Source: Candidatus Colwellbacteria bacterium GWA2_46_10 (GTDB taxonomy: Bacteria > Patescibacteriota > Minisyncoccia > UBA6257 > Colwellbacteraceae). From it: a stretch of DNA of 31,911 nt. Positions within the stretch are counted from its first letter, which is position 1. Every line of letters begins with the position of its first letter. Below the pieces are notes generated by a model. That model searched no databases and was not told the origin of the DNA. It saw only the letters and a program-made list of their open reading frames with translations. The position numbers were made by a program, and so were the translations under genes. The stretch is from positions 1-31,911 of the forward strand of contig MHIS01000015.1 in the NCBI GenBank assembly GCA_001817635.1, given 5' to 3'. Positions 1-31,911 of this stretch are shown here, piece by piece.

Positions 1-266
1 TCTCCAAGCTTCTCTACCTTCTCCACCCTCTGCCCTCCCACTATCTCAATATCATTTTGGTAGACCCGAAGGTGGGCTTCTAACTGCTTCGCCAGATCAA
101 ATCCTGACAAATTAGTTTGTCCGATCCAGTTTTGGATATCGTCTGAAATAGTAGATTGACCGCCAAATTCCTCTGTGATAATGGCTGTTTTTATCTTCTT
201 CCTGGCGGCGTAAATAGCGGCTGCCACCCCCGCAGGGCCTCCACCAATGATTATGAGCTCAAACAT
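1..266 (-). CDS. FAD-dependent pyridine nucleotide-disulfide oxidoreductase (thioredoxin reductase/AhpF-like), N-terminal part, runs off the window edge
   Basis: Absent from the ORF track. Manual minus-strand translation from the ATG at 266 gives MFELIIIGGGPAGVAAAIYAARKKIKTAIITEEFGGQSTISDDIQNWIG..., with the GxGPAG FAD-binding motif and the GGQ...I.NW.G segment typical of TrxB/AhpF. It lies next to a glutaredoxin. Confidence 0.9.
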   Translation of the reverse strand, partial: MFELIIIGGGPAGVAAAIYAARKKIKTAIITEEFGGQSTISDDIQNWIGQTNLSGFDLAKQLEAHLRVYQNDIEIVGGQRVEKVEKLG

Positions 267-294
267 AGAACCCATTTTAACAAAGCGTTCCCAA

Positions 295-326
295 AAAGAA
301 ACCTCCCCAATCGGGGAGGCCTCTTT
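295..326 (-). terminator. Intrinsic terminator between the Cys4 gene and the TrxB-like gene
   Basis: Minus strand reads AAAGAGGCCTCCCC-GATT-GGGGAGGTTTCTTT then TT: a 14-bp stem including two G:U pairs, running into a U-rich tail. Confidence 0.7.
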
Positions 327-348
327 ATTTTTACGAGCCTGGGTTAAC

Positions 349-579
349 CTAGGCTACAGTCGGATCGCCACCTTCGGCAGGGGTCTCCTCAGCAGGAGGA
401 GTCTCCATGGGAACCTCAGGAGCCACTATAGGAGCTACCTCGGGGGTAGGCTCTTCTGCAGGAACCACAGGGGTGTCCGGCGTATTGTCTTGCAATCTAA
501 TGTTCATCGGGATATTACACACCGGGCAAGCTCCAGCTTCATTACCAACTCTATTACATTGTCGGCACTGATAAGCCAT
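349..579 (-). CDS. Small Cys4 (CxxC...CPxC) zinc-ribbon/rubredoxin-like protein with a Pro/Glu/Ala-rich acidic tail
   Basis: MAYQCRQC...GACPVC followed by a low-complexity PEVAP/EETPAE tail. It starts 13 nt after the glutaredoxin stop on the same strand and is followed by a terminator. Confidence 0.7.
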   Translation of the reverse strand: MAYQCRQCNRVGNEAGACPVCNIPMNIRLQDNTPDTPVVPAEEPTPEVAPIVAPEVPMETPPAEETPAEGGDPTVA

Positions 580-592
580 AGTTGCCCGAAAG

Positions 593-835
593 TTAAGCGA
601 CCTTTACTAATGCTTCTTCAAGCTTAGTGCGGTTGAAGCCTACTAGAATCTGTCCGTTGATGTCAAATACAGGTACCGTCATCTCATTGGATTTCTTTAA
701 CATCTCTTCCATCAGCTTTTGATTCTGGGTTATGTCTATTTCTTCAAAACTAAGATTCTTTTTATTGAAAATCTCCTTGGCTAGTTTGCAATACTTGCAA
801 AAGGGGGTGCTGTACATTTTGATATTCATAGCCAT
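593..835 (-). CDS. Glutaredoxin/NrdH-like redoxin
   Basis: YSTPFCKYC active-site motif, TVP cis-Pro motif, and the ING..LVGF C-terminal motif. Confidence 0.93.
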   Translation of the reverse strand: MAMNIKMYSTPFCKYCKLAKEIFNKKNLSFEEIDITQNQKLMEEMLKKSNEMTVPVFDINGQILVGFNRTKLEEALVKVA

Positions 836-868
836 GGTATCTTACTTGCTCGTAATCTTGCGTCAAAT

Positions 869-1252
869 TTATTGCGTAACGTTCCGACTGCGGATCAACT
901 GCATCACCTGACTATCTTCACCCACTCTACTGATTGAAGCCACTTGGCTGCGGTTCAAAAACAATTTATTCGGGGACCACACCAACAAATCCAAGGGTAC
1001 TATCTGCGAAGTAACTTGCTCTGGGTTATTAGGGTCAGCTACCGTTTGCAGCGTGTACGGATCGGAGAGTGAAAGTCTTGGGAAATATGAAAGTTGGCCA
1101 AAATATACATCTCCGCTCGCCAAAATCACCGCCGAATATGGACGAGGAGTTATTCTCCAGATATATGCTCCCGCTAGAAGCAAAACAACGACGGTGAACG
1201 TCATCGCCACCGCCATCCCAAATCCAAATCTCTTATTTTTCTTCTCTGCCAT
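869..1252 (-). CDS. Single-TM-anchored hypothetical protein (YSAVILASGDVYFG motif); paralog of 4877..5257
   Basis: A basic N-terminus and one hydrophobic helix precede a beta-rich domain. The start was moved to the ATG at 1252 (MAEKK) because the track start at 1303 overlaps the divergent flippase. Confidence 0.75.
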   Translation of the reverse strand: MAEKKNKRFGFGMAVAMTFTVVVLLLAGAYIWRITPRPYSAVILASGDVYFGQLSYFPRLSLSDPYTLQTVADPNNPEQVTSQIVPLDLLVWSPNKLFLNRSQVASISRVGEDSQVMQLIRSRNVTQ

Positions 1253-1296
1253 GTTAGCTCGTTGAATATAAGGCATTATAAACTTATATTGGATAT

Positions 1297-2790
1297 ATGC
1301 CAAAATCTGGGGAGAACTCCAAGTTGAAGCGCTTCCTCTTCCATAACCAGAATACGGCCCAGACTATAGCCAAGAACACCTTTTGGCTTTCTTTTGGCGA
1401 GATAACGGGCCGATTTTTGCGCGTAGCGATCATTTTCTACGCCGCCAGGGTCTTGGGAGTAGCTGGGTACGGTACTTTCTCCTACATGACTAACTTGGCG
1501 GGTCTGGTGACTATCTTCTCCGATGTTGGGTTAAGCGGAGTCCTGATCAGGGAAGTCGCCAAGGACAAGGAAAAGAGAATGGCTCTTTTCTCTACATCCC
1601 TTGTCCTCAAAATGGCGCTTCTTCTGTTGAGTTTGTTCTTTATTGTATTCGGCACACCTCTCATAACCAGCATCCCCATTAGCAAAACTTTAATCCTCGC
1701 TACTGCGGCTTTATTCATCTTTGATTCTCTGCGTCGTTTCGGAAGTTCCATCTTCAGAGCAGAAGAGCGCATGGAGTTGGAGGCGTTAATAAATATCTTT
1801 ACCCAAGTAGTAATTGTGGGAATTGGTTTTATCGCTCTCTTCCTACGCCCCGCTCCAGAAACACTTACCTTAGCCTATGCTATTGGAGCCGGTGTGGGAT
1901 TTATCGCTACCGTAAGTTTTCTTCTCCCATACATTAAAAGAATTATTTCCCACTTTGATCGCACTTTGATACGCTCCCTCATCAGCGCCGCTTGGCCCAT
2001 GACCCTAGCTTCTATCTTTGGAACGTTGATGGTGAACGTGGACACCATAATGATTGGTTGGTTCTTTGACGCCCATGCAGTTGGACTGTACGCCGCAGCT
2101 CAAAAACCGATTGCCTTTTTCTACCTCCTCCCCGCCTTGATTGTGGGAGGACTTTTCCCCACTCTTTCCCGTTTGGTAAAAACAAACGCCGAGGAGTTCA
2201 CCAGGGTTGTCGAAAGAGGGTTGTCGGCCGTAATGCTCATGGCTATTCCGCTGGTCGTGAGCATCCTGCTAACCGCCGAGCAAATATCCAATCTCTTCTA
2301 CGGAGATGCCTACCTAGGATCAGCCGCATCCCTAAGAATTCTTTCCTTGACTTTGCTCCTAACTTTCCCGGCCACGGTACTCATTCACTCTCTCTTCGCC
2401 CACAATAAGCAAAAGGATTTGGTTCCGTTTTGGACTTTTGGTTCTGTTCTAGACGTCATCCTTAACTGGTTGATGATTCCTGTCTTCGGGATAATAGGGG
2501 CGGCTGTCTCCAGCGTTATCTCTCAGTTAACCATAAACGGGGTCCTCTGGAGGAAGGCTAGGGCCGTAAGCCCCTTCCACCTTTTGCCCCGCATTGGTGG
2601 CATCATTAAAGCCACCGCCCTCATGGCTATTGTGATTTTAGGGATGAATTTCTTGAATATTCCCTTTATATTCACCATATTTACCGCTCTTCTAACCTAC
2701 TTCATCGGGTTAATCGTTTTCAAAGACCACACCCTGATTGAACTTAGAAGGACGGTTAGTAACGCATACCATGATAGTGGCGATAAATAA
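1297..2790 (+). CDS. Oligosaccharide flippase (Wzx/MOP superfamily)
   Basis: A 497-aa polytopic membrane protein with IAKNTFWL, ARVLGVAGYG and D.IMIGWF...AVGLY.AA motifs typical of polysaccharide flippases. Confidence 0.9.
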   Translation: MPKSGENSKLKRFLFHNQNTAQTIAKNTFWLSFGEITGRFLRVAIIFYAARVLGVAGYGTFSYMTNLAGLVTIFSDVGLSGVLIREVAKDKEKRMALFSTSLVLKMALLLLSLFFIVFGTPLITSIPISKTLILATAALFIFDSLRRFGSSIFRAEERMELEALINIFTQVVIVGIGFIALFLRPAPETLTLAYAIGAGVGFIATVSFLLPYIKRIISHFDRTLIRSLISAAWPMTLASIFGTLMVNVDTIMIGWFFDAHAVGLYAAAQKPIAFFYLLPALIVGGLFPTLSRLVKTNAEEFTRVVERGLSAVMLMAIPLVVSILLTAEQISNLFYGDAYLGSAASLRILSLTLLLTFPATVLIHSLFAHNKQKDLVPFWTFGSVLDVILNWLMIPVFGIIGAAVSSVISQLTINGVLWRKARAVSPFHLLPRIGGIIKATALMAIVILGMNFLNIPFIFTIFTALLTYFIGLIVFKDHTLIELRRTVSNAYHDSGDK

Positions 2791-3460
2791 GCCTAAGGGG
2801 ATTACTTCCCACGACGTCGTCAACAAAATACGTAAAATAACCAACGTTAAGCGCGTAGGACACGGCGGCACCCTTGACCCTCTTGCTTCGGGAGTTCTAG
2901 TTGTGGCTATAGGAAGAGATTCAACTAAAAAGTTGGGAGAGATACTAAAAAATGCCGACAAGGAATATGAGGCCACTATAGAATTCGGGAAAACAAGCCC
3001 TACCGATGATGCCGAGGGGACAATCACTCCCGTAAAAACCAAAAGCATCTTGAATAAAGCCAAATTACTTCTAGCCCTCAAGAAATTTACCGGTACCATA
3101 GAACAAATTCCTCCTGCCTACTCGGCAGTTAAAATATCTGGACGTCCTGCGTATAAGATAGCGCGTAAAGGAAACAGGGTGGCGCTCAAAAAGCGTAAAG
3201 TAACCATAAAAGAAGCGAAGCTTGTCTCCTTCGATCCTCCCGTTGCTAAGATAAAATTTGTAGTTTCATCTGGCACATACATCCGTTCCATCGCGAGAGA
3301 TCTAGGAAAATACTTAAACGTGGGCGGATATTTAAAAGAACTCACGCGCACCCGTGTAGGTGGGTTCAAAATACAGGATAGTCTGGGTCTGGGGAACCTA
3401 GCTCAACAGCTCCAGATCAAGGGCGCTAAAGAAGATGGCGTGGTCTATGTAGGAAAGTAG
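2771..3460 (+). CDS. truB: tRNA pseudouridine(55) synthase
   Basis: NKPKGITSHDVV, VGHGGTLDPLASGVL (catalytic Asp), PPAYSAVK and SSGTYIRSIARDLG motifs. The likely start is the ATG at 2771 (MIVAINKP), overlapping the flippase stop. Confidence 0.97.
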   Translation: MIVAINKPKGITSHDVVNKIRKITNVKRVGHGGTLDPLASGVLVVAIGRDSTKKLGEILKNADKEYEATIEFGKTSPTDDAEGTITPVKTKSILNKAKLLLALKKFTGTIEQIPPAYSAVKISGRPAYKIARKGNRVALKKRKVTIKEAKLVSFDPPVAKIKFVVSSGTYIRSIARDLGKYLNVGGYLKELTRTRVGGFKIQDSLGLGNLAQQLQIKGAKEDGVVYVGK

Positions 3461-3717
3461 TATCTTTGCTCAGCGACAAGGCGGTACCCTATCTATCCCT
3501 CCACAAGTGAGTAAGTTCAGCTGAATGTAAAAAGGGCAACTAGTCCTATTATCGGGGTGACTTCGCCCGTCGTAGAAGAAAGGAGACCTTTGGAGTATTG
3601 ACGGTCAAGGTGGAGGGCCCCTAAGGAGTGGAGAACTCCGCAACCGTATCCTTACCGCATAATTGCCGATTTCCGTATGGTTTGACTAGCTAGTATCAAA
3701 GCGGGAGAATAGGGGTA

Positions 3718-4329
3718 ATGGATAAGTACGCCTTTATAGATGTACGCAATGCGGACGCCACAACTAGCGAGCTGTGCGGATTTTATATTGACTGGGGAAA
3801 ATTACATAAACATCTGATAGAGAGGTGGGGTTGTAAGCAGGCGTTTTATTATACTGGGATTGAGCAGGGAAACGACGAAGAGACAAAAGAATTCGATGCG
3901 TTATCTAGACTCGATAGTAGTGTGGCGAGAACGAAACCAATGCAAATATATAAAATTCCAGACCGCAAGATAAGCGTTGTGTGTAATAAATGTGGCGAAA
4001 GCGTGGTGGATACAATAGATATGGGTTACAAAAGAAAGGGGAATTGCGACGTAGACCTCACTATAGATTTGTTAGAGAATGCTAAGAGTGAAACGGAAAT
4101 GTATCTTTTTACGGGGGACGGTGACTTTGCCCCACTAGTGAGAAAGGCCATAGAGAGGGGCGTATCAAAAGTACATATAGTGTCAAGTGACAAAGTTATT
4201 ATGAGGGCTGGCATACCCAATAGAAGACTCAGCACAAAGATAAAAGCTTTATTTAAAGAGTTTCGGGGGAAAGTTGACTTAGTGGATATAGATTCGCTTC
4301 GAGACCGAATAAAGAAAGATATAATCTAA
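3718..4329 (+). CDS. NYN domain (LabA/DUF88, PIN-like fold) putative RNase with an inserted CxxC hairpin
   Basis: AFIDVRN, KGNCDVDLTID and FTGDGDF carry the acidic PIN/NYN catalytic motifs. The insert VVCNKCGESV lies before the KGN.D motif. Confidence 0.9.
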   Translation: MDKYAFIDVRNADATTSELCGFYIDWGKLHKHLIERWGCKQAFYYTGIEQGNDEETKEFDALSRLDSSVARTKPMQIYKIPDRKISVVCNKCGESVVDTIDMGYKRKGNCDVDLTIDLLENAKSETEMYLFTGDGDFAPLVRKAIERGVSKVHIVSSDKVIMRAGIPNRRLSTKIKALFKEFRGKVDLVDIDSLRDRIKKDII

Positions 4330-4341
4330 GCTAGGCAGAAC

Positions 4342-4388
4342 AAAAAAGAACGCCACGAAGCGTGACGTTCTCGAATGATGCTATTATA
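4342..4388 (-). ncRNA. Candidate tiny antisense unit: TATAAT box, 11 nt, 10-bp hairpin, U-tract; could instead be only a terminator
   Basis: Minus strand: TATAAT (4388-4383) AGCATCATTCG AGAACGTCAC-GCTTC-GTGGCGTTCT TTTTT. The stem has a G:U pair on the minus strand that would be a C:A mismatch on plus. A TTGACT box (4414-4409) sits at a non-optimal 20-nt spacing. Confidence 0.4.
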
Positions 4389-4418
4389 GTAATCGATGTT
4401 ACAACAGAAGTCAAATCT

Positions 4419-4427
4419 TGTGGATAA
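4419..4427 (-). promoter_or_regulatory. Perfect DnaA box (TTATCCACA)
   Basis: TGTGGATAA on plus is the reverse complement of the consensus DnaA box. It is a single site and its function is untested. Confidence 0.4.
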
Positions 4428-4456
4428 GGGTGTAAACGACCAGGGAATAAGCCGGT

Positions 4457-4681
4457 TTAACCTCTTAGCCACTTTGAGGCGGGTAATAAGACACCGACTA
4501 GGTGTAAAAAACCGTTGCGGAGTTTTAAAAACAGTCCGCTTTTGGTGTTACGGTTTAGAAATAGCGAGGCTGTACTTTGAGGTACACTGAAGACTCCTTG
4601 GAATTCACGAGGAGTGAATACCTCCAGGCTTATAGACTTGAGTTTTTCTTCAACCCCTATGCGATTCAGTTTTTTAACCAT
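4457..4681 (-). pseudogene. Truncated AbiEi-like (type IV toxin-antitoxin antitoxin) N-terminal wHTH remnant
   Basis: MVKKLNRIGVEEKLKSISLEVFTPREFQGVF...GLFLKLRNGF resembles the N-terminal wHTH of AbiEi-family proteins (recognised from memory). Similarity ends at KLRNGF, and no frame supplies the C-terminal domain. Confidence 0.6.
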
Positions 4682-4765
4682 ATTGTATAAAAAGTGAATT
4701 GGCTTATTTAAGCCTAGAATGGGTGCGTAACAAAGTCAAATGCCCGTTTTACTACCCAAACCCCT

Positions 4766-4805
4766 AATCAACCAATCTTATATATAAGTATAAGAACGGT
4801 TGATT
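4766..4805. repeat. 40-bp imperfect palindrome (cruciform/operator-like) between divergent genes
   Basis: AATCAACC-aa-TCTTATA-tataag-TATAAGA-ac-GGTTGATT: 8-bp plus 7-bp arms. Confidence 0.85.
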
Positions 4806-4876
4806 GGTGAAAGCGAGTTATAGCTAGTTAATAACCTATTTGCTAACCCAAAAGCAGTTTTGATATACTCCTTTGT

Positions 4877-5257
4877 ATGAATAAAAAAATGGTCTTGGGC
4901 GGATTTGTGGGCGCCGTAATAATTGTCGCCGCACTAGGGGTATATTTGATAGTCCCTATGCCAATCTCTGGTGGATATATGGCTATCACCACGGTCACTG
5001 ACCAGTTCTTTGTGGGTCGCGCATATCGCACACCCTTTTCCAAGTTTATTGAACTACGCGAGCCATTTCTTCTTCAGGCCATAACAGATGCTGAAACCAA
5101 TACCGCAACGCCTCAACTTGTGGACCTCTCGGTAGACTCATATTGGATGCCCAAAAAGGTGTTCATCCACATTGATAATATAGTCAGTAAGGGTGAGGTA
5201 AGCCCAGAGAGCCTGATAGCCACCAAAATAGCGGAATACAAGGCCGCTACCAAATAA
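4877..5257 (+). CDS. Single-TM-anchored hypothetical protein; paralog of 869..1252
   Basis: N-terminal hydrophobic helix, then YMAITTVTDQFFVG...L.EPF.LQ...PQLVDL...W.PKKVFI....IV..GEV.PES, which aligns by eye with the 869..1252 product. Confidence 0.8.
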   Translation: MNKKMVLGGFVGAVIIVAALGVYLIVPMPISGGYMAITTVTDQFFVGRAYRTPFSKFIELREPFLLQAITDAETNTATPQLVDLSVDSYWMPKKVFIHIDNIVSKGEVSPESLIATKIAEYKAATK

Positions 5258-5268
5258 AACTAGCCACA

Positions 5269-5305
5269 AAACAAAAGACCAGCCATAAAGGCTGGTCTTT
5301 TGTTT
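5269..5305. terminator. Bidirectional intrinsic terminator between convergent genes
   Basis: AAACAAAAGACCAGCC-ataaa-GGCTGGTCTTTTGTTT: a perfect 16-bp stem with A/T tails on both sides. Confidence 0.92.
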
Positions 5306-5321
5306 CACTTGGCCTTTCCGC

Positions 5322-6155
5322 CTAGAGACTACAATCCGCGTTAGCCGCCGCTCTGGTTAATGGACCAAAGCTGTTGGGAACCGGAGAGATGCTCTTGGAC
5401 GTCTGGTAAGCTCCAACTGCATTAGCAGTCAAGCTGTAGTAGTTACCAGTATTGTAGCCAGCGGCAAGGTGCCCCCTGCTAATCATGAATGCCTGCATTC
5501 TCTTTACCTCATTACTTACCATTCCATAGGCAAGATCTGTGCTAAAGGTCGCAGAGCAAACTGCCGCTTCGGCAGGTGCTGCTGGTCCTCCAGCAGCTGC
5601 TTGTAGTTGCGCGAGTAATGCCGTCAATCGAGCAAGCTCTGTCTGCAACTCAGGAATTGTCATTTGGCTGATCGGCTTACTAGGAGCTAGCGTTGTGCCA
5701 GTAGTAGCAGTAGTGCCACTGGAACCACCGCCTCCGCCACCACCGCCGCCTCCACCGCCACCACCAGTATCCGTTGGACACGTGTTGTCAGTTGGCGTAA
5801 CGGTGATTGTCTCACCAAGAGAACCGCCGGTGATAACGACTTTCCCCTCGCCCCCCACGCAAGTATTGGTTACATCAGCACTAGTGGCACCGGTAACTTC
5901 GAATTTCCTATCCGTAGACATGATAGTGAAGGTGTTCCCGCTACCAACAGCAACCTGAACACTTCCCGTGCCTACGACCAGACTATCCGCCTCAGAGTTA
6001 CCAGCGATCATGAGGTCAACGTCGGGACTTGATAGGTCAATCGTATAGGTGTTGTTGAACGTGAGATTTGCAGCATTTGCGACTCCTCCCATACCCAACG
6101 CCATCGCCAGGACAGCGAAGACCAAGTAGCCTAACTTTGATTTGTGTTTCATCAT
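5322..6155 (-). CDS. Secreted protein: signal peptide, beta-rich domain, poly-Gly linker, coiled coil, C-terminal peptidoglycan-binding-like domain
   Basis: Signal peptide ending ANA/A; a G-rich linker; ELQTELARLTALLAQLQ coiled coil; L.YG....EVKRMQAF...AV..YQ....I.P....FGPLTRA PG-binding (PGBD) pattern. The start is probably MMKHK (6155) rather than 6176. Confidence 0.85.
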   Translation of the reverse strand: MMKHKSKLGYLVFAVLAMALGMGGVANAANLTFNNTYTIDLSSPDVDLMIAGNSEADSLVVGTGSVQVAVGSGNTFTIMSTDRKFEVTGATSADVTNTCVGGEGKVVITGGSLGETITVTPTDNTCPTDTGGGGGGGGGGGGGGSSGTTATTGTTLAPSKPISQMTIPELQTELARLTALLAQLQAAAGGPAAPAEAAVCSATFSTDLAYGMVSNEVKRMQAFMISRGHLAAGYNTGNYYSLTANAVGAYQTSKSISPVPNSFGPLTRAAANADCSL

Positions 6156-6223
6156 TTCTGTTTTTAATCCGCCCAAGCCCGACCTTGTAAAAAAAGTGAC
6201 TCGGGTTGGATTTAGAGCTAGTG

Positions 6224-7174
6224 TTACTCGTTCGTTACGCTACCGGCATCAAAAACAGGAATGTAGTACGCTGTCCCTGCAATATCAACCTGGATCAATC
6301 CATCAGCTGTTGTTGAACCAGTTATGGCGTATTGGTCAACGCCCGCGTCTGTGTCAGCACCGTTTGTTCCATCGGCTTCGGCGAAGTCCAGAACGTTGGT
6401 AACTGTTCCATCAAAGGTGATACCGTTAGTCCAACTGCTACCAGCAACGGAGTTAAGGTAAATACCATACTCTCTGGCTATACCGGTATAACCACCGTCC
6501 ATCAAGATACCGTAGTTTGTTCCGGTACCATCCTGGTTGTCATCGTAAATTCTAATCCCGGCAACCTCAGTTGGTGTTGACGAATCCTGACTAACATAGA
6601 CATCCAAACCATGTATGGTGGTGCCTGTGCTACCAGAACGGCTATCTACCTCAACTTTTGCACCCGTTATACTGCCAGCCGTACCACCGTTTGAATTCTG
6701 GGTCTTGATATACATCCCCTGCATATCGTAGTCCGCATGATTCGCCTCACCATTAGACATCCTTATGTCAAGAGTGGTGTCTGTCCCGTCAAAGCTTGCG
6801 GCTGCAGCTCCATCCCTAGAACCGCTTAATGCCAAACCGTAAGTTCGGTGATCGGCATCTCCGAAAGTCATTGGAACTTTCAGAGCCTCGTGGTAACTAA
6901 TGGAAGCCGTCGTAGTTGAGGTTAGCGGTGTAATGACAATTGACCTTAGGGTTGTCCCACTGACGCTCCCAGCCGCTATGGTGGATGTATCAGATAGAGT
7001 CATGTCCGGAACCGTAAAAGTGCCACTATCCGCAAGGGTCAAGTTACCATCACTAGTAATGGTAAGTGCTCCTAGTGTCAAAGCAGCCGAAGCTGGTGCC
7101 GCTAGAAAGACCACCATAGCTAGCATACCTACTGCAGCACTAAACCTAATTAATGTATTTTTCATGTGTTTCAT
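6224..7174 (-). CDS. Secreted Gly/Thr/Asp-rich, beta-rich fibre/adhesin-like protein
   Basis: Signal peptide (AAPASA/A); repeated short beta motifs (YGLAL, QGMYI, HGLDV, AGIRI, YGILM, YGIYL, NGITF); C-terminal LIQVDIAGTAYYIPVF. Confidence 0.75.
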   Translation of the reverse strand: MKHMKNTLIRFSAAVGMLAMVVFLAAPASAALTLGALTITSDGNLTLADSGTFTVPDMTLSDTSTIAAGSVSGTTLRSIVITPLTSTTTASISYHEALKVPMTFGDADHRTYGLALSGSRDGAAAASFDGTDTTLDIRMSNGEANHADYDMQGMYIKTQNSNGGTAGSITGAKVEVDSRSGSTGTTIHGLDVYVSQDSSTPTEVAGIRIYDDNQDGTGTNYGILMDGGYTGIAREYGIYLNSVAGSSWTNGITFDGTVTNVLDFAEADGTNGADTDAGVDQYAITGSTTADGLIQVDIAGTAYYIPVFDAGSVTNE

Positions 7175-7444
7175 TTATTAATTTTTAACTCATACGGATG
7201 AAATAACCTAGGAATCGACCTATCACCCATTATTTCTCCGTTTGTATTTTTACTTTCTTTAATTGTCTCAATCGACCTTTAAAAAACCCGCACGATAAGA
7301 CGTGTCGCGATTAGCTTTAAGTATATAAGCATAGTAATTATTCTAAAAAGGGTATGAGGAAAAACTGGGGATAAAAGTAAAGACGCAAAACCACCCTAAA
7401 GTGGCAGTTTTATCGATTCGCTAAAACGAGTAGTATTAAAGGAG

Positions 7445-8785
7445 ATGCAGCGTGGTCTATTCAGGAAAACAATCCTTCTTCTTGGTGACTGGGCTGGACT
7501 ATATCTATCCCTGTTTTTGCTTGTTCTGATTCGTTACGGAAACGATTGGGAAGCTCAATGGTCCAATCACTTCGTGCCTTTTTCCCTACTCTTCCCATTA
7601 TGGTTAGTGGTTATCTATGGAAGCTACTTATACGAGACGCGCTTCTTCCGCCCGGGAGTGGATACTTTGCGGGCTATGGGTGCAGTCGTCTTTATTTCCC
7701 TGTTCGGCAGCATAAGCATGTTCTACCTATTCCCTCCCGGGTTAATCCAACCCAGACGTAACCTAGTAATCTTCGCGGCTATATTCGGGTTGATCCTATC
7801 AGCCTGGCGTTTCCTCGCCTACAAGGCGGTACGCACACGCGTCAAAACAAACGTTCTGTTCTTGGGTAGTAATCCTGAGATAAAAGAGCTGGTTAAATTC
7901 TTCAAAGATAACCCGGAGCTTGGATATGCAAGCATGGGCACATTCGCAAGTGACCAAAAAGGCATAAATCAGGCATTAAAACTCTTGGAAGGAGGCGACG
8001 TAAACCTTTTGGTCATGGAATCTTCGTCAAAATCAACGAGTAGGGATAGAAGTACGTTCTCACTACTCGCCAGCGGCATCACCGCTATTGACTTAGAGGA
8101 GTTTTACGAAAGGTTATTGAACAAAGTTTCTCCCGAGATGCTCGATGAGTCGTGGTTCATACGCAACTTAGAGGGAATAAACCTGGCGGCATACAGATTT
8201 AGCAAACGCTTTATAGATATCGTAGCTGGAGCATTAGGTATTATTCTTCTTGCCTTTCTTTTCCTTCCCATAGCAATACTCATCAAGCTAAATTCTTCTG
8301 GGCAGGTAATATTTACCCAAAAGCGAGTTGGGAAAAATGGGAAAATCTTCCCAATGTATAAGTTTCGCACTATGAAAGTGCTTTCCGACGATGGTTCCGC
8401 CGAAACCGGAGAGGCAAAATGGACTCAAAGTGAAGACGTTAGGATTACTAGCATCGGAAAACTCCTCCGAATAACAAGGGTGGATGAACTTCCTCAATTC
8501 ATTAACATCCTAAGGGGTGATCTAAGTTTAGTCGGCCCAAGACCAGAGCGACCAGAGTTGGTTAAGAAGTTAGAGGCGGCTATTCCCCACTACAATATGA
8601 GACATCTTATTAAACCGGGTCTTACCGGCTGGGCTCAGATAAACTACCGATACGGCAGTTCTATCAAAGATGCCCACATTAAACTCCAGTACGACATCTA
8701 CTACGCCAAGAGAAAATCTCTGGTATTAGATTTCGCGATTATGCTAAAAACTATACGGATTGTTGTCTTGAGATCAGGAAGATAG
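7445..8785 (+). CDS. Priming polyprenyl glycosylphosphotransferase (WcaJ/WbaP-like sugar transferase)
   Basis: N-terminal TM helices and a C-terminal Bac_transf domain with KRFIDI, YKFRTM, RITRVDELPQFINILRGDLSLVGPRPERP and KPGLTGWAQ. Confidence 0.95.
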   Translation: MQRGLFRKTILLLGDWAGLYLSLFLLVLIRYGNDWEAQWSNHFVPFSLLFPLWLVVIYGSYLYETRFFRPGVDTLRAMGAVVFISLFGSISMFYLFPPGLIQPRRNLVIFAAIFGLILSAWRFLAYKAVRTRVKTNVLFLGSNPEIKELVKFFKDNPELGYASMGTFASDQKGINQALKLLEGGDVNLLVMESSSKSTSRDRSTFSLLASGITAIDLEEFYERLLNKVSPEMLDESWFIRNLEGINLAAYRFSKRFIDIVAGALGIILLAFLFLPIAILIKLNSSGQVIFTQKRVGKNGKIFPMYKFRTMKVLSDDGSAETGEAKWTQSEDVRITSIGKLLRITRVDELPQFINILRGDLSLVGPRPERPELVKKLEAAIPHYNMRHLIKPGLTGWAQINYRYGSSIKDAHIKLQYDIYYAKRKSLVLDFAIMLKTIRIVVLRSGR

Positions 8786-9934
8786 CTTCTCTAAAGTTTC
8801 CCTAGCTATTTTTACTAACGCAGAGGTACTGTGGTCCCAGCTGTAGCGCTTGAGCACAAACTTTCTGCCAACCGCACCCAGTTTAGATCTACGTGCTGGT
8901 GATTGAAGTAACCGTACAACTTCTCCGGCAAATTCTTCCGCAGAGACCGCATCTACAATGGCCGGCGTGTTCTCAATCCCGCTACGCCCCAGTAAAGTAG
9001 CTACTATTGGCCTCTCCATAGATAGTGCCTGAAGCACTTTGTTTTTGATGCCAGCCCCGCTCACCATCGGCGCTACAAAAACATCTGATTGCTGTAAGTA
9101 GCTTTGGATTTCCTCCACTTCTCCCGTAACCTTAACTCCTTTTGTTCTGGAGAGAGCACGCACTTTAGGGGTAGGCCTACGCCCTACAACAAAAAACTCT
9201 GTCGAAGGTACATTCTTTTGTATTAATGGCAGTACCTTATAGCAAAACCAAACCACCGCATCTACATTTGGTTGGTAGTCCATCACTCCAGAGAAAACTA
9301 CCCTTGGGGGGTGTGGTAAGCCTGTCTTCTTGGATAGTTTGAAAAAGTCACTATCTACCCCATTAGTTAAAACAGCTGCTTTGCCGCCGAATCTAGAGAA
9401 TACCTTTGCGTCCGCCAGGGAAACCAACAGAATTTTTTCATATAGGTGAGAAGCCTTCCTCTCTATGGCGGATACGCCAACTCCAATTAGCAGATATAAC
9501 CATTTTCCCAGTAGATTCTTTGTTCCAGACGCTAGCGATTGATAGAAGAGAGAAAAACTATCATGGGGAAAGTAAATTGTTGGGTTGTGCTTGATAGCCC
9601 CACCCAACCACGCAAGTCCGAACCCGTCTATAACCAAAACTGTTTCTTTATCGAGGTTGGGTTTAATAAGATTCTTTATCGGTATTCCTAGGAGATACTT
9701 AGCTAAATTGGTTTTCATCTGCCCCAAGGTAAGAGGGTGCGCTTTCGCATTAGGGCTAACCTCTTTCCTCACTTCATTCAGATAATCTCCTTCTTTGGGG
9801 TCAAAGAAATAATGGTACTCGAATTTGTTTCCCATTTTCCGGCTTAGGTTCTTCGTATATTGGTAATGTATCAAGCGACCTCCATCTAGATATGGGGGGT
9901 ATGGTGGTTCCTGACTGATATAAACTAACTTCAT
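8774..9934 (-). CDS. Glycosyltransferase, GT4 family
   Basis: NGVD, FSGVMDYQPNVDA and G.G.KNKVLQAL GT-B signature. Confidence 0.9.
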   Translation of the reverse strand: MKLVYISQEPPYPPYLDGGRLIHYQYTKNLSRKMGNKFEYHYFFDPKEGDYLNEVRKEVSPNAKAHPLTLGQMKTNLAKYLLGIPIKNLIKPNLDKETVLVIDGFGLAWLGGAIKHNPTIYFPHDSFSLFYQSLASGTKNLLGKWLYLLIGVGVSAIERKASHLYEKILLVSLADAKVFSRFGGKAAVLTNGVDSDFFKLSKKTGLPHPPRVVFSGVMDYQPNVDAVVWFCYKVLPLIQKNVPSTEFFVVGRRPTPKVRALSRTKGVKVTGEVEEIQSYLQQSDVFVAPMVSGAGIKNKVLQALSMERPIVATLLGRSGIENTPAIVDAVSAEEFAGEVVRLLQSPARRSKLGAVGRKFVLKRYSWDHSTSALVKIARETLEKLSS

Positions 9935-11061
9935 AGAACTTCTTTATATACCCTTGCTACTTCTCGAGCCTGTTTCTCTATGGAAAAATTGTTCTCGACT
10001 GCGATTCTAGCTTTCTTGCCAAACGTTTCTCGCAGAGCCTTGTTTATAACCAATTCCGTTAATTTTTCTTTTAGTTGATTTTTTGATGGGTCAAACAGAA
10101 AACCATTTTCTCCATTAGTGATAACTTCTCTGGGTCCACCTACGTTTGTGGAAACGACGGCTTTGCCACTCGCCATTGCCTCTAAGTTCACTAATCCAAA
10201 TGTCTCAAAGTCAGACGGACAAACTACTATATCCAAGGCGGATATAACTCTCTCAATATTCTCCCTAAATCCAGTCCAGATTACGCAACTTTTCCAATGT
10301 TCATTTCTTTCTATCGCACTCTTAAGCAATTTAATGTTTCTATCGTCTGCTCTTCTTCTAAATGTATTATCACCTACAAAAAATATCTTATATGGACGTC
10401 CTTCAATAGGTTCATCTAAGGCCTCCAACAACCTCATGTGCCCCTTGAGCTTCTGAAAGCGCCCTATCATCCCTATAAGAGTGCCCCCCTTCGAAAGCTC
10501 TTTTACCAGAGGGTCTGGTTTTACAAGAGGAGAAAATTTATTAGTATCGATACCCAAGTGGATCACCCCTATTTTACCCTTTGCCTTCCTTAAATTTTCG
10601 GGGAGCTTGTCCTGCACGAATTTTGACACCGAAAGAACCCTATCGGCCTGTTTGTATATAGAAGTGAAGGGCCAGAATTTAGGCTGCCACCACCACCACC
10701 CGTGGCAAACCCAAACTATTTTAAACGGTAGCTTGCCAAGCGTTCTTGCGGCGGCCGCGTATACCAATGTCTCTAAATCGTTAACGTGCACTATTTCCGG
10801 TTTAATTTCCCCCATTAGTTTTTTTAAAGAACGGTATGCACCAACGCTCCAAAATGGCATTTTGCCTCTCCTTAGAGACAATCCTGGGATCTCCACTACT
10901 TGCAACCCCATACCCATCGCCAATCCTGCAAGGGTTCCTCCCTTTTTAATAACAACTGTGGGGTCTACTCCATAACCACGCTTTAGTTCCCTAACTAGGG
11001 CAAGCATATTGCTTTCTCCACCCCCCAGCCCATTGAGGGAAGATAAAAAGACTACCTTCAT
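9931..11061 (-). CDS. Glycosyltransferase, GT4 family
   Basis: GGGE, IHLGID and ETFGLVNLEAMASGKAVV (E-x7-E) motifs; ATGA overlap with the downstream GT. Confidence 0.93.
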   Translation of the reverse strand: MKVVFLSSLNGLGGGESNMLALVRELKRGYGVDPTVVIKKGGTLAGLAMGMGLQVVEIPGLSLRRGKMPFWSVGAYRSLKKLMGEIKPEIVHVNDLETLVYAAAARTLGKLPFKIVWVCHGWWWWQPKFWPFTSIYKQADRVLSVSKFVQDKLPENLRKAKGKIGVIHLGIDTNKFSPLVKPDPLVKELSKGGTLIGMIGRFQKLKGHMRLLEALDEPIEGRPYKIFFVGDNTFRRRADDRNIKLLKSAIERNEHWKSCVIWTGFRENIERVISALDIVVCPSDFETFGLVNLEAMASGKAVVSTNVGGPREVITNGENGFLFDPSKNQLKEKLTELVINKALRETFGKKARIAVENNFSIEKQAREVARVYKEVL

Positions 11062-11771
11062 GAAAAAGTCTCTATATCCTCTGGACTAAGTTCTAGAAAG
11101 CCTTCCATGTAACCACTGTTTGACCCACCGTCTATGGAGCGGTAAGCATTCAGACCAATTAGGTTATGCTCGAGGTTTTGATAATCTAATTGCGATTTGT
11201 AGTGCCTAATTAGCGATATCTTCTGATTAATACGCTCTGTTATATCTACAACCCTGCTAACCGGAAGCGCGGTCCACACCTCGTAAGCCCAAATACTCGC
11301 TGACCACTCCTTAGACAACCTAACAGCAATCTTGGCACTAGCCCTGTGGTCTGGATGCCTATCAACTGGTGATGTCGTTAGAATGAGGTCAAATTTACCC
11401 AATTTACTTATATCCTCAATGGCCTTCTCGACATTCTCTCCTAGTTTACCGTCCGGGAAACCAAGAAATTCTAGCTTGCAGTGGTCATGCTTTTCCCATG
11501 CGCTCTTAGCCTCTTTTTTTCTCAGTAGTACTATGTTTTCATATTTCCCCTTAGGATCGCCCATGCCGCCATCTGTGAGGAAAACTATGCAGGCGTTTTG
11601 ATTAGAAGATAGGCCGAGTAGGCTACCCCCACACCCTAGAGCCTCGTCATCGGGGTGAGGAGCCAAAACTAATATATCCTTGCCGGGCAATTTATCAGAC
11701 ACCCTTGGGGGCAAGTGCCCATATCCCATCCAAGCTTTTACGGCTCTTTTTATGTTATGCGTTTTGAACAT
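11058..11771 (-). CDS. PIG-L/LmbE-family deacetylase
   Basis: LAPHPDDEALGCGG and HPDH metal-binding motifs. Confidence 0.93.
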   Translation of the reverse strand: MFKTHNIKRAVKAWMGYGHLPPRVSDKLPGKDILVLAPHPDDEALGCGGSLLGLSSNQNACIVFLTDGGMGDPKGKYENIVLLRKKEAKSAWEKHDHCKLEFLGFPDGKLGENVEKAIEDISKLGKFDLILTTSPVDRHPDHRASAKIAVRLSKEWSASIWAYEVWTALPVSRVVDITERINQKISLIRHYKSQLDYQNLEHNLIGLNAYRSIDGGSNSGYMEGFLELSPEDIETFS

Positions 11772-13212
11772 TATTTAACTTCCCGATAATTCCCACGATG
11801 ACCTTTTTATTGATTACCTTAAATTTTAACGCCAAACCTAGAAAAAGAATCCATGCCAGGGCGCGCACACTAAGATTAATGCCTAAACCTAGGTAATCGG
11901 CTAGCAGATATATCCCATAAAAGACGACTAGGCAAGCTCCAAAGAAAAGTGCTGGGATAGCCAAGTCTTTCAACCAGTTCCAACTTTTTGTTATCACCAA
12001 TGTGGTCAAAAGGCTAGTTGCGTATGCTATAGCCGTCGCGTATGCAGCACCCATCATCCCATATTTTGGCACAAGAAAGAGATTGGCTAGTACATTGACC
12101 CCCAAGCCAACCGAAGTTATTGCTACCAAAGTCCATGTTCGGCTTTCTACAAAAAGCTTACGGCTAGGTATGAAATATAGCCCATATAAAAATACTCCCA
12201 ATATTATCCATGGAACCAATCTTATATTACCCAAGTACAACGCTCCCCCCATAATCTCTATAGCCTCCCTGCTAAACAACCAGACAGAAAGTGCGAGGAA
12301 AGATAGCCACCCAAAATATTCCCTTACAATCGTTCGGTTGTCTTGTCTAAACTGTTCATTCTCATAGTTCTTAAAATAATAAATACTCCACGCTTGGTTG
12401 AACCCCATACTGAACAGGTTGAGCAACAGGGCAACCGCATAGACCACCGAATATAAGGCGACTGAGCTGATGCCCACAAAATGGTTTAAGAAAAAGCGAT
12501 CTATGTTTACCATTCCCCACCAACCAAATCCCGCCAATTGAACTGGCAAACCAAAGCTAATCGACTTGAGGACATGAGAAAAAGAATTAAATATGGGTCT
12601 TATGCTGTGATGGTAGAAAAGCATTAACAAGCTGCCCAAAGCTACAATACTGGTAGCCATCAACTCGCCTGCAATCTTCCCTGAAGCGCTAGCTTGGTAA
12701 AAAAACATTGAGACTACGATGAACAATACGGTTACCCCCGCCTGCCATAGTTTACTGACTAAAAAGGACTTACTAAGCTCTTTGGTAACCAATAAAGTTT
12801 GGTAGAAGTTAATAATAGCGCTGAGGTAGGCAATTACTATTGTAATGGCTATTAATGTTGAATCGATGCCCAACCAATCTCCTAGGTATTTAGATACCCA
12901 TACACCAAGGACCACCAAGACTATTCCGCTCAGCAACAGGTAGCTTGTTAGCGAGTTTAAATAATTTACCCTCTCCAATTTGCGCTTGAAGGTAAAGTAA
13001 AAGCGACCGGCAGCTGAGCCTATCCCTTGCTGAAAAATGATATTGAGGAAGCCGAAAAGACTAGTAAGTATAACTATGATCCCCACCTGCTCCACAGATA
13101 CCATGCGAGTATAAAATGGGAGCATCAAAAAATTGACGGATTGAGCTAACACATTAGCTAATGTGTAGTAAAACGAGTGGTTAAGAATATTTATTATGTG
13201 ATACATAAACAA
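11755..13212 (-). CDS. Second oligosaccharide flippase (Wzx-like)
   Basis: A 485-aa polytopic protein with LPFYTR, DRFFLNHF.G...VALYS and NLFLVPKYGMMGAAYAT motifs. Confidence 0.88.
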   Translation of the reverse strand: MFMYHIINILNHSFYYTLANVLAQSVNFLMLPFYTRMVSVEQVGIIVILTSLFGFLNIIFQQGIGSAAGRFYFTFKRKLERVNYLNSLTSYLLLSGIVLVVLGVWVSKYLGDWLGIDSTLIAITIVIAYLSAIINFYQTLLVTKELSKSFLVSKLWQAGVTVLFIVVSMFFYQASASGKIAGELMATSIVALGSLLMLFYHHSIRPIFNSFSHVLKSISFGLPVQLAGFGWWGMVNIDRFFLNHFVGISSVALYSVVYAVALLLNLFSMGFNQAWSIYYFKNYENEQFRQDNRTIVREYFGWLSFLALSVWLFSREAIEIMGGALYLGNIRLVPWIILGVFLYGLYFIPSRKLFVESRTWTLVAITSVGLGVNVLANLFLVPKYGMMGAAYATAIAYATSLLTTLVITKSWNWLKDLAIPALFFGACLVVFYGIYLLADYLGLGINLSVRALAWILFLGLALKFKVINKKVIVGIIGKLNNVQNA

Positions 13213-13235
13213 TTAACAACCTTGGGTGGACAGCA

Positions 13236-13922
13236 TTATTGGGTCTCCATCCCCTGTTTTATCCAAAAGTGGATACCCGCATGACTCCCGACACCCTCTT
13301 CTTCGTCATAGTTAGCAGGTTTGTTTATCCTCGTATATCCATATATGGCTTTGTCGTCCCAATCGTGGGCTCCTATGATTGGAACCCTTTGAAACAGTAG
13401 ATTCACTATGTCACCCCTCAGGTGGATACCGGCATCTACGAATGCATAGTTGTACTTATCCAGACCGAGCTGATCTAAAAGAGCCGATAACTCAATCTTA
13501 TACGCACCTGCTCTGGGATTGCCTCCTCTTTTCACAAGCCCACCTACTCCAGTGACATCTAGCTCTGCGTCTATTACGGGTTGTTTCATCTCGTACATAA
13601 TCAGTTCCCAGTTCTTGCTGCCCTTAAACCTCTCCTTGCACTTAATTGCCCAGCTATCGTCAGCTACCTTAAGTTTTTCTGCCAACGCCACGTCCTTTGT
13701 AAAAATCTCCACAGAAGCAACCTTATCTAACTGTTTAAGGAAAGACTCTGTGCCATCTCCCATGCCGAACTCAATCATCGATTTAATGTTTTTCTCCTTA
13801 AAGAGTATCTCGTGGGCCCTTACGTGGTCTATCCATAAAGTGCCCCTTAAAATACCAGCGACCTTCTTAAGTGTTGGCACTCTATGGATAAGTTTAACGA
13901 AGTTATAGGCGCTCAATCTCAT
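13236..13922 (-). CDS. Class I SAM-dependent methyltransferase-like protein
   Basis: IEFGMGDGT motif I-like segment, VASVE, YAFVDAG and AHD. The ATG at 13922 is preferred over the TTG at 13976. Confidence 0.6.
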   Translation of the reverse strand: MRLSAYNFVKLIHRVPTLKKVAGILRGTLWIDHVRAHEILFKEKNIKSMIEFGMGDGTESFLKQLDKVASVEIFTKDVALAEKLKVADDSWAIKCKERFKGSKNWELIMYEMKQPVIDAELDVTGVGGLVKRGGNPRAGAYKIELSALLDQLGLDKYNYAFVDAGIHLRGDIVNLLFQRVPIIGAHDWDDKAIYGYTRINKPANYDEEEGVGSHAGIHFWIKQGMETQ

Positions 13923-14035
13923 TTGAGTTCTATCGGCTAATTTACTATATCCACTCTGGATATGGCAGTAAAGCAAAGCGTCTCTTTGGGCCAGCCAGTA
14001 TCCAACAATTCCAAGAGGAGATAAAATAGCTATAC

Positions 14036-14818
14036 ATGTATTTATTTAACGACACCAATAAGGCTCTGTGGGGATCCAAGAGAGTGCTTAAACACTATTC
14101 CGAACAGGAGCATATCCAAAAAGCAGAAGCATCTATTCTTAAGCTCCTTAAGCCGAAGCTGTCGGAAATGAAGATGCTAGACATAGGGGTTGGGGCTGGA
14201 CGCACCACTATGCACTTTGCCCATTTAGTAAAAGAGTATATGGGGATAGATTACGCGAAACTCATGATCGACTCCTGTAGAAAAAAGTTTTCGGGATACC
14301 GTTTTGAAACCATGGACGTGCGCAATATGAGTCCTTTACCTAGTAACCATTTCGACTTTGTTCTCTTCAGTCACAATGGCATAGACAATATGCCCTACCA
14401 AGATAGGGAAAGGTCTCTGCAAGAAATCGCCAGGGTTCTAAAACAATCGGGAATCTTTGTTTTCTCTACCCACAATATCCATAGCATAGAAGCGCTTCTT
14501 TCCACTATTTCACCAGTAGATTCACCGCCTAGAAAAACACTAAAGTGGGTCAAAAATGGTTTATTCATACTAATGAATGGTCACCCATCGAAGCTGAAAA
14601 ATCTACCATACGTGGTAGTAAATGATGGAAGTTGGAATTTTCGTCTGCGCACGTACTACATAGATCCCCGAATACAATTACGAGAGCTGGAGGCGCTAGG
14701 CTTTAGGAACAGTCTTTTATTTTCTGGCTCCACCGGAGAAAGAATCGCCAGAAATCATTTGGCAATGGATAATGATCCCTGGATTTATTTCCTGTGCACG
14801 CATCAGTTACCCCTTTAA
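14036..14818 (+). CDS. Class I SAM-dependent methyltransferase
   Basis: MLDIGVGAGRT, GIDYA, FDFVLFS and EIARVLKQSGIFVFS motifs. Confidence 0.92.
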   Translation: MYLFNDTNKALWGSKRVLKHYSEQEHIQKAEASILKLLKPKLSEMKMLDIGVGAGRTTMHFAHLVKEYMGIDYAKLMIDSCRKKFSGYRFETMDVRNMSPLPSNHFDFVLFSHNGIDNMPYQDRERSLQEIARVLKQSGIFVFSTHNIHSIEALLSTISPVDSPPRKTLKWVKNGLFILMNGHPSKLKNLPYVVVNDGSWNFRLRTYYIDPRIQLRELEALGFRNSLLFSGSTGERIARNHLAMDNDPWIYFLCTHQLPL

Positions 14819-16246
14819 GGAAGCTATCGGCTTCATTCTCGCTACTAAGCGCATTAGCCTATGCTCTTTCATCACTTGGATAACCTTATCGAGTGACTTG
14901 AAGTTGCTGGATATCTGGCCAGATATTCTGCCCTTTCCGCTACGATACAGTTTAATTCGCTGTCCTTCTAAAATTTTGTGTGCCTCCCCCTCAGAGATGT
15001 TAGCTTCTCCCATATGCTTATCCAGCATTCGCCCAACCCCGTGGTTGGTGGTCCAGTAGGTATTTTTTACGCCCTCGTCTGCGCAACCAATATAACTTTC
15101 TGTGCCTAAAGCGCCTGGAATCAGTATTGGCTGCCCAGTTACGTTAAATGGTGCTTTTCTCCACTGATCTTTTGGCAGAGCTACGTTTGTGCCATTGCGA
15201 TGCAGAATAAACTCTCTACTATCAATGTTCTCCTTGGTCACCATGTCGTGTGCGGGATCAAAAAGTAGGTCTGTTTTTATTTTCCTTTTAGCTACATCCT
15301 CGCATGTATTAATAATCTTGCTCATAATGGCCAACCTATTCACGAAACCGAAATTGCCCGCTAACGAAAAAGCGTCTAGAAATCTTCTTCCCTCTACACC
15401 GTCGGCCGGCAGATTCCCGAATCCCTTGCGAACAATGTAAGTTCTCCAGCGCAACAACCAACTCTTAAAAGATAGATCTCTCAAAAAGTGCCACCATAAC
15501 TGCATAAGCAACATGGCTAAATACTTAAATGGTTTACGCTTCAACTCTCCCCTCGCAGAATAATGAAGATGCGTTTGTGACCCCATCTTCAAAGAGTCGG
15601 TGTGTAAAATAAAGACTAGTTGCTTTTCCTTTAGGTTCAATTCTCCCGCCAATGCTTGGTTTTCAATACGATCTATATAGTGAAGCTCCAAAAAGTGGTT
15701 TCCCCCACCTAACACGCCCAGACAGTACCTCCCCCAGTTAATTGCCGTTGGAGGAATAATATCTTTGACCTCATCACTGCTTATGTGAGTTGCCAAAAAG
15801 TTGCCGCTTTTCTCTATTCTTTCTAACCAGTACTGGGGAAGTTTAAATTTCTCTATTGCCCATGCTGCTCCTCCCCGAACAGCTTTTATCATGTCTTCTT
15901 GGCTAAGCTGCGGTTTTCTCCAAGGCCTACCTGGGACCTCTTCAGCAAGTTTTCTGAAAATAGTGTCTATTTGCTCTGAGGTAAGGTCATTAACCGATAG
16001 ATCCGTGGTTAGCATGGCTATGCCACAATTAGGAACCCCAATAAGGCCAGGAATGATCGTATTGTTTGTTGCCACCGCGATGCCAATAGGAACCTCTGCT
16101 CCTCTCTTGTAATGAAAGTCGGGCAGGACAGCTATAGGACTAATAACATTCTCTGCCCTACTTATTTCTCCGATCATTTCCCTGCTAGGATCCTCGGGAA
16201 TCAGGTCTGGATGTATAAACCACTTTATTTTGTCTCCTTCTACCAT
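14807..16246 (-). CDS. rtcB: Divergent RtcB-family ligase (GTP/Mn-dependent 3'-phosphate/5'-OH ligase fold)
   Basis: PDFH, NCG, LGGGNHFLE, LHTDS, AHD, HRNG, IPGALG, HGVGR and the C-terminal P..SLKG appear in RtcB order. Confidence 0.9.
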   Translation of the reverse strand: MVEGDKIKWFIHPDLIPEDPSREMIGEISRAENVISPIAVLPDFHYKRGAEVPIGIAVATNNTIIPGLIGVPNCGIAMLTTDLSVNDLTSEQIDTIFRKLAEEVPGRPWRKPQLSQEDMIKAVRGGAAWAIEKFKLPQYWLERIEKSGNFLATHISSDEVKDIIPPTAINWGRYCLGVLGGGNHFLELHYIDRIENQALAGELNLKEKQLVFILHTDSLKMGSQTHLHYSARGELKRKPFKYLAMLLMQLWWHFLRDLSFKSWLLRWRTYIVRKGFGNLPADGVEGRRFLDAFSLAGNFGFVNRLAIMSKIINTCEDVAKRKIKTDLLFDPAHDMVTKENIDSREFILHRNGTNVALPKDQWRKAPFNVTGQPILIPGALGTESYIGCADEGVKNTYWTTNHGVGRMLDKHMGEANISEGEAHKILEGQRIKLYRSGKGRISGQISSNFKSLDKVIQVMKEHRLMRLVARMKPIASLKG

Positions 16247-17163
16247 GTTTTTTTGTTTAACCGATTAACGATTTCTTCTAGCTGGTGTTCTCTCATGTCC
16301 CTTAATGCCGGCAACCCTTCCGCTAGGTTTAATAGTCCAGCTATGTCTTTTTCTCCCATCTGTCTCGGCAACCTGTTCCCATTCAACTTTGTGAACCACT
16401 CACGGTAAGCAGCAAGAATAGATTCATTGTTCATAACATTAAGCAGTACTTGTGCGTTCAACTTTGCAGACTCGCCTAAGATTATGATCTTGTCTATATG
16501 CTCGGGAGTGGTAAAAACATTCTTGGGCACTACTCTAACTATATTTCTGGAAATATCCCCTGTTCGGCCAACGCTTCTTATTTCCTCAACATGAACAGGA
16601 TTCTTCTTCTCCAAATGTATGGCTGTAACTAAAGGTAACACCATTTGGGTCTCTGGGTTCAGTAAAACGAAGTTGTCTCCTCCAAAAGAGGCGTTTTGAC
16701 CGCCCAGCAACATAGTTATCAAGCTTGACTTACCCGAACCACCACGCCCAACAACTAGGATGGTGCGCCCGTCGCATCTTACTAATCCGCCATGAACGGG
16801 CACATATCCATCTTTTTCATAACGGCTAAATAGCGGGAAAAGTATTACTATGTAGGTGAGCCATGCAAGCACGCCGGGATGTTCTACTGGGGAACATCCG
16901 TACCTGAGTTTGGCCAGTAAATTAGGCTTATAGTTGACGGTTATCTTGTTCCCATCAACTCTAATTGAGCTCTCTGGTCTGGGACGATTGAGGTGAATGG
17001 CCTCTTTGGGACCCTTTTCTAAGAGAACATTGATCTCTGTGTCTACGATAGATGACTCCGATAGATACGGGGTAAACTCGTTATCTATATAAGTAGAAAA
17101 TGGCTCGATATCGGTCCTTACTAGATAACTCTGTCCCCAAAATTTTAGTTTTCTCTCTGTCAT
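16240..17163 (-). CDS. HPr kinase-like P-loop protein
   Basis: VHGGLV...ILVVGRGGSGKSSL...FGGDN resembles the HprK C-terminal kinase-like domain, with a degenerate DD motif. Confidence 0.65.
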   Translation of the reverse strand: MTERKLKFWGQSYLVRTDIEPFSTYIDNEFTPYLSESSIVDTEINVLLEKGPKEAIHLNRPRPESSIRVDGNKITVNYKPNLLAKLRYGCSPVEHPGVLAWLTYIVILFPLFSRYEKDGYVPVHGGLVRCDGRTILVVGRGGSGKSSLITMLLGGQNASFGGDNFVLLNPETQMVLPLVTAIHLEKKNPVHVEEIRSVGRTGDISRNIVRVVPKNVFTTPEHIDKIIILGESAKLNAQVLLNVMNNESILAAYREWFTKLNGNRLPRQMGEKDIAGLLNLAEGLPALRDMREHQLEEIVNRLNKKTW

Positions 17164-18197
17164 CTTTTGCGGCCCGTTAGCTTTTTATAAACTACGACTA
17201 GCTTTTTCCTTATTCTAATAGGATCTAATTTAGATAAGTACTTTTTCCTATATATACTAATTGAAACTAGGGGTTTAACTTTTTTAGTCCATCTTAGTTT
17301 GTATGGTTCTATCCCACGGCCCAAACTGAATCTTTCGTATCCATCCTTTCTAGCTTTCTCAAGTAGAAACCAAAGCAAGACTTTCCCGGGAGAATATTTT
17401 GCGTATTTATTATTATAAGTTGGAAACTCATATATATACTCCTTCCCGAACTTATAACCAAAATGCCACGCGATGGTTTCATTGCTAGCATTTAACTTGT
17501 AAAAACTAACGTAATCCTCGTTGATGGTTTTAAAAAAGTCTGATAATGATTTTGATCTTGAAATAAGCGGTTGGGCCCCGAAACTACGCCAGAGATCTCT
17601 ATATGCATTTATAAACTCGTCCCAATCCTCCCTAGACGCCTTAACTAACGTAACCGGTCCATAGTTTTTTGTAAGCTTAGCTACATTAAGCTTGACATCT
17701 TCAGCTAATTTGCGACTGATAGAGGTGTCTTTCTCTTTTAGATTTACCCAAGGGATGCCCTCTTCTTGCGTGAGGTCAACTGCCCAACCGACATTCTTCG
17801 CTAACTCCACTAATTCATTGGCCTGTTCTACGTTTCCCCAAAAGCGAAGCTGAACAACGTCCCATTTTTCCTTACCCAAAGAAGCTATAAAAGATTCTCC
17901 CGTATCCCCATTAATAGCAGGCCACTGCATCTCATCGTAAAGACATGGGACATCTCCCACACTAAATAGCCTCCTTAAGCCCCAACTTCTCTTGATATGA
18001 AGAGGGATATATACATTCTCGCGTAGGGAGTGCCAGATTCTTAACTGGGGATTGAAGCTTTTGACCCAATGGTTTAACCAACTCGGATGGTTAAAAAAAC
18101 TAGATTCTATGCCACTATTTTCCCAAGCTTTGGTCCATACTTCTAGACTAGGTAAGCTCCTTAATATCTCCCACTCTTTATCTATGACTTTTGACAT
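17160..18197 (-). CDS. GNAT-family transferase (CelD/BcsL, Acetyltransf_6-like)
   Basis: FFNHPSWL..W and C-terminal YSPGKVLL...GYERFSLGRGIEPYKLRW pattern. Confidence 0.82.
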   Translation of the reverse strand: MSKVIDKEWEILRSLPSLEVWTKAWENSGIESSFFNHPSWLNHWVKSFNPQLRIWHSLRENVYIPLHIKRSWGLRRLFSVGDVPCLYDEMQWPAINGDTGESFIASLGKEKWDVVQLRFWGNVEQANELVELAKNVGWAVDLTQEEGIPWVNLKEKDTSISRKLAEDVKLNVAKLTKNYGPVTLVKASREDWDEFINAYRDLWRSFGAQPLISRSKSLSDFFKTINEDYVSFYKLNASNETIAWHFGYKFGKEYIYEFPTYNNKYAKYSPGKVLLWFLLEKARKDGYERFSLGRGIEPYKLRWTKKVKPLVSISIYRKKYLSKLDPIRIRKKLVVVYKKLTGRKR

Positions 18198-18951
18198 TCA
18201 AGTATAAACGCGAGTATACCGTTTTCTCCACTGGTATGCCATCCAAAGCAGATTCCCTCTCGGCTGCCACTTGAAAGAACTTCTCCATTAAAGGCCAAAG
18301 TAGTTTCTCATCAAGGTTAATGCTGTGTAAGTAGTCTAGAAAAACCATCTCGTTCTTTTTGAGTTGCACATTAATGCCTATTCTCATTTTCCCCCTAATG
18401 GTTTCTAACCATTCAGATACTACCAAATCTACTAAGTCGTACATCGGCAACCCATCTTCTCTCATCATTTCCCAGTCAGCTATAAATAGCATTTTGCTAT
18501 TTGTGTCCCATAGTAGGTTGTTAACCGTGAAGTCTCCGTGCTCTAACACCGATTTATTATTCATGGTTGCCAGCGCCAATTTCGTCGTCCATTCTATTGC
18601 TTTGTTAATCGCCAACATCCTTTCTTCGCCTCGCAGGCTAGATACTGGTCTAACGTTAAGATACTTATATGTGTTGATTAGCCAGCGTTCTTTTACAACT
18701 TGTTTTACCGGTTCAACCACGCTACTTATCAAATTCGCCGGTAAAAGTTTGTGGACCTTCAGTAAGTTGCTCCATTCTTTAGAAAGTTTTCTTTGTGCGC
18801 CCTGCTTGCTTGAGGCTTTTATAAAAACTTTTGCGCCAGTTGTGCTAATTACCTCTCCCGCAAACCAATGTCTTTTCGGGTTATAGACAACATGTTCCAC
18901 CCCAAACTTCCCAATAGCTTCTAAGGCTTCTATTTCGCTTTTGCTAACCAT
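18178..18951 (-). CDS. Aminoglycoside-phosphotransferase/choline-kinase-like (APH) kinase
   Basis: VFIK lysine, HGDFTVNNLL catalytic loop and ADWE metal-binding motif. Confidence 0.85.
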   Translation of the reverse strand: MVSKSEIEALEAIGKFGVEHVVYNPKRHWFAGEVISTTGAKVFIKASSKQGAQRKLSKEWSNLLKVHKLLPANLISSVVEPVKQVVKERWLINTYKYLNVRPVSSLRGEERMLAINKAIEWTTKLALATMNNKSVLEHGDFTVNNLLWDTNSKMLFIADWEMMREDGLPMYDLVDLVVSEWLETIRGKMRIGINVQLKKNEMVFLDYLHSINLDEKLLWPLMEKFFQVAAERESALDGIPVEKTVYSRLYLNVKSHR

Positions 18952-18998
18952 CTTTTTGAGATTCTTATATGAAGCTTAGTTTGCTAAGATCGCTGTAA

Positions 18999-21287
18999 TT
19001 AATTGGCTGCTACTGCACTCCAGCCTCGGGCCTTGAATCCGTTAAGTCCTCCTGTTAGAACTTCCTCCATTGTGTCTATCGGCTCGCTGATGAGGCCCGA
19101 TCCCATTTGTGAATCGATGATTTCTCTAAAGGTTTTCTCTATCTTGATCGCCTGCTTCAAAACCATCTCAAAACTGGACGCGTCCTGAGTGTTATACATA
19201 TAGTTAAAGTAGTTGCTGTATCCCTCTCTTATCTGCTGGATGTCTTCTGGGGTAACGGGTTTTTGTCCGCTCGCGTAGATGTTTTTAAGCATTTCTAGTG
19301 TACCCCTACTCCCATCAAAGTCATATGGCGCAAAGATGGCGAGAGAATCTATATCCATTCCCTTCCCCTCTGGCTCAAGCGCCACTGCGGCATTAATCAC
19401 CCCCCCAGCCTCTTCAAACTTACCTTGGGAAACCAGGTTGTCTGCTAAAGATACCCTTACATCCTGCCTGTTAGGCGCCAACTCAACTGCCTTCCTTAAG
19501 TGATCTTCCCCAGCTACGAGATAATCTGTGTTTTGATTTGCCCTGGATGCGGATTTATAGATAAGCCCCATGGCCTGGTGCGTCCGCGCTTTATTAACTA
19601 CTACACCCAACGCTTCTTCTCCTAGCGGGATCATTTGTGGGAAGGCCTGGATAAATTCATCCTTAGAAAACCTTGTGGGAAACCCAGAGAGAATAAATAT
19701 TCTTAGCTCGGATTGAATAAAATTATTCGGTGTCGTTATTGTCTTGATCTGACCTGGATCAAAATGCCCCTTATTGAATGTATTCACTGCCACTCTCATC
19801 TGATAGTACGGGATTACACACAACCACACAAAAGCAGTCACAAAAACTATACTCAAAGAAAAGGCGCCCATAGCATAGAGAAAACGGGGGGTACTCTTCT
19901 CGAGTATTTGCGTGTCTTTTTCCTCGTGCGCATAGAAGGTGTACCCGACAAAGGCAAAAATACTAAATAGGGGAATGTACATAGCAATTTGATCAAAGAG
20001 AAACAGATTTTGCACGAAGTAGGCTACAGCTATCCCACCAGTAAAGAGCAACGTCCAGAATTTCTCTCTACTGTCCAAATGATTGCTCCTTGCTACATCC
20101 TTCCCTAGGGTCTTCCAGAATATAAGACACCATATTAATAGGTAACCCAGCAACCCCAACAATCCGTTCATAACCAACACGTCTAGTATTTTGTTGTGAG
20201 CCCTATCGAACCAAGCACTTTCATACTTTTGGATAGCCGGGTCGTAAAATTGGTTGTGCGCGTTTATATATTCCTCTTGGCCCCATCCCAATAGAGTTCT
20301 TGTCCAACCTACGTTTTGCGGATTAACAGCATTCATACTGATACTGAGGTTGATCAAACGGGTCTGAGTGGTTGCATCGGTGCTGGAAATCCTGGCCAAC
20401 CTGTCCAGGCCAGGAATATTTTGCCAAAACGCGTTATCTCTTGTAACTACAAAAGCGCCTCCGAAAATCAAGATTACCAAAAGTGTCCCTATCACCAAAT
20501 TCTTAACTTCAACGGATTTACCTAGTAAGTTGAACTTTTCGACTCCTCCTTTAATCAGGGAAATACGTAGAAGGACTATAAATAAAGCCACGATCAATCC
20601 CAGAATCACTCCCCTGGTCTCCGTTACGAAGATGGCCAGAAGGGAAAGGGCTACGACCGTCCTACTCAAGAATGGCCACGTTTTATTTTTATCCAAAACC
20701 CCTACCATTAGTGCAAAATAAAGGACAAAAAGTGCGTATGTAGCCACAAAAGTGGGGTTCCCGAAGAACGATCCATCTGGGCGGATATCTCCGTAGGCAA
20801 ACCTATCCATTAAGACGTCTCCCATAGCGACAATCCCCACAACGAGATTCAGCTTAAAGAAACTGAGCCAATCTTTTTTCTCAAAGAAAAGAGACGTGCC
20901 AAGGAAAAAGAACAGCATATAGAAAGATATTAGGAATCCCTCTGATCGCTCTATATCCCCCCAGAAAGCACGGTACGGATTATCCGCAAAGAAAGTACTA
21001 AATAGCGCTAAGACAGAGAATATAATTAACACCATTGTCAGCGGGTTGTTGATCTTTTTCAAACGAGAGCGGGAAAGTATGTCCTCTCCCCAAAAAACAC
21101 CCATAAGCAGAAAAATGCTGGCTATGGCCATAACCAATCTTATAAGCATTGCTTTCCCAAAAACGTATGGGAATAAAGTGCTGTGGGTGACTACCAAAGG
21201 CGTAAGAGCAAGACTTAGTAAGGACAACTTAACTAGCTTGGTCGCATTTAACACGCTGTTCATAAATGGTCTAAATTTCTTCACCAT
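18999..21287 (-). CDS. O-antigen ligase/O-oligosaccharyltransferase (Wzy_C) family membrane protein with C-terminal TPR-like repeats
   Basis: Many TM helices; FFGNP.FVA.Y, TETRG, GWGQE and DRAHN motifs; helical TPR-like tail. The start was moved to 21287 because the track start at 21311 lies inside the upstream terminator. Confidence 0.88.
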   Translation of the reverse strand: MVKKFRPFMNSVLNATKLVKLSLLSLALTPLVVTHSTLFPYVFGKAMLIRLVMAIASIFLLMGVFWGEDILSRSRLKKINNPLTMVLIIFSVLALFSTFFADNPYRAFWGDIERSEGFLISFYMLFFFLGTSLFFEKKDWLSFFKLNLVVGIVAMGDVLMDRFAYGDIRPDGSFFGNPTFVATYALFVLYFALMVGVLDKNKTWPFLSRTVVALSLLAIFVTETRGVILGLIVALFIVLLRISLIKGGVEKFNLLGKSVEVKNLVIGTLLVILIFGGAFVVTRDNAFWQNIPGLDRLARISSTDATTQTRLINLSISMNAVNPQNVGWTRTLLGWGQEEYINAHNQFYDPAIQKYESAWFDRAHNKILDVLVMNGLLGLLGYLLIWCLIFWKTLGKDVARSNHLDSREKFWTLLFTGGIAVAYFVQNLFLFDQIAMYIPLFSIFAFVGYTFYAHEEKDTQILEKSTPRFLYAMGAFSLSIVFVTAFVWLCVIPYYQMRVAVNTFNKGHFDPGQIKTITTPNNFIQSELRIFILSGFPTRFSKDEFIQAFPQMIPLGEEALGVVVNKARTHQAMGLIYKSASRANQNTDYLVAGEDHLRKAVELAPNRQDVRVSLADNLVSQGKFEEAGGVINAAVALEPEGKGMDIDSLAIFAPYDFDGSRGTLEMLKNIYASGQKPVTPEDIQQIREGYSNYFNYMYNTQDASSFEMVLKQAIKIEKTFREIIDSQMGSGLISEPIDTMEEVLTGGLNGFKARGWSAVAAN

Positions 21288-21298
21288 TATACCTAAAA

Positions 21299-21330
21299 TA
21301 CAGAAAACCACCTTTCGGTGGTTTTCTGTA
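21299..21330 (-). terminator. Strong terminator hairpin after the S-layer-like gene
   Basis: TACAGAAAACCACC-tttc-GGTGGTTTTCTGTA: a perfect 14-bp stem with a GAAA tetraloop on the minus strand. Confidence 0.88.
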
Positions 21331-21417
21331 TCTCCCGTCAGAAATATTTTCTAACAGAACGATTCTACCAGCTATTGAATCGGATTACCCGAAACAATCT
21401 AGCCAAACAACTTGGAA

Positions 21418-23439
21418 CTACGCTTCTGCTCCGTCGTTGAGGTAGATCGAAGGAGTAACGAAGTCCCCAAGATTGAGGGCATATCCTAGATCACCATCAC
21501 CCTGCGCCAAAGCGTAGAGGATAACGTCTAAGGATACTGAGTGGAACGCATCCACTAAGTCAACTGCTCCGTCACGAACATCCACTACAATCTGGAACCT
21601 CTCGGTTTCACCATCGAGGACGGTGAATGAACCACCAGCCTCGGTTGCTCCAGTAAGTGTTGTAATGTCCGCCAATAGAGTACCAGTACCGGTAACTCCA
21701 AGGTCGTGTTCTGTACCAACTCCAGCAGCAGTAGATCCTGCGTCATCGGGGTCAGTACCATCGATGAAGATGCTTCCATCCCAAGCGGTCACATCAAACA
21801 CGATAGTGAAAAGACCTGAGTCAGTTCCAGTAGCAGCTGCAGCTGTTGCCACGGCTGTTGGTGTCCCAACTAGAGCGACGTCAAACCCAACATCGCGCAT
21901 CTGAGACGCAGCACCAGTTACAGTACCAGTCTCATCGCCATCAGCTAGGTCTTGTCCAGACTCGTCCTCGGCATCAAAGCTAGCGAGGTCCATCTGGGTT
22001 TCACCAAAGTTGGCGGCGATTGTGTCTCCAAGAGCAAGGTCACCAGTATCGGTGATACCGTACAGGTCTAGCTTTACGAGAAATTCGTAATCTTGACCTG
22101 CCTCAAGTGTAAGACCCATGTCATCGAAGAAGTAAGTCTCGTCTGCCCCTACAGTGGTACAGTTGCTGTTAGCAGCTTGCTCCTCGACACAGTCGTTGGT
22201 CATGTCAACGTTGTCCACCTCATCTCCATCTACGAACAGGGAGATACCGGCAACCATGTCATCAACATTGTCATTGCCAGTAACATCAAAGTTGATTGGG
22301 AGAGAGTCAAGATCCACGTCTGATGTTCCTTCTATCTCTACGTTGAATGAGAGAATAGAAGCATTGTCCGTGTTGTCAGTGGCGTGCACGTTAACAAGGT
22401 GCGCGTCGTTGACAGTATCTTCATCCTCACCCTGAGTAACTTTGAAGAGGGTATCTGCTGCAGTACCAAACGACTCAAATGAGAAAAGTGTTACTGCCAC
22501 AGTTGGATCCTCAGAAACACTTGCTCCATTGGCGTCCACGAAACGAACTGACGTAAAGTCAACGTCCCATGTTTCACCAACATCGTTAGTGTCTATGTTG
22601 CCATCAGCTAAAATAGCTACTGTAAGCTCAACCGTTGATCCGGCTTCTGCCACAGCATCGTCCAATGAGATCGTTGAAGTCCATTCATTATCCTCATTGA
22701 ATTTATCGGCGTCCTTACGTCCAACTTCCTCTCCGTCTAGAAAGACGGCGACTTCATCGGCGTAATCCTCGAAGTCTTGATCAGCGGTACCTTCATCGAA
22801 TACAAGGCGGACTGCCGTGAAATCGAGGTCGGAACCATCCTCTACATCTATCTCAAGACCGGCTACCTCTACTTCATCGTCCTCACCAACCTCTTCGTTG
22901 GAAAGACCGGAAATCAGAGAGTAGCTATCAACTGAACCGTCACCACCAGTTAAACCGGTGCTGCCAGTTCCAGTTCCCGTTCCTGTCCCAGTTCCAGTAC
23001 CAGTACTGCACATCGTGCCGTACTTAGCCTGTGAGATAGGACCGAAGTAACCAACTGCAGGTGATACTCCGTTAGCTGCCTGCCATGCGGCTACAGCTGC
23101 CTGAGTGATCGTACCAAAGAAACCGGTTGCTCCGCCTGAGAAGGTGAAGTGGCCAGTACCCATAAGGTAAGTCTGCAAAGCGGTTACGTCTGCACCAGAC
23201 ATGTCTAGAGTTAGACTTCTGGTCCAAGCGTAGCAAGTAGTGCTAGTACCACCCGATAGTGCCGCTAGCTGGGCGGTTAAGGTAGCAATTTGTGCCTGCA
23301 GGTCGCTGATTGCGTCAGCTCCGGCTGCGGGTACTATGCTCATACCGCCAGCTAGTGAGACTAAAGTGGCAAAAGCAACACTTGCTGTTGCAAATTTCTT
23401 AGTTAATTTACTCACTTTATTTATTTTTGTTTTCGACAA
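21418..23439 (-). CDS. Secreted acidic S-layer-like/surface protein with an N-terminal coiled coil and PG-binding-like domain, a (TG)n linker and beta-sandwich-like domains
   Basis: Signal peptide; ISDLQAQIATLTAQLAAL coiled coil; L.L...G.DV.ALQ.YL...FG.ITQAAV..WQ...G....GYFGP PGBD pattern; TGTGTG linker; very Asp/Thr-rich body. The start is TTG at 23439 or GTG at 23415. Confidence 0.85.
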   Translation of the reverse strand: MSKTKINKVSKLTKKFATASVAFATLVSLAGGMSIVPAAGADAISDLQAQIATLTAQLAALSGGTSTTCYAWTRSLTLDMSGADVTALQTYLMGTGHFTFSGGATGFFGTITQAAVAAWQAANGVSPAVGYFGPISQAKYGTMCSTGTGTGTGTGTGTGSTGLTGGDGSVDSYSLISGLSNEEVGEDDEVEVAGLEIDVEDGSDLDFTAVRLVFDEGTADQDFEDYADEVAVFLDGEEVGRKDADKFNEDNEWTSTISLDDAVAEAGSTVELTVAILADGNIDTNDVGETWDVDFTSVRFVDANGASVSEDPTVAVTLFSFESFGTAADTLFKVTQGEDEDTVNDAHLVNVHATDNTDNASILSFNVEIEGTSDVDLDSLPINFDVTGNDNVDDMVAGISLFVDGDEVDNVDMTNDCVEEQAANSNCTTVGADETYFFDDMGLTLEAGQDYEFLVKLDLYGITDTGDLALGDTIAANFGETQMDLASFDAEDESGQDLADGDETGTVTGAASQMRDVGFDVALVGTPTAVATAAAATGTDSGLFTIVFDVTAWDGSIFIDGTDPDDAGSTAAGVGTEHDLGVTGTGTLLADITTLTGATEAGGSFTVLDGETERFQIVVDVRDGAVDLVDAFHSVSLDVILYALAQGDGDLGYALNLGDFVTPSIYLNDGAEA

Positions 23440-23453
23440 TTTATTTTTGTTTT
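23420..23453. repeat. Two copies of a 14-bp direct repeat at 20-bp period at the S-layer start
   Basis: TTTATTTTTGTTTT at 23420-23433 and 23440-23453. Confidence 0.8.
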
Positions 23454-23833
23454 AGCTTGATGCTAAAACCCGAGATCCTTTCTTCCTGGTTCTGCCATCG
23501 ACCCGTTAGTTTTTAGTTTATTGAAACAACTGGCAATCGCAGGAGGATCTAATGTTTTTGTAGCGGCGGGAATGAATTTGTATTTCCTTCCGCTTGCAAG
23601 CGGGACAGATCTTTCAACCTGCCACGTAATTTTGCCACTACAACCCTCGCACTTTATTAAGTGTGAGGACAAGCCCCATACGGGACTCTGTAAAGGATTC
23701 TAGTATATCAAGCCATAAGCGACAAGACTCTATTTTAAAGCGGGCTGTGGAAAACAACCCTAAATTGAATCCTACGCTTACACTAATTAAAACGGCTAAG
23801 AGAGTGGCTCTGTTACAGGGGAAACCACATTTT

Positions 23834-24502
23834 TTAATATTCGTCAAAGGCATCCTTTCCGCCCTCCTTGGCTTGGGCTAGGAAGAGGACCTCATTTATA
23901 TCCCCCTCGGCTCTCTCTACCCCTCCCTTAAGAGCTCTCACGTACGAGTACGGGCCTCTCTCCCCTATACGCTCCGCAGATCCCCTATCTACCAGGGCAG
24001 ATATATCGTTTCTTAGGGTTCTCTTGCTTACCTCCGGAAAATTCCTTGAGATATCGGCTGGACGGCAACCATTAGGGAATTGCCGTATAAACTCTAGAAT
24101 TTCCGTTTGCCGTTTATCTGGCTTAACGGAAAATTGCCGTTTACTTACCTCTTTTTCCTCTTGCCGTTTAAACGGCAAGGTATTTTTCTGCCGATTAAAG
24201 AGCTTTTCTAGGTTAATTTCTACCTTTTTTTCTGGAAACTCCATAAGTTCCATCATTCCTGCAAGATTACGGAGCTCTCTTATTAAAACCTCACTATTTA
24301 CCCCACTAATCTCCTCTATAGCTTTTCCTAGTTTGATAAGGCGCCTAGCTCTATCAATAGCCGCTTGATCCAGAAACGAGACGATCTCTACCGCCACTGC
24401 CTCCAATTCTTTCCGCAGATAGGAAAATTCAACTTGTGAGGCTACGCGGTAAAGGGCAAAGGCAATATCATGCGCCAATCCGGCAATTTGGTCCCTATCC
24501 AT
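23834..24502 (-). CDS. Helical N-terminal domain plus C-terminal DeoR-like winged HTH protein
   Basis: KRQTEILEFI...ADI...FPEVSKRTLRNDISALVDRG..ERIG wHTH. The ATG at 24502 (MDRDQ) is preferred over 24538. Confidence 0.8.
   Translation of the reverse strand: MDRDQIAGLAHDIAFALYRVASQVEFSYLRKELEAVAVEIVSFLDQAAIDRARRLIKLGKAIEEISGVNSEVLIRELRNLAGMMELMEFPEKKVEINLEKLFNRQKNTLPFKRQEEKEVSKRQFSVKPDKRQTEILEFIRQFPNGCRPADISRNFPEVSKRTLRNDISALVDRGSAERIGERGPYSYVRALKGGVERAEGDINEVLFLAQAKEGGKDAFDEY
24063..24193. repeat. Intragenic array of TTGCCG sites at exact 27-bp period, with inverted copies and a perfect 20-bp palindrome
   Basis: TTGCCG at 24080, 24107, 24134 and 24161, CTGCCG at 24188; CGGCAA at 24063 and 24173; palindrome CTTGCCGTTTAAACGGCAAG at 24160-24179. 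Confidence 0.92.
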
Positions 24503-24507
24503 TGCCG
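24481..24507. promoter_or_regulatory. Inverted repeat (CGGCAAT-N13-ATTGCCG) overlapping the probable wHTH start codon
   Basis: CGGCAAT at 24481-24487 and ATTGCCG at 24501-24507; the CAT (minus-strand ATG) is at 24500-24502. Confidence 0.55.
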
Positions 24508-24639
24508 CAAGATTACCAAAGGGCGGCAGGAAGCACAACTTCCGATATGTGGAAAATCTGTGGAGACATCACACGTCAAACTTGGAATTAACTCTCTGTG
24601 CGGATATTTGAGGCATATGATGCCATCCAGGCCCTCCCA

Positions 24640-24656
24640 GAGACAACAAAACCCCA
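24640..24656 (+). repeat. 17-bp direct repeat, copy 1
   Basis: GAGACAACAAAACCCCA, identical to 25439-25455. Confidence 0.92.
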
Positions 24657-24735
24657 TATCTAGGAGTTCTTGTATCACATAGGCTTGATAGAATCGGGAT
24701 ATGGGCATCATTCCATACTATCAACATGGGGGGGG

Positions 24736-24764
24736 TTGCACTCCCAACACATATTCTGTACTAT
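24736..24764 (+). promoter_or_regulatory. Sigma70-type promoter with extended -10
   Basis: TTGCAC-17 nt-TACTAT, with TG immediately before the -10 box. Confidence 0.75.
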
Positions 24765-24769
24765 CAGTA

Positions 24770-24813
24770 TATAAACGCTCCAGCCAGCCCGAAAGGGTCC
24801 GCTGGAGTTTTTA
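24770..24813 (+). ncRNA. Candidate ~44-nt leader/small RNA ending in a GNRA-capped terminator upstream of the NYN gene
   Basis: CTCCAGC-cag-CCC-GAAA-GGG-tcc-GCTGGAG-TTTTTT starts 13 nt after the -10 box and ends 33 nt before the NYN ATG. The 5' end is estimated from the promoter position. Confidence 0.5.
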
Positions 24814-24846
24814 TTTTCTTGCAAAAGTTATATAAAGAGTTCGCAT

Positions 24847-25440
24847 ATGAGGAATATCCTACTAGTCGACGGCGAGAATTTTAAGAAAAAGATAGAGTCT
24901 GTTTTTGAGGAAGAGGGGGAGGGAGAACCAGATTGGTCATCCTATAATTTTAGAGGATTGATCGACCACGTTCTTAGCGGTATTAATTTGGGTGATAGAG
25001 TCTTTTACATAGCCAGGATAAAGGAACATGAAGAGACTAAAGAAAAATCCCGAGAGCTGATTGAAAAACAGAGAGGGCTAAAAGCCAATTTAATTAATAG
25101 CGGCTTTACTGTAGTGTCTGCGGGCAACGTCAAGGGGTGGCCCTATGGGAAGAAAGGCAGATTGATTTTCAAGGAGAAGGGCGTAGATGTTCGAATAGCA
25201 GTGGATATGATAGTGAGAGCCTGTATAGATGGAGACATAGACACTATTATTTTGGGCAGCTCCGATTCCGACTTACAGCCAGCCGTATCGGAGTTAAATA
25301 AAAGAAGCGTTAGGTCTATATACCTTGGTTTCGAGAGTAACCCGAATAAGGGATTAACTTACACAATGGGCAAGACAATCCTAATTAGGAATAGAGAAGT
25401 CATTGAATTTAAGAGCCAAAACCCCCATAAGTTGTTGTGA
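24847..25440 (+). CDS. NYN domain (LabA/DUF88) putative RNase
   Basis: LVDGEN, EKGVDVRIAVD and GSSDSDLQPAV motifs. Confidence 0.93.
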   Translation: MRNILLVDGENFKKKIESVFEEEGEGEPDWSSYNFRGLIDHVLSGINLGDRVFYIARIKEHEETKEKSRELIEKQRGLKANLINSGFTVVSAGNVKGWPYGKKGRLIFKEKGVDVRIAVDMIVRACIDGDIDTIILGSSDSDLQPAVSELNKRSVRSIYLGFESNPNKGLTYTMGKTILIRNREVIEFKSQNPHKLL

Positions 25441-25455
25441 GACAACAAAACCCCA
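25439..25455 (+). repeat. 17-bp direct repeat, copy 2, part of a minus-strand terminator-like hairpin after gpmI
   Basis: GAGACAACAAAACCCCA; the minus strand reads GCCCC-ATAATCT-GGGGT-TTTGTT. Confidence 0.9.
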
Positions 25456-25508
25456 GATTATGGGGCGGTAGTACTACAATCGAGAAAGACTACCTAAAGA
25501 TCACCGCA

Positions 25509-27083
25509 TTACCTCAGAAGCTGAAGGAGGCTGATTCCCGTCATATCTTCTGGTTTGGGAATCCCCATAAGCTCCAGGATGGTTGGGGCAATATCTGAAA
25601 GTACACCCACGTTGAGCTTCTCTATTTCCACAGCCTGAGCTTCACTCTTTTGCCTCTCGTATCCTGGGGCGACTATGTATATAGGAACGGGGCTTATATT
25701 ATCCCCCAAATCCCTAGATCCGGTTCTCAAGTTCATCATCACTTCGGCATTCCCGTGGGTTGAGGTGATAACTAAGGTTGATCCGGAGGCGAGGACGGCC
25801 TTAGCTATCAACCCTACCTGTTCATCTGCAGCCCTAACCGCTTTAATGGTTGCGTCAAAATTCCCTGTGTGGGCTACTATGTCAGCGTTTGCGAAATCTG
25901 CCAGGATAAAATCATATATCCCCTCATTCAAAGCAGAGAGTATCCTCTCTGTTGCCTCCTTCACTCTCATTTCTGGATGTTCATCTACCTTTGCTTCCTC
26001 TCTTGATGGAATAACTACCCTGTATTCATTGGCGAAGGCTTTGTTGGTCATCCCATTAAAGAGGGTTGTTACATACGCATACTTTTGGGTTTCCGCCACC
26101 CGTAACTGTACCTTGCCTGCGTCAGCGAGAACTTTACCCAAGGGGTTAACTATCCCCTCCTGTGGGAAAGCCGCCGGGATGCCTAGGGTTTTTTCGTATT
26201 CAATCAACGAAAGAAGACTTAAGTCCTCTGGAATAGCGTGTTTTTTAACCTCTCTTTCTCCTAATTCATAGTGGGGCGTGCCTCCGTACGCGGGATCAAC
26301 AAACATCCTGGCCAACTGCCTTTGAGAGTCCTCGCTAAAGTTGAAAAAGATCACCCCGTCTCCCCCCTTAACCGCCAGATCCTTATCAAAAAGGGTTGGG
26401 ACTATAAATTCATCCGTTACACCGGAGGTATAAAGTTCTTTCACAAATTCACTTCTATCTTCTACCCCGTTAACTGGGGCCTTTATGCCTGCGATGGCCT
26501 CGTACGCCCTCAACGTCTTATCCAAATGAAGATCTATATCCATCGCATAGTGCCTTCCAGAAATCGATCCGATCCTCTCTTGAGGCAAATGGGCCATTAG
26601 CCTAGATGCGCTCCCCTGCGCGCTGTCTCTTCCGTCCCCAAAAAGATGCAAAGCAAAGGGCGTTCCCTCATCTCCCGCCATTTTCATCAAGGCCTCCAAA
26701 TGCTCCAGGGCGGAAACGCTCGTCCCCTCACCGATCAATCCCAGGAAGTTTACCTTTCCTCCTTTTTCTTTGGCGCCCCTTATCACCCGGAGAAGCTCTT
26801 CATTTTCAAAAAAACTTCCGTCCTGTATGGTTAGGCTGATGCGGAGGTAATCCTGGTAGAGAACTTTCCCGGCGCCCATAGTTAAATACCCAACCTCAGG
26901 GTTGCCCTCTTCATTCCAAGGGAGTCCGACCGCAATGCCTGAGGCTTGGAGGGTCCCTGCGGGGTATGTAAGCCGAATCTGATTGATGTTTTTGGGCTCC
27001 GCCTGGTATATGGGGTTAGAGGCATCCTTCCTGCCTACCCCCCAACCACTCAAGATCAAAAGCACTACCGTGCGTTTTGCCAT
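25509..27083 (-). CDS. gpmI: 2,3-bisphosphoglycerate-independent phosphoglycerate mutase homolog with a degenerate active site
   Basis: Full-length iPGM architecture (DGRD, AETQKYAYVT, ANADIVAH, HGNAE, D(I)APTIL), but with LSGWG for LDGWG, GNPEVGY for GNSEVGH and STHGN for ADHGN. Confidence 0.88.
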   Translation of the reverse strand: MAKRTVVLLILSGWGVGRKDASNPIYQAEPKNINQIRLTYPAGTLQASGIAVGLPWNEEGNPEVGYLTMGAGKVLYQDYLRISLTIQDGSFFENEELLRVIRGAKEKGGKVNFLGLIGEGTSVSALEHLEALMKMAGDEGTPFALHLFGDGRDSAQGSASRLMAHLPQERIGSISGRHYAMDIDLHLDKTLRAYEAIAGIKAPVNGVEDRSEFVKELYTSGVTDEFIVPTLFDKDLAVKGGDGVIFFNFSEDSQRQLARMFVDPAYGGTPHYELGEREVKKHAIPEDLSLLSLIEYEKTLGIPAAFPQEGIVNPLGKVLADAGKVQLRVAETQKYAYVTTLFNGMTNKAFANEYRVVIPSREEAKVDEHPEMRVKEATERILSALNEGIYDFILADFANADIVAHTGNFDATIKAVRAADEQVGLIAKAVLASGSTLVITSTHGNAEVMMNLRTGSRDLGDNISPVPIYIVAPGYERQKSEAQAVEIEKLNVGVLSDIAPTILELMGIPKPEDMTGISLLQLLR

Positions 27084-27162
27084 TTGCTTTCAGTTTATCA
27101 CAGCGGAGCCAACTCCATACCGACTCCCCTATAATCTGTTATACTTTTACTAGAAAAACGCT

Positions 27163-27633
27163 ATGAAACTCATCAAAGACTCCGTTAAAGTAGGCGAACT
27201 TTCCAAGATGGCCGGGGAAAACGCTTCTGGCCTAGTGAAGGCAGTAATTGATACAGAACAGGAGATAATGGCTATTGGAGGAGAGATACACTCTGACAAA
27301 AAGGTGAGGCTACATCCCCAAATGGCGGCGGGAAGGTGGTTTCAATATTCTCTAGACGAGCAGATGGGCAATATCGGTAGTGAAGTTTCCCGTGCCGCCA
27401 ACTGGCAAAACAAAGATGGGGTGATCTTCTGGGGAGCCGTTGAGAGGGGCTTAGAACTTTTTGACCTCACTTTGGCTGATCCTCGTTGGGCACAACATCG
27501 AAAACGTGAGATTAACCGAGCAAAGGAGGTATTTGTGGACGCTATCTACGGCGGGAGTCAATACAAAAGCTCTCTGAAAGGATTGATGCCCTATTTTGAT
27601 TACTTCGCCCTCAAGGCTCGCTCTCAAGGTTAA
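27163..27633 (+). CDS. Apparent in-frame chimera: DUF5674-like N-terminal 45 aa fused to a small helical protein (AAGRW...EQ..NIGSEV.R family)
   Basis: LVKAVID.EQEIMAIGGEIHSD matches, from memory, the first half of DUF5674 proteins, and the remainder matches a separate small protein I recall as usually encoded next door. An HMM search is needed to confirm. Confidence 0.6.
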   Translation: MKLIKDSVKVGELSKMAGENASGLVKAVIDTEQEIMAIGGEIHSDKKVRLHPQMAAGRWFQYSLDEQMGNIGSEVSRAANWQNKDGVIFWGAVERGLELFDLTLADPRWAQHRKREINRAKEVFVDAIYGGSQYKSSLKGLMPYFDYFALKARSQG

Positions 27634-27635
27634 CC

Positions 27636-27992
27636 ATGGGTATTATCCGCGGATTCTCTTTAATGTTTTTGGCAAACGGCATAGCGCTCTACCTTGCGGG
27701 CGTTATCCTTCCCGAGATCTCCATTCCTCAGACTATTGAAAGTTTTGCGGTAACTGCCGCCGCCTTGACGCTCATTAATCTCCTTATAAAACCCTTGGTG
27801 CGATTAGCCTTAGGACCCATTCTCCTTTTGACCTTGGGATTGGGATCAGTACTTGTAAATGCGGTCACGCTCCTCCTTCTTGACGTTCTTTTGCCAACTA
27901 TTACAATCGACGGGCTAGGCAATCTCCTCGCCGCAGCCTTAATTGTCGGGGTGTCTAATCTTGTGCTAAGCTTGACTGCGAGGTTTATATAG
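27636..27992 (+). CDS. 4-TM phage-holin-family (YvlD-like) membrane protein
   Basis: LIN.LIKP...L..P..LLTLGL...VNA pattern; four hydrophobic segments. Confidence 0.85.
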   Translation: MGIIRGFSLMFLANGIALYLAGVILPEISIPQTIESFAVTAAALTLINLLIKPLVRLALGPILLLTLGLGSVLVNAVTLLLLDVLLPTITIDGLGNLLAAALIVGVSNLVLSLTARFI

Positions 27993-27997
27993 AAAAT

Positions 27998-28219
27998 ATG
28001 TCATTAATTACAGTTTCCGAGATCGTAGTCTCCGTGGTGCTCATAGTCATGATACTGCTCCAGCAGCGCTCCGCTGATAGTGGTGGTCTTTTTGGAGGAG
28101 GCGGTGGAGACGGCAGCTTTTACCAGCGCCGCCGGGGCTTGGAGCGCATCCTTTTCATGGCTACCATCGTCACGGGTGCCCTTTTTGTGACCTTGGCCAT
28201 TTTGAACTTCATTCTCTAG
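27998..28219 (+). CDS. secG: Preprotein translocase subunit SecG
   Basis: Two TM helices with ILLQQRS...GGLFGG and RRGLERILF..T between them. Confidence 0.92.
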   Translation: MSLITVSEIVVSVVLIVMILLQQRSADSGGLFGGGGGDGSFYQRRRGLERILFMATIVTGALFVTLAILNFIL

Positions 28220-28230
28220 AGAAAATATAG

Positions 28231-29841
28231 ATGAAGACGCCTTCCAGGAATTTTTTCTTGAAAGTACTGCACTCTTTAACCAAAAGGGAGCGTTTGGTTT
28301 TATATAGCGCTGTCGCGATCTTCTCCATCTCTGCCCTAACCTACGGCGGACTGCTCTACAAAACCAAAACCTATGCCGTCCCCACGCAGGGCGGTACATA
28401 TAGAGAGGGTGTTGTGGGCCAACCTTCATTCGTAAATCCCATTATCCCCACTACCGAGACCGACAGGGCTGTTTCGAGGTTGATCTTCTCGAGTCTTGAA
28501 GATATGGCCGAGAGCATCAAACAATCTGATGACGGCAAAACCTGGAACGTCCGTCTTTACGACAACATTTTCTGGCACGACGGTGAGAAGCTTACCGCCG
28601 ATGATATCGTTTTCACTGTGGACGTGATCCACGACCCCAACAGTCATTCTTACTTGCGCGGTAGCTTTGATGGCGTGAATGTATCCAGAGTAAGCGAGTT
28701 GGAAATCCAGTTCTCCCTACAAAACGCTTACGCCTTCTTCAAGGAAGATCACCTGCGTTCCTTAAGACCCATTCCCAAACATCTTTTTGTGGATTTACCC
28801 GTAACCAATTACCAGTTAACCCCCTATGGGTTAAGCCCTGTGGGGTCGGGTCCGTACAAGGTAGCTTCCTATGAAAAAGACGTCGGGGGATTCATTAAGA
28901 GCTTTAAACTCAAGGCAAATGAAGAGTATTTCACCCACCCCCCGTATATCACAAACTTCGTATTCAAATTCTTCCGCAAAGATTCCGAACTTATCAGCTC
29001 CTACAACCTCGGACAAATTGACGGTTTTGGACTCTCCACCGCCGAACCGCTCGAAGAGCGCCCCATTATCATCCGCCACAGCGCGCATTATTTAAGTTCC
29101 TCTCGCTACTACGCCATCTTTATCAACCAAAGCCTTGCTCCTGAAAAACTCAAGGAGTTGAGCGTCCGCAGGGCACTCTCTGGAGCCGTCGGGAGGAATG
29201 ATTTGGTAGATAAGGTCTTTGCCGGCCACGCCATTCCATTCTTTGGCCCCACCAATATCGCCGGCAACTCTTTCACCAGCTACGACCCAGAAGTCATCAA
29301 GGGTTTGGAGTTGAGCCTCGTGGTCCCGGATGAACCATTCCTCGTGAAGACGGCTGATGAGATCAAGGTAGACTGGGAAGCATTGGGCGCAAAAGTTAAT
29401 CTGGTTGTCCGCTCTCTTAGGGATATCCGAGAGGATGTGCTGCGCAACACTAACTATGAAATGATCCTTTTCGGGAACATCGTAAAAGAAGGCAACGATC
29501 TTTTCGCTTTCTGGCATTCATCCAAGAGGTTCTTTCCGGATCAGAACCTCGCCCTCTACCAAGACGGTGGCACAGACTCTCTGCTTGAAGAATATAGGCG
29601 CACCTTTGATGCAACCACCCGCGCCCACTTGCTAGAGCAAATTAGCAGCCGCATCAGCGCGGAAGTTCCAGCAGTTTTCCTCTACTCTCCAGATTACGTC
29701 TTCATCACCACCCCTAACCTTCAAGGCGTGGACGATACCCACATCATCAACACCAGCGATGACCGCTTTGCGGATGTAACCGAATGGTTCGTGAAATCAA
29801 AGCGCACATTTAGGAAACCTATCGGAGTATGGGGTACATAA
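28231..29841 (+). CDS. Family 5 (OppA/DppA-like) ABC substrate-binding protein with an N-terminal membrane anchor
   Basis: GGTYREGVVGQP..VNP, S.DGKTW..RL....WHDGEKLTADDIVFT and PVGSGPY motifs. Confidence 0.9.
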   Translation: MKTPSRNFFLKVLHSLTKRERLVLYSAVAIFSISALTYGGLLYKTKTYAVPTQGGTYREGVVGQPSFVNPIIPTTETDRAVSRLIFSSLEDMAESIKQSDDGKTWNVRLYDNIFWHDGEKLTADDIVFTVDVIHDPNSHSYLRGSFDGVNVSRVSELEIQFSLQNAYAFFKEDHLRSLRPIPKHLFVDLPVTNYQLTPYGLSPVGSGPYKVASYEKDVGGFIKSFKLKANEEYFTHPPYITNFVFKFFRKDSELISSYNLGQIDGFGLSTAEPLEERPIIIRHSAHYLSSSRYYAIFINQSLAPEKLKELSVRRALSGAVGRNDLVDKVFAGHAIPFFGPTNIAGNSFTSYDPEVIKGLELSLVVPDEPFLVKTADEIKVDWEALGAKVNLVVRSLRDIREDVLRNTNYEMILFGNIVKEGNDLFAFWHSSKRFFPDQNLALYQDGGTDSLLEEYRRTFDATTRAHLLEQISSRISAEVPAVFLYSPDYVFITTPNLQGVDDTHIINTSDDRFADVTEWFVKSKRTFRKPIGVWGT

Positions 29842-29857
29842 GTTCAGATACATATGA

Positions 29858-29881
29858 GACTTTTCGGGAATCCGAAAAGTC
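29858..29881. repeat. Perfect 10-bp hairpin after the oppA-like gene (possible terminator; no U-tract)
   Basis: GACTTTTCGG-gaat-CCGAAAAGTC. Confidence 0.7.
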
Positions 29882-29917
29882 ATGCAAATACATAGCAAGC
29901 TCACCAATACCAGAGGG

Positions 29918-29946
29918 TTGCGTTATTTCAAGTTAGTGTGTATACT
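29918..29946 (+). promoter_or_regulatory. Sigma70-type promoter for tRNA-Leu/rnj
   Basis: TTGCGT-17 nt-TATACT with TG before the -10 box. Confidence 0.65.
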
Positions 29947-30026
29947 GCCGGAGAATTAATCCCTTATACAAATTCAGGTGAATCCAGGAAGGACTTTTAT
30001 TTACATTGTGTAGTGCCCACCCCCAT

Positions 30027-30110
30027 GGGGATGTGGCGAAATTGGTATACGCGCAGCGTTCAGGGCGCTATGGGCACTAGCCCGTGGGAGTTCGACTCTC
30101 CCCATCCCCA
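30027..30110 (+). tRNA. tRNA-Leu(CAG), long variable arm, CCA not encoded
   Basis: Acceptor stem GGGGATG/CATCCCC, discriminator A30110, D-loop TTGG, anticodon loop TTCAGGG, variable stem TGGGC-ACTA-GCCCG, T arm GGGAG-TTCGACT-CTCCC. Confidence 0.96.
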
Positions 30111-30120
30111 CATTTGAAAA

Positions 30121-31893
30121 ATGCCGACGACAACTAAAAGACCGATTAGAAGAATTCCTCCAAGAAGGGCTTCTTCGTTTCGCCCCGCATCTCACAAGGC
30201 CATTCCCAAAAGAACCGTATCTAAAGAAGAGGCGGGGGCTTTGCGTTTTGTCCCCCTAGGAGGACTTGAGGAAATCGGGCGCAATATGTCATACCTCGAA
30301 TATGGCGACGAAATCGTCATTGTGGATATGGGATTCCAGTTTCCCGAGGAAGATACCCCGGGCATCGACTACATCATTCCCAATGTCACATCTCTCATGC
30401 CTAAAAAGGAGAATATCAAAGCCGTGGTCATCACCCACGGCCACATGGACCACATTGGAGCGATACCGTATCTCCTCGGGAAGTTAGGCAACCCTCCCAT
30501 ATATACCCTAAGGCTCACCAAAGCCCTTATTGAAAAACGCCAGCAGGAGTTTCCTAATGAGCCCAAACCAAACATCATTGAGGTAAAATACGGAGACAAG
30601 AAAAAGGTTGGGCAATACTTCGATTTTACCTTCTTTGGCGTAGAGCACACTATCCCCGATTCTATGGGCGTAGTTGTAGGCACCCCCATTGGCAATATTG
30701 TGAACTTCGGCGACTTCAGGCTGGATAGGGATGAGAACGGCAATATATACCGCATGGATGAGATTGAAAAAGTCGCGAAGATGGGAGTGCATACCTATCT
30801 GATGGACTCAACCGATGCCATCAAGGAGGGTATTGGTATCTCTGAAAAAACAGTTGAGAAGAACATTGAGGAAATCATCAGGAAGGCCAAGAAAAGAATT
30901 ATTCTCACTACCTTCTCTTCCATGATCACGCGTATCGCCGAGATCGTAAAAATCGCCGAGAAGATGGGCAAGAAAGTGGCGATTAACGGACGATCCATGA
31001 AAGAGAATATGGAAATCGCCAAGAACCTGGGTCTGCTCAAATACAAAGAGGGTACGATGATCTCTCCGCAGGAGGTAAATAGCCACAAGGATGAAAATGT
31101 CCTAATTATCACAACCGGCGCCCAGGGAGAACCAAACTCTGGATTTATGCGCATCGTGGACGGGAGCCACAAGCACATTCAGCTCAAGAAAACTGATACG
31201 GTTATCTTCTCCTCCTCCGTTGTCCCAGGAAATGAAAGAAGCGTGCAGTCCCTAACTGACAATATCGCTCGCCAGGTGGACGTGGTCCAAAACTACAAAC
31301 TTCTCGACATCCACGCCGGAGGACATGCTCCCCAAGAAGACCTGAAGCTGGTCATTAAAACTATGAAGCCGAAATACTTGGTTCCCATTCATGCCTACTA
31401 TCACTTCCGTACTGTAGCCCGCCAGCTGGCAGAAGATGTGGGAATGAAAAGAGATAACGTCAAGCTTATAGACAACGGCGATGTCTGTCTTCTGACCAAA
31501 GACGGCTTCGAGGTGAGTAAGGAAAAAGTTGATACGGGCTACGTCATGGTTGATGGGTTGGGTGTGGGAGATGTTGAAGAGGTGGTTCTGCGCGACAGAA
31601 GAATGCTTGCCGATGATGGTATGGTGGTTTTGATCGTCACCATAGATCGCAGGAGTGGCCGCGTTATGAAAAACCCCGACATTATCTCCCGTGGCTTCAT
31701 ATATTTGCGCGAACACCAGGAGCTTCTCAAAGAGATACGTCACAGGATCAGGGGCATTGTGGGAAGAATCCCCCGCAGCAAAAACGTGGATGCAGATTAC
31801 CTAAAATCCCTCTTCAGAGACCAGATCGGACAGTTCATATATCACAAGACTCAGCGCCGCCCCATGATCTTGCCGGTTGTGATCGAGATCTAA
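30121..31893 (+). CDS. rnj: Ribonuclease J (metallo-beta-lactamase/beta-CASP)
   Basis: PLGGLEEIGRNM, THGHMDHIG, TGAQGEP, HAGGH and RRPMILPV motifs; basic N-terminal extension. Confidence 0.97.
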   Translation: MPTTTKRPIRRIPPRRASSFRPASHKAIPKRTVSKEEAGALRFVPLGGLEEIGRNMSYLEYGDEIVIVDMGFQFPEEDTPGIDYIIPNVTSLMPKKENIKAVVITHGHMDHIGAIPYLLGKLGNPPIYTLRLTKALIEKRQQEFPNEPKPNIIEVKYGDKKKVGQYFDFTFFGVEHTIPDSMGVVVGTPIGNIVNFGDFRLDRDENGNIYRMDEIEKVAKMGVHTYLMDSTDAIKEGIGISEKTVEKNIEEIIRKAKKRIILTTFSSMITRIAEIVKIAEKMGKKVAINGRSMKENMEIAKNLGLLKYKEGTMISPQEVNSHKDENVLIITTGAQGEPNSGFMRIVDGSHKHIQLKKTDTVIFSSSVVPGNERSVQSLTDNIARQVDVVQNYKLLDIHAGGHAPQEDLKLVIKTMKPKYLVPIHAYYHFRTVARQLAEDVGMKRDNVKLIDNGDVCLLTKDGFEVSKEKVDTGYVMVDGLGVGDVEEVVLRDRRMLADDGMVVLIVTIDRRSGRVMKNPDIISRGFIYLREHQELLKEIRHRIRGIVGRIPRSKNVDADYLKSLFRDQIGQFIYHKTQRRPMILPVVIEI

Positions 31894-31911
31894 AAATTTC
31901 TATACGTACCC

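Follow-up and report, generated by a model that had tools for sequence, protein, structure and literature searches.

The only roles known for RtcB (PF01139) are in ligating or capping nucleic acids. Neither a 2023 review nor an RtcB-directed literature search gave a role for it outside nucleic acids, and no paper was found in the RtcB literature that describes an RtcB-like enzyme within a glycan operon. In RtcB of P. horikoshii (Pho RtcB), the nucleophile is H404, Mn1 is bound by C98, H234, and H329, and Mn2 by D95, C98, and H203; in canonical RtcB, Mn2 holds the beta and gamma phosphates of GTP. Guanine is contacted by E206 and K480, and the 5'-OH polynucleotide strand by R190, Q194, and R238.

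Known routes to phosphodiester-linked glycan substituents use CDP- or UDP-linked donors (LicA/LicC/LicD, TagF-type, and Stealth hexose-1-phosphate transferases), with the nucleotidyltransferase and the phosphotransferase being distinct enzymes. The window considered here (the whole 31,911-nt stretch of DNA that was analysed) encodes an RtcB-family protein amid surface-glycan genes. Because this glycan-operon arrangement recurs in relatives from several phyla, the enzyme probably carries out phosphate chemistry on a glycan instead of on RNA.

Organisation of the locus

The ORF map places four overlapping minus-strand genes, for an APH-fold kinase, a GNAT, an HprK-like protein, and RtcB, within a complete Wzx/Wzy glycan locus. 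The ORF coordinates confirm the overlaps given in the original prediction: 20 nt for APH/GNAT, 4 nt (ATGA) for GNAT/HprK-like, and 7 nt for HprK-like/rtcB. The APH-fold kinase (18178..18951; 257 aa; PF01636, 29.9 bits against a cut-off of 23.2) carries the HGD....N and DWE motifs. The GNAT (17160..18197; 345 aa) is an Acetyltransf_6 protein of the FemAB-like clan (PF13480, E 4.2e-20, 72.8 bits against a cut-off of 22). It is followed by a P-loop kinase-like protein of the HprK/PEPCK fold (16240..17163; 307 aa) and by the RtcB-family protein (14807..16246; 479 aa), which is placed in type A of a glycan-associated clade by PF01139, an AF2 model, and signature residues.

The predicted position of rtcB, between an O-antigen-ligase-type gene and flippase and glycosyltransferase genes, also holds. 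On one side, a minus-strand gene (18999..21311) encodes a Wzy_C polymerase/ligase-type membrane protein with a C-terminal TPR (PF04932, TPR_19, multiple hydrophobic segments), beyond which a profile match identifies a PG_binding_1 protein with a single N-terminal hydrophobic segment (21418..23439, minus strand); both genes are syntenic in locus L002. On the other side, and likewise on the minus strand, are a Wzx-type flippase (Polysacc_synt profile; 11755..13212), a PIG-L family de-N-acetylase (11058..11771; PF02585, E 1.7e-23) whose gene is present in all type A loci, and two GT4/GT1 glycosyltransferases found by profile (8774..9934 and 9931..11061). These are followed by a plus-strand gene for a Bac_transf initiating phosphoglycosyl transferase (7445..8785; PF02397, E 5.5e-63). 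By profile search, the Bac_transf, two GT4, Polysacc_synt, and Wzy_C components of a Wzx/Wzy-dependent locus all fall within 7445-21311.

Two further genes adjoin rtcB. The 246-aa product of one (13236..13976, minus strand) gave no match in a Pfam search; its Atlas feature and structural neighbours indicate that it is probably a diverged Methyltransf_24/GXM-like methyltransferase, and it adjoins rtcB in L002 as well. The other, on the plus strand (14036..14818), encodes a class I SAM methyltransferase (Methyltransf_11, Methyltransf_25), is convergent with rtcB, and overlaps its 3' end by 12 nt. In the Sulfurovum loci L014 and L015, rtcB is immediately followed by a same-strand homologue of this gene, and the RtcB of locus P0005 is preceded by a methyltransferase gene.

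The RtcB-like protein, its clade, and its partners

The RtcB-like protein matches PF01139 over profile positions 5-426 of 426 (E 4.3e-70; 237.5 bits against a cut-off of 27). Its AF2 model (pLDDT 93) aligns by Foldseek to 4DWQ with E 1e-34, and all 16 significant PDB matches are RtcB. Residues were compared in an alignment to Pho RtcB and in a clade alignment (29 clade against 58 canonical rows). Both alignments bear out the claims that the nucleophile H402 and residues C74, N183-H184, H215, and H333 are kept, and that DINCG has become VP-NCG, HN has become HD, HRKG has become HRNG, HTGSRG has become HTDSLK, and EEAPGAYK has become GQISSNFK. Residues D43, H45, C74, N183, H184, E187, H215, H333, R350, and H402 are invariant in all 29 clade rows; in published RtcB structures, the residues of this invariant core are the Mn1 ligands, the His nucleophile, and guanine contacts. 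The nucleophile H402 and the Mn1 site (C74, H215, and H333) are intact throughout the clade. The Mn2 site retains H184 and C74, whereas its Asp occurs in 0/29 clade rows vs. 57/58 canonical rows. Because Mn2 positions the GTP phosphates, loss of this Asp from the whole clade implies, at the level of sequence, that self-guanylylation may be impaired or may use a different donor. Both guanine contacts are present (E187 and K478), the latter being confined, within the clade, to its type A half. The contacts to the 5'-OH strand are gone: Pho R190, Q194, and R238 correspond to W171, C175, and L219. R238 is found in none of the clade rows vs. 47/58 canonical rows, and Q194 in 57/58 canonical rows.

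The clade is also marked by a new, invariant Lys47 and by a helical insert of 25-35 residues. Here, the insert comprises residues 231-275 (15422..15556, minus strand), for which alignment and model predict a helical hairpin rich in Trp, Leu, and Arg, with AF2 helices at 239-254 and 260-272. Its hydrophobic moment is unremarkable, and it is not clearly amphipathic. From H215 to the EG.R motif, 28 of the 29 clade rows span 65-79 aa, against 38-52 aa (mostly 44) in canonical rows.

In a quick tree search, with long branches and non-independent rows, the 29 variant rows form a monophyletic clade (SH-aLRT 99). The co-occurrence with wzx, GT, APH, and GNAT genes that the original prediction had proposed as a test was found, canonical neighbourhoods without such genes serving as the negative control. 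An HprK-like gene lies within 10 kb in 26/29 clade rows vs. 2/58 canonical rows. Glycan genes flank clade RtcBs in Patescibacteria, Vibrio, Sulfurovum, Lachnospiraceae, and Actinomycetota; an adjacent HprK-like gene together with Wzx, GT, PIG-L, DegT, or heptose-pathway flanks is seen in L002, L006, L007, the P0005 locus, L009, L010 (Vibrio rotiferianus), and L102 (Terrabacter). This context is conserved at identities of 25-33%. In Pfam tallies, the clade neighbours include GT1/4, DegT, Polysacc_synt_2, PIG-L, APH, and flippases; the canonical neighbours include archease and aminoacyl-tRNA synthetases, and their 25 commonest families contain no glycan family. Five further Patescibacteria matches likewise lie among GT4 and Wzx genes, and the RtcBs found in relatives of the source genome are all canonical. 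The variant signature occurs in 116 of the best 120 database matches, which are named, where a name is given, RtcB or tRNA-splicing ligase.

The HprK-like protein matches ScmC (TIGR04249; 28 vs. a cut-off of 125 bits) and HprK_rel_A (TIGR04352; 24.9 vs. 200 bits) weakly. Conserved in it are H124, G139xxGxGK145, and D163-N164, and H124, G139, G142, G144, K145, and N164 are invariant among 15 HprK-like sequences. The only significant PDB matches of its model by Foldseek are PEPCK (E 7e-7) and HprK/P (E 1e-4); the gene at 16240-17163 combines the HprK/P-PEPCK fold with an intact Walker A motif and an upstream His. The Atlas neighbours of the GNAT all belong to PF13480, the same fold being fused elsewhere to Polysacc_deac_1 or DegT. 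In the sister loci L009, L010, L014, and L015, APH and GNAT are fused, and the APH motif region matches the N-terminal part of these fusion proteins.

Proposed function and alternatives

On balance, we favour, over an RNA ligase, a glycan-pathway paralogue of RtcB that joins a GMP-activated phosphomonoester to a hydroxyl during assembly of a lipid-linked repeat unit; we infer the chemistry and both substrates. The enzyme would act in the cytoplasm, before Wzx flips the repeat unit and Wzy polymerises it. A sugar hydroxyl or a small alcohol would first be phosphorylated by the translationally coupled kinase of the HprK/PEPCK fold, by the APH-fold kinase, or by both; the RtcB-like enzyme would then load GMP from GTP onto its own His402, via the intact Mn1 site, and move it to the phosphomonoester, giving a sugar-PP-G anhydride. 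Attack by a second hydroxyl would form the phosphodiester and release GMP. On the same repeat unit, PIG-L and the GNAT (APH-fused in sister loci) would take the N-acyl group off an amino sugar and install another. The chemistry of the original prediction, in which a sugar phosphate is activated with GMP and then ligated to a hydroxyl, is consistent with both the genomic context and the residue data.

A broader proposal is offered tentatively, as one that could well fail: that RtcB-type enzymes primed by a dedicated HprK/PEPCK-fold kinase make surface-glycan phosphodiesters in multiple phyla, via GTP-dependent activation of sugar phosphates, and are annotated everywhere as RNA ligases. If true, this would extend His-NMP ligase chemistry from RNA to carbohydrates, allow teichoic-acid-like or phospho-substituted glycans to be made without a CDP- or UDP-activated donor, explain the source of phosphate links in some surface polymers, and correct a widespread RNA-ligase annotation. 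It might also offer a new enzymatic means of linking phosphorylated sugars, and it would mean that an ultra-small Patescibacteria genome devotes four genes to the proposed modification.

Among the alternatives, one that is to be taken seriously, although we judge it unlikely, is capping or activation only: GMP would be put on a kinase-made sugar phosphate (such as an APH-made sugar 1-phosphate) without ligation, and the resulting GDP-linked donor or GMP-capped glycan would then be used by a glycosyltransferase or phosphotransferase. None of the side chains that hold the second (5'-OH) substrate in place is retained, which accords with this, as does the presence of a single NTP_transferase gene in the genome. 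The APH fold includes anomeric sugar kinases. In addition, published accounts describe stable DNA3'pp5'G caps made by canonical RtcB and capping of 5'-phosphate ends by M. xanthus RtcB3. However, ordinary nucleotide-sugar genes (ManC, NTP_transferase) lie beside the cassette in the Vibrio and L009 loci, and N183 is invariant, its Pho RtcB counterpart touching the attacking hydroxyl, though serving earlier steps too.

A peptide or protein substrate is very improbable. The HprK-like kinase would phosphorylate Ser/Thr and RtcB would join the phosphate to a hydroxyl, giving a RiPP-like product or a glycan-protein phosphodiester link. Ser residues of HPr and of lasso-type peptides are phosphorylated by kinases of the HprK family, and the families matched weakly by the HprK-like protein, ScmC and HprK_rel_A, are HprK-like families of peptide-modification cassettes; furthermore, the APH protein matches LxmK weakly, and locus L006 contains genes for an ABC exporter and for additional APH proteins. 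Nevertheless, no PqqD/RRE or radical-SAM match was found among the scanned window proteins, the Atlas structural neighbours of the HprK-like partner include PEPCK and GT2 fusions, and the constant neighbours are glycan genes.

There is a slightly smaller chance that the protein works as an ordinary 3'-phosphate/5'-OH ligase in RNA repair or on tRNA and that its gene merely happens to lie in a glycan locus, possibly as part of a kinase-ligase-methyltransferase unit. The fold and nucleotidyl-transfer core are intact, genes for all three activities lie nearby, and the search for a second, canonical rtcB came back empty, the glycan-locus copy being the sole RtcB-family gene of the 91% complete genome. 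Against this, the glycan context is kept across several phyla and is missing from canonical controls, the RNA-strand contacts are lost, and a search of the same 91% complete genome for archease and RtcA found neither. Moreover, two Kribbella genomes and one Lachnospiraceae MAG carry a canonical RtcB in addition to the variant. The RNA-repair unit that the original prediction had allowed as its alternative is disfavoured, since the methyltransferase gene is convergent and is absent from syntenic L002. Finally, a role in handling tRNA for a Fem-like GNAT, which would aminoacylate an amino sugar from aminoacyl-tRNA, is scarcely credible: Acetyltransf_6 belongs to the same clan as the FemAB-type transferases that depend on aminoacyl-tRNA, and FemAB_like is among the Atlas structural neighbours, but RNA-binding residues are lost, and the actinobacterial half of the clade, which retains the RtcB and HprK-like pair, yielded no GNAT.

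Comparison with known systems

The favoured glycan-pathway RtcB resembles canonical RtcB (P. horikoshii PH1602, E. coli RtcB, human RTCB) in its full-length fold (TM 0.80 to 4DWQ), and shares with it the His nucleophile, the Cys/His/His of Mn1, the His and Cys of Mn2, the active-site Asn, and the Glu and Lys that contact guanine. Unlike canonical RtcB, it lacks the Mn2 aspartate and equivalents of R190, Q194, and R238; the Lys of HRKG and the residues at Eco R345 and Eco E375 are replaced, whereas the invariant Lys47 and the 25-35 aa helical insert have no canonical counterpart. The contexts differ correspondingly, with glycan genes for the clade vs. archease, RtcA, or tRNA for canonical RtcB. 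The capping activities of E. coli RtcB (DNA3'pp5'G) and Myxococcus xanthus RtcB3 (5'-phosphate) show that members of the family are able to hand GMP on to other phosphate monoesters and then stop. Their substrates are nucleic-acid ends in both cases, whereas for the glycan clade the context suggests a phosphate on a sugar or glycan, and the sequence signature differs.

The HprK-like partner shares the fold, the Walker A motif, and a His upstream of the P-loop with HprK/P, ATP-dependent PEPCK, ScmC, and HprK-related kinase A. It differs from these in scoring far below the NCBIfam cut-offs for ScmC and HprK-related kinase A, in its acidic pair D-N, in lacking PqqD or radical-SAM companions, and in its constant pairing with an RtcB-like gene. 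The routes that use CDP- or UDP-linked donors yield the same type of product as proposed here, namely a surface-glycan phosphodiester formed in the cytoplasm after a kinase step; in contrast to these, the proposed glycan RtcB would use one His-GMP enzyme for both steps, with the phosphate coming from the acceptor side.

The window locus and its counterparts in other genomes

Four overlapping (-) strand genes encode an APH-family kinase (18178-18951; Pfam APH, above cut-off), a GNAT protein (17160-18197; Pfam Acetyltransf_6, E 4.2e-20), an HprK-like protein (16240-17163), and an RtcB-family protein (14807-16246; Pfam RtcB, E 4.3e-70). The ORF coordinates give overlaps of 20, 4, and 7 nt, exactly as in the original prediction, and the proposed position among glycan genes is upheld by Pfam: a complete Wzx/Wzy locus surrounds the four genes, with a Bac_transf initiating transferase, two GT4 proteins, PIG-L, Wzx, Wzy_C+TPR, and a PG_binding protein. 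A second flippase (Polysacc_synt/MurJ-like) is encoded at 1297-2790 (+). Three ORFs of 234-316 aa (5322-6176, 6224-7174, and 23834-24538, all (-)) lack a Pfam family, and a NYN-domain (RNase-like) protein (24847-25440, (+)), 1.4 kb past the PG_binding gene, is missing from the corresponding stretch of the syntenic relative L002. A promoter and terminator scan of the window returned fewer sites than shuffled sequences and thus carries no information. The lack of archease and RtcA noted for the window extends to its genome (507 kb, 91% complete; relatives are about 0.4-1.5 Mb), in which neither was found; nor does this genome hold a second, canonical rtcB, as the original prediction had contemplated, there being one RtcB-family gene only. 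The window, contig 15 of this genome, encodes a phosphoglycerate mutase with 83% identity to one labeled Candidatus Colwellbacteria; on this basis the host is taken to be a Patescibacteria (CPR) bacterium.

The closest homologue of the window RtcB (69% identity) has identical synteny on a more distant Colwellbacteria-like contig; beyond it, RtcB identity drops to about 33%, yet the glycan context persists. Loci in other genomes encode two APH proteins, a ScmC-like protein, RtcB, and GT4 (L006); RtcB, a flippase, and a ScmC-like protein (L007); a methyltransferase ahead of RtcB, followed by GT9, GT2, and DegT (P0005); Acetyltransf_6, an unnamed 321-aa protein, RtcB, a flippase, PIG-L, GT4, and heptose genes (L009); Wza, Wzz, Wzy, PIG-L, Acetyltransf_6, an unnamed 323-aa protein, RtcB, a flippase, five GTs, and ManCBA (L010, Vibrio rotiferianus); and DegT, a dehydratase, RtcB, a ScmC-like protein, and GT4 (L102, Terrabacter).

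The neighborhood survey covered 80 loci from named genomes, using profiles made from the window's own proteins. In an RtcB tree with E. coli RtcB as the outgroup (a quick search with long branches and non-independent rows), 29 rows, including the window, form a glycan-associated clade (SH-aLRT 99), the definition of which also rests on sequence characters independent of the tree. The predicted co-occurrence with glycan genes is evident, as is one with the HprK-like gene. The latter lies within 10 kb of RtcB in 26/29 clade rows, usually as its direct neighbor in the same orientation, vs. 2/58 canonical rows, both from the Moorella group and 7-9 kb distant. Wzx matches are confined to clade rows, and GT4 matches to nearly all clade rows plus two canonical rows. 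By Pfam tally, clade neighbors include GT1/4, DegT, Polysacc_synt_2, PIG-L, APH, and flippases; canonical neighbors include archease and tRNA synthetases, and their 25 most frequent families contain none linked to glycans.

The glycan-type RtcB is absent from four same-genus genomes and from all others among the 60 relatives searched. RtcB occurs in 13 of these relatives, and the canonical signature is present in 7/7 full-length copies checked (an eighth copy is split, and its first half alone was read). Across 400 genomes from the phylum, full-length matches came from five more, in each case among GT4 and Wzx genes. Canonical and glycan-type RtcB occur together in one Lachnospiraceae MAG and two Kribbella genomes; in Kribbella pratensis and K. 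alba (loci L115 and L116 vs. L121 and L120), the canonical form scores about 410 bits and the glycan type about 160 bits against Pfam.

Residue signature and predicted structure of the RtcB-like protein

Alignment to Pyrococcus horikoshii RtcB (residues prefixed Pho; E. coli residues are prefixed Eco, and those of the window protein are unprefixed) bears out the original residue assignments. D43, H45, C74, N183, H184, E187, H215, H333, R350, and H402 are invariant in 29/29 clade rows. In published RtcB structures, Pho C98, H234, and H329 are Mn1 ligands; Pho C98, D95, and H203 coordinate Mn2, the ion that holds the beta and gamma phosphates of GTP; Pho H404 is the nucleophile; and Pho E206 and K480 read guanine. 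The Mn2 aspartate is present in 0/29 clade rows vs. 57/58 canonical rows. K47 is invariant in the clade, the same position being glycine in 57/58 canonical rows, and among the best 120 database matches K47 occurs in 116 and the canonical signature in only 3. Type A, the 11 non-actinobacterial clade rows that include the window, keeps Eco R341, a Phe at Eco Y380, and Pho K480, and seven of its rows, again with the window, have new aspartates (D217 and D334) beside two metal histidines. K47, D217, or D334 may compensate for the lost Mn2 ligand.

On the RNA side, published structures place Pho N202 in contact with the 5'-OH and show Pho R238, R190, and Q194 gripping phosphates along the 5'-OH strand; in E. 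coli, the R189A mutation slows sealing 200-fold. The Pho R238 equivalent is retained in 0/29 clade rows, the window protein has W171 and C175 in place of Pho R190 and Q194, and the clade has substitutions at the HRKG lysine, Eco R345, and Eco E375 alike.

The AF2 model of the RtcB-like protein (pLDDT 93) superposes on RtcB-GMP/Mn at TM 0.80. The segment from H215 to the EG.R motif spans 65-79 residues in 28/29 clade rows vs. 38-52, mostly 44, in canonical rows, and the clade-specific insert (residues 231-275) is modeled as two helices. That the insert might anchor the protein to a membrane stays an idea only, because neither hydrophobic moment nor net charge separates the insert or the clade from others. 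L012, a clade member from a Candidatus Eisenbacteria MAG, retains HTGSR and, with only 38 aa between H215 and the EG.R motif, has no helical insert; it may be an intermediate form. A third RtcB-like subtype, in four Patescibacteria genomes (L111-L114; G448, G137, G358, and G435), adjoins GT4 and Wzx genes; it has K47 and an Asp retained in the DINCG motif, E187 is changed to Asp, and a profile search detected no HprK-like gene nearby.

The HprK-like partner and neighboring enzymes

The 307-aa HprK-like protein gives weak matches to ScmC and HprK-related profiles. H124, G139xxGxGK145, and N164 are invariant in an alignment of 15 sequences, PEPCK and HprK/P are the sole PDB matches to its model, and its neighbors in Atlas, a protein feature and structure resource, include HPr-kinase-like clusters, ScmC, and GT2-glycosyltransferase fusions. 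Thus, we infer that it is a P-loop phosphotransferase of the HprK/PEPCK fold. A word-based homologue search found two near-identical matches only, and profiles were used instead; PDB sequence searches with the GNAT, HprK-like, and APH proteins gave no useful match. N-terminally extended or fused RtcB was called in L012, L017, L025, and L051 (high-GC loci, simple ORF caller), and no fusion is claimed because L012 and L051 encode the HprK-like protein as a separate ORF.

APH and GNAT form a single polypeptide in L009, L010, and the Sulfurovum loci L014 and L015, which links their functions. PIG-L is found in every type A locus, and in Atlas the GNAT fold is elsewhere fused to polysaccharide deacetylase or DegT aminotransferase; a role for GNAT in N-acylation of an amino sugar following the PIG-L step would fit these fusions.

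A SAM methyltransferase gene (14036-14818, (+)) is convergent with rtcB, the two genes sharing 12 nt at the 3' end of rtcB. Its homologue lies downstream of rtcB on the same strand in L014 and L015; given these placements and that in P0005, the methyltransferase-RtcB link is recurrent, not constant. A 246-aa protein (13236-13976, (-)) without a Pfam match has GxGxG-like and FVDAGxH motifs and adjoins rtcB in L002 too; its Atlas neighbors are phage proteins for the most part, along with Methyltransf_24 and GXM-like methyltransferases.

Proposed role and comparison with known systems

Judged by sequence, the RtcB-like core looks able to form His-GMP and pass the GMP on to a phosphomonoester. The rtcB-like gene is translationally coupled to that of the HprK-like kinase, and the genes that constantly surround it build a lipid-linked glycan. 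The most economical reading, which we hold to be somewhat more probable than all others combined, is that the kinase would prime, GMP would activate, and the RtcB-like enzyme would form a phosphodiester on the glycan. The main feature that this model leaves unexplained is the missing Mn2 aspartate. The main rival, in which the enzyme would cap or activate its substrate and ligation would not follow, is possible but rather unlikely. An ordinary RNA ligase role is improbable; as read from the substituted residues, the RNA-strand grip is gone in the clade. A RiPP reading was rejected, as no window protein scanned matched PqqD or radical-SAM families.

RtcB-targeted literature searches turned up no account of the enzyme in a glycan locus or alongside an HprK-like kinase, and a 2023 RtcB review covers nucleic-acid roles only. 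The HprK-like partner falls outside both the curated ScmC and the HprK-related equivalogs.

What the first reader, a model, noticed from the sequence alone, without database searches (positions are those of the whole stretch)
24063..24193. Exact 27-bp-period array of TTGCCG sites inside a winged-HTH gene: a protein that may carry its own binding-site array
Seen: TTGCCG at 24080, 24107, 24134 and 24161 and CTGCCG at 24188 (spacing exactly 27), with unrelated sequence between them. Inverted copies at 24063 and 24173 create ACGGCAA-N11-TTGCCGT and a perfect 20-bp palindrome (24160-24179). In protein the repeats read NRQ/KRQ/KRQ/KRQ/IRQ every 9 aa, always with the Arg codon CGG. Synonymous fixation plus reverse-orientation copies point to DNA-level selection. 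Eight exact CGGCAA/TTGCCG hexamers fall within about 450 bp of this gene, where random expectation is well under one. Inference: an iteron- or centromere-like array bound by the encoded wHTH, acting as an autoregulatory roadblock, parS-like anchor or nucleoid organiser.
Basis: partly seen in the sequence, partly recalled or inferred. Interest (0 to 1): 0.8.

Follow-up and report, generated by a model that had tools for sequence, protein, structure and literature searches.

The report
Regulator gene packed with own binding sites
A small DNA-binding protein gene of a tiny groundwater bacterium (Colwellbacteria, candidate phyla radiation) carries eight copies of the word CGGCAA in its own promoter and coding sequence. 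The word is kept at silent codon positions, in all three reading frames, in dozens of species, so the gene very probably serves as a landing pad for its own protein.

Summary
The window has TTGCCG at 24080, 24107, 24134 and 24161, CTGCCG at 24188, inverted copies at 24063 and 24173, and two more copies at the start codon. That is eight exact hexamers in 445 bp, against about 0.3 expected.

The signal is selection on the DNA, not a peptide repeat:
- CGG is the rarest Arg codon (6%), yet all five RQ motifs use it.
- In 12 orthologues, codons overlapping the motif are frozen while other codons vary (Fisher p 3e-4).
- The word lies in three reading frames and both orientations.
- In 48%-identical orthologues one site survives frame-shifted, coding VNGK instead of SKRQ.
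- In homologues down to 24% identity, CGGCAA is the commonest 6-mer of the gene: 326 sites in 39 genes.

The protein is an Avd-like four-helix bundle predicted to self-associate, a disordered linker, and a winged helix (wHTH).

Links between motif and protein are indirect:
- A recognition-helix residue co-varies with the base flanking the motif.
- The one homologue with a changed helix has no sites.
- A second tight cluster beside or inside yraN/parS occurs in 12/15 genomes with the gene and 2/15 without.

Most likely this is a multivalent operator array for self-regulation with a second target near the origin. Binding is inferred, not shown. The scan found the same family in another genome before (e1-1045141).

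The parts
23834..24502 (-). Gene for a 222-aa protein: Avd-like four-helix bundle (residues 3-87), disordered linker (88-127), winged helix-turn-helix (128-190) and a disordered tail
   Evidence: ORF list. Orthologues start at this ATG. AlphaFold2 model: bundle and wHTH pLDDT above 90, linker residues 110-122 below 50.
24242..24502 (-). Coding part for the N-terminal four-helix bundle
   Evidence: Best structural neighbours: 2rld Z 13.8, 2gsc 13.3, Avd 4dwl 13.0, 8ub7_B 12.8; next row 10.8. Four copies score 0.41 against best control 0.06, with a head-to-tail interface.
24122..24241 (-). Coding part for the disordered linker. It carries sites 1-3 of the direct array and the palindrome.
   Evidence: In distant homologues the linker peptides are translations of the motif in all three frames.
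23933..24121 (-). Coding part for the wHTH, with recognition helix VSKRTLRND. It carries sites 4 and 5 and the inverted site.
   Evidence: S159, R161, T162 and R164 are invariant or nearly so in 75 homologues.
24188..24193 (-). Site 1, degenerate in this window (sense CGGCAG, codons N-R-Q)
   Evidence: It is CGGCAA in 6 of 12 orthologues, and CGG in 11 of 12.
24161..24166 (-). Site 2 (sense AAA CGG CAA, K112 R113 Q114)
   Evidence: A single codon at all three positions in 12 of 12 orthologues.
24173..24178 (+). Inverted site (sense TTG CCG, L109 P110). With site 2 it forms the 20-bp palindrome 24160-24179.
   Evidence: TTG in 12 of 12 and CCG in 9 of 12 orthologues.
24134..24139 (-). Site 3 (sense AAA CGG CAA, K121 R122 Q123)
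   Evidence: Kept as AAC GGC AAx (V-N-G-K, shifted frame) in the 48%-identical orthologues L004, L005, L006 and L024.
24107..24112 (-). Site 4 (sense AAA CGG CAA, K130 R131 Q132, start of wHTH helix 1)
   Evidence: A single codon in 12 of 12; also identical in the 48%-identical orthologues.
24080..24085 (-). Site 5 (sense ATA CGG CAA, I139 R140 Q141)
24063..24068 (+). Inverted site in a third reading frame (sense GGT TGC CGT, G145 C146 R147)
   Evidence: GGT in 12 of 12 and TGC in 11 of 12 orthologues. Kept as AAT TGC CG in L006, where the protein differs.
24481..24486 (+). Site at +16 (sense ATT GCC G, I6 A7), in another frame
   Evidence: GCC in 12 of 12 orthologues. Conserved at +16 or +19 in nearly all orthologues.
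24502..24507 (-). Site at -5 (sense CGGCAATG), overlapping the start codon and lying between the -10 element and the ATG
   Evidence: In L106, L005, L006 and L024 the site at this place is in the flipped orientation (TTGCCG at -6).
24524..24529 (+). Degenerate site at -27 (sense CTGCCG) in the promoter spacer
   Evidence: Exact TTGCCG in L102, L023 and L107.
24510..24518 (-). Putative extended -10 (sense TGGTAATCT), 7 nt before the ATG, so the mRNA is probably leaderless (inference)
   Evidence: The block is conserved in all close orthologues. The strict consensus scan did not call it.

Best explanation
The hexamer CGGCAA (here AAACGGCAA) is a double-stranded DNA recognition word. The gene is built around an array of it.

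Proposed mechanism:
- The encoded protein oligomerises through its Avd-like four-helix bundle.
- That presents several wHTH domains on roughly 40-residue flexible linkers.
- These bind the clustered sites multivalently, which is why orientation and spacing can vary between species.
- In this window one cluster covers the promoter and start codon (-27, -5, +16).
- A second cluster of seven sites lies 310-440 bp into the gene.
- Occupancy would shut off initiation and block or loop elongating RNA polymerase, giving negative feedback.
- The same protein also has a second conserved target, a tight CGGCAA cluster beside or inside yraN, next to parS in the origin-proximal region.

Shown: nucleotide-level selection, conservation across the family, and confinement of the array to this gene.

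Inferred: binding by the gene's own product, the oligomeric state, the leaderless promoter, and repression.
For: DNA-level selection:
- CGG makes up 6% of Arg codons, yet 5 of 5 RQ motifs use it.
- 8 of 12 motif codons are fixed to a single codon, against 10 of 72 other invariant-residue codons; p 3e-4.
- The word occurs in three frames and both orientations.
- One site is kept after a frame shift.
- CGGCAA is the top 6-mer in nearly every homologue down to 24% identity: 326 sites in 39 genes, 11.5/kb, with background levels in the flanks.
- Linker peptides are translations of the motif.

DNA rather than RNA:
- Both orientations share the same flanking bases.
- The site before the ATG is flipped in one clade.
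- There are sites upstream of the likely transcription start.
- The motif forms 7-8-nt direct tandems.
- Rfam finds nothing.

Link to the protein:
- The array in the gene is the only dense cluster in the 507-kb G000 assembly and on the 645-kb contig of G001.
- L046, with a changed recognition helix, has 0 sites.
- With residue 160 = K, base -1 is A in 107 of 137 sites; with E it is T in 206 of 318.
- yraN-side clusters occur in 12 of 15 genomes with the gene and 2 of 15 without; p 7e-4.
- In G065 both loci share the same extended flanks.

Oligomer: the Avd-like fold and self-association score 0.41 against control 0.06.

Operator position.

Precedent for a roadblock inside a regulator's own coding region: C.Kpn2I (PMC6237814).
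Against: - No binding, expression or transcript-end data exist, and no RNA run holds the locus.
- Promoter-proximal sites are clear only in this clade; distant homologues mostly have just the intragenic array. Promoter occlusion therefore cannot be the general mechanism.
- The covariation and the phyletic tests use related genomes and reflect perhaps one or two independent events.
- A sister family with a nearly identical recognition helix (VSKRTLRRD) has no array, so the helix alone does not predict the motif.
- A spacing of 27 bp is 2.6 helical turns and 7 bp is very tight for wHTH domains.
- The four-copy fold job lies outside the tool's calibration.
- Helical-bundle Z scores near 13 are borderline by the tool's own note.
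Confidence: 0.5

Rival explanations
1. Chromosome-organising or origin-domain element. The array is a high-affinity nucleation or anchor site. The multivalent protein bridges it to the CGGCAA cluster at parS/yraN (or oriC), or modulates segregation or replication there. Autoregulation would be secondary.
For: - In the closed genome G065 a second cluster of 7 sites with the same flanks lies at the GC-skew minimum, inside the densest DnaA-box cluster and between two perfect parS sites.
- The same arrangement (site cluster, then parS, then yraN) is seen in G040 and G006.
- yraN-side clusters track presence of the gene.
- The gene lies 42-86 kb from dnaA in all 8 genomes where both are on one contig.
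- The gene is single-copy and all-or-none by family.
- A dense array with no obvious regulon is typical of centromere-like sites.
Against: - ParA and ParB are present.
- No partner ATPase was seen next to the gene.
- G001 shows only a two-copy tandem near yraN and nothing at its skew minimum.
- In G000 neither parS nor yraN is assembled, so this cannot be checked for the window's own genome.
- Conserved synteny alone could explain the distance to dnaA.
Confidence: 0.22
2. The array is bound by another factor, not by the encoded wHTH. This gene is merely that factor's main target.
For: - Binding by the gene's own product was never shown.
- A sister family with almost the same recognition helix lacks the array.
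Against: - The array follows this gene family across 24-100% identity at changing positions.
- The homologue with an altered helix has none.
- Remote clusters are found where the gene is present.
- The flanking base co-varies with helix residue 160.
Confidence: 0.1
3. RNA-level element. Sense copies (CGGCAA) and antisense copies (UUGCCG) pair into mRNA hairpins, for example one that sequesters the start codon, or they are bound by an RNA-binding protein.
For: - Three adjacent inverted pairs could form hairpins: -5/+16, the palindrome 24160-24179, and 24062-24086.
- One G-U-compatible change is seen in L007.
Against: - The site before the ATG flips orientation in a whole clade, which abolishes that hairpin.
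- Uncompensated changes occur: CCA in L104, L002 and L107, and CGA in L001.
- The hexamer itself, not mere complementarity, is conserved over deep divergence.
- Direct tandems and unpaired copies predominate.
- Sites lie upstream of the likely transcript start and, at the yraN locus, in intergenic DNA.
- Rfam gives no hit.
Confidence: 0.04
4. Protein-level repeat or chance: a 9-residue KRQ peptide repeat left by a recent 27-bp duplication, by codon bias, or by an overlapping antisense gene.
For: - The repeats are in frame every 9 residues.
- An antisense frame stays open for 124-204 codons in close orthologues.
Against: - The linker is predicted to be disordered and is not conserved as protein in distant homologues.
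- CGG is the rarest Arg codon.
- The motif occurs in three frames and outside the coding sequence.
- One site is kept after a frame shift.
- There is no tandem-repeat signal.
- The antisense frame closes in distant homologues (54-134 codons), while the arrays persist there.
- Its third codon positions coincide with the sense third positions, so AAA/AAG and CAA/CAG changes would also be silent in it (my reading of the sequence).
Confidence: 0.02

Closest known systems
C.Kpn2I controller protein (and LacI at O3): a regulator whose operator lies in its own transcribed or coding region and acts as an elongation roadblock (PMC6237814, abstract read; PMC3711431, abstract listed)
   Same: The binding site lies inside the regulator's own coding sequence, and negative feedback on full-length mRNA is the proposed logic.
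   Different: Those systems have a single operator. Here there are 8 sites in this gene, up to 16 in homologues, and about 25 by an earlier scan note (e1-1045141). The sites lie in all frames and both orientations and are conserved across an order. The protein family also differs: an Avd-like bundle plus a C-terminal wHTH. A roadblock has not been shown here.
Initiators with iterons inside their own gene: lambda O / ori-lambda (from my own knowledge) and the pLS32/RepA_N plasmid Rep proteins (PMC4758243)
   Same: A binding-site array sits in the poorly conserved central, linker-coding part of the gene for the binding protein, with direct repeats at a regular spacing.
   Different: The gene here is a single-copy chromosomal gene in conserved synteny. 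DnaA is present and encoded elsewhere, and the window shows no GC-skew switch. The sites are 6-10 bp rather than 19-22 bp. There is no evidence that the array is an origin.
Omega repressor heptad arrays of pSM19035, and ParR/parC, ParG and TubR/tubC centromere-like arrays (from my own knowledge; an earlier scan note, e1-1045141, also named these)
   Same: Short words are repeated head-to-tail and head-to-head at a step of about 7 bp, implying cooperative multivalent binding. Homologues here show 7-8-bp tandems and 6-bp palindromes.
   Different: Omega, ParR and ParG have ribbon-helix-helix folds and plasmid contexts, and their arrays lie upstream of genes. Here the fold is a wHTH, the array is inside the coding sequence, and no partner ATPase gene is seen nearby.
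ParB with parS inside or next to parB/spo0J (from my own knowledge)
   Same: The site lies within the binder's own gene. It is origin-proximal and there are few loci per chromosome.
   Different: There is no ParB_N domain, and canonical ParA and ParB exist elsewhere in the genome. The motif is unrelated to parS. In three genomes the CGGCAA cluster sits beside true parS sites.
Avd / S23 (23S rRNA intervening-sequence) four-helix-bundle proteins (2rld, 2gsc, 4dwl, 8ub7)
   Same: The N-domain superposes at Z 12.8-13.8 with rmsd 1.4-2.2 over 89-93 residues. Avd is a pentameric barrel (PMC6182149). A head-to-tail self-interface is predicted here.
   Different: There is no sequence-level match to any Pfam bundle family. 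The domain is fused to a wHTH. There is no reverse transcriptase or DGR context. The pentamer is not shown.

Membership tests
DeoR-family regulators (Pfam HTH_DeoR + DeoRC) | N-terminal DeoR-type HTH scoring above the Pfam gathering cut-off | tested here: not met
   HTH_DeoR scores E 0.089, 13 bits, against a cut-off of 21. The HTH is C-terminal. The best NCBIfam hit scores 18 bits against a cut-off of 300.
DeoR-family regulators (Pfam HTH_DeoR + DeoRC) | C-terminal DeoRC sugar-phosphate-binding effector domain | tested here: not met
   No such domain is found in Pfam. The model shows only a bundle, a linker, a wHTH and a disordered tail.
Avd / S23-IVS four-helix-bundle proteins | Up-down four-helix bundle that superposes on 2rld, 2gsc and 4dwl | tested here: met
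   Z 13.8, 13.3 and 13.0 with rmsd 1.4-2.2 over 89-93 residues. These are the top four rows, clear of the next at 10.8. The tool warns that Z below about 13 is common for helical bundles.
Avd / S23-IVS four-helix-bundle proteins | Homopentameric barrel | tested here: inconclusive
   Four copies score 0.41 against best control 0.06, with a non-symmetric head-to-tail interface of the kind that builds rings. Five copies could not be submitted, and the job lies outside the calibration.
Avd / S23-IVS four-helix-bundle proteins | Sequence membership in a Pfam bundle family | tested here: not met
   The Pfam scan lists only HTH_DeoR and HTH_11 up to E = 1.
Iteron-type replication initiators with the origin inside the gene (lambda O, RepA_N) | Array of repeated sites inside the central part of the binder's own gene | tested here: met
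   most sites lie at 30-80% of gene length.
Iteron-type replication initiators with the origin inside the gene (lambda O, RepA_N) | The locus is a replication origin of a plasmid, phage or chromosome | tested here: not met
   - The window shows no GC-skew switch.
- dnaA is on another contig.
- In G065 and G001 the skew minimum lies 62 and 49 kb from the gene.
- Synteny is conserved and chromosomal, and the gene is single-copy in 79 of 151 genomes.
ParB/parS partition systems | ParB_N (CTPase) domain and a 16-bp palindromic parS | tested here: not met
   The protein has no ParB_N domain. A separate ParA and ParB are encoded at C6:14535-15711. The motif is unrelated to parS.
ParB/parS partition systems | Origin-proximal position of the sites | tested here: met
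   The gene lies 42-86 kb from dnaA in 8 genomes. The genomes are related, so these are not independent observations.
Intragenic roadblock autoregulators (C.Kpn2I type) | Binding site inside the regulator's own coding region | tested here: met
   Seven sites lie inside the ORF and are conserved at synonymous positions.
Intragenic roadblock autoregulators (C.Kpn2I type) | The protein binds the site and stalls RNA polymerase | not testable with these tools
   This needs EMSA or footprinting and in vitro transcription. No RNA-seq run holds the locus.

The most novel reading that the evidence does not exclude
The family is a previously unrecognised origin-domain DNA organiser of Patescibacteria. 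A ring-forming Avd-like bundle carries several wHTH arms that clamp two embedded site arrays, one written into its own gene and one written into or beside yraN at the parS/oriC region. This bridges loci tens of kilobases apart, or couples the protein's own dosage to replication or segregation of the origin region. Binding sites have been pushed into coding sequence, reshaping the peptides they encode.
Probability: 0.2. Interest if true: 0.9.

Novelty: new variant of a known kind. Interest (0 to 1): 0.78.

Why it matters
- It is a clean natural case in which a DNA-binding code overrides the protein code. The linker peptide of a conserved protein is dictated by the binding sites embedded in its gene, in all three frames, across an order of bacteria.
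- It gives an uncharacterised, single-copy regulator family of the candidate phyla radiation a recognition word (CGGCAA) and two candidate target loci: its own gene and the parS/yraN region. No genetics exist for these organisms, so that makes the family's function directly testable in vitro.
- If the origin-domain reading holds, it would be a new chromosome-organising system in ultra-small genomes.
- It is also a warning for dN/dS-based and repeat-based annotation, because the 'KRQ repeat' is a by-product of DNA sites.

Tried and rejected
- Tandem duplication: Tandem Repeats Finder found nothing.
- Codon bias: rejected, because CGG is the rarest Arg codon.
- Antisense gene: the frame is open in close orthologues only and cannot explain the silent-site conservation.
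- Known RNA family: none in Rfam.
- Genome-wide regulon in G000: the only other four-copy cluster (C2:3585-3852) lies in a lysA-like ORF without shared flanks, so it is chance. No other inverted or tandem pairs of note were found.
- Origin at this locus: the window shows no skew switch and dnaA is elsewhere.
- ParB substitute: ParA and ParB are present.
- Clusters near dnaA in G128 and G002: they sit in conserved DnaA codons (G-N-R-D-H), so they are not evidence.
- parS and yraN in G000: not found, probably because the region is unassembled at 91% completeness, so the second target cannot be checked in the window's own genome.
- Sister family (LFPKKEPLRYKMRE bundle plus VSKRTLRRD wHTH): no CGGCAA array and no clear alternative motif.
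- Expression: no RNA runs hold the locus.
Four copies were run instead.
Full report
**1. Observation.**

The region was read directly. On the + strand TTGCCG lies at 24080, 24107, 24134 and 24161, and CTGCCG at 24188, each exactly 27 bp apart. Reverse copies lie at 24063 and 24173. A perfect 20-bp palindrome spans 24160-24179, and ACGGCAA-N11-TTGCCGT spans 24062-24086. Two more copies lie at 24481 and 24502.

- Eight of the window's 26 copies fall in 445 bp. The background is 0.58/kb in the rest of the window and 0.66/kb in the 507-kb genome.
- The units share the 10-mer TTGCCGTTTA. Four of its five copies in the genome are here.
- The sequence between sites is unrelated, and Tandem Repeats Finder reports nothing.
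- The sites lie in a minus-strand gene (ATG at 24502, stop at 23834, 222 aa). In that gene the direct copies read N/K/K/K/I-R-Q every nine residues.

**2. The signal is in the DNA, not the peptide.**

The organism is a Candidatus Colwellbacteria (Patescibacteria) MAG from groundwater.

Codon usage and synonymous sites:
- In 291 long ORFs of the genome, CGG makes up 6% of Arg codons, against 29% for AGA and 27% for AGG. All five RQ motifs nevertheless use CGG.
- I collected the DNA of orthologues and built a codon alignment.
- Among 12 non-redundant orthologues of 60-82% identity, 84 degenerate codon columns have an invariant residue, and only 18 of these use a single codon.
- Fourteen of those 18 lie in residues 103-150. 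They include K112, R113, Q114, K121, K130, R131, Q132, I139, Q141 and G145. Other Arg columns use two or three codons.
- Codons overlapping a hexamer are fixed to one codon in 8 of 12 cases, against 10 of 72 elsewhere (Fisher p 3e-4; the sequences are related, so this is approximate).

Reading frames and orientation:
- The word lies in three reading frames: CGG CAA, ATT GCC G, and GGT TGC CG. It also lies outside the ORF, as CGGCAATG at -5.
- In 48%-identical orthologues, site 3 is kept as GTA AAC GGC AAx. That encodes V-N-G-K instead of S-K-R-Q.

Distant homologues:
- An unbiased 6-mer count was run on homologues of 24-40% identity. CGGCAA is the commonest 6-mer in almost every gene, with up to 16 copies in 660-820 nt, while the flanks stay at background.
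- Over 39 non-redundant genes there are 326 sites (8.4 per gene, 11.5/kb). They are roughly balanced between orientations (94:79 in a 22-gene subset), lie in all frames, and are concentrated at 30-80% of gene length.
- The linker peptides of distant homologues (SAIRQSAI, NGN, IAD, LP) are simply translations of the motif.

**3. DNA rather than RNA.**

- Both orientations share the same extended flanks.
- The motif forms palindromes (CGGCAATTGCCG) and 7-8-nt direct tandems.
- The site between the -10 element and the ATG is flipped in one clade. That would destroy the hairpin over the start codon.
- Changes in the arms are not compensated.
- Some sites lie upstream of the likely transcription start.
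- Rfam finds nothing.
- An antisense frame is open for 124-204 codons in close orthologues but closes in distant ones. Its third codon positions coincide with the sense third positions, so it cannot explain the frozen AAA and CAA codons (and my reading).

**4. The protein.**

- Pfam gives only sub-threshold HTH_DeoR and HTH_11 hits. NCBIfam and PDB sequence searches give nothing useful.
- A profile search finds 585 cluster representatives at E below 1e-10.
- AlphaFold2 on 75 sequences gives three confident or clearly defined parts. These are a four-helix bundle (residues 3-87), a disordered linker (88-127, with pLDDT below 50 at 110-122), and a wHTH (128-190), followed by a disordered tail.
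- The bundle's four best structural neighbours are S23-family proteins and Avd: 2rld Z 13.8, 2gsc 13.3, 4dwl 13.0 and 8ub7_B 12.8. The next row scores 10.8. Avd is a pentameric barrel (PMC6182149).
- Four copies of residues 1-95 give a self-association score of 0.41 against a best control of 0.06. That mark was reached by 21 of 30 solved homo-pairs and 0 of 23 single chains. The interface is head-to-tail, and the job lies outside the tool's calibration.
- Sites 1-3 and the palindrome therefore lie in DNA that encodes a disordered linker.

**5. Links between motif and protein.**

(a) The array in the gene is the only dense cluster in the 507-kb G000 assembly and on the 645-kb contig of G001.

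(b) L046 is the one homologue with no sites, and it has a different recognition helix: VSEKTIQRE instead of VSERTLRND.

(c) The base just 5' of CGGCAA tracks helix residue 160.
- With K at 160 the base is A in 107 of 137 sites.
- With E it is T in 206 of 318.
- The K state is essentially one clade. L016 (P at 160) and L107 (R at 160) also prefer A, so this amounts to one or two independent events.

(d) A second conserved locus exists.
- In the closed genome G065 (561,860 bp) the own gene has 4 sites. A second cluster of 7 sites lies at 124,752-125,277 with the same extended flanks (ATCCGGCAAT, AAAGCGGCAAT).
- That cluster sits at the GC-skew minimum, in the densest DnaA-box cluster, between and beside two perfect parS sites, and partly inside yraN.
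- G040 and G006, from other families, show the same order: site cluster, then parS, then yraN.
- Thirty yraN loci were drawn without regard to the motif. A tight cluster (at least 3 sites in 60 bp) is present in 12 of 15 genomes that have the wHTH gene and in 2 of 15 without it (Fisher p 7e-4).
- Both exceptions are fragmented assemblies from families that otherwise carry the gene.
- In G000 itself neither yraN nor parS is assembled.

**6. Promoter.**

Close orthologues share a conserved block, TGGTAATCT-N7-ATG. It looks like an extended -10 element, and it has no Shine-Dalgarno sequence, so the mRNA is probably leaderless (inference). Sites lie at -27, -5, +16 and +43; the last is lost in this window. 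That is a classic operator position. Distant homologues mostly lack promoter-proximal sites.

**7. Position and distribution.**

- The gene is single-copy. It is present in 79 of 151 sampled genomes of the order, and presence is nearly all-or-none by family.
- It lies 42-86 kb from dnaA in the eight genomes where both are on one contig.
- The window shows no GC-skew switch, and dnaA is on contig C7.
- ParA and ParB are present elsewhere in the genome.

**8. Interpretation.**

The best reading (0.5) is a multivalent array of operators embedded in the gene and bound by the gene's own oligomeric product. It would act by promoter occlusion in this clade, by a roadblock or loop generally, and would have a second target at yraN/parS.

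The main rival (0.22) is an organising or replication-linked role in the origin domain.

Binding by another factor (0.1), an RNA element (0.04) and a peptide repeat or chance (0.02) are less likely.

Precedents for sites inside the binder's own gene are:
- C.Kpn2I (PMC6237814);
- LacI at O3 (PMC3711431, abstract);
- pLS32/RepA_N iterons (PMC4758243);
- lambda O, and parS in spo0J (both from my own knowledge).

None of these combines this fold, this site density and this frame-independence.

The scan noted the same family in another genome earlier (e1-1045141). My analysis reached the same reading independently before that look-up. It adds the residue-160 covariation, the yraN/parS target, the origin-proximal position and the self-association test.

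The strict 27-bp period is specific to this clade. It recurs at +16/+43 in another reading frame, so it is not merely a 9-residue peptide period.

Noticed in passing
window 24547-24565 (minus-strand sense, about 45-63 nt upstream of the ATG): A block TCCACAG-N-TTTTCCAC(A) is conserved in all close orthologues upstream of the putative promoter. TTTTCCACA matches the DnaA-box consensus at 8 of 9 positions. Its function is unknown.
   Followed up: partly
window 24540-25508, compared with L099, L100, L102, L104, L105 and L107: The space between the iPGM-like gene and the wHTH gene holds variable cargo. This window and L097 have a NYN-domain gene. L100 has a Fic gene. L102 has a ParE toxin plus a 73-aa ORF. 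L104, L105 and L107 have nothing there (35-62 nt gap). It looks like an insertion hot spot for toxin-like cassettes.
   Followed up: partly
G065:C1:124926-125480 (loci L115), also G060, G141, G120 and G062 yraN loci (L199, L208, L219, L221): The yraN (UPF0102) ORF carries an internal insertion that holds CGGCAA sites and, in G065, DnaA boxes. In G006 a parS site lies inside yraN. This is a second case of binding sites embedded in coding sequence.
   Followed up: partly
G065:C1:124645 and 124873; G040:C2:55250 and 55749; G006:C2:185903-186464: Canonical parS sites (TGTTTCACGTGAAACA or close variants) cluster next to yraN in these Patescibacteria. In G065 this coincides with the GC-skew minimum and the densest DnaA-box cluster, 6 kb from dnaA.
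   Followed up: yes
window 24159-24190, + strand: Read on the strand antisense to the gene, the 20-bp palindrome is followed by a T-run. The consensus scan scores it as an intrinsic terminator for antisense transcription.
   Followed up: no
window 23834-23930 (C-terminal tail of the protein, residues about 200-222): The disordered tail keeps a short hydrophobic motif (E-I/V-L/I-F-L; L208 is invariant among the 25 aligned close homologues) and an acidic end (D-x-F-D). It may be a short docking peptide for a partner protein.
   Followed up: no
loci L052-L091 (for example L058, L065, L081): A sister family has a different four-helix bundle (LYRLTLLFPKKEPLRYKMRE), a variable linker and a wHTH with VSKRTLRRD. 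It has no CGGCAA array. In L052 the linker is a plain tandem duplication.
   Followed up: partly
window 24188-24193: Site 1 is degenerate here (CGGCAG) but exact (CGGCAA) in half of the orthologues. The +43 site present in most orthologues (TTT GCC GTx) is lost here through V17L. Individual sites therefore turn over while the array persists.
   Followed up: yes

Follow-up and report, generated by a model that had tools for sequence, protein, structure and literature searches.

Type III toxin-antitoxin systems (ToxIN, AbiQ/antiQ, CptIN and TenpIN) consist of a small RNA gene, a terminator and a nuclease gene, arranged in this order on one strand. Their antitoxins are formed of tandem repeats of 34-36 nt that are processed into single-repeat RNAs, their toxins are endoribonucleases of the ToxN/AbiQ/CptN/TenpN families, and a single promoter is used, with the toxin being produced by read-through. 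On its own the toxin inhibits growth, and it binds and processes its cognate RNA to form an inactive complex. VapBC systems (type II) employ a small metal-dependent nuclease of the PIN-like superfamily and show a patchy, accessory distribution. NYN proteins are not among the toxins of toxin-antitoxin systems in the classification of PIN-like domains, where the function of the NYN.COG1432 cluster is listed as unknown (PMC5499597). A CRISPR-associated bacterial NYN protein has been described as a sequence-nonspecific, Mn-dependent single-stranded RNase (bioRxiv 10.1101/2024.04.08.588522), while the NYN defence candidate HEC-09 gave no protection from any phage tested (10.1101/2024.01.29.577857).

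The locus described here encodes a NYN protein (NYN-2) preceded by a small hairpin RNA. It lies in a stretch of 31,911 nt (the window) from Candidatus Colwellbacteria bacterium GWA2_46_10, a 507-kb Patescibacteria assembly of 21 contigs in which seven NYN-domain genes are present. A first-pass annotation of the window had likened the locus to type III systems, with the hairpin RNA as a possible partner of an RNase toxin.

Organisation of the NYN-2 locus

The following features were identified (positions are those of the window):

24565 to 25507, no strand: insertion segment, missing from the equivalent site in two congeners, where the iPGM-like and wHTH genes abut
24640 to 24659, no strand: left-hand member of a pair of direct repeats (target duplication); the two are 20 nt long, 95% identical and spaced by 799 nt
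24718 to 24726, plus strand: degenerate DnaA-box-like motif CTATCAACA, read from the sequence, 9 nt 5' of the -35 element
24736 to 24764, plus strand: P1, putative promoter of the small RNA (TTGCAC, 17 nt, TACTAT), with a homologous promoter at a fixed distance in 78/79 loci
24771 to 24817, plus strand: predicted small RNA of ~42-47 nt (ends inferred), from its fold and a covariance-model match
24829 to 24836, plus strand: weak -10-like sequence TATATAAA at the site of promoter P2 of the orthologues; the copy in the window is without the TG
24847 to 25440, plus strand: NYN-2 gene, 197 aa (PF01936, Pfam NYN E = 1.3e-12), with invariant acidic motifs DGEN and SSDSD
25439 to 25458, no strand: right copy of the flanking direct repeat, beginning within the NYN-2 stop codon

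P1 is composed of a -35 element (TTGCAC, 24736-24741), a spacer of 17 nt and a -10 element (TACTAT, 24759-24764), and the hairpin starts 13 nt past the latter. The predicted RNA possesses a 5' tail (AUAAACG), a 12-rung hairpin with a GAAA loop and a U5AU4 tail. Its outer stem (CTCCAGC/GCTGGAG) pairs 24778-24784 with 24801-24807, with an additional G24777.U24808 pair, and its inner stem (CCC/GGG) is capped by the GAAA loop at 24791-24794. Together with the T5AT4 tract (24808-24817) the hairpin resembles an intrinsic terminator, located 30 nt 5' of the NYN-2 ATG. Folding of 24736-24846 gave -30.5 kcal/mol (z = -4.4), a value equalled by none of 200 shuffles. The position of a GNRA-capped hairpin within 13 nt of a promoter and before the NYN ATG, as described in the first-pass annotation, is seen in the sequence. 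Details of that description require correction: the U6 tract is U5AU4, and the proposed 3x3 internal loop is a conserved stack of non-Watson-Crick rungs (Y.C; A.C or G.U; G.U, G-C or A-U).

Association of the hairpin RNA with NYN-2

Eighty genomic loci were fetched using the NYN-2 protein; with one at a contig end removed, and with G044 and the window added, 81 loci were scored. The hairpin unit is present directly 5' of NYN-2, on the same strand, in all 81. Of 401 genomes sampled evenly across the class, sixteen (~4%) carry NYN-2; the hairpin was identified at 17/17 genes of the NYN-2 family, two of these genes being partial or decayed, and at 0/12 loci of other NYN families. A conserved, covarying hairpin thus accompanies 98 of the 98 NYN-2 orthologues examined (81 plus 17).

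The covariance model of the RNA has a single match in the window's genome (24769-24815, E = 5e-11) and none beside the other six NYN genes of this genome. Among the 53 genomes of the family, NYN-2 is found in two and is missing from four congeners, and strong matches to the RNA model are confined to the two genomes with a true NYN-2 orthologue. A weak match (E = 0.0046) was seen in the genome G049. The number of RNA copies equals that of NYN-2 copies, at one or two per genome, in seven genomes (these two of the family and five further ones).

A reverse search of metagenome contigs with the hairpin sequence alone gave 77 hits with enough downstream sequence; in 65 of them, NYN-2 comes next on the same strand. 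The remaining twelve are orphans. Some of these are remnants, followed by a truncated NYN or by no ORF at all, and others precede small genes, judged by eye to be DUF3800-like (two), HicB-like (one), RHH-like (one) and TlyA-like (one). NYN-2 without the hairpin RNA was not seen among the orthologues examined, whereas RNA without NYN-2 does occur, an asymmetry such as a protective role of the RNA against the nuclease would produce. With regard to carriage by phages, no match to the NYN-2 protein was found in 50,697 phage records, and viral contigs gave neither a match to the protein nor the hairpin pattern.

Structure and conservation of the hairpin RNA

Comparison of 79 distinct RNA copies from NYN-2 loci showed 91.6% of the cells at paired positions to be paired, and six of the eleven pairs vary on both sides (32 cells). 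The observed covariation values were reached by 0/500 shuffles, and pairing drops sharply when the 3' side of the stem is shifted against its 5' side by at least one column. While the base-pair pattern alone is indecisive as to strand, the promoter, GNRA loop and U-tract favour the plus strand as the one transcribed into RNA.

Conservation extends to parts of the RNA outside its canonical pairs. A C.C or U.C (Y.C) mismatch rung is present in 79/79 copies; the next rung, A.C in 71 copies, is replaced by the isosteric G.U in the other eight, and the third rung of this stack is G.U, G-C or A-U. The loop is of the GNRA type in 69 of the 79 copies, and the 5' tail is AUACACG in 53 of them, with AUAAACG in the window copy. 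Mean nucleotide identity is 86% for the RNA core vs 65% for the NYN-2 coding sequence. The constraint on the hairpin exceeds the needs of a plain terminator, since the loop, mismatch rungs and 5' tail are all constrained beyond what termination requires.

Every orthologue possesses a single hairpin and never an array. Tandem Repeats Finder likewise reported nothing for 24500-25550, in agreement with the first-pass statement that, unlike ToxI, the locus has no tandem repeat array. No Rfam 15 family matched at gathering thresholds across the window, and a search of 23400-25600 gave no hit at the hairpin even with a cut-off of E = 10. Neither a tRNA nor a tmRNA was identified at the hairpin site. 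Small ORFs at 24701-24835 and 24726-24884 were considered in place of an RNA and rejected; these are not conserved, and the covariation is RNA-like. Antisense pairing between the RNA 5' tail and the NYN-2 mRNA was also rejected (duplex of -8.5 kcal/mol vs -8.7 kcal/mol for a reversed-tail control). An 8-mer complement of the tail occurs near codons ~157-159 in 7-9 loci, and the NYN-2 copy of the window matches it at only 3/8 positions.

Promoters and the DnaA-box-like motif

In the orthologues P1 is near-consensus, TTGAC(T/A)-17-TAnnnT, in 78/79 loci, with an unvarying 32-33 nt between its -35 element and the RNA; ~7 nt separate its -10 element from the RNA tail (ATACACG or ATAAACG). The first-pass annotation had described a near-consensus extended -10 promoter, and this is accurate for the orthologues in being close to consensus but does not hold for the window copy. 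There the -35 element has the consensus base at 3/6 positions and no nucleotide separates the TG from the -10 element, so that P1 of the window is no canonical extended -10 promoter; a consensus promoter scan did not list it.

A DnaA-box-like motif (TATCC[AC]CA) is located within 35 nt 5' of the P1 -35 element in 28/79 loci, a density of 11.8 per kb vs a background of 0.086 per kb (~137x). Elsewhere in the window's genome, this motif rarely has a promoter after it; one place where it does is a cluster of boxes resembling a replication origin.

A putative second promoter, P2, was identified 3' of the terminator as an extended -10 element (TGnTAnnnT) in 56/81 loci. In 52 of the 81 the element is separated from the start codon by 6-12 nt (6-10 nt in 50), and no Shine-Dalgarno sequence is present at these 52 loci. 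With an extended -10 element just before the ATG and no Shine-Dalgarno sequence, a leaderless NYN mRNA is the simplest reading, and in most copies NYN-2 is probably made from P2 as a separate leaderless mRNA. The earlier proposal that the terminator sets the ratio of RNA to toxin would not apply to most copies, as NYN-2 mostly seems to have its own promoter; such a design holds for a minority of loci at best. In 8-10 loci the ATG lies 9-16 nt past the stem and the T-tract is broken or degenerate; these have no room for P2, so that the hairpin would form the 5' leader of the mRNA and NYN-2 would be read through it. The hairpin is on the same strand as NYN-2 in all loci, 9-52 nt from the ATG in 77/81. 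P1 and P2 are ~55 nt apart, and interference between them is likely, given that transcripts from P1 would end ~15 nt 5' of the P2 -10 element.

The NYN-2 nuclease

NYN-2 matches the Pfam NYN domain with 48.8 bits against a cut-off of 24.2 (E = 1.3e-12). The acidic residues D8, E10, D114, D128, D140 and D142 are shared by all of 25 sequences compared, and D120 by nearly all. An AlphaFold2 model of the protein (pLDDT 86.6) has its best structural matches in 2qip (LabA-like; top match, E = 1.6e-6) and the NYN domain of MARF1, followed by T5 FEN and ExoIX. These results uphold the original assignment of the protein to the NYN domain with a PIN-like fold; as modelled, the fold is intact, as is the predicted acidic active site. 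More than 2000 relatives were identified at E <= 1e-5, the best 120 being mostly 55-60% identical, and all source-named relatives among the matches listed are from Patescibacteria. Defence models of PADLOC gave weak matches only, to HEC-09 (E = 1.7e-7) and to a generic NYN model. As the bacterial NYN protein studied elsewhere is a nonspecific single-stranded RNase, uncontrolled activity of NYN-2 would plausibly be harmful.

Mobility of the cassette

The iPGM-like and wHTH genes abut in two congeners, with a gap of 0 nt in G025 and of 28 nt in G024, identifying 24565-25507 of the window as an insertion. One contig aligned to the window joins 24564 to 25672 and is probably a relative without the insertion; the other aligned contigs are related variants. 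The NYN-2 unit of the window is bracketed by a direct repeat of 17-20 nt which extends imperfectly for ~40 nt more. On the left, the alignment shows imperfect similarity on to ~24700, and the right copy coincides in part with the terminator that the iPGM-like gene has on the minus strand.

Exact flanking direct repeats of 14-48 nt, longer when mismatches are allowed, were identified in at least 14 other loci; repeats in a reverse-complement control were mostly 10 nt or shorter. Each of these flanking repeats is a different host sequence, namely the 5' end of a gene, the 3' end of a gene or a terminator. Between the left repeat and the hairpin lie ~100-145 nt, and between the NYN-2 stop codon and the right repeat 0-46 nt. 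The cassette possesses no terminal inverted repeats and its right end is not conserved. NYN-2 is its sole ORF, no transposase gene is present, and no conserved neighbour genes were found across 80 NYN-2 loci. The pair of RNA and NYN-2 is an accessory mobile insertion, a cassette of ~0.8 kb. A one-protein cassette without transposase or inverted repeats is associated with long, variable duplications across many Patescibacteria lineages, which bears on how such small modules move in genomes of 0.5-1 Mb.

Other NYN genes of the genome

The first-pass annotation had pointed to a similar unit beside a second gene of the window, NYN-1, whose features are:

3718 to 4329: NYN-1 gene, with no detectable similarity to NYN-2 beyond the shared domain
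4427 to 4419, opposite to NYN-1: perfect TTATCCACA (DnaA-box-like)
4414 to 4386, opposite to NYN-1: putative promoter of the NYN-1 unit (TTGACT, 17 nt, TACTAT)
4372 to 4346, opposite to NYN-1: 12-bp hairpin of the NYN-1 unit, with a T6 tract ending near the NYN-1 stop codon

A promoter-hairpin-U6 unit does exist at NYN-1, but it is located downstream of the gene on the opposite strand (4427-4340), a convergent arrangement kept in 5/5 orthologues fetched. It shares neither orientation nor sequence with the NYN-2 unit and so is a different one. The region upstream of NYN-1 has no structure (z = 0.23) and no match to the RNA model, and no flanking repeat of 9 nt or more was found at the NYN-1 cassette in the ranges tried.

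That such units recur at NYN genes, as had been suggested, is borne out by a simple scan, in which a promoter-hairpin-T-run unit was identified within 700 nt of 5/7 NYN genes of the genome. Thirty such units exist genome-wide on both strands, and ~0.8 would be expected near NYN genes. Like that of NYN-2, the units of the other NYN families have a TTGACT promoter with a DnaA-box-like motif, followed by a short tail, a hairpin and a U-tract; they differ in being downstream, converging on the 3' end of the gene with a bidirectional terminator, and in their unrelated sequence. The NYN-2 RNA, in contrast to these convergent, type I-like units, is tandem and upstream and is without antisense complementarity to its own mRNA. 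The convergent position of the other units at the gene 3' end points to an RNA product, rather than a 5' attenuator, as their common feature.

Proposed function of the RNA-nuclease pair

On the evidence of sequence and its conservation, we propose with moderate confidence that the hairpin RNA is a specific partner which restrains or regulates the NYN nuclease, the two forming a selfish or defensive addiction module. P1, often preceded by the DnaA-box-like motif, would produce, probably constitutively, an RNA of ~45 nt terminated by its own stem plus U-tract; the presence of this motif before the RNA promoters hints at coupling with the replication cycle. In most copies NYN-2 would be transcribed from its own extended -10 promoter adjoining the terminator, resulting in a leaderless mRNA, and in the few copies without room for P2 it would be produced by read-through. 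Transcription from P1, ending atop P2, would probably also damp NYN-2 expression. The RNA may keep the nuclease harmless either as a bound inhibitor, following type III logic, or as a decoy or substrate, which would allow the two genes to be maintained as an addiction or defence module. Points that speak against this proposal are the single hairpin in place of a repeat array, the second promoter of most copies, the leader position of the hairpin in 8-10 loci, and the failure of HEC-09, the one NYN defence candidate assayed in the literature and a weak match here, to protect from phages.

Several features of the locus could also be accommodated by a role for the hairpin in cis only, as a terminator or insulator shielding the nuclease gene from transcription from outside and from P1, with no RNA acting in trans; in a variant of this reading, the NYN protein may limit its own expression by acting on the hairpin as an operator-like site, in RNA or in DNA. 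The unvarying strand of the hairpin, its proximity to the ATG and its resemblance to an intrinsic terminator are in keeping with such a role, as are the 8-10 loci in which it necessarily forms part of the NYN mRNA leader and the interference expected from promoters only ~55 nt apart. However, a pure insulator needs no strong dedicated promoter, invariant rungs, GNRA loop or 5' tail, the hairpin units of other NYN families are convergent at the 3' end and cannot be leaders, and orphan RNA units persist without NYN. A function in cis only is therefore considered rather doubtful. A housekeeping role in RNA processing, outside any conflict system, in which the nuclease would act on the RNA as a cellular substrate or use it as a cofactor (a minihelix resembling the acceptor/T-arm of a pre-tRNA, for instance), is considerably less probable again. 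The 12-rung helix with its 5' tail may invite the tRNA analogy, and the NYN-2 family has more than 2000 members, with protein and RNA under strong purifying selection, but a pair carried by ~4% of the genomes of the class, missing from four congeners, inserted at different sites with insertion scars and sometimes decayed is hardly what this role predicts.

The nuclease could instead belong to the machinery of mobility, with NYN making staggered cuts and the hairpin (as RNA or single-stranded DNA) or the DnaA-box end serving as recognised end or cofactor. The cassette consists of two genes only, occurs at unrelated sites and is flanked by duplications that differ in sequence and length from locus to locus; some nucleases with PIN-like folds act on DNA in a structure-specific manner, T5 FEN and ExoIX being among the fold matches of NYN-2. 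The outside end of IS50/Tn5 contains a DnaA box, and a DnaA-box-like motif is located in the conserved left part of the cassette. Against this, the cassette has no terminal inverted repeats, conserved right end or evident target motif, its copy number is just one or two per genome, the NYN proteins studied so far are RNases, and the duplications could result from host recombination of imported DNA, so that we regard a role in mobility as unlikely. An autonomous minimal mobile element, in which the nuclease would cut with the RNA or DnaA-box end and the RNA would also restrain the nuclease, is similarly improbable. Widely staggered breaks would in that case give rise to the duplications of 15 to ~100 bp with no transposase or integrase, and the element would be both self-mobilising and addictive.

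Were the preferred reading of an RNA that restrains its nuclease correct, NYN-2 would be the first toxin of the NYN/PIN-like superfamily known to be under the control of an RNA, and the cassette would represent a new RNA-antitoxin architecture, in which a single structured hairpin replaces the repeat array and doubles as the terminator. It would also assign a function to part of the large LabA-like NYN cluster and establish a further family of RNAs, whose recognition features, namely the Y.C and A.C rungs, GNRA loop and 5' tail, lend themselves to testing.

Comparison with known systems

A search of the full-text literature for NYN with Patescibacteria/CPR or with type III toxin-antitoxin found no published account of a hairpin RNA-NYN cassette. 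With VapBC the cassette has in common a small metal-dependent nuclease of the PIN-like superfamily and a patchy accessory distribution; it differs in lacking a protein antitoxin gene or conserved neighbours, and NYN-2 belongs to the NYN group (PF01936, NYN.COG1432) and not to VapC. Long, variable target duplications are known from insertion sequences of the IS1634/IS1549 group (IS4 family). Like these, the cassette is a one-protein unit found at unrelated sites and flanked by host duplications that are tens of bases long and variable; unlike them, it possesses no DDE transposase, terminal inverted repeats or conserved ends, and is present in one or two copies per genome.

The resemblance to type III toxin-antitoxin systems (ToxIN, AbiQ/antiQ, CptIN and TenpIN) includes the small RNA gene upstream on the same strand, the terminator and the nuclease gene, as well as the compact, accessory and horizontally mobile character of the unit and the fact that NYN-2 was never seen without the RNA gene. 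The type III-like architecture suggested by the first-pass annotation is thus supported as far as a conserved upstream RNA, a terminator and a mobile module are concerned, but not with respect to repeats or toxin family, and probably not to promoter use. In place of tandem 34-36-nt repeats the NYN-2 RNA is a single hairpin which is itself the terminator; the nuclease has a NYN/PIN-like fold and not that of ToxN/AbiQ, and is outside the ToxN/AbiQ/CptN/TenpN families; and where type III systems have one promoter and make the toxin by read-through, NYN-2 mostly has a putative second promoter and probably a leaderless mRNA. On this comparison, the best reading is that the cassette would work like a type III toxin-antitoxin system, yet is not a member of that type.

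Small-RNA-like units at NYN-1 and other NYN genes

NYN-1, a second NYN gene of the window (3718-4329), is accompanied by two features read from the sequence:
4340-4427, minus strand: convergent small-RNA-like unit at the NYN-1 3' end (box, promoter, hairpin, U6)
3682-3720: promoter-like TTGACT-17-GAGAAT, ending 7 nt before the NYN-1 ATG

In the convergent unit, a perfect TTATCCACA box is joined by TTGACT-17-TACTAT, a hairpin of 12 bp and U6; all five of the NYN-1 orthologues fetched keep it. Because the promoter-like sequence lies so close to the start codon, the NYN-1 mRNA, like that of NYN-2 (the nuclease gene behind the hairpin RNA), also looks leaderless.

Promoter-hairpin-T-run units adjoin further NYN genes on other contigs (C13, C21) of the same genome (G000):
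G000:C13:76328, plus strand: beside a NYN paralogue
G000:C21:21877, minus strand: beside a NYN paralogue
G000:C13:74064, plus strand: beside a truncated NYN gene, with an IS-like integrase ORF also adjacent

The RNA of the last of these is nearly identical to that of the NYN-1 unit. On C13, at least three TTATCCACA/TGTGGATAA boxes also cluster within ~85 nt (about 22250-22338); in this genome the site is probably the origin of replication or the promoter region of dnaA.

Variation behind the hairpin

Intact units of P1 (the hairpin RNA promoter) and hairpin were identified at five metagenomic loci where NYN-2 does not follow:
L133:129-800
L143:4223-4894, minus strand
L130:1970-2299
L178:10729-11046
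L167:1880-2617

The ORFs behind them are putatively DUF3800-like, HicB-like, RHH-like and TlyA-like, as assigned by sequence reading alone. The occurrence of intact units before other ORF types suggests that the cargo can be exchanged or lost.

In a subgroup of NYN-2 proteins (L025, L036 and L077), the NYN match is preceded by an N-terminal extension that is ~17-25 residues long and contains a CxxC motif. The usual spacing of hairpin and extended -10 is unchanged in these loci; the extension therefore sits between P2, the extended -10 promoter, and the canonical start.

Repeated element at the left flank

An element of ~135 nt is repeated at the following places, with 80-82% identity between copies:
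Window 24565-24705
G000:C7:16535-16664, minus strand
G000:C18:20773-20905
The congener genome G023

Read on the minus strand, it comprises a CCCC-N7-GGGG hairpin and TTTTGT, followed by ~90 conserved nt. Stops in the C18 copy indicate that it is non-coding, and it had no match in Rfam. The genes that follow are unrelated: a wHTH gene (window), a LAGLIDADG-like ORF (C7) and the upstream region of infC (C18). The direct repeat flanking the NYN cassette falls within the window copy.

Possible likeness to a pre-tRNA minihelix

The predicted hairpin RNA (24771-24817; alignment A2, 79 distinct copies) is built as a 12-rung helix (7 + 5); its 5' tail is single-stranded and its 3' tail rich in U. The acceptor/T-arm minihelix of pre-tRNA has the same dimensions, a likeness that may be coincidental but could hint that the hairpin mimics an RNA target.

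Follow-up and report, generated by a model that had tools for sequence, protein, structure and literature searches.

A conserved iPGM homologue with replaced catalytic residues in a genome of Candidatus Colwellbacteria

What does the gene of a glycolytic enzyme encode when its catalytic residues have been replaced and its reading frame has stayed open? The question is raised by a gene on the minus strand of contig MHIS01000015.1 from Candidatus Colwellbacteria bacterium GWA2_46_10, of which the 31,911 nucleotides analyzed here are referred to as the window. The gene (P0001, 25509..27083) comprises 524 codons plus a stop codon with zero internal stops, which bears out the claim of the first-pass annotation that the 524-aa frame is free of stops and frameshifts. 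Public records name P0001 iPGM. The two-domain architecture of iPGM is present, with Pfam matches to Metalloenzyme (E 1e-48) and iPGM_N (E 1e-41); the latter, the transferase domain, spans residues 82-297 (26193..26840, minus strand; PF06415 and alignment to 1EJJ). P0001 is the sole Metalloenzyme/iPGM_N homologue in the genome and can be aligned end to end with the solved iPGMs 5VPU, 2IFY and 1EJJ. It scores 436 bits against TIGR01307, above the cut-off of 330.65, and 352 bits against the stricter equivalog model NF003897, the cut-off of which is 862.

We consider it probable (about 0.7) that P0001 descends vertically from the glycolytic iPGM of the family and still occupies its position, and that the mutase chemistry was lost and the role changed in the common ancestor of a single genus of Candidatus Colwellbacteria-like bacteria. 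P0001 would then be a clean natural example of how a central enzyme of glycolysis, in a genome of roughly 0.5 Mb, became a conserved protein with a role other than that of a mutase. Since useless genes are quickly lost in genomes of this size, P0001 would mark a function important to these bacteria. [quoted passage not shown]

Replaced and retained residues of the active site

Residues are numbered as in the G. stearothermophilus iPGM, to which P0001 was aligned residue by residue (1EJJ), and residue counts for the clade of orthologues were taken over 14 sequences. The alignment confirms the motif changes that the first-pass annotation had read from the translation: LDGWG to LSGWG (D12S), GNSEVGH to GNPEVGY (S62P and H66Y, the codon CCT being read directly), HSH to VSA (H123V, H125A), AMDRD to AMDID (R191I), FRxDR to FSEDS (R261S, R264S), ADHGN to STHGN (D444T), and the late HT to DN (H462D). 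Two clade-wide replacements, H339Y and N398D, had been overlooked. Positions H125, T463, R153 and R264 also vary among those family members that are catalytically intact and are therefore not diagnostic. The retention of DGRD (R153/D154), the AETQK lysine (K336) and D..AH (D403/H407) agrees with the alignment, and R185 and H445 are kept as well. At 33-35% identity, P0001 equals GpmI (EC 5.4.2.12; 1EJJ/1O98, S. aureus 4MY4) in length, domain architecture and predicted fold and shares these retained residues, but differs from it at Ser62, Asp12, Asp444, His462, His66, His123, His339, Arg191, Arg261 and Arg264.

The ligands of the two metal sites follow the structure paper of the C. elegans iPGM (PMC5382265). 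Within site 2 (Asp12, Ser62, Asp444 and His445), His445 alone is retained in P0001. Codon 12 (AGT, 27048..27050, minus strand) encodes Ser in place of Asp12, as in 11/14 of the clade sequences, the other 3/14 having Gly. Codons 62-66 (26886..26900, minus strand) read P-E-V-G-Y, so that the phospho-acceptor Ser62 is Pro and His66 is Tyr; across the clade, position 62 is Pro in 12/14, Ala in one and Ser in one. Codons 442-443 (25755..25760, minus strand) give T-H, with Thr for Asp444 followed by the kept His445, and the clade has Asp, Glu or Thr at 444. The site-1 ligands Asp403 and His407 are kept (codons 396-405, 25869..25898, minus strand, where the equivalent of Asn398 is Asp), and the third, His462, is replaced by Asp at codon 461 (25701..25703, minus strand; Asp in 12 clade sequences and Asn in 2). 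Metal site 1 may partly survive, since the Asp carboxylate at 462 could still bind a metal.

The substrate-binding roles of the iPGM arginines were reportedly described by Jedrzejas et al. in 2000. The phosphoglycerate-binding set carries the replacements H123V (26715-26717), R191I (26535-26537), R261S (26334-26336) and R264S (26325-26327), all on the minus strand and placed by the 1EJJ alignment, while R153, D154, R185 and K336 are kept. The equivalent of Lys336, a phosphate-binding residue (PMC3145672), lies in codons 334-337 (26073..26084, minus strand), which read K-Y-A-Y and contain Tyr for His339. Tyr66, Tyr339 and Asp398 are invariant in the clade. Of the 147 alignment columns with a conservation of 90% or more among intact relatives, 111 are unchanged, and all of the replaced active-site positions fall among the remainder. 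The pattern of replaced residues is far from chance. With Ser62, metal ligands, histidines and arginines lost, we infer that P0001 would be unable to run the phosphoserine mutase cycle.

Selection on the gene and its descent

The loss of so many residues from an intact frame had been taken to imply selection for a non-mutase role, and the low omega, the 15 intact orthologues and the lack of a second gpmI in the genome uphold this. The maximum-likelihood (GY) omega is 0.070 in the dead-form clade versus 0.069 in 23 catalytically intact relatives. Pairwise NG86 values among the orthologues range from 0.03 to 0.055, nowhere near 1; they are approximate since dS is at least 1 for most pairs, and the unsaturated comparisons are concordant. 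By the same method both domains, iPGM_N included, give a dN/dS of 0.03-0.06. Variants at the strain level are 34 synonymous versus 3 non-synonymous. Compared with genomes of the same genus, P0001 is 83/82/72% identical versus 72/71/64% for PGK. All 15 orthologues (64-100% identity) are 523-524 aa long without a stop or frameshift, and the frequent frameshifts expected of neutral decay were thus looked for and found in none of them. Pro62 is encoded by all four Pro codons across the clade, Ser261 by AGC, AGT or TCA, and Tyr339 by TAT and TAC at 7:7 in 14 sequences. The replacement residues themselves are held through synonymous codon turnover. P0001 is almost certainly functional, with both domains and the replacement residues under purifying selection as strong as in active relatives; it is a genuine pseudo-iPGM or a re-purposed iPGM under strong purifying selection.

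The orthologues form one clade (support 100/99) with the substitutions in common. This clade is sister to the intact genus g3 (support 100/100) on a stem of 0.16, with no long branches. Intact iPGMs of g3 and of the rest of the family (P0015-P0121) are 49-63% identical to P0001, and a 12-residue insertion near residues 267-279 is found in P0001 and in part of g3. The gene order SBP_bac_5 - iPGM - HTH protein is identical in the clade and in intact relatives, and the intact iPGM of related genera sits at the same genomic position. The intact iPGMs of g3 and the family resemble P0001 in synteny and omega, but keep the metal ligands, the nucleophile and the active-site histidines that are replaced in P0001. 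The view of g3 as a half-way state lacking substrate arginines was toned down, as Arg153 and Arg264 vary in many intact, enolase-containing relatives.

Core positions are eroded in 15/144 of the nearest cluster representatives, the cluster of P0001 included, and the substitution patterns differ. Since active sites are eroded in at least 14 further clusters (50% identity) among the nearest relatives, the phenomenon may be recurrent. The grouping of the eroded clusters comes from a FastTree tree and may be inflated by long-branch attraction.

Lower glycolysis in the genome

Assembled from a metagenome, the draft genome comprises 507 kb in 21 contigs and is 91% complete. TPI, GAPDH and PGK are present. 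Searches by HMM and by tblastn with an enolase from the same genus found no enolase in the genome, and synteny shows that the gene has been deleted from within a contig (C20) that is unbroken there. Neither pyruvate kinase nor PEP-utilizers_C was found in the genome. MurA, which needs PEP, is encoded, yet the genome has no recognisable PEP source, and this sharpens the question of what the cells import.

A second mutase gene, gpmI or gpmA, had been named as a point to check. The genome contains no second gpmI and no bona fide gpmA, the only candidate for the latter being a generic 186-aa protein of the histidine-phosphatase family (His_Phos_1). This protein reaches none of the NCBIfam cut-offs for dPGM, and its nearest matches are ribazole and phosphoserine phosphatases. 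Proteins with His_Phos_1 occur in 49/53 family genomes irrespective of the state of iPGM, and the version of genus g1 is 26-33% identical to those of g3. Substitution of a dPGM for the dead iPGM is neither supported nor excluded.

The sister species G025 carries the dead form of iPGM plus an enolase that is syntenic and apparently intact. This species must hence have some supply of 2-PG, so that an activity as yet unrecognised is conceivable. Outside the genus, six enolase-less genomes keep all seven core iPGM residues; the intact iPGMs of the family retain the seven metal and nucleophile residues together with His66, His123 and His339, even in these six. A strict coupling between catalytic death and loss of enolase is ruled out by G025 and by the six enolase-less genomes with intact iPGM.

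P0001 is also an annotation trap, since it is called a phosphoglycerate mutase by public records and by HMM-based surveys, and metabolic reconstructions of these lineages that rely on this name would credit them with a step they may well lack. [quoted passage not shown] 2020, PMC7304191).

Fold, alternative explanations and possible roles

The AF2 model of P0001 is an intact two-domain iPGM with a pLDDT of 89.7. The top Foldseek matches of the model are all iPGM, with a TM of 0.86-0.90 to the S. aureus enzyme, and the look-alikes in the ESM Atlas are ordinary iPGM clusters only. A conserved fold without catalytic residues is what pseudoenzymes generally display, as described in two reviews (PMC5106787, PMC10211241). 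A full-text literature search for iPGM and pseudoenzyme returned no paper on an iPGM-family protein that is catalytically dead. Members of the dPGM family with non-mutase jobs are known (Rigden 2003, as cited in PMC2964296, reference 26); these keep the catalytic histidine and are still enzymes. In B. subtilis, enolase and PfkA serve as scaffolds of a degradosome-like network, and pgm deletions suppress dnaE mutants (PMC8152036). Enzymes of three-carbon glycolysis can thus take on second, non-metabolic roles, although the moonlighting proteins of B. subtilis remain active enzymes.

Errors of assembly, binning or sequencing would be a trivial explanation for the substitutions, given that the genome is a draft in 21 contigs assembled from a metagenome. 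The chance of this is negligible: identical substitutions are found in independent ENA, Logan, JGI and NCBI assemblies, they recur in several groundwater and soil runs, and the neighbouring genes are syntenic with those of relatives. Just as little credence is due to the idea that P0001 is a relic on its way to loss, a pseudogene still too young to contain stops since lower glycolysis was given up, as might be suggested by the absence of enolase and pyruvate kinase and by the somewhat variable positions 12, 62, 123 and 444 in the clade. It is effectively refuted by an omega of 0.07 equal to that of intact relatives, by the 34:3 ratio of strain variants and by the full-length orthologues down to 64% identity. 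Conservation above that of PGK also argues against it, as does the persistence of the gene in genomes of roughly 0.5 Mb, which shed useless DNA.

Whether the protein could still act on phosphoglycerate is a matter of weighing the family models and the context against the residues. The TIGR01307 cut-off is passed and the public name is iPGM; a route to PEP would serve MurA, and an enolase is retained in G025. Nevertheless, the nucleophile is replaced by Pro, which does not accept a phosphate; Asp12 and His462 are missing, as are three substrate arginines, the NF003897 score is less than half its cut-off, and with enolase deleted the product would be useless in this genome. Moreover, PDB entry 1O99 is, by its title, the G. 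stearothermophilus iPGM with the S62A mutation, crystallised with substrate still bound. Mutase activity despite the substitutions is accordingly very improbable. A new reaction at the surviving metal site (Asp403, His407 and Asp462 with His445 and Lys336) is unlikely rather than far-fetched. It would use water or a relocated nucleophile on a new and less anionic substrate, for instance in a phosphatase, phosphodiesterase or isomerase type of chemistry that has nothing to do with phosphoglycerate. Some proteins classed as pseudoenzymes have migrated catalytic residues, according to PMC10211241. Here half of the catalytic center plus Lys336, Arg185 and Arg153 is invariant or nearly so, the substituted positions are constrained as in a rebuilt rather than an abandoned site, and the clade-specific Thr121-Ser122 adjoin position 123. 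Against this, no invariant alternative nucleophile lies near the site (12 is Ser/Gly and 444 is Asp/Glu/Thr), and the neighbouring genes offer no candidate substrate pathway. To our knowledge, where P0001 has Pro, all characterised members of the alkaline-phosphatase superfamily have a Ser, Thr or formylglycine that is activated by a metal.

For an iPGM orthologue that has lost its mutase chemistry and changed its role, the following course can be proposed. The phospho-acceptor Ser62 has been lost, as have two to three of the four activating-metal ligands (Asp12 clade-wide, Asp444 in part of the clade and in P0001). Gone from the active site are also the histidines 66, 123, 339 and 462, and from substrate binding the arginines 191, 261 and 264. 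With enolase gone, the product would have no user in this genome. The inter-domain cleft would have been remodelled to be less cationic, with two new invariant tyrosines and a carboxylate-enriched site-1 remnant (Asp398, Asp403, His407 and Asp462, with His445) beside the kept Lys336, Arg185 and Arg153. Through the open/closed movement of its two domains, P0001 may bind a metal, a small ligand or a partner protein non-catalytically. Judging from the residues, our favoured reading, though one held with less than even confidence, is that the remodelled cleft is preserved for such a binding role, which the ancestors may already have had beside their mutase activity. An ancestral second job would explain both the intact iPGM without enolase and the catalytic loss without gene loss elsewhere.

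A broader and more doubtful suggestion is that the iPGMs of these ultra-small bacteria have a mutase-independent second function, in which the two-domain clamp would sense a ligand or metal or bind a partner, possibly coupled to the HTH neighbour. If true, this hidden function would explain the persistence of intact iPGM in enolase-less genomes, the repeated loss of catalytic residues and the conservation above PGK, and iPGM with its HTH neighbour might form a pair resembling a 'trigger enzyme'. The HTH protein (~222-234 aa, with a weak C-terminal DeoR-like HTH; 23834..24538, minus strand) is encoded next to iPGM across the family and directly after it in close relatives.

The other neighbours are a NYN-domain protein, a DUF5674-like protein, a holin_4_2-like membrane protein, SecG, SBP_bac_5 and RNase J. 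The RNase J gene, ~3 kb away on the other strand, is no operon partner of the iPGM-like gene. The neighbourhood was dropped as a functional clue, being mostly on the opposite strand and syntenic as in intact relatives. The promoter scan of the iPGM-like gene, uninformative for this phylum, gave no sigma-70-like site, and the gene is absent from the three tiny SOLiD metatranscriptomes of the source study. A terminator-like hairpin followed by a T-run (25450..25466, minus strand; a consensus match only) lies 43 nt past the stop codon. The NYN-domain gene (24847..25440, plus strand) stands between the iPGM-like and HTH genes, as it does in the related locus L035; in L043 a NYN gene adjoins the iPGM-like gene on its other side, and other relatives showing the iPGM and HTH genes have no NYN gene at that position. 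The NYN gene is probably an insertion.

The ORF product and its active site

The ORF at 25509–27083 on the minus strand (524 codons plus stop, ATG start) is the sole ORF at these coordinates, and its product is homologous to cofactor-independent phosphoglycerate mutase (iPGM) over the full length. The Pfam Metalloenzyme match (E 1e-48) encloses iPGM_N (residues 82–297, E 1e-41). TIGR01307 scores 436 bits (cut-off 330.65), and the stricter equivalog NF003897 just 352 bits against a cut-off of 862. All solved bacterial iPGMs align with the protein end to end (E 1e-80 to 1e-91). The AlphaFold2 model (pLDDT 89.7, pTM 0.78), confident except in loop 51–56, superposes on the S. aureus iPGM with TM 0.86–0.90. 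At 25450–25466 (minus), 43 nt past the stop, a GC hairpin and T-run resemble a terminator.

Alignment with the G. stearothermophilus iPGM (1EJJ, numbering used here) gives the replacements D12S, S62P, H66Y, H123V, H125A, R191I, R261S, R264S, D444T and H462D, while R153, D154, R185, K336, D403, H407 and H445 are kept. Because of this alignment and codon 62 being CCT, every motif change listed in the first-pass annotation, which called the gene a gpmI pseudoenzyme, is real; the DGRD motif and AETQK lysine that it described as retained are represented by R153, D154 and K336. In the C. elegans structure, metal site 1 consists of Asp/His/His and site 2 of Asp/Ser/Asp/His, the serine nucleophile belonging to site 2 (PMC5382265). 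When these sites are mapped onto the present protein, site 2 has one of four ligands left and the nucleophile is gone; site 1 has two of three, the third His being Asp. Lys336, which hydrogen-bonds the transferred phosphate (PMC3145672), is retained.

Orthologues and selection

A homologue search yielded a graded series of relatives. The degenerate set counts 15 sequences: 14 cluster representatives (64–100% identity) and one from an additional species genome. Their assemblies (ENA, Logan, JGI, NCBI) derive from different samples. Homologues at or below 63% identity have canonical residues throughout. Common to the 15 are S/G12, P62, Y66, I191, S261, S/T264, Y339, D398 and D/N462, with position 62 being Ala in one and Ser in another. 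An ML tree unites them in a single clade (100/99) whose sister group (100/100) is genus g3, with its catalytically intact iPGM; the stem is 0.16 and long branches are absent.

An artefact is very unlikely, the degenerate form being found in different samples, and neutral decay, in which dN/dS near 1 and frequent frameshifts would be expected, is equally so. All 15 orthologues are intact at 523–524 aa. Pairwise dN/dS is 0.03–0.055 within the clade (0.03–0.06 in both domains) versus 0.06–0.11 for intact pairs, and under a GY+F3X4+G4 ML codon model omega is 0.070 in the degenerate set of 15 and 0.069 in 23 intact relatives, in agreement with the selection first proposed for the gene. At divergences recent enough for dS to be unsaturated, the closest relative differs by one amino acid (dS 0.028), and 34 of the 37 strain-level differences listed from co-occurring contigs are synonymous. 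Compared with three genomes of the same genus, the protein is 83, 82 and 72% identical; PGK, the yardstick chosen as an active, universally retained enzyme, reaches 72, 71 and 64%. The replacement residues are themselves conserved through synonymous change: all four Pro62 codons are in use, Ser261 is AGC, AGT or TCA, TAT and TAC are used equally for Tyr339, and both Asp codons occur at Asp398 and at Asp462. Intact relatives have 147 columns with conservation of at least 90%; 111 of these remain unaltered, and the others include every replaced active-site position. The gene is not decaying, and strong purifying selection acts over the whole protein length, rebuilt cleft included.

Candidate functions and eroded sites elsewhere

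Judged by its residues, the phosphoserine mechanism would be impossible for this protein. Substrate roles of the iPGM arginines were reportedly described by Jedrzejas et al. in 2000. Since three arginines and four histidines have disappeared from the cleft, where two invariant tyrosines and two aspartates are new, phosphoglycerate binding seems unlikely. One hard divalent cation may still be bound, and Lys336, Arg185 and Arg153 are still present in the cleft. Residual mutase activity is very unlikely. A non-catalytic binding role, as a ligand or metal sensor or a partner-binding clamp, is tentatively preferred (probability about 0.35), and could go back to an additional function that the iPGM had in its active ancestors. 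A new catalytic activity of the remodelled cleft ranks next and is rather improbable. In B. subtilis, moonlighting glycolytic enzymes are well documented (PMC8152036). Full-text literature searches turned up no account of an iPGM that is catalytically dead.

Pseudoenzymes are a well-known category, and other iPGM clusters have eroded sites. In an exhaustive profile-free search, the whole degenerate clade falls within a single 50%-identity cluster. Of the 144 nearest representatives, 15 carry non-conservative replacements among the seven metal-ligand and nucleophile positions (12, 62, 403, 407, 444, 445 and 462), own cluster counted, the others being P0124, P0125, P0127, P0128, P0133, P0135, P0137, P0138, P0142, P0143, P0148, P0171, P0189 and P0268. 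Several of these clusters contain more than one full-length member, and one comes from Candidatus Liptonbacteria; their patterns vary (e.g. S62G, S62C, H407R/Q/S, D444S/G, H462N/L). A FastTree tree of the representatives needs eight state changes, at least two forced by well-supported branches, and long-branch attraction may inflate the grouping.

Genome context and locus history

The genome (G000; 507 kb, 21 contigs, completeness estimate 91%) includes the window as contig C15. Among named homologues, the nearest belong to metagenome-assembled genomes of Candidatus Colwellbacteria. The window DNA is present in groundwater and soil metagenome runs; among the runs listed for the gene, none is an RNA run. 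The ORF is the single match in G000 to TIGR01307 and the entire Metalloenzyme family, and hence no second canonical gpmI was found; the sole histidine-phosphatase-family protein (186 aa) falls under all dPGM model cut-offs. TPI, GAPDH and PGK are all present, and no enolase, pyruvate kinase or PEP-utilising enzyme was found in the genome. This matches the published candidate phyla radiation picture of a universal TIM-GAPDH-PGK core with patchy PGM, enolase and pyruvate kinase (PMC7304191).

A tblastn search of G000 with a same-genus enolase and its adjoining 2-hydroxyacid dehydrogenase gave no match. In genome G002 (contig C3, L049) the order is A, B, two more genes, 2-hydroxyacid dehydrogenase, enolase and a GARS-like gene; on unbroken contig C20 of G000 (L050, 4559–8363), A' and B' are followed by one 244-aa ORF and the GARS-like gene, four genes being cleanly deleted or replaced between conserved flanks. 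Because of the tblastn result and this syntenic deletion, the absence of enolase is a true loss and not an assembly gap. A MurA-type EPSP_synthase-family gene lies at C5:1237-2457, and no PEP-making route was recognisable (no enolase, pyruvate kinase or PEP-utilizers_C).

A simple tie between catalytic death and enolase loss is ruled out by G025, a sister species in the same genus that combines the dead form with a syntenic enolase keeping its usual motifs, and by six genomes of other genera in which enolase is missing and the seven core iPGM residues are all intact. Hence inactivation came before the loss of enolase in this lineage, and genomes that retain iPGM but have no enolase are common in the family. 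In G001, G013, G019, G032 and G033, enolase is present and no iPGM homologue is detectable with this query, which points to another 2-PG source in parts of the family. In three genomes that also have pyruvate kinase, a second iPGM copy, just 35–41% identical, directly adjoins a high-scoring enolase (G016:C20:9753-12567, G037:C2:38134-40935, G051:C31:9513-12297). The pair resembles a distinct lower-glycolysis module, possibly acquired, that coexists with the family-typical iPGM.

The iPGM-like gene lies between an SBP_bac_5 gene and an HTH protein gene. Since this is the place of the intact iPGM in related genera, it is a vertical descendant of the family's iPGM and not a stray paralogue. The HTH protein (~222–234 aa, weak C-terminal DeoR-like HTH, Pfam E 0.089) adjoins iPGM family-wide, the neighbourhood being seen at 23834–25465 of the window and at L007, L009, L012, L036, L040 and L042. 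In g1 (the genus of the degenerate clade), g3 and G028 its gene is downstream on the same strand with a 17–30 nt gap; more distant genera have the pair in head-to-head orientation. An NYN gene stands between them here and at L035, apparently as an insertion; at L043 an NYN gene adjoins the iPGM-like gene on the other side. More than 15 family genomes have, 2–13 kb away from iPGM, an open frame of ~1150 aa whose N-terminus is a His_Phos_1 domain (e.g. G027:C1:262157-262702, G043:C2:4494-4979, G009:C2:101170-101685), predicted to encode an unusual large fusion protein.
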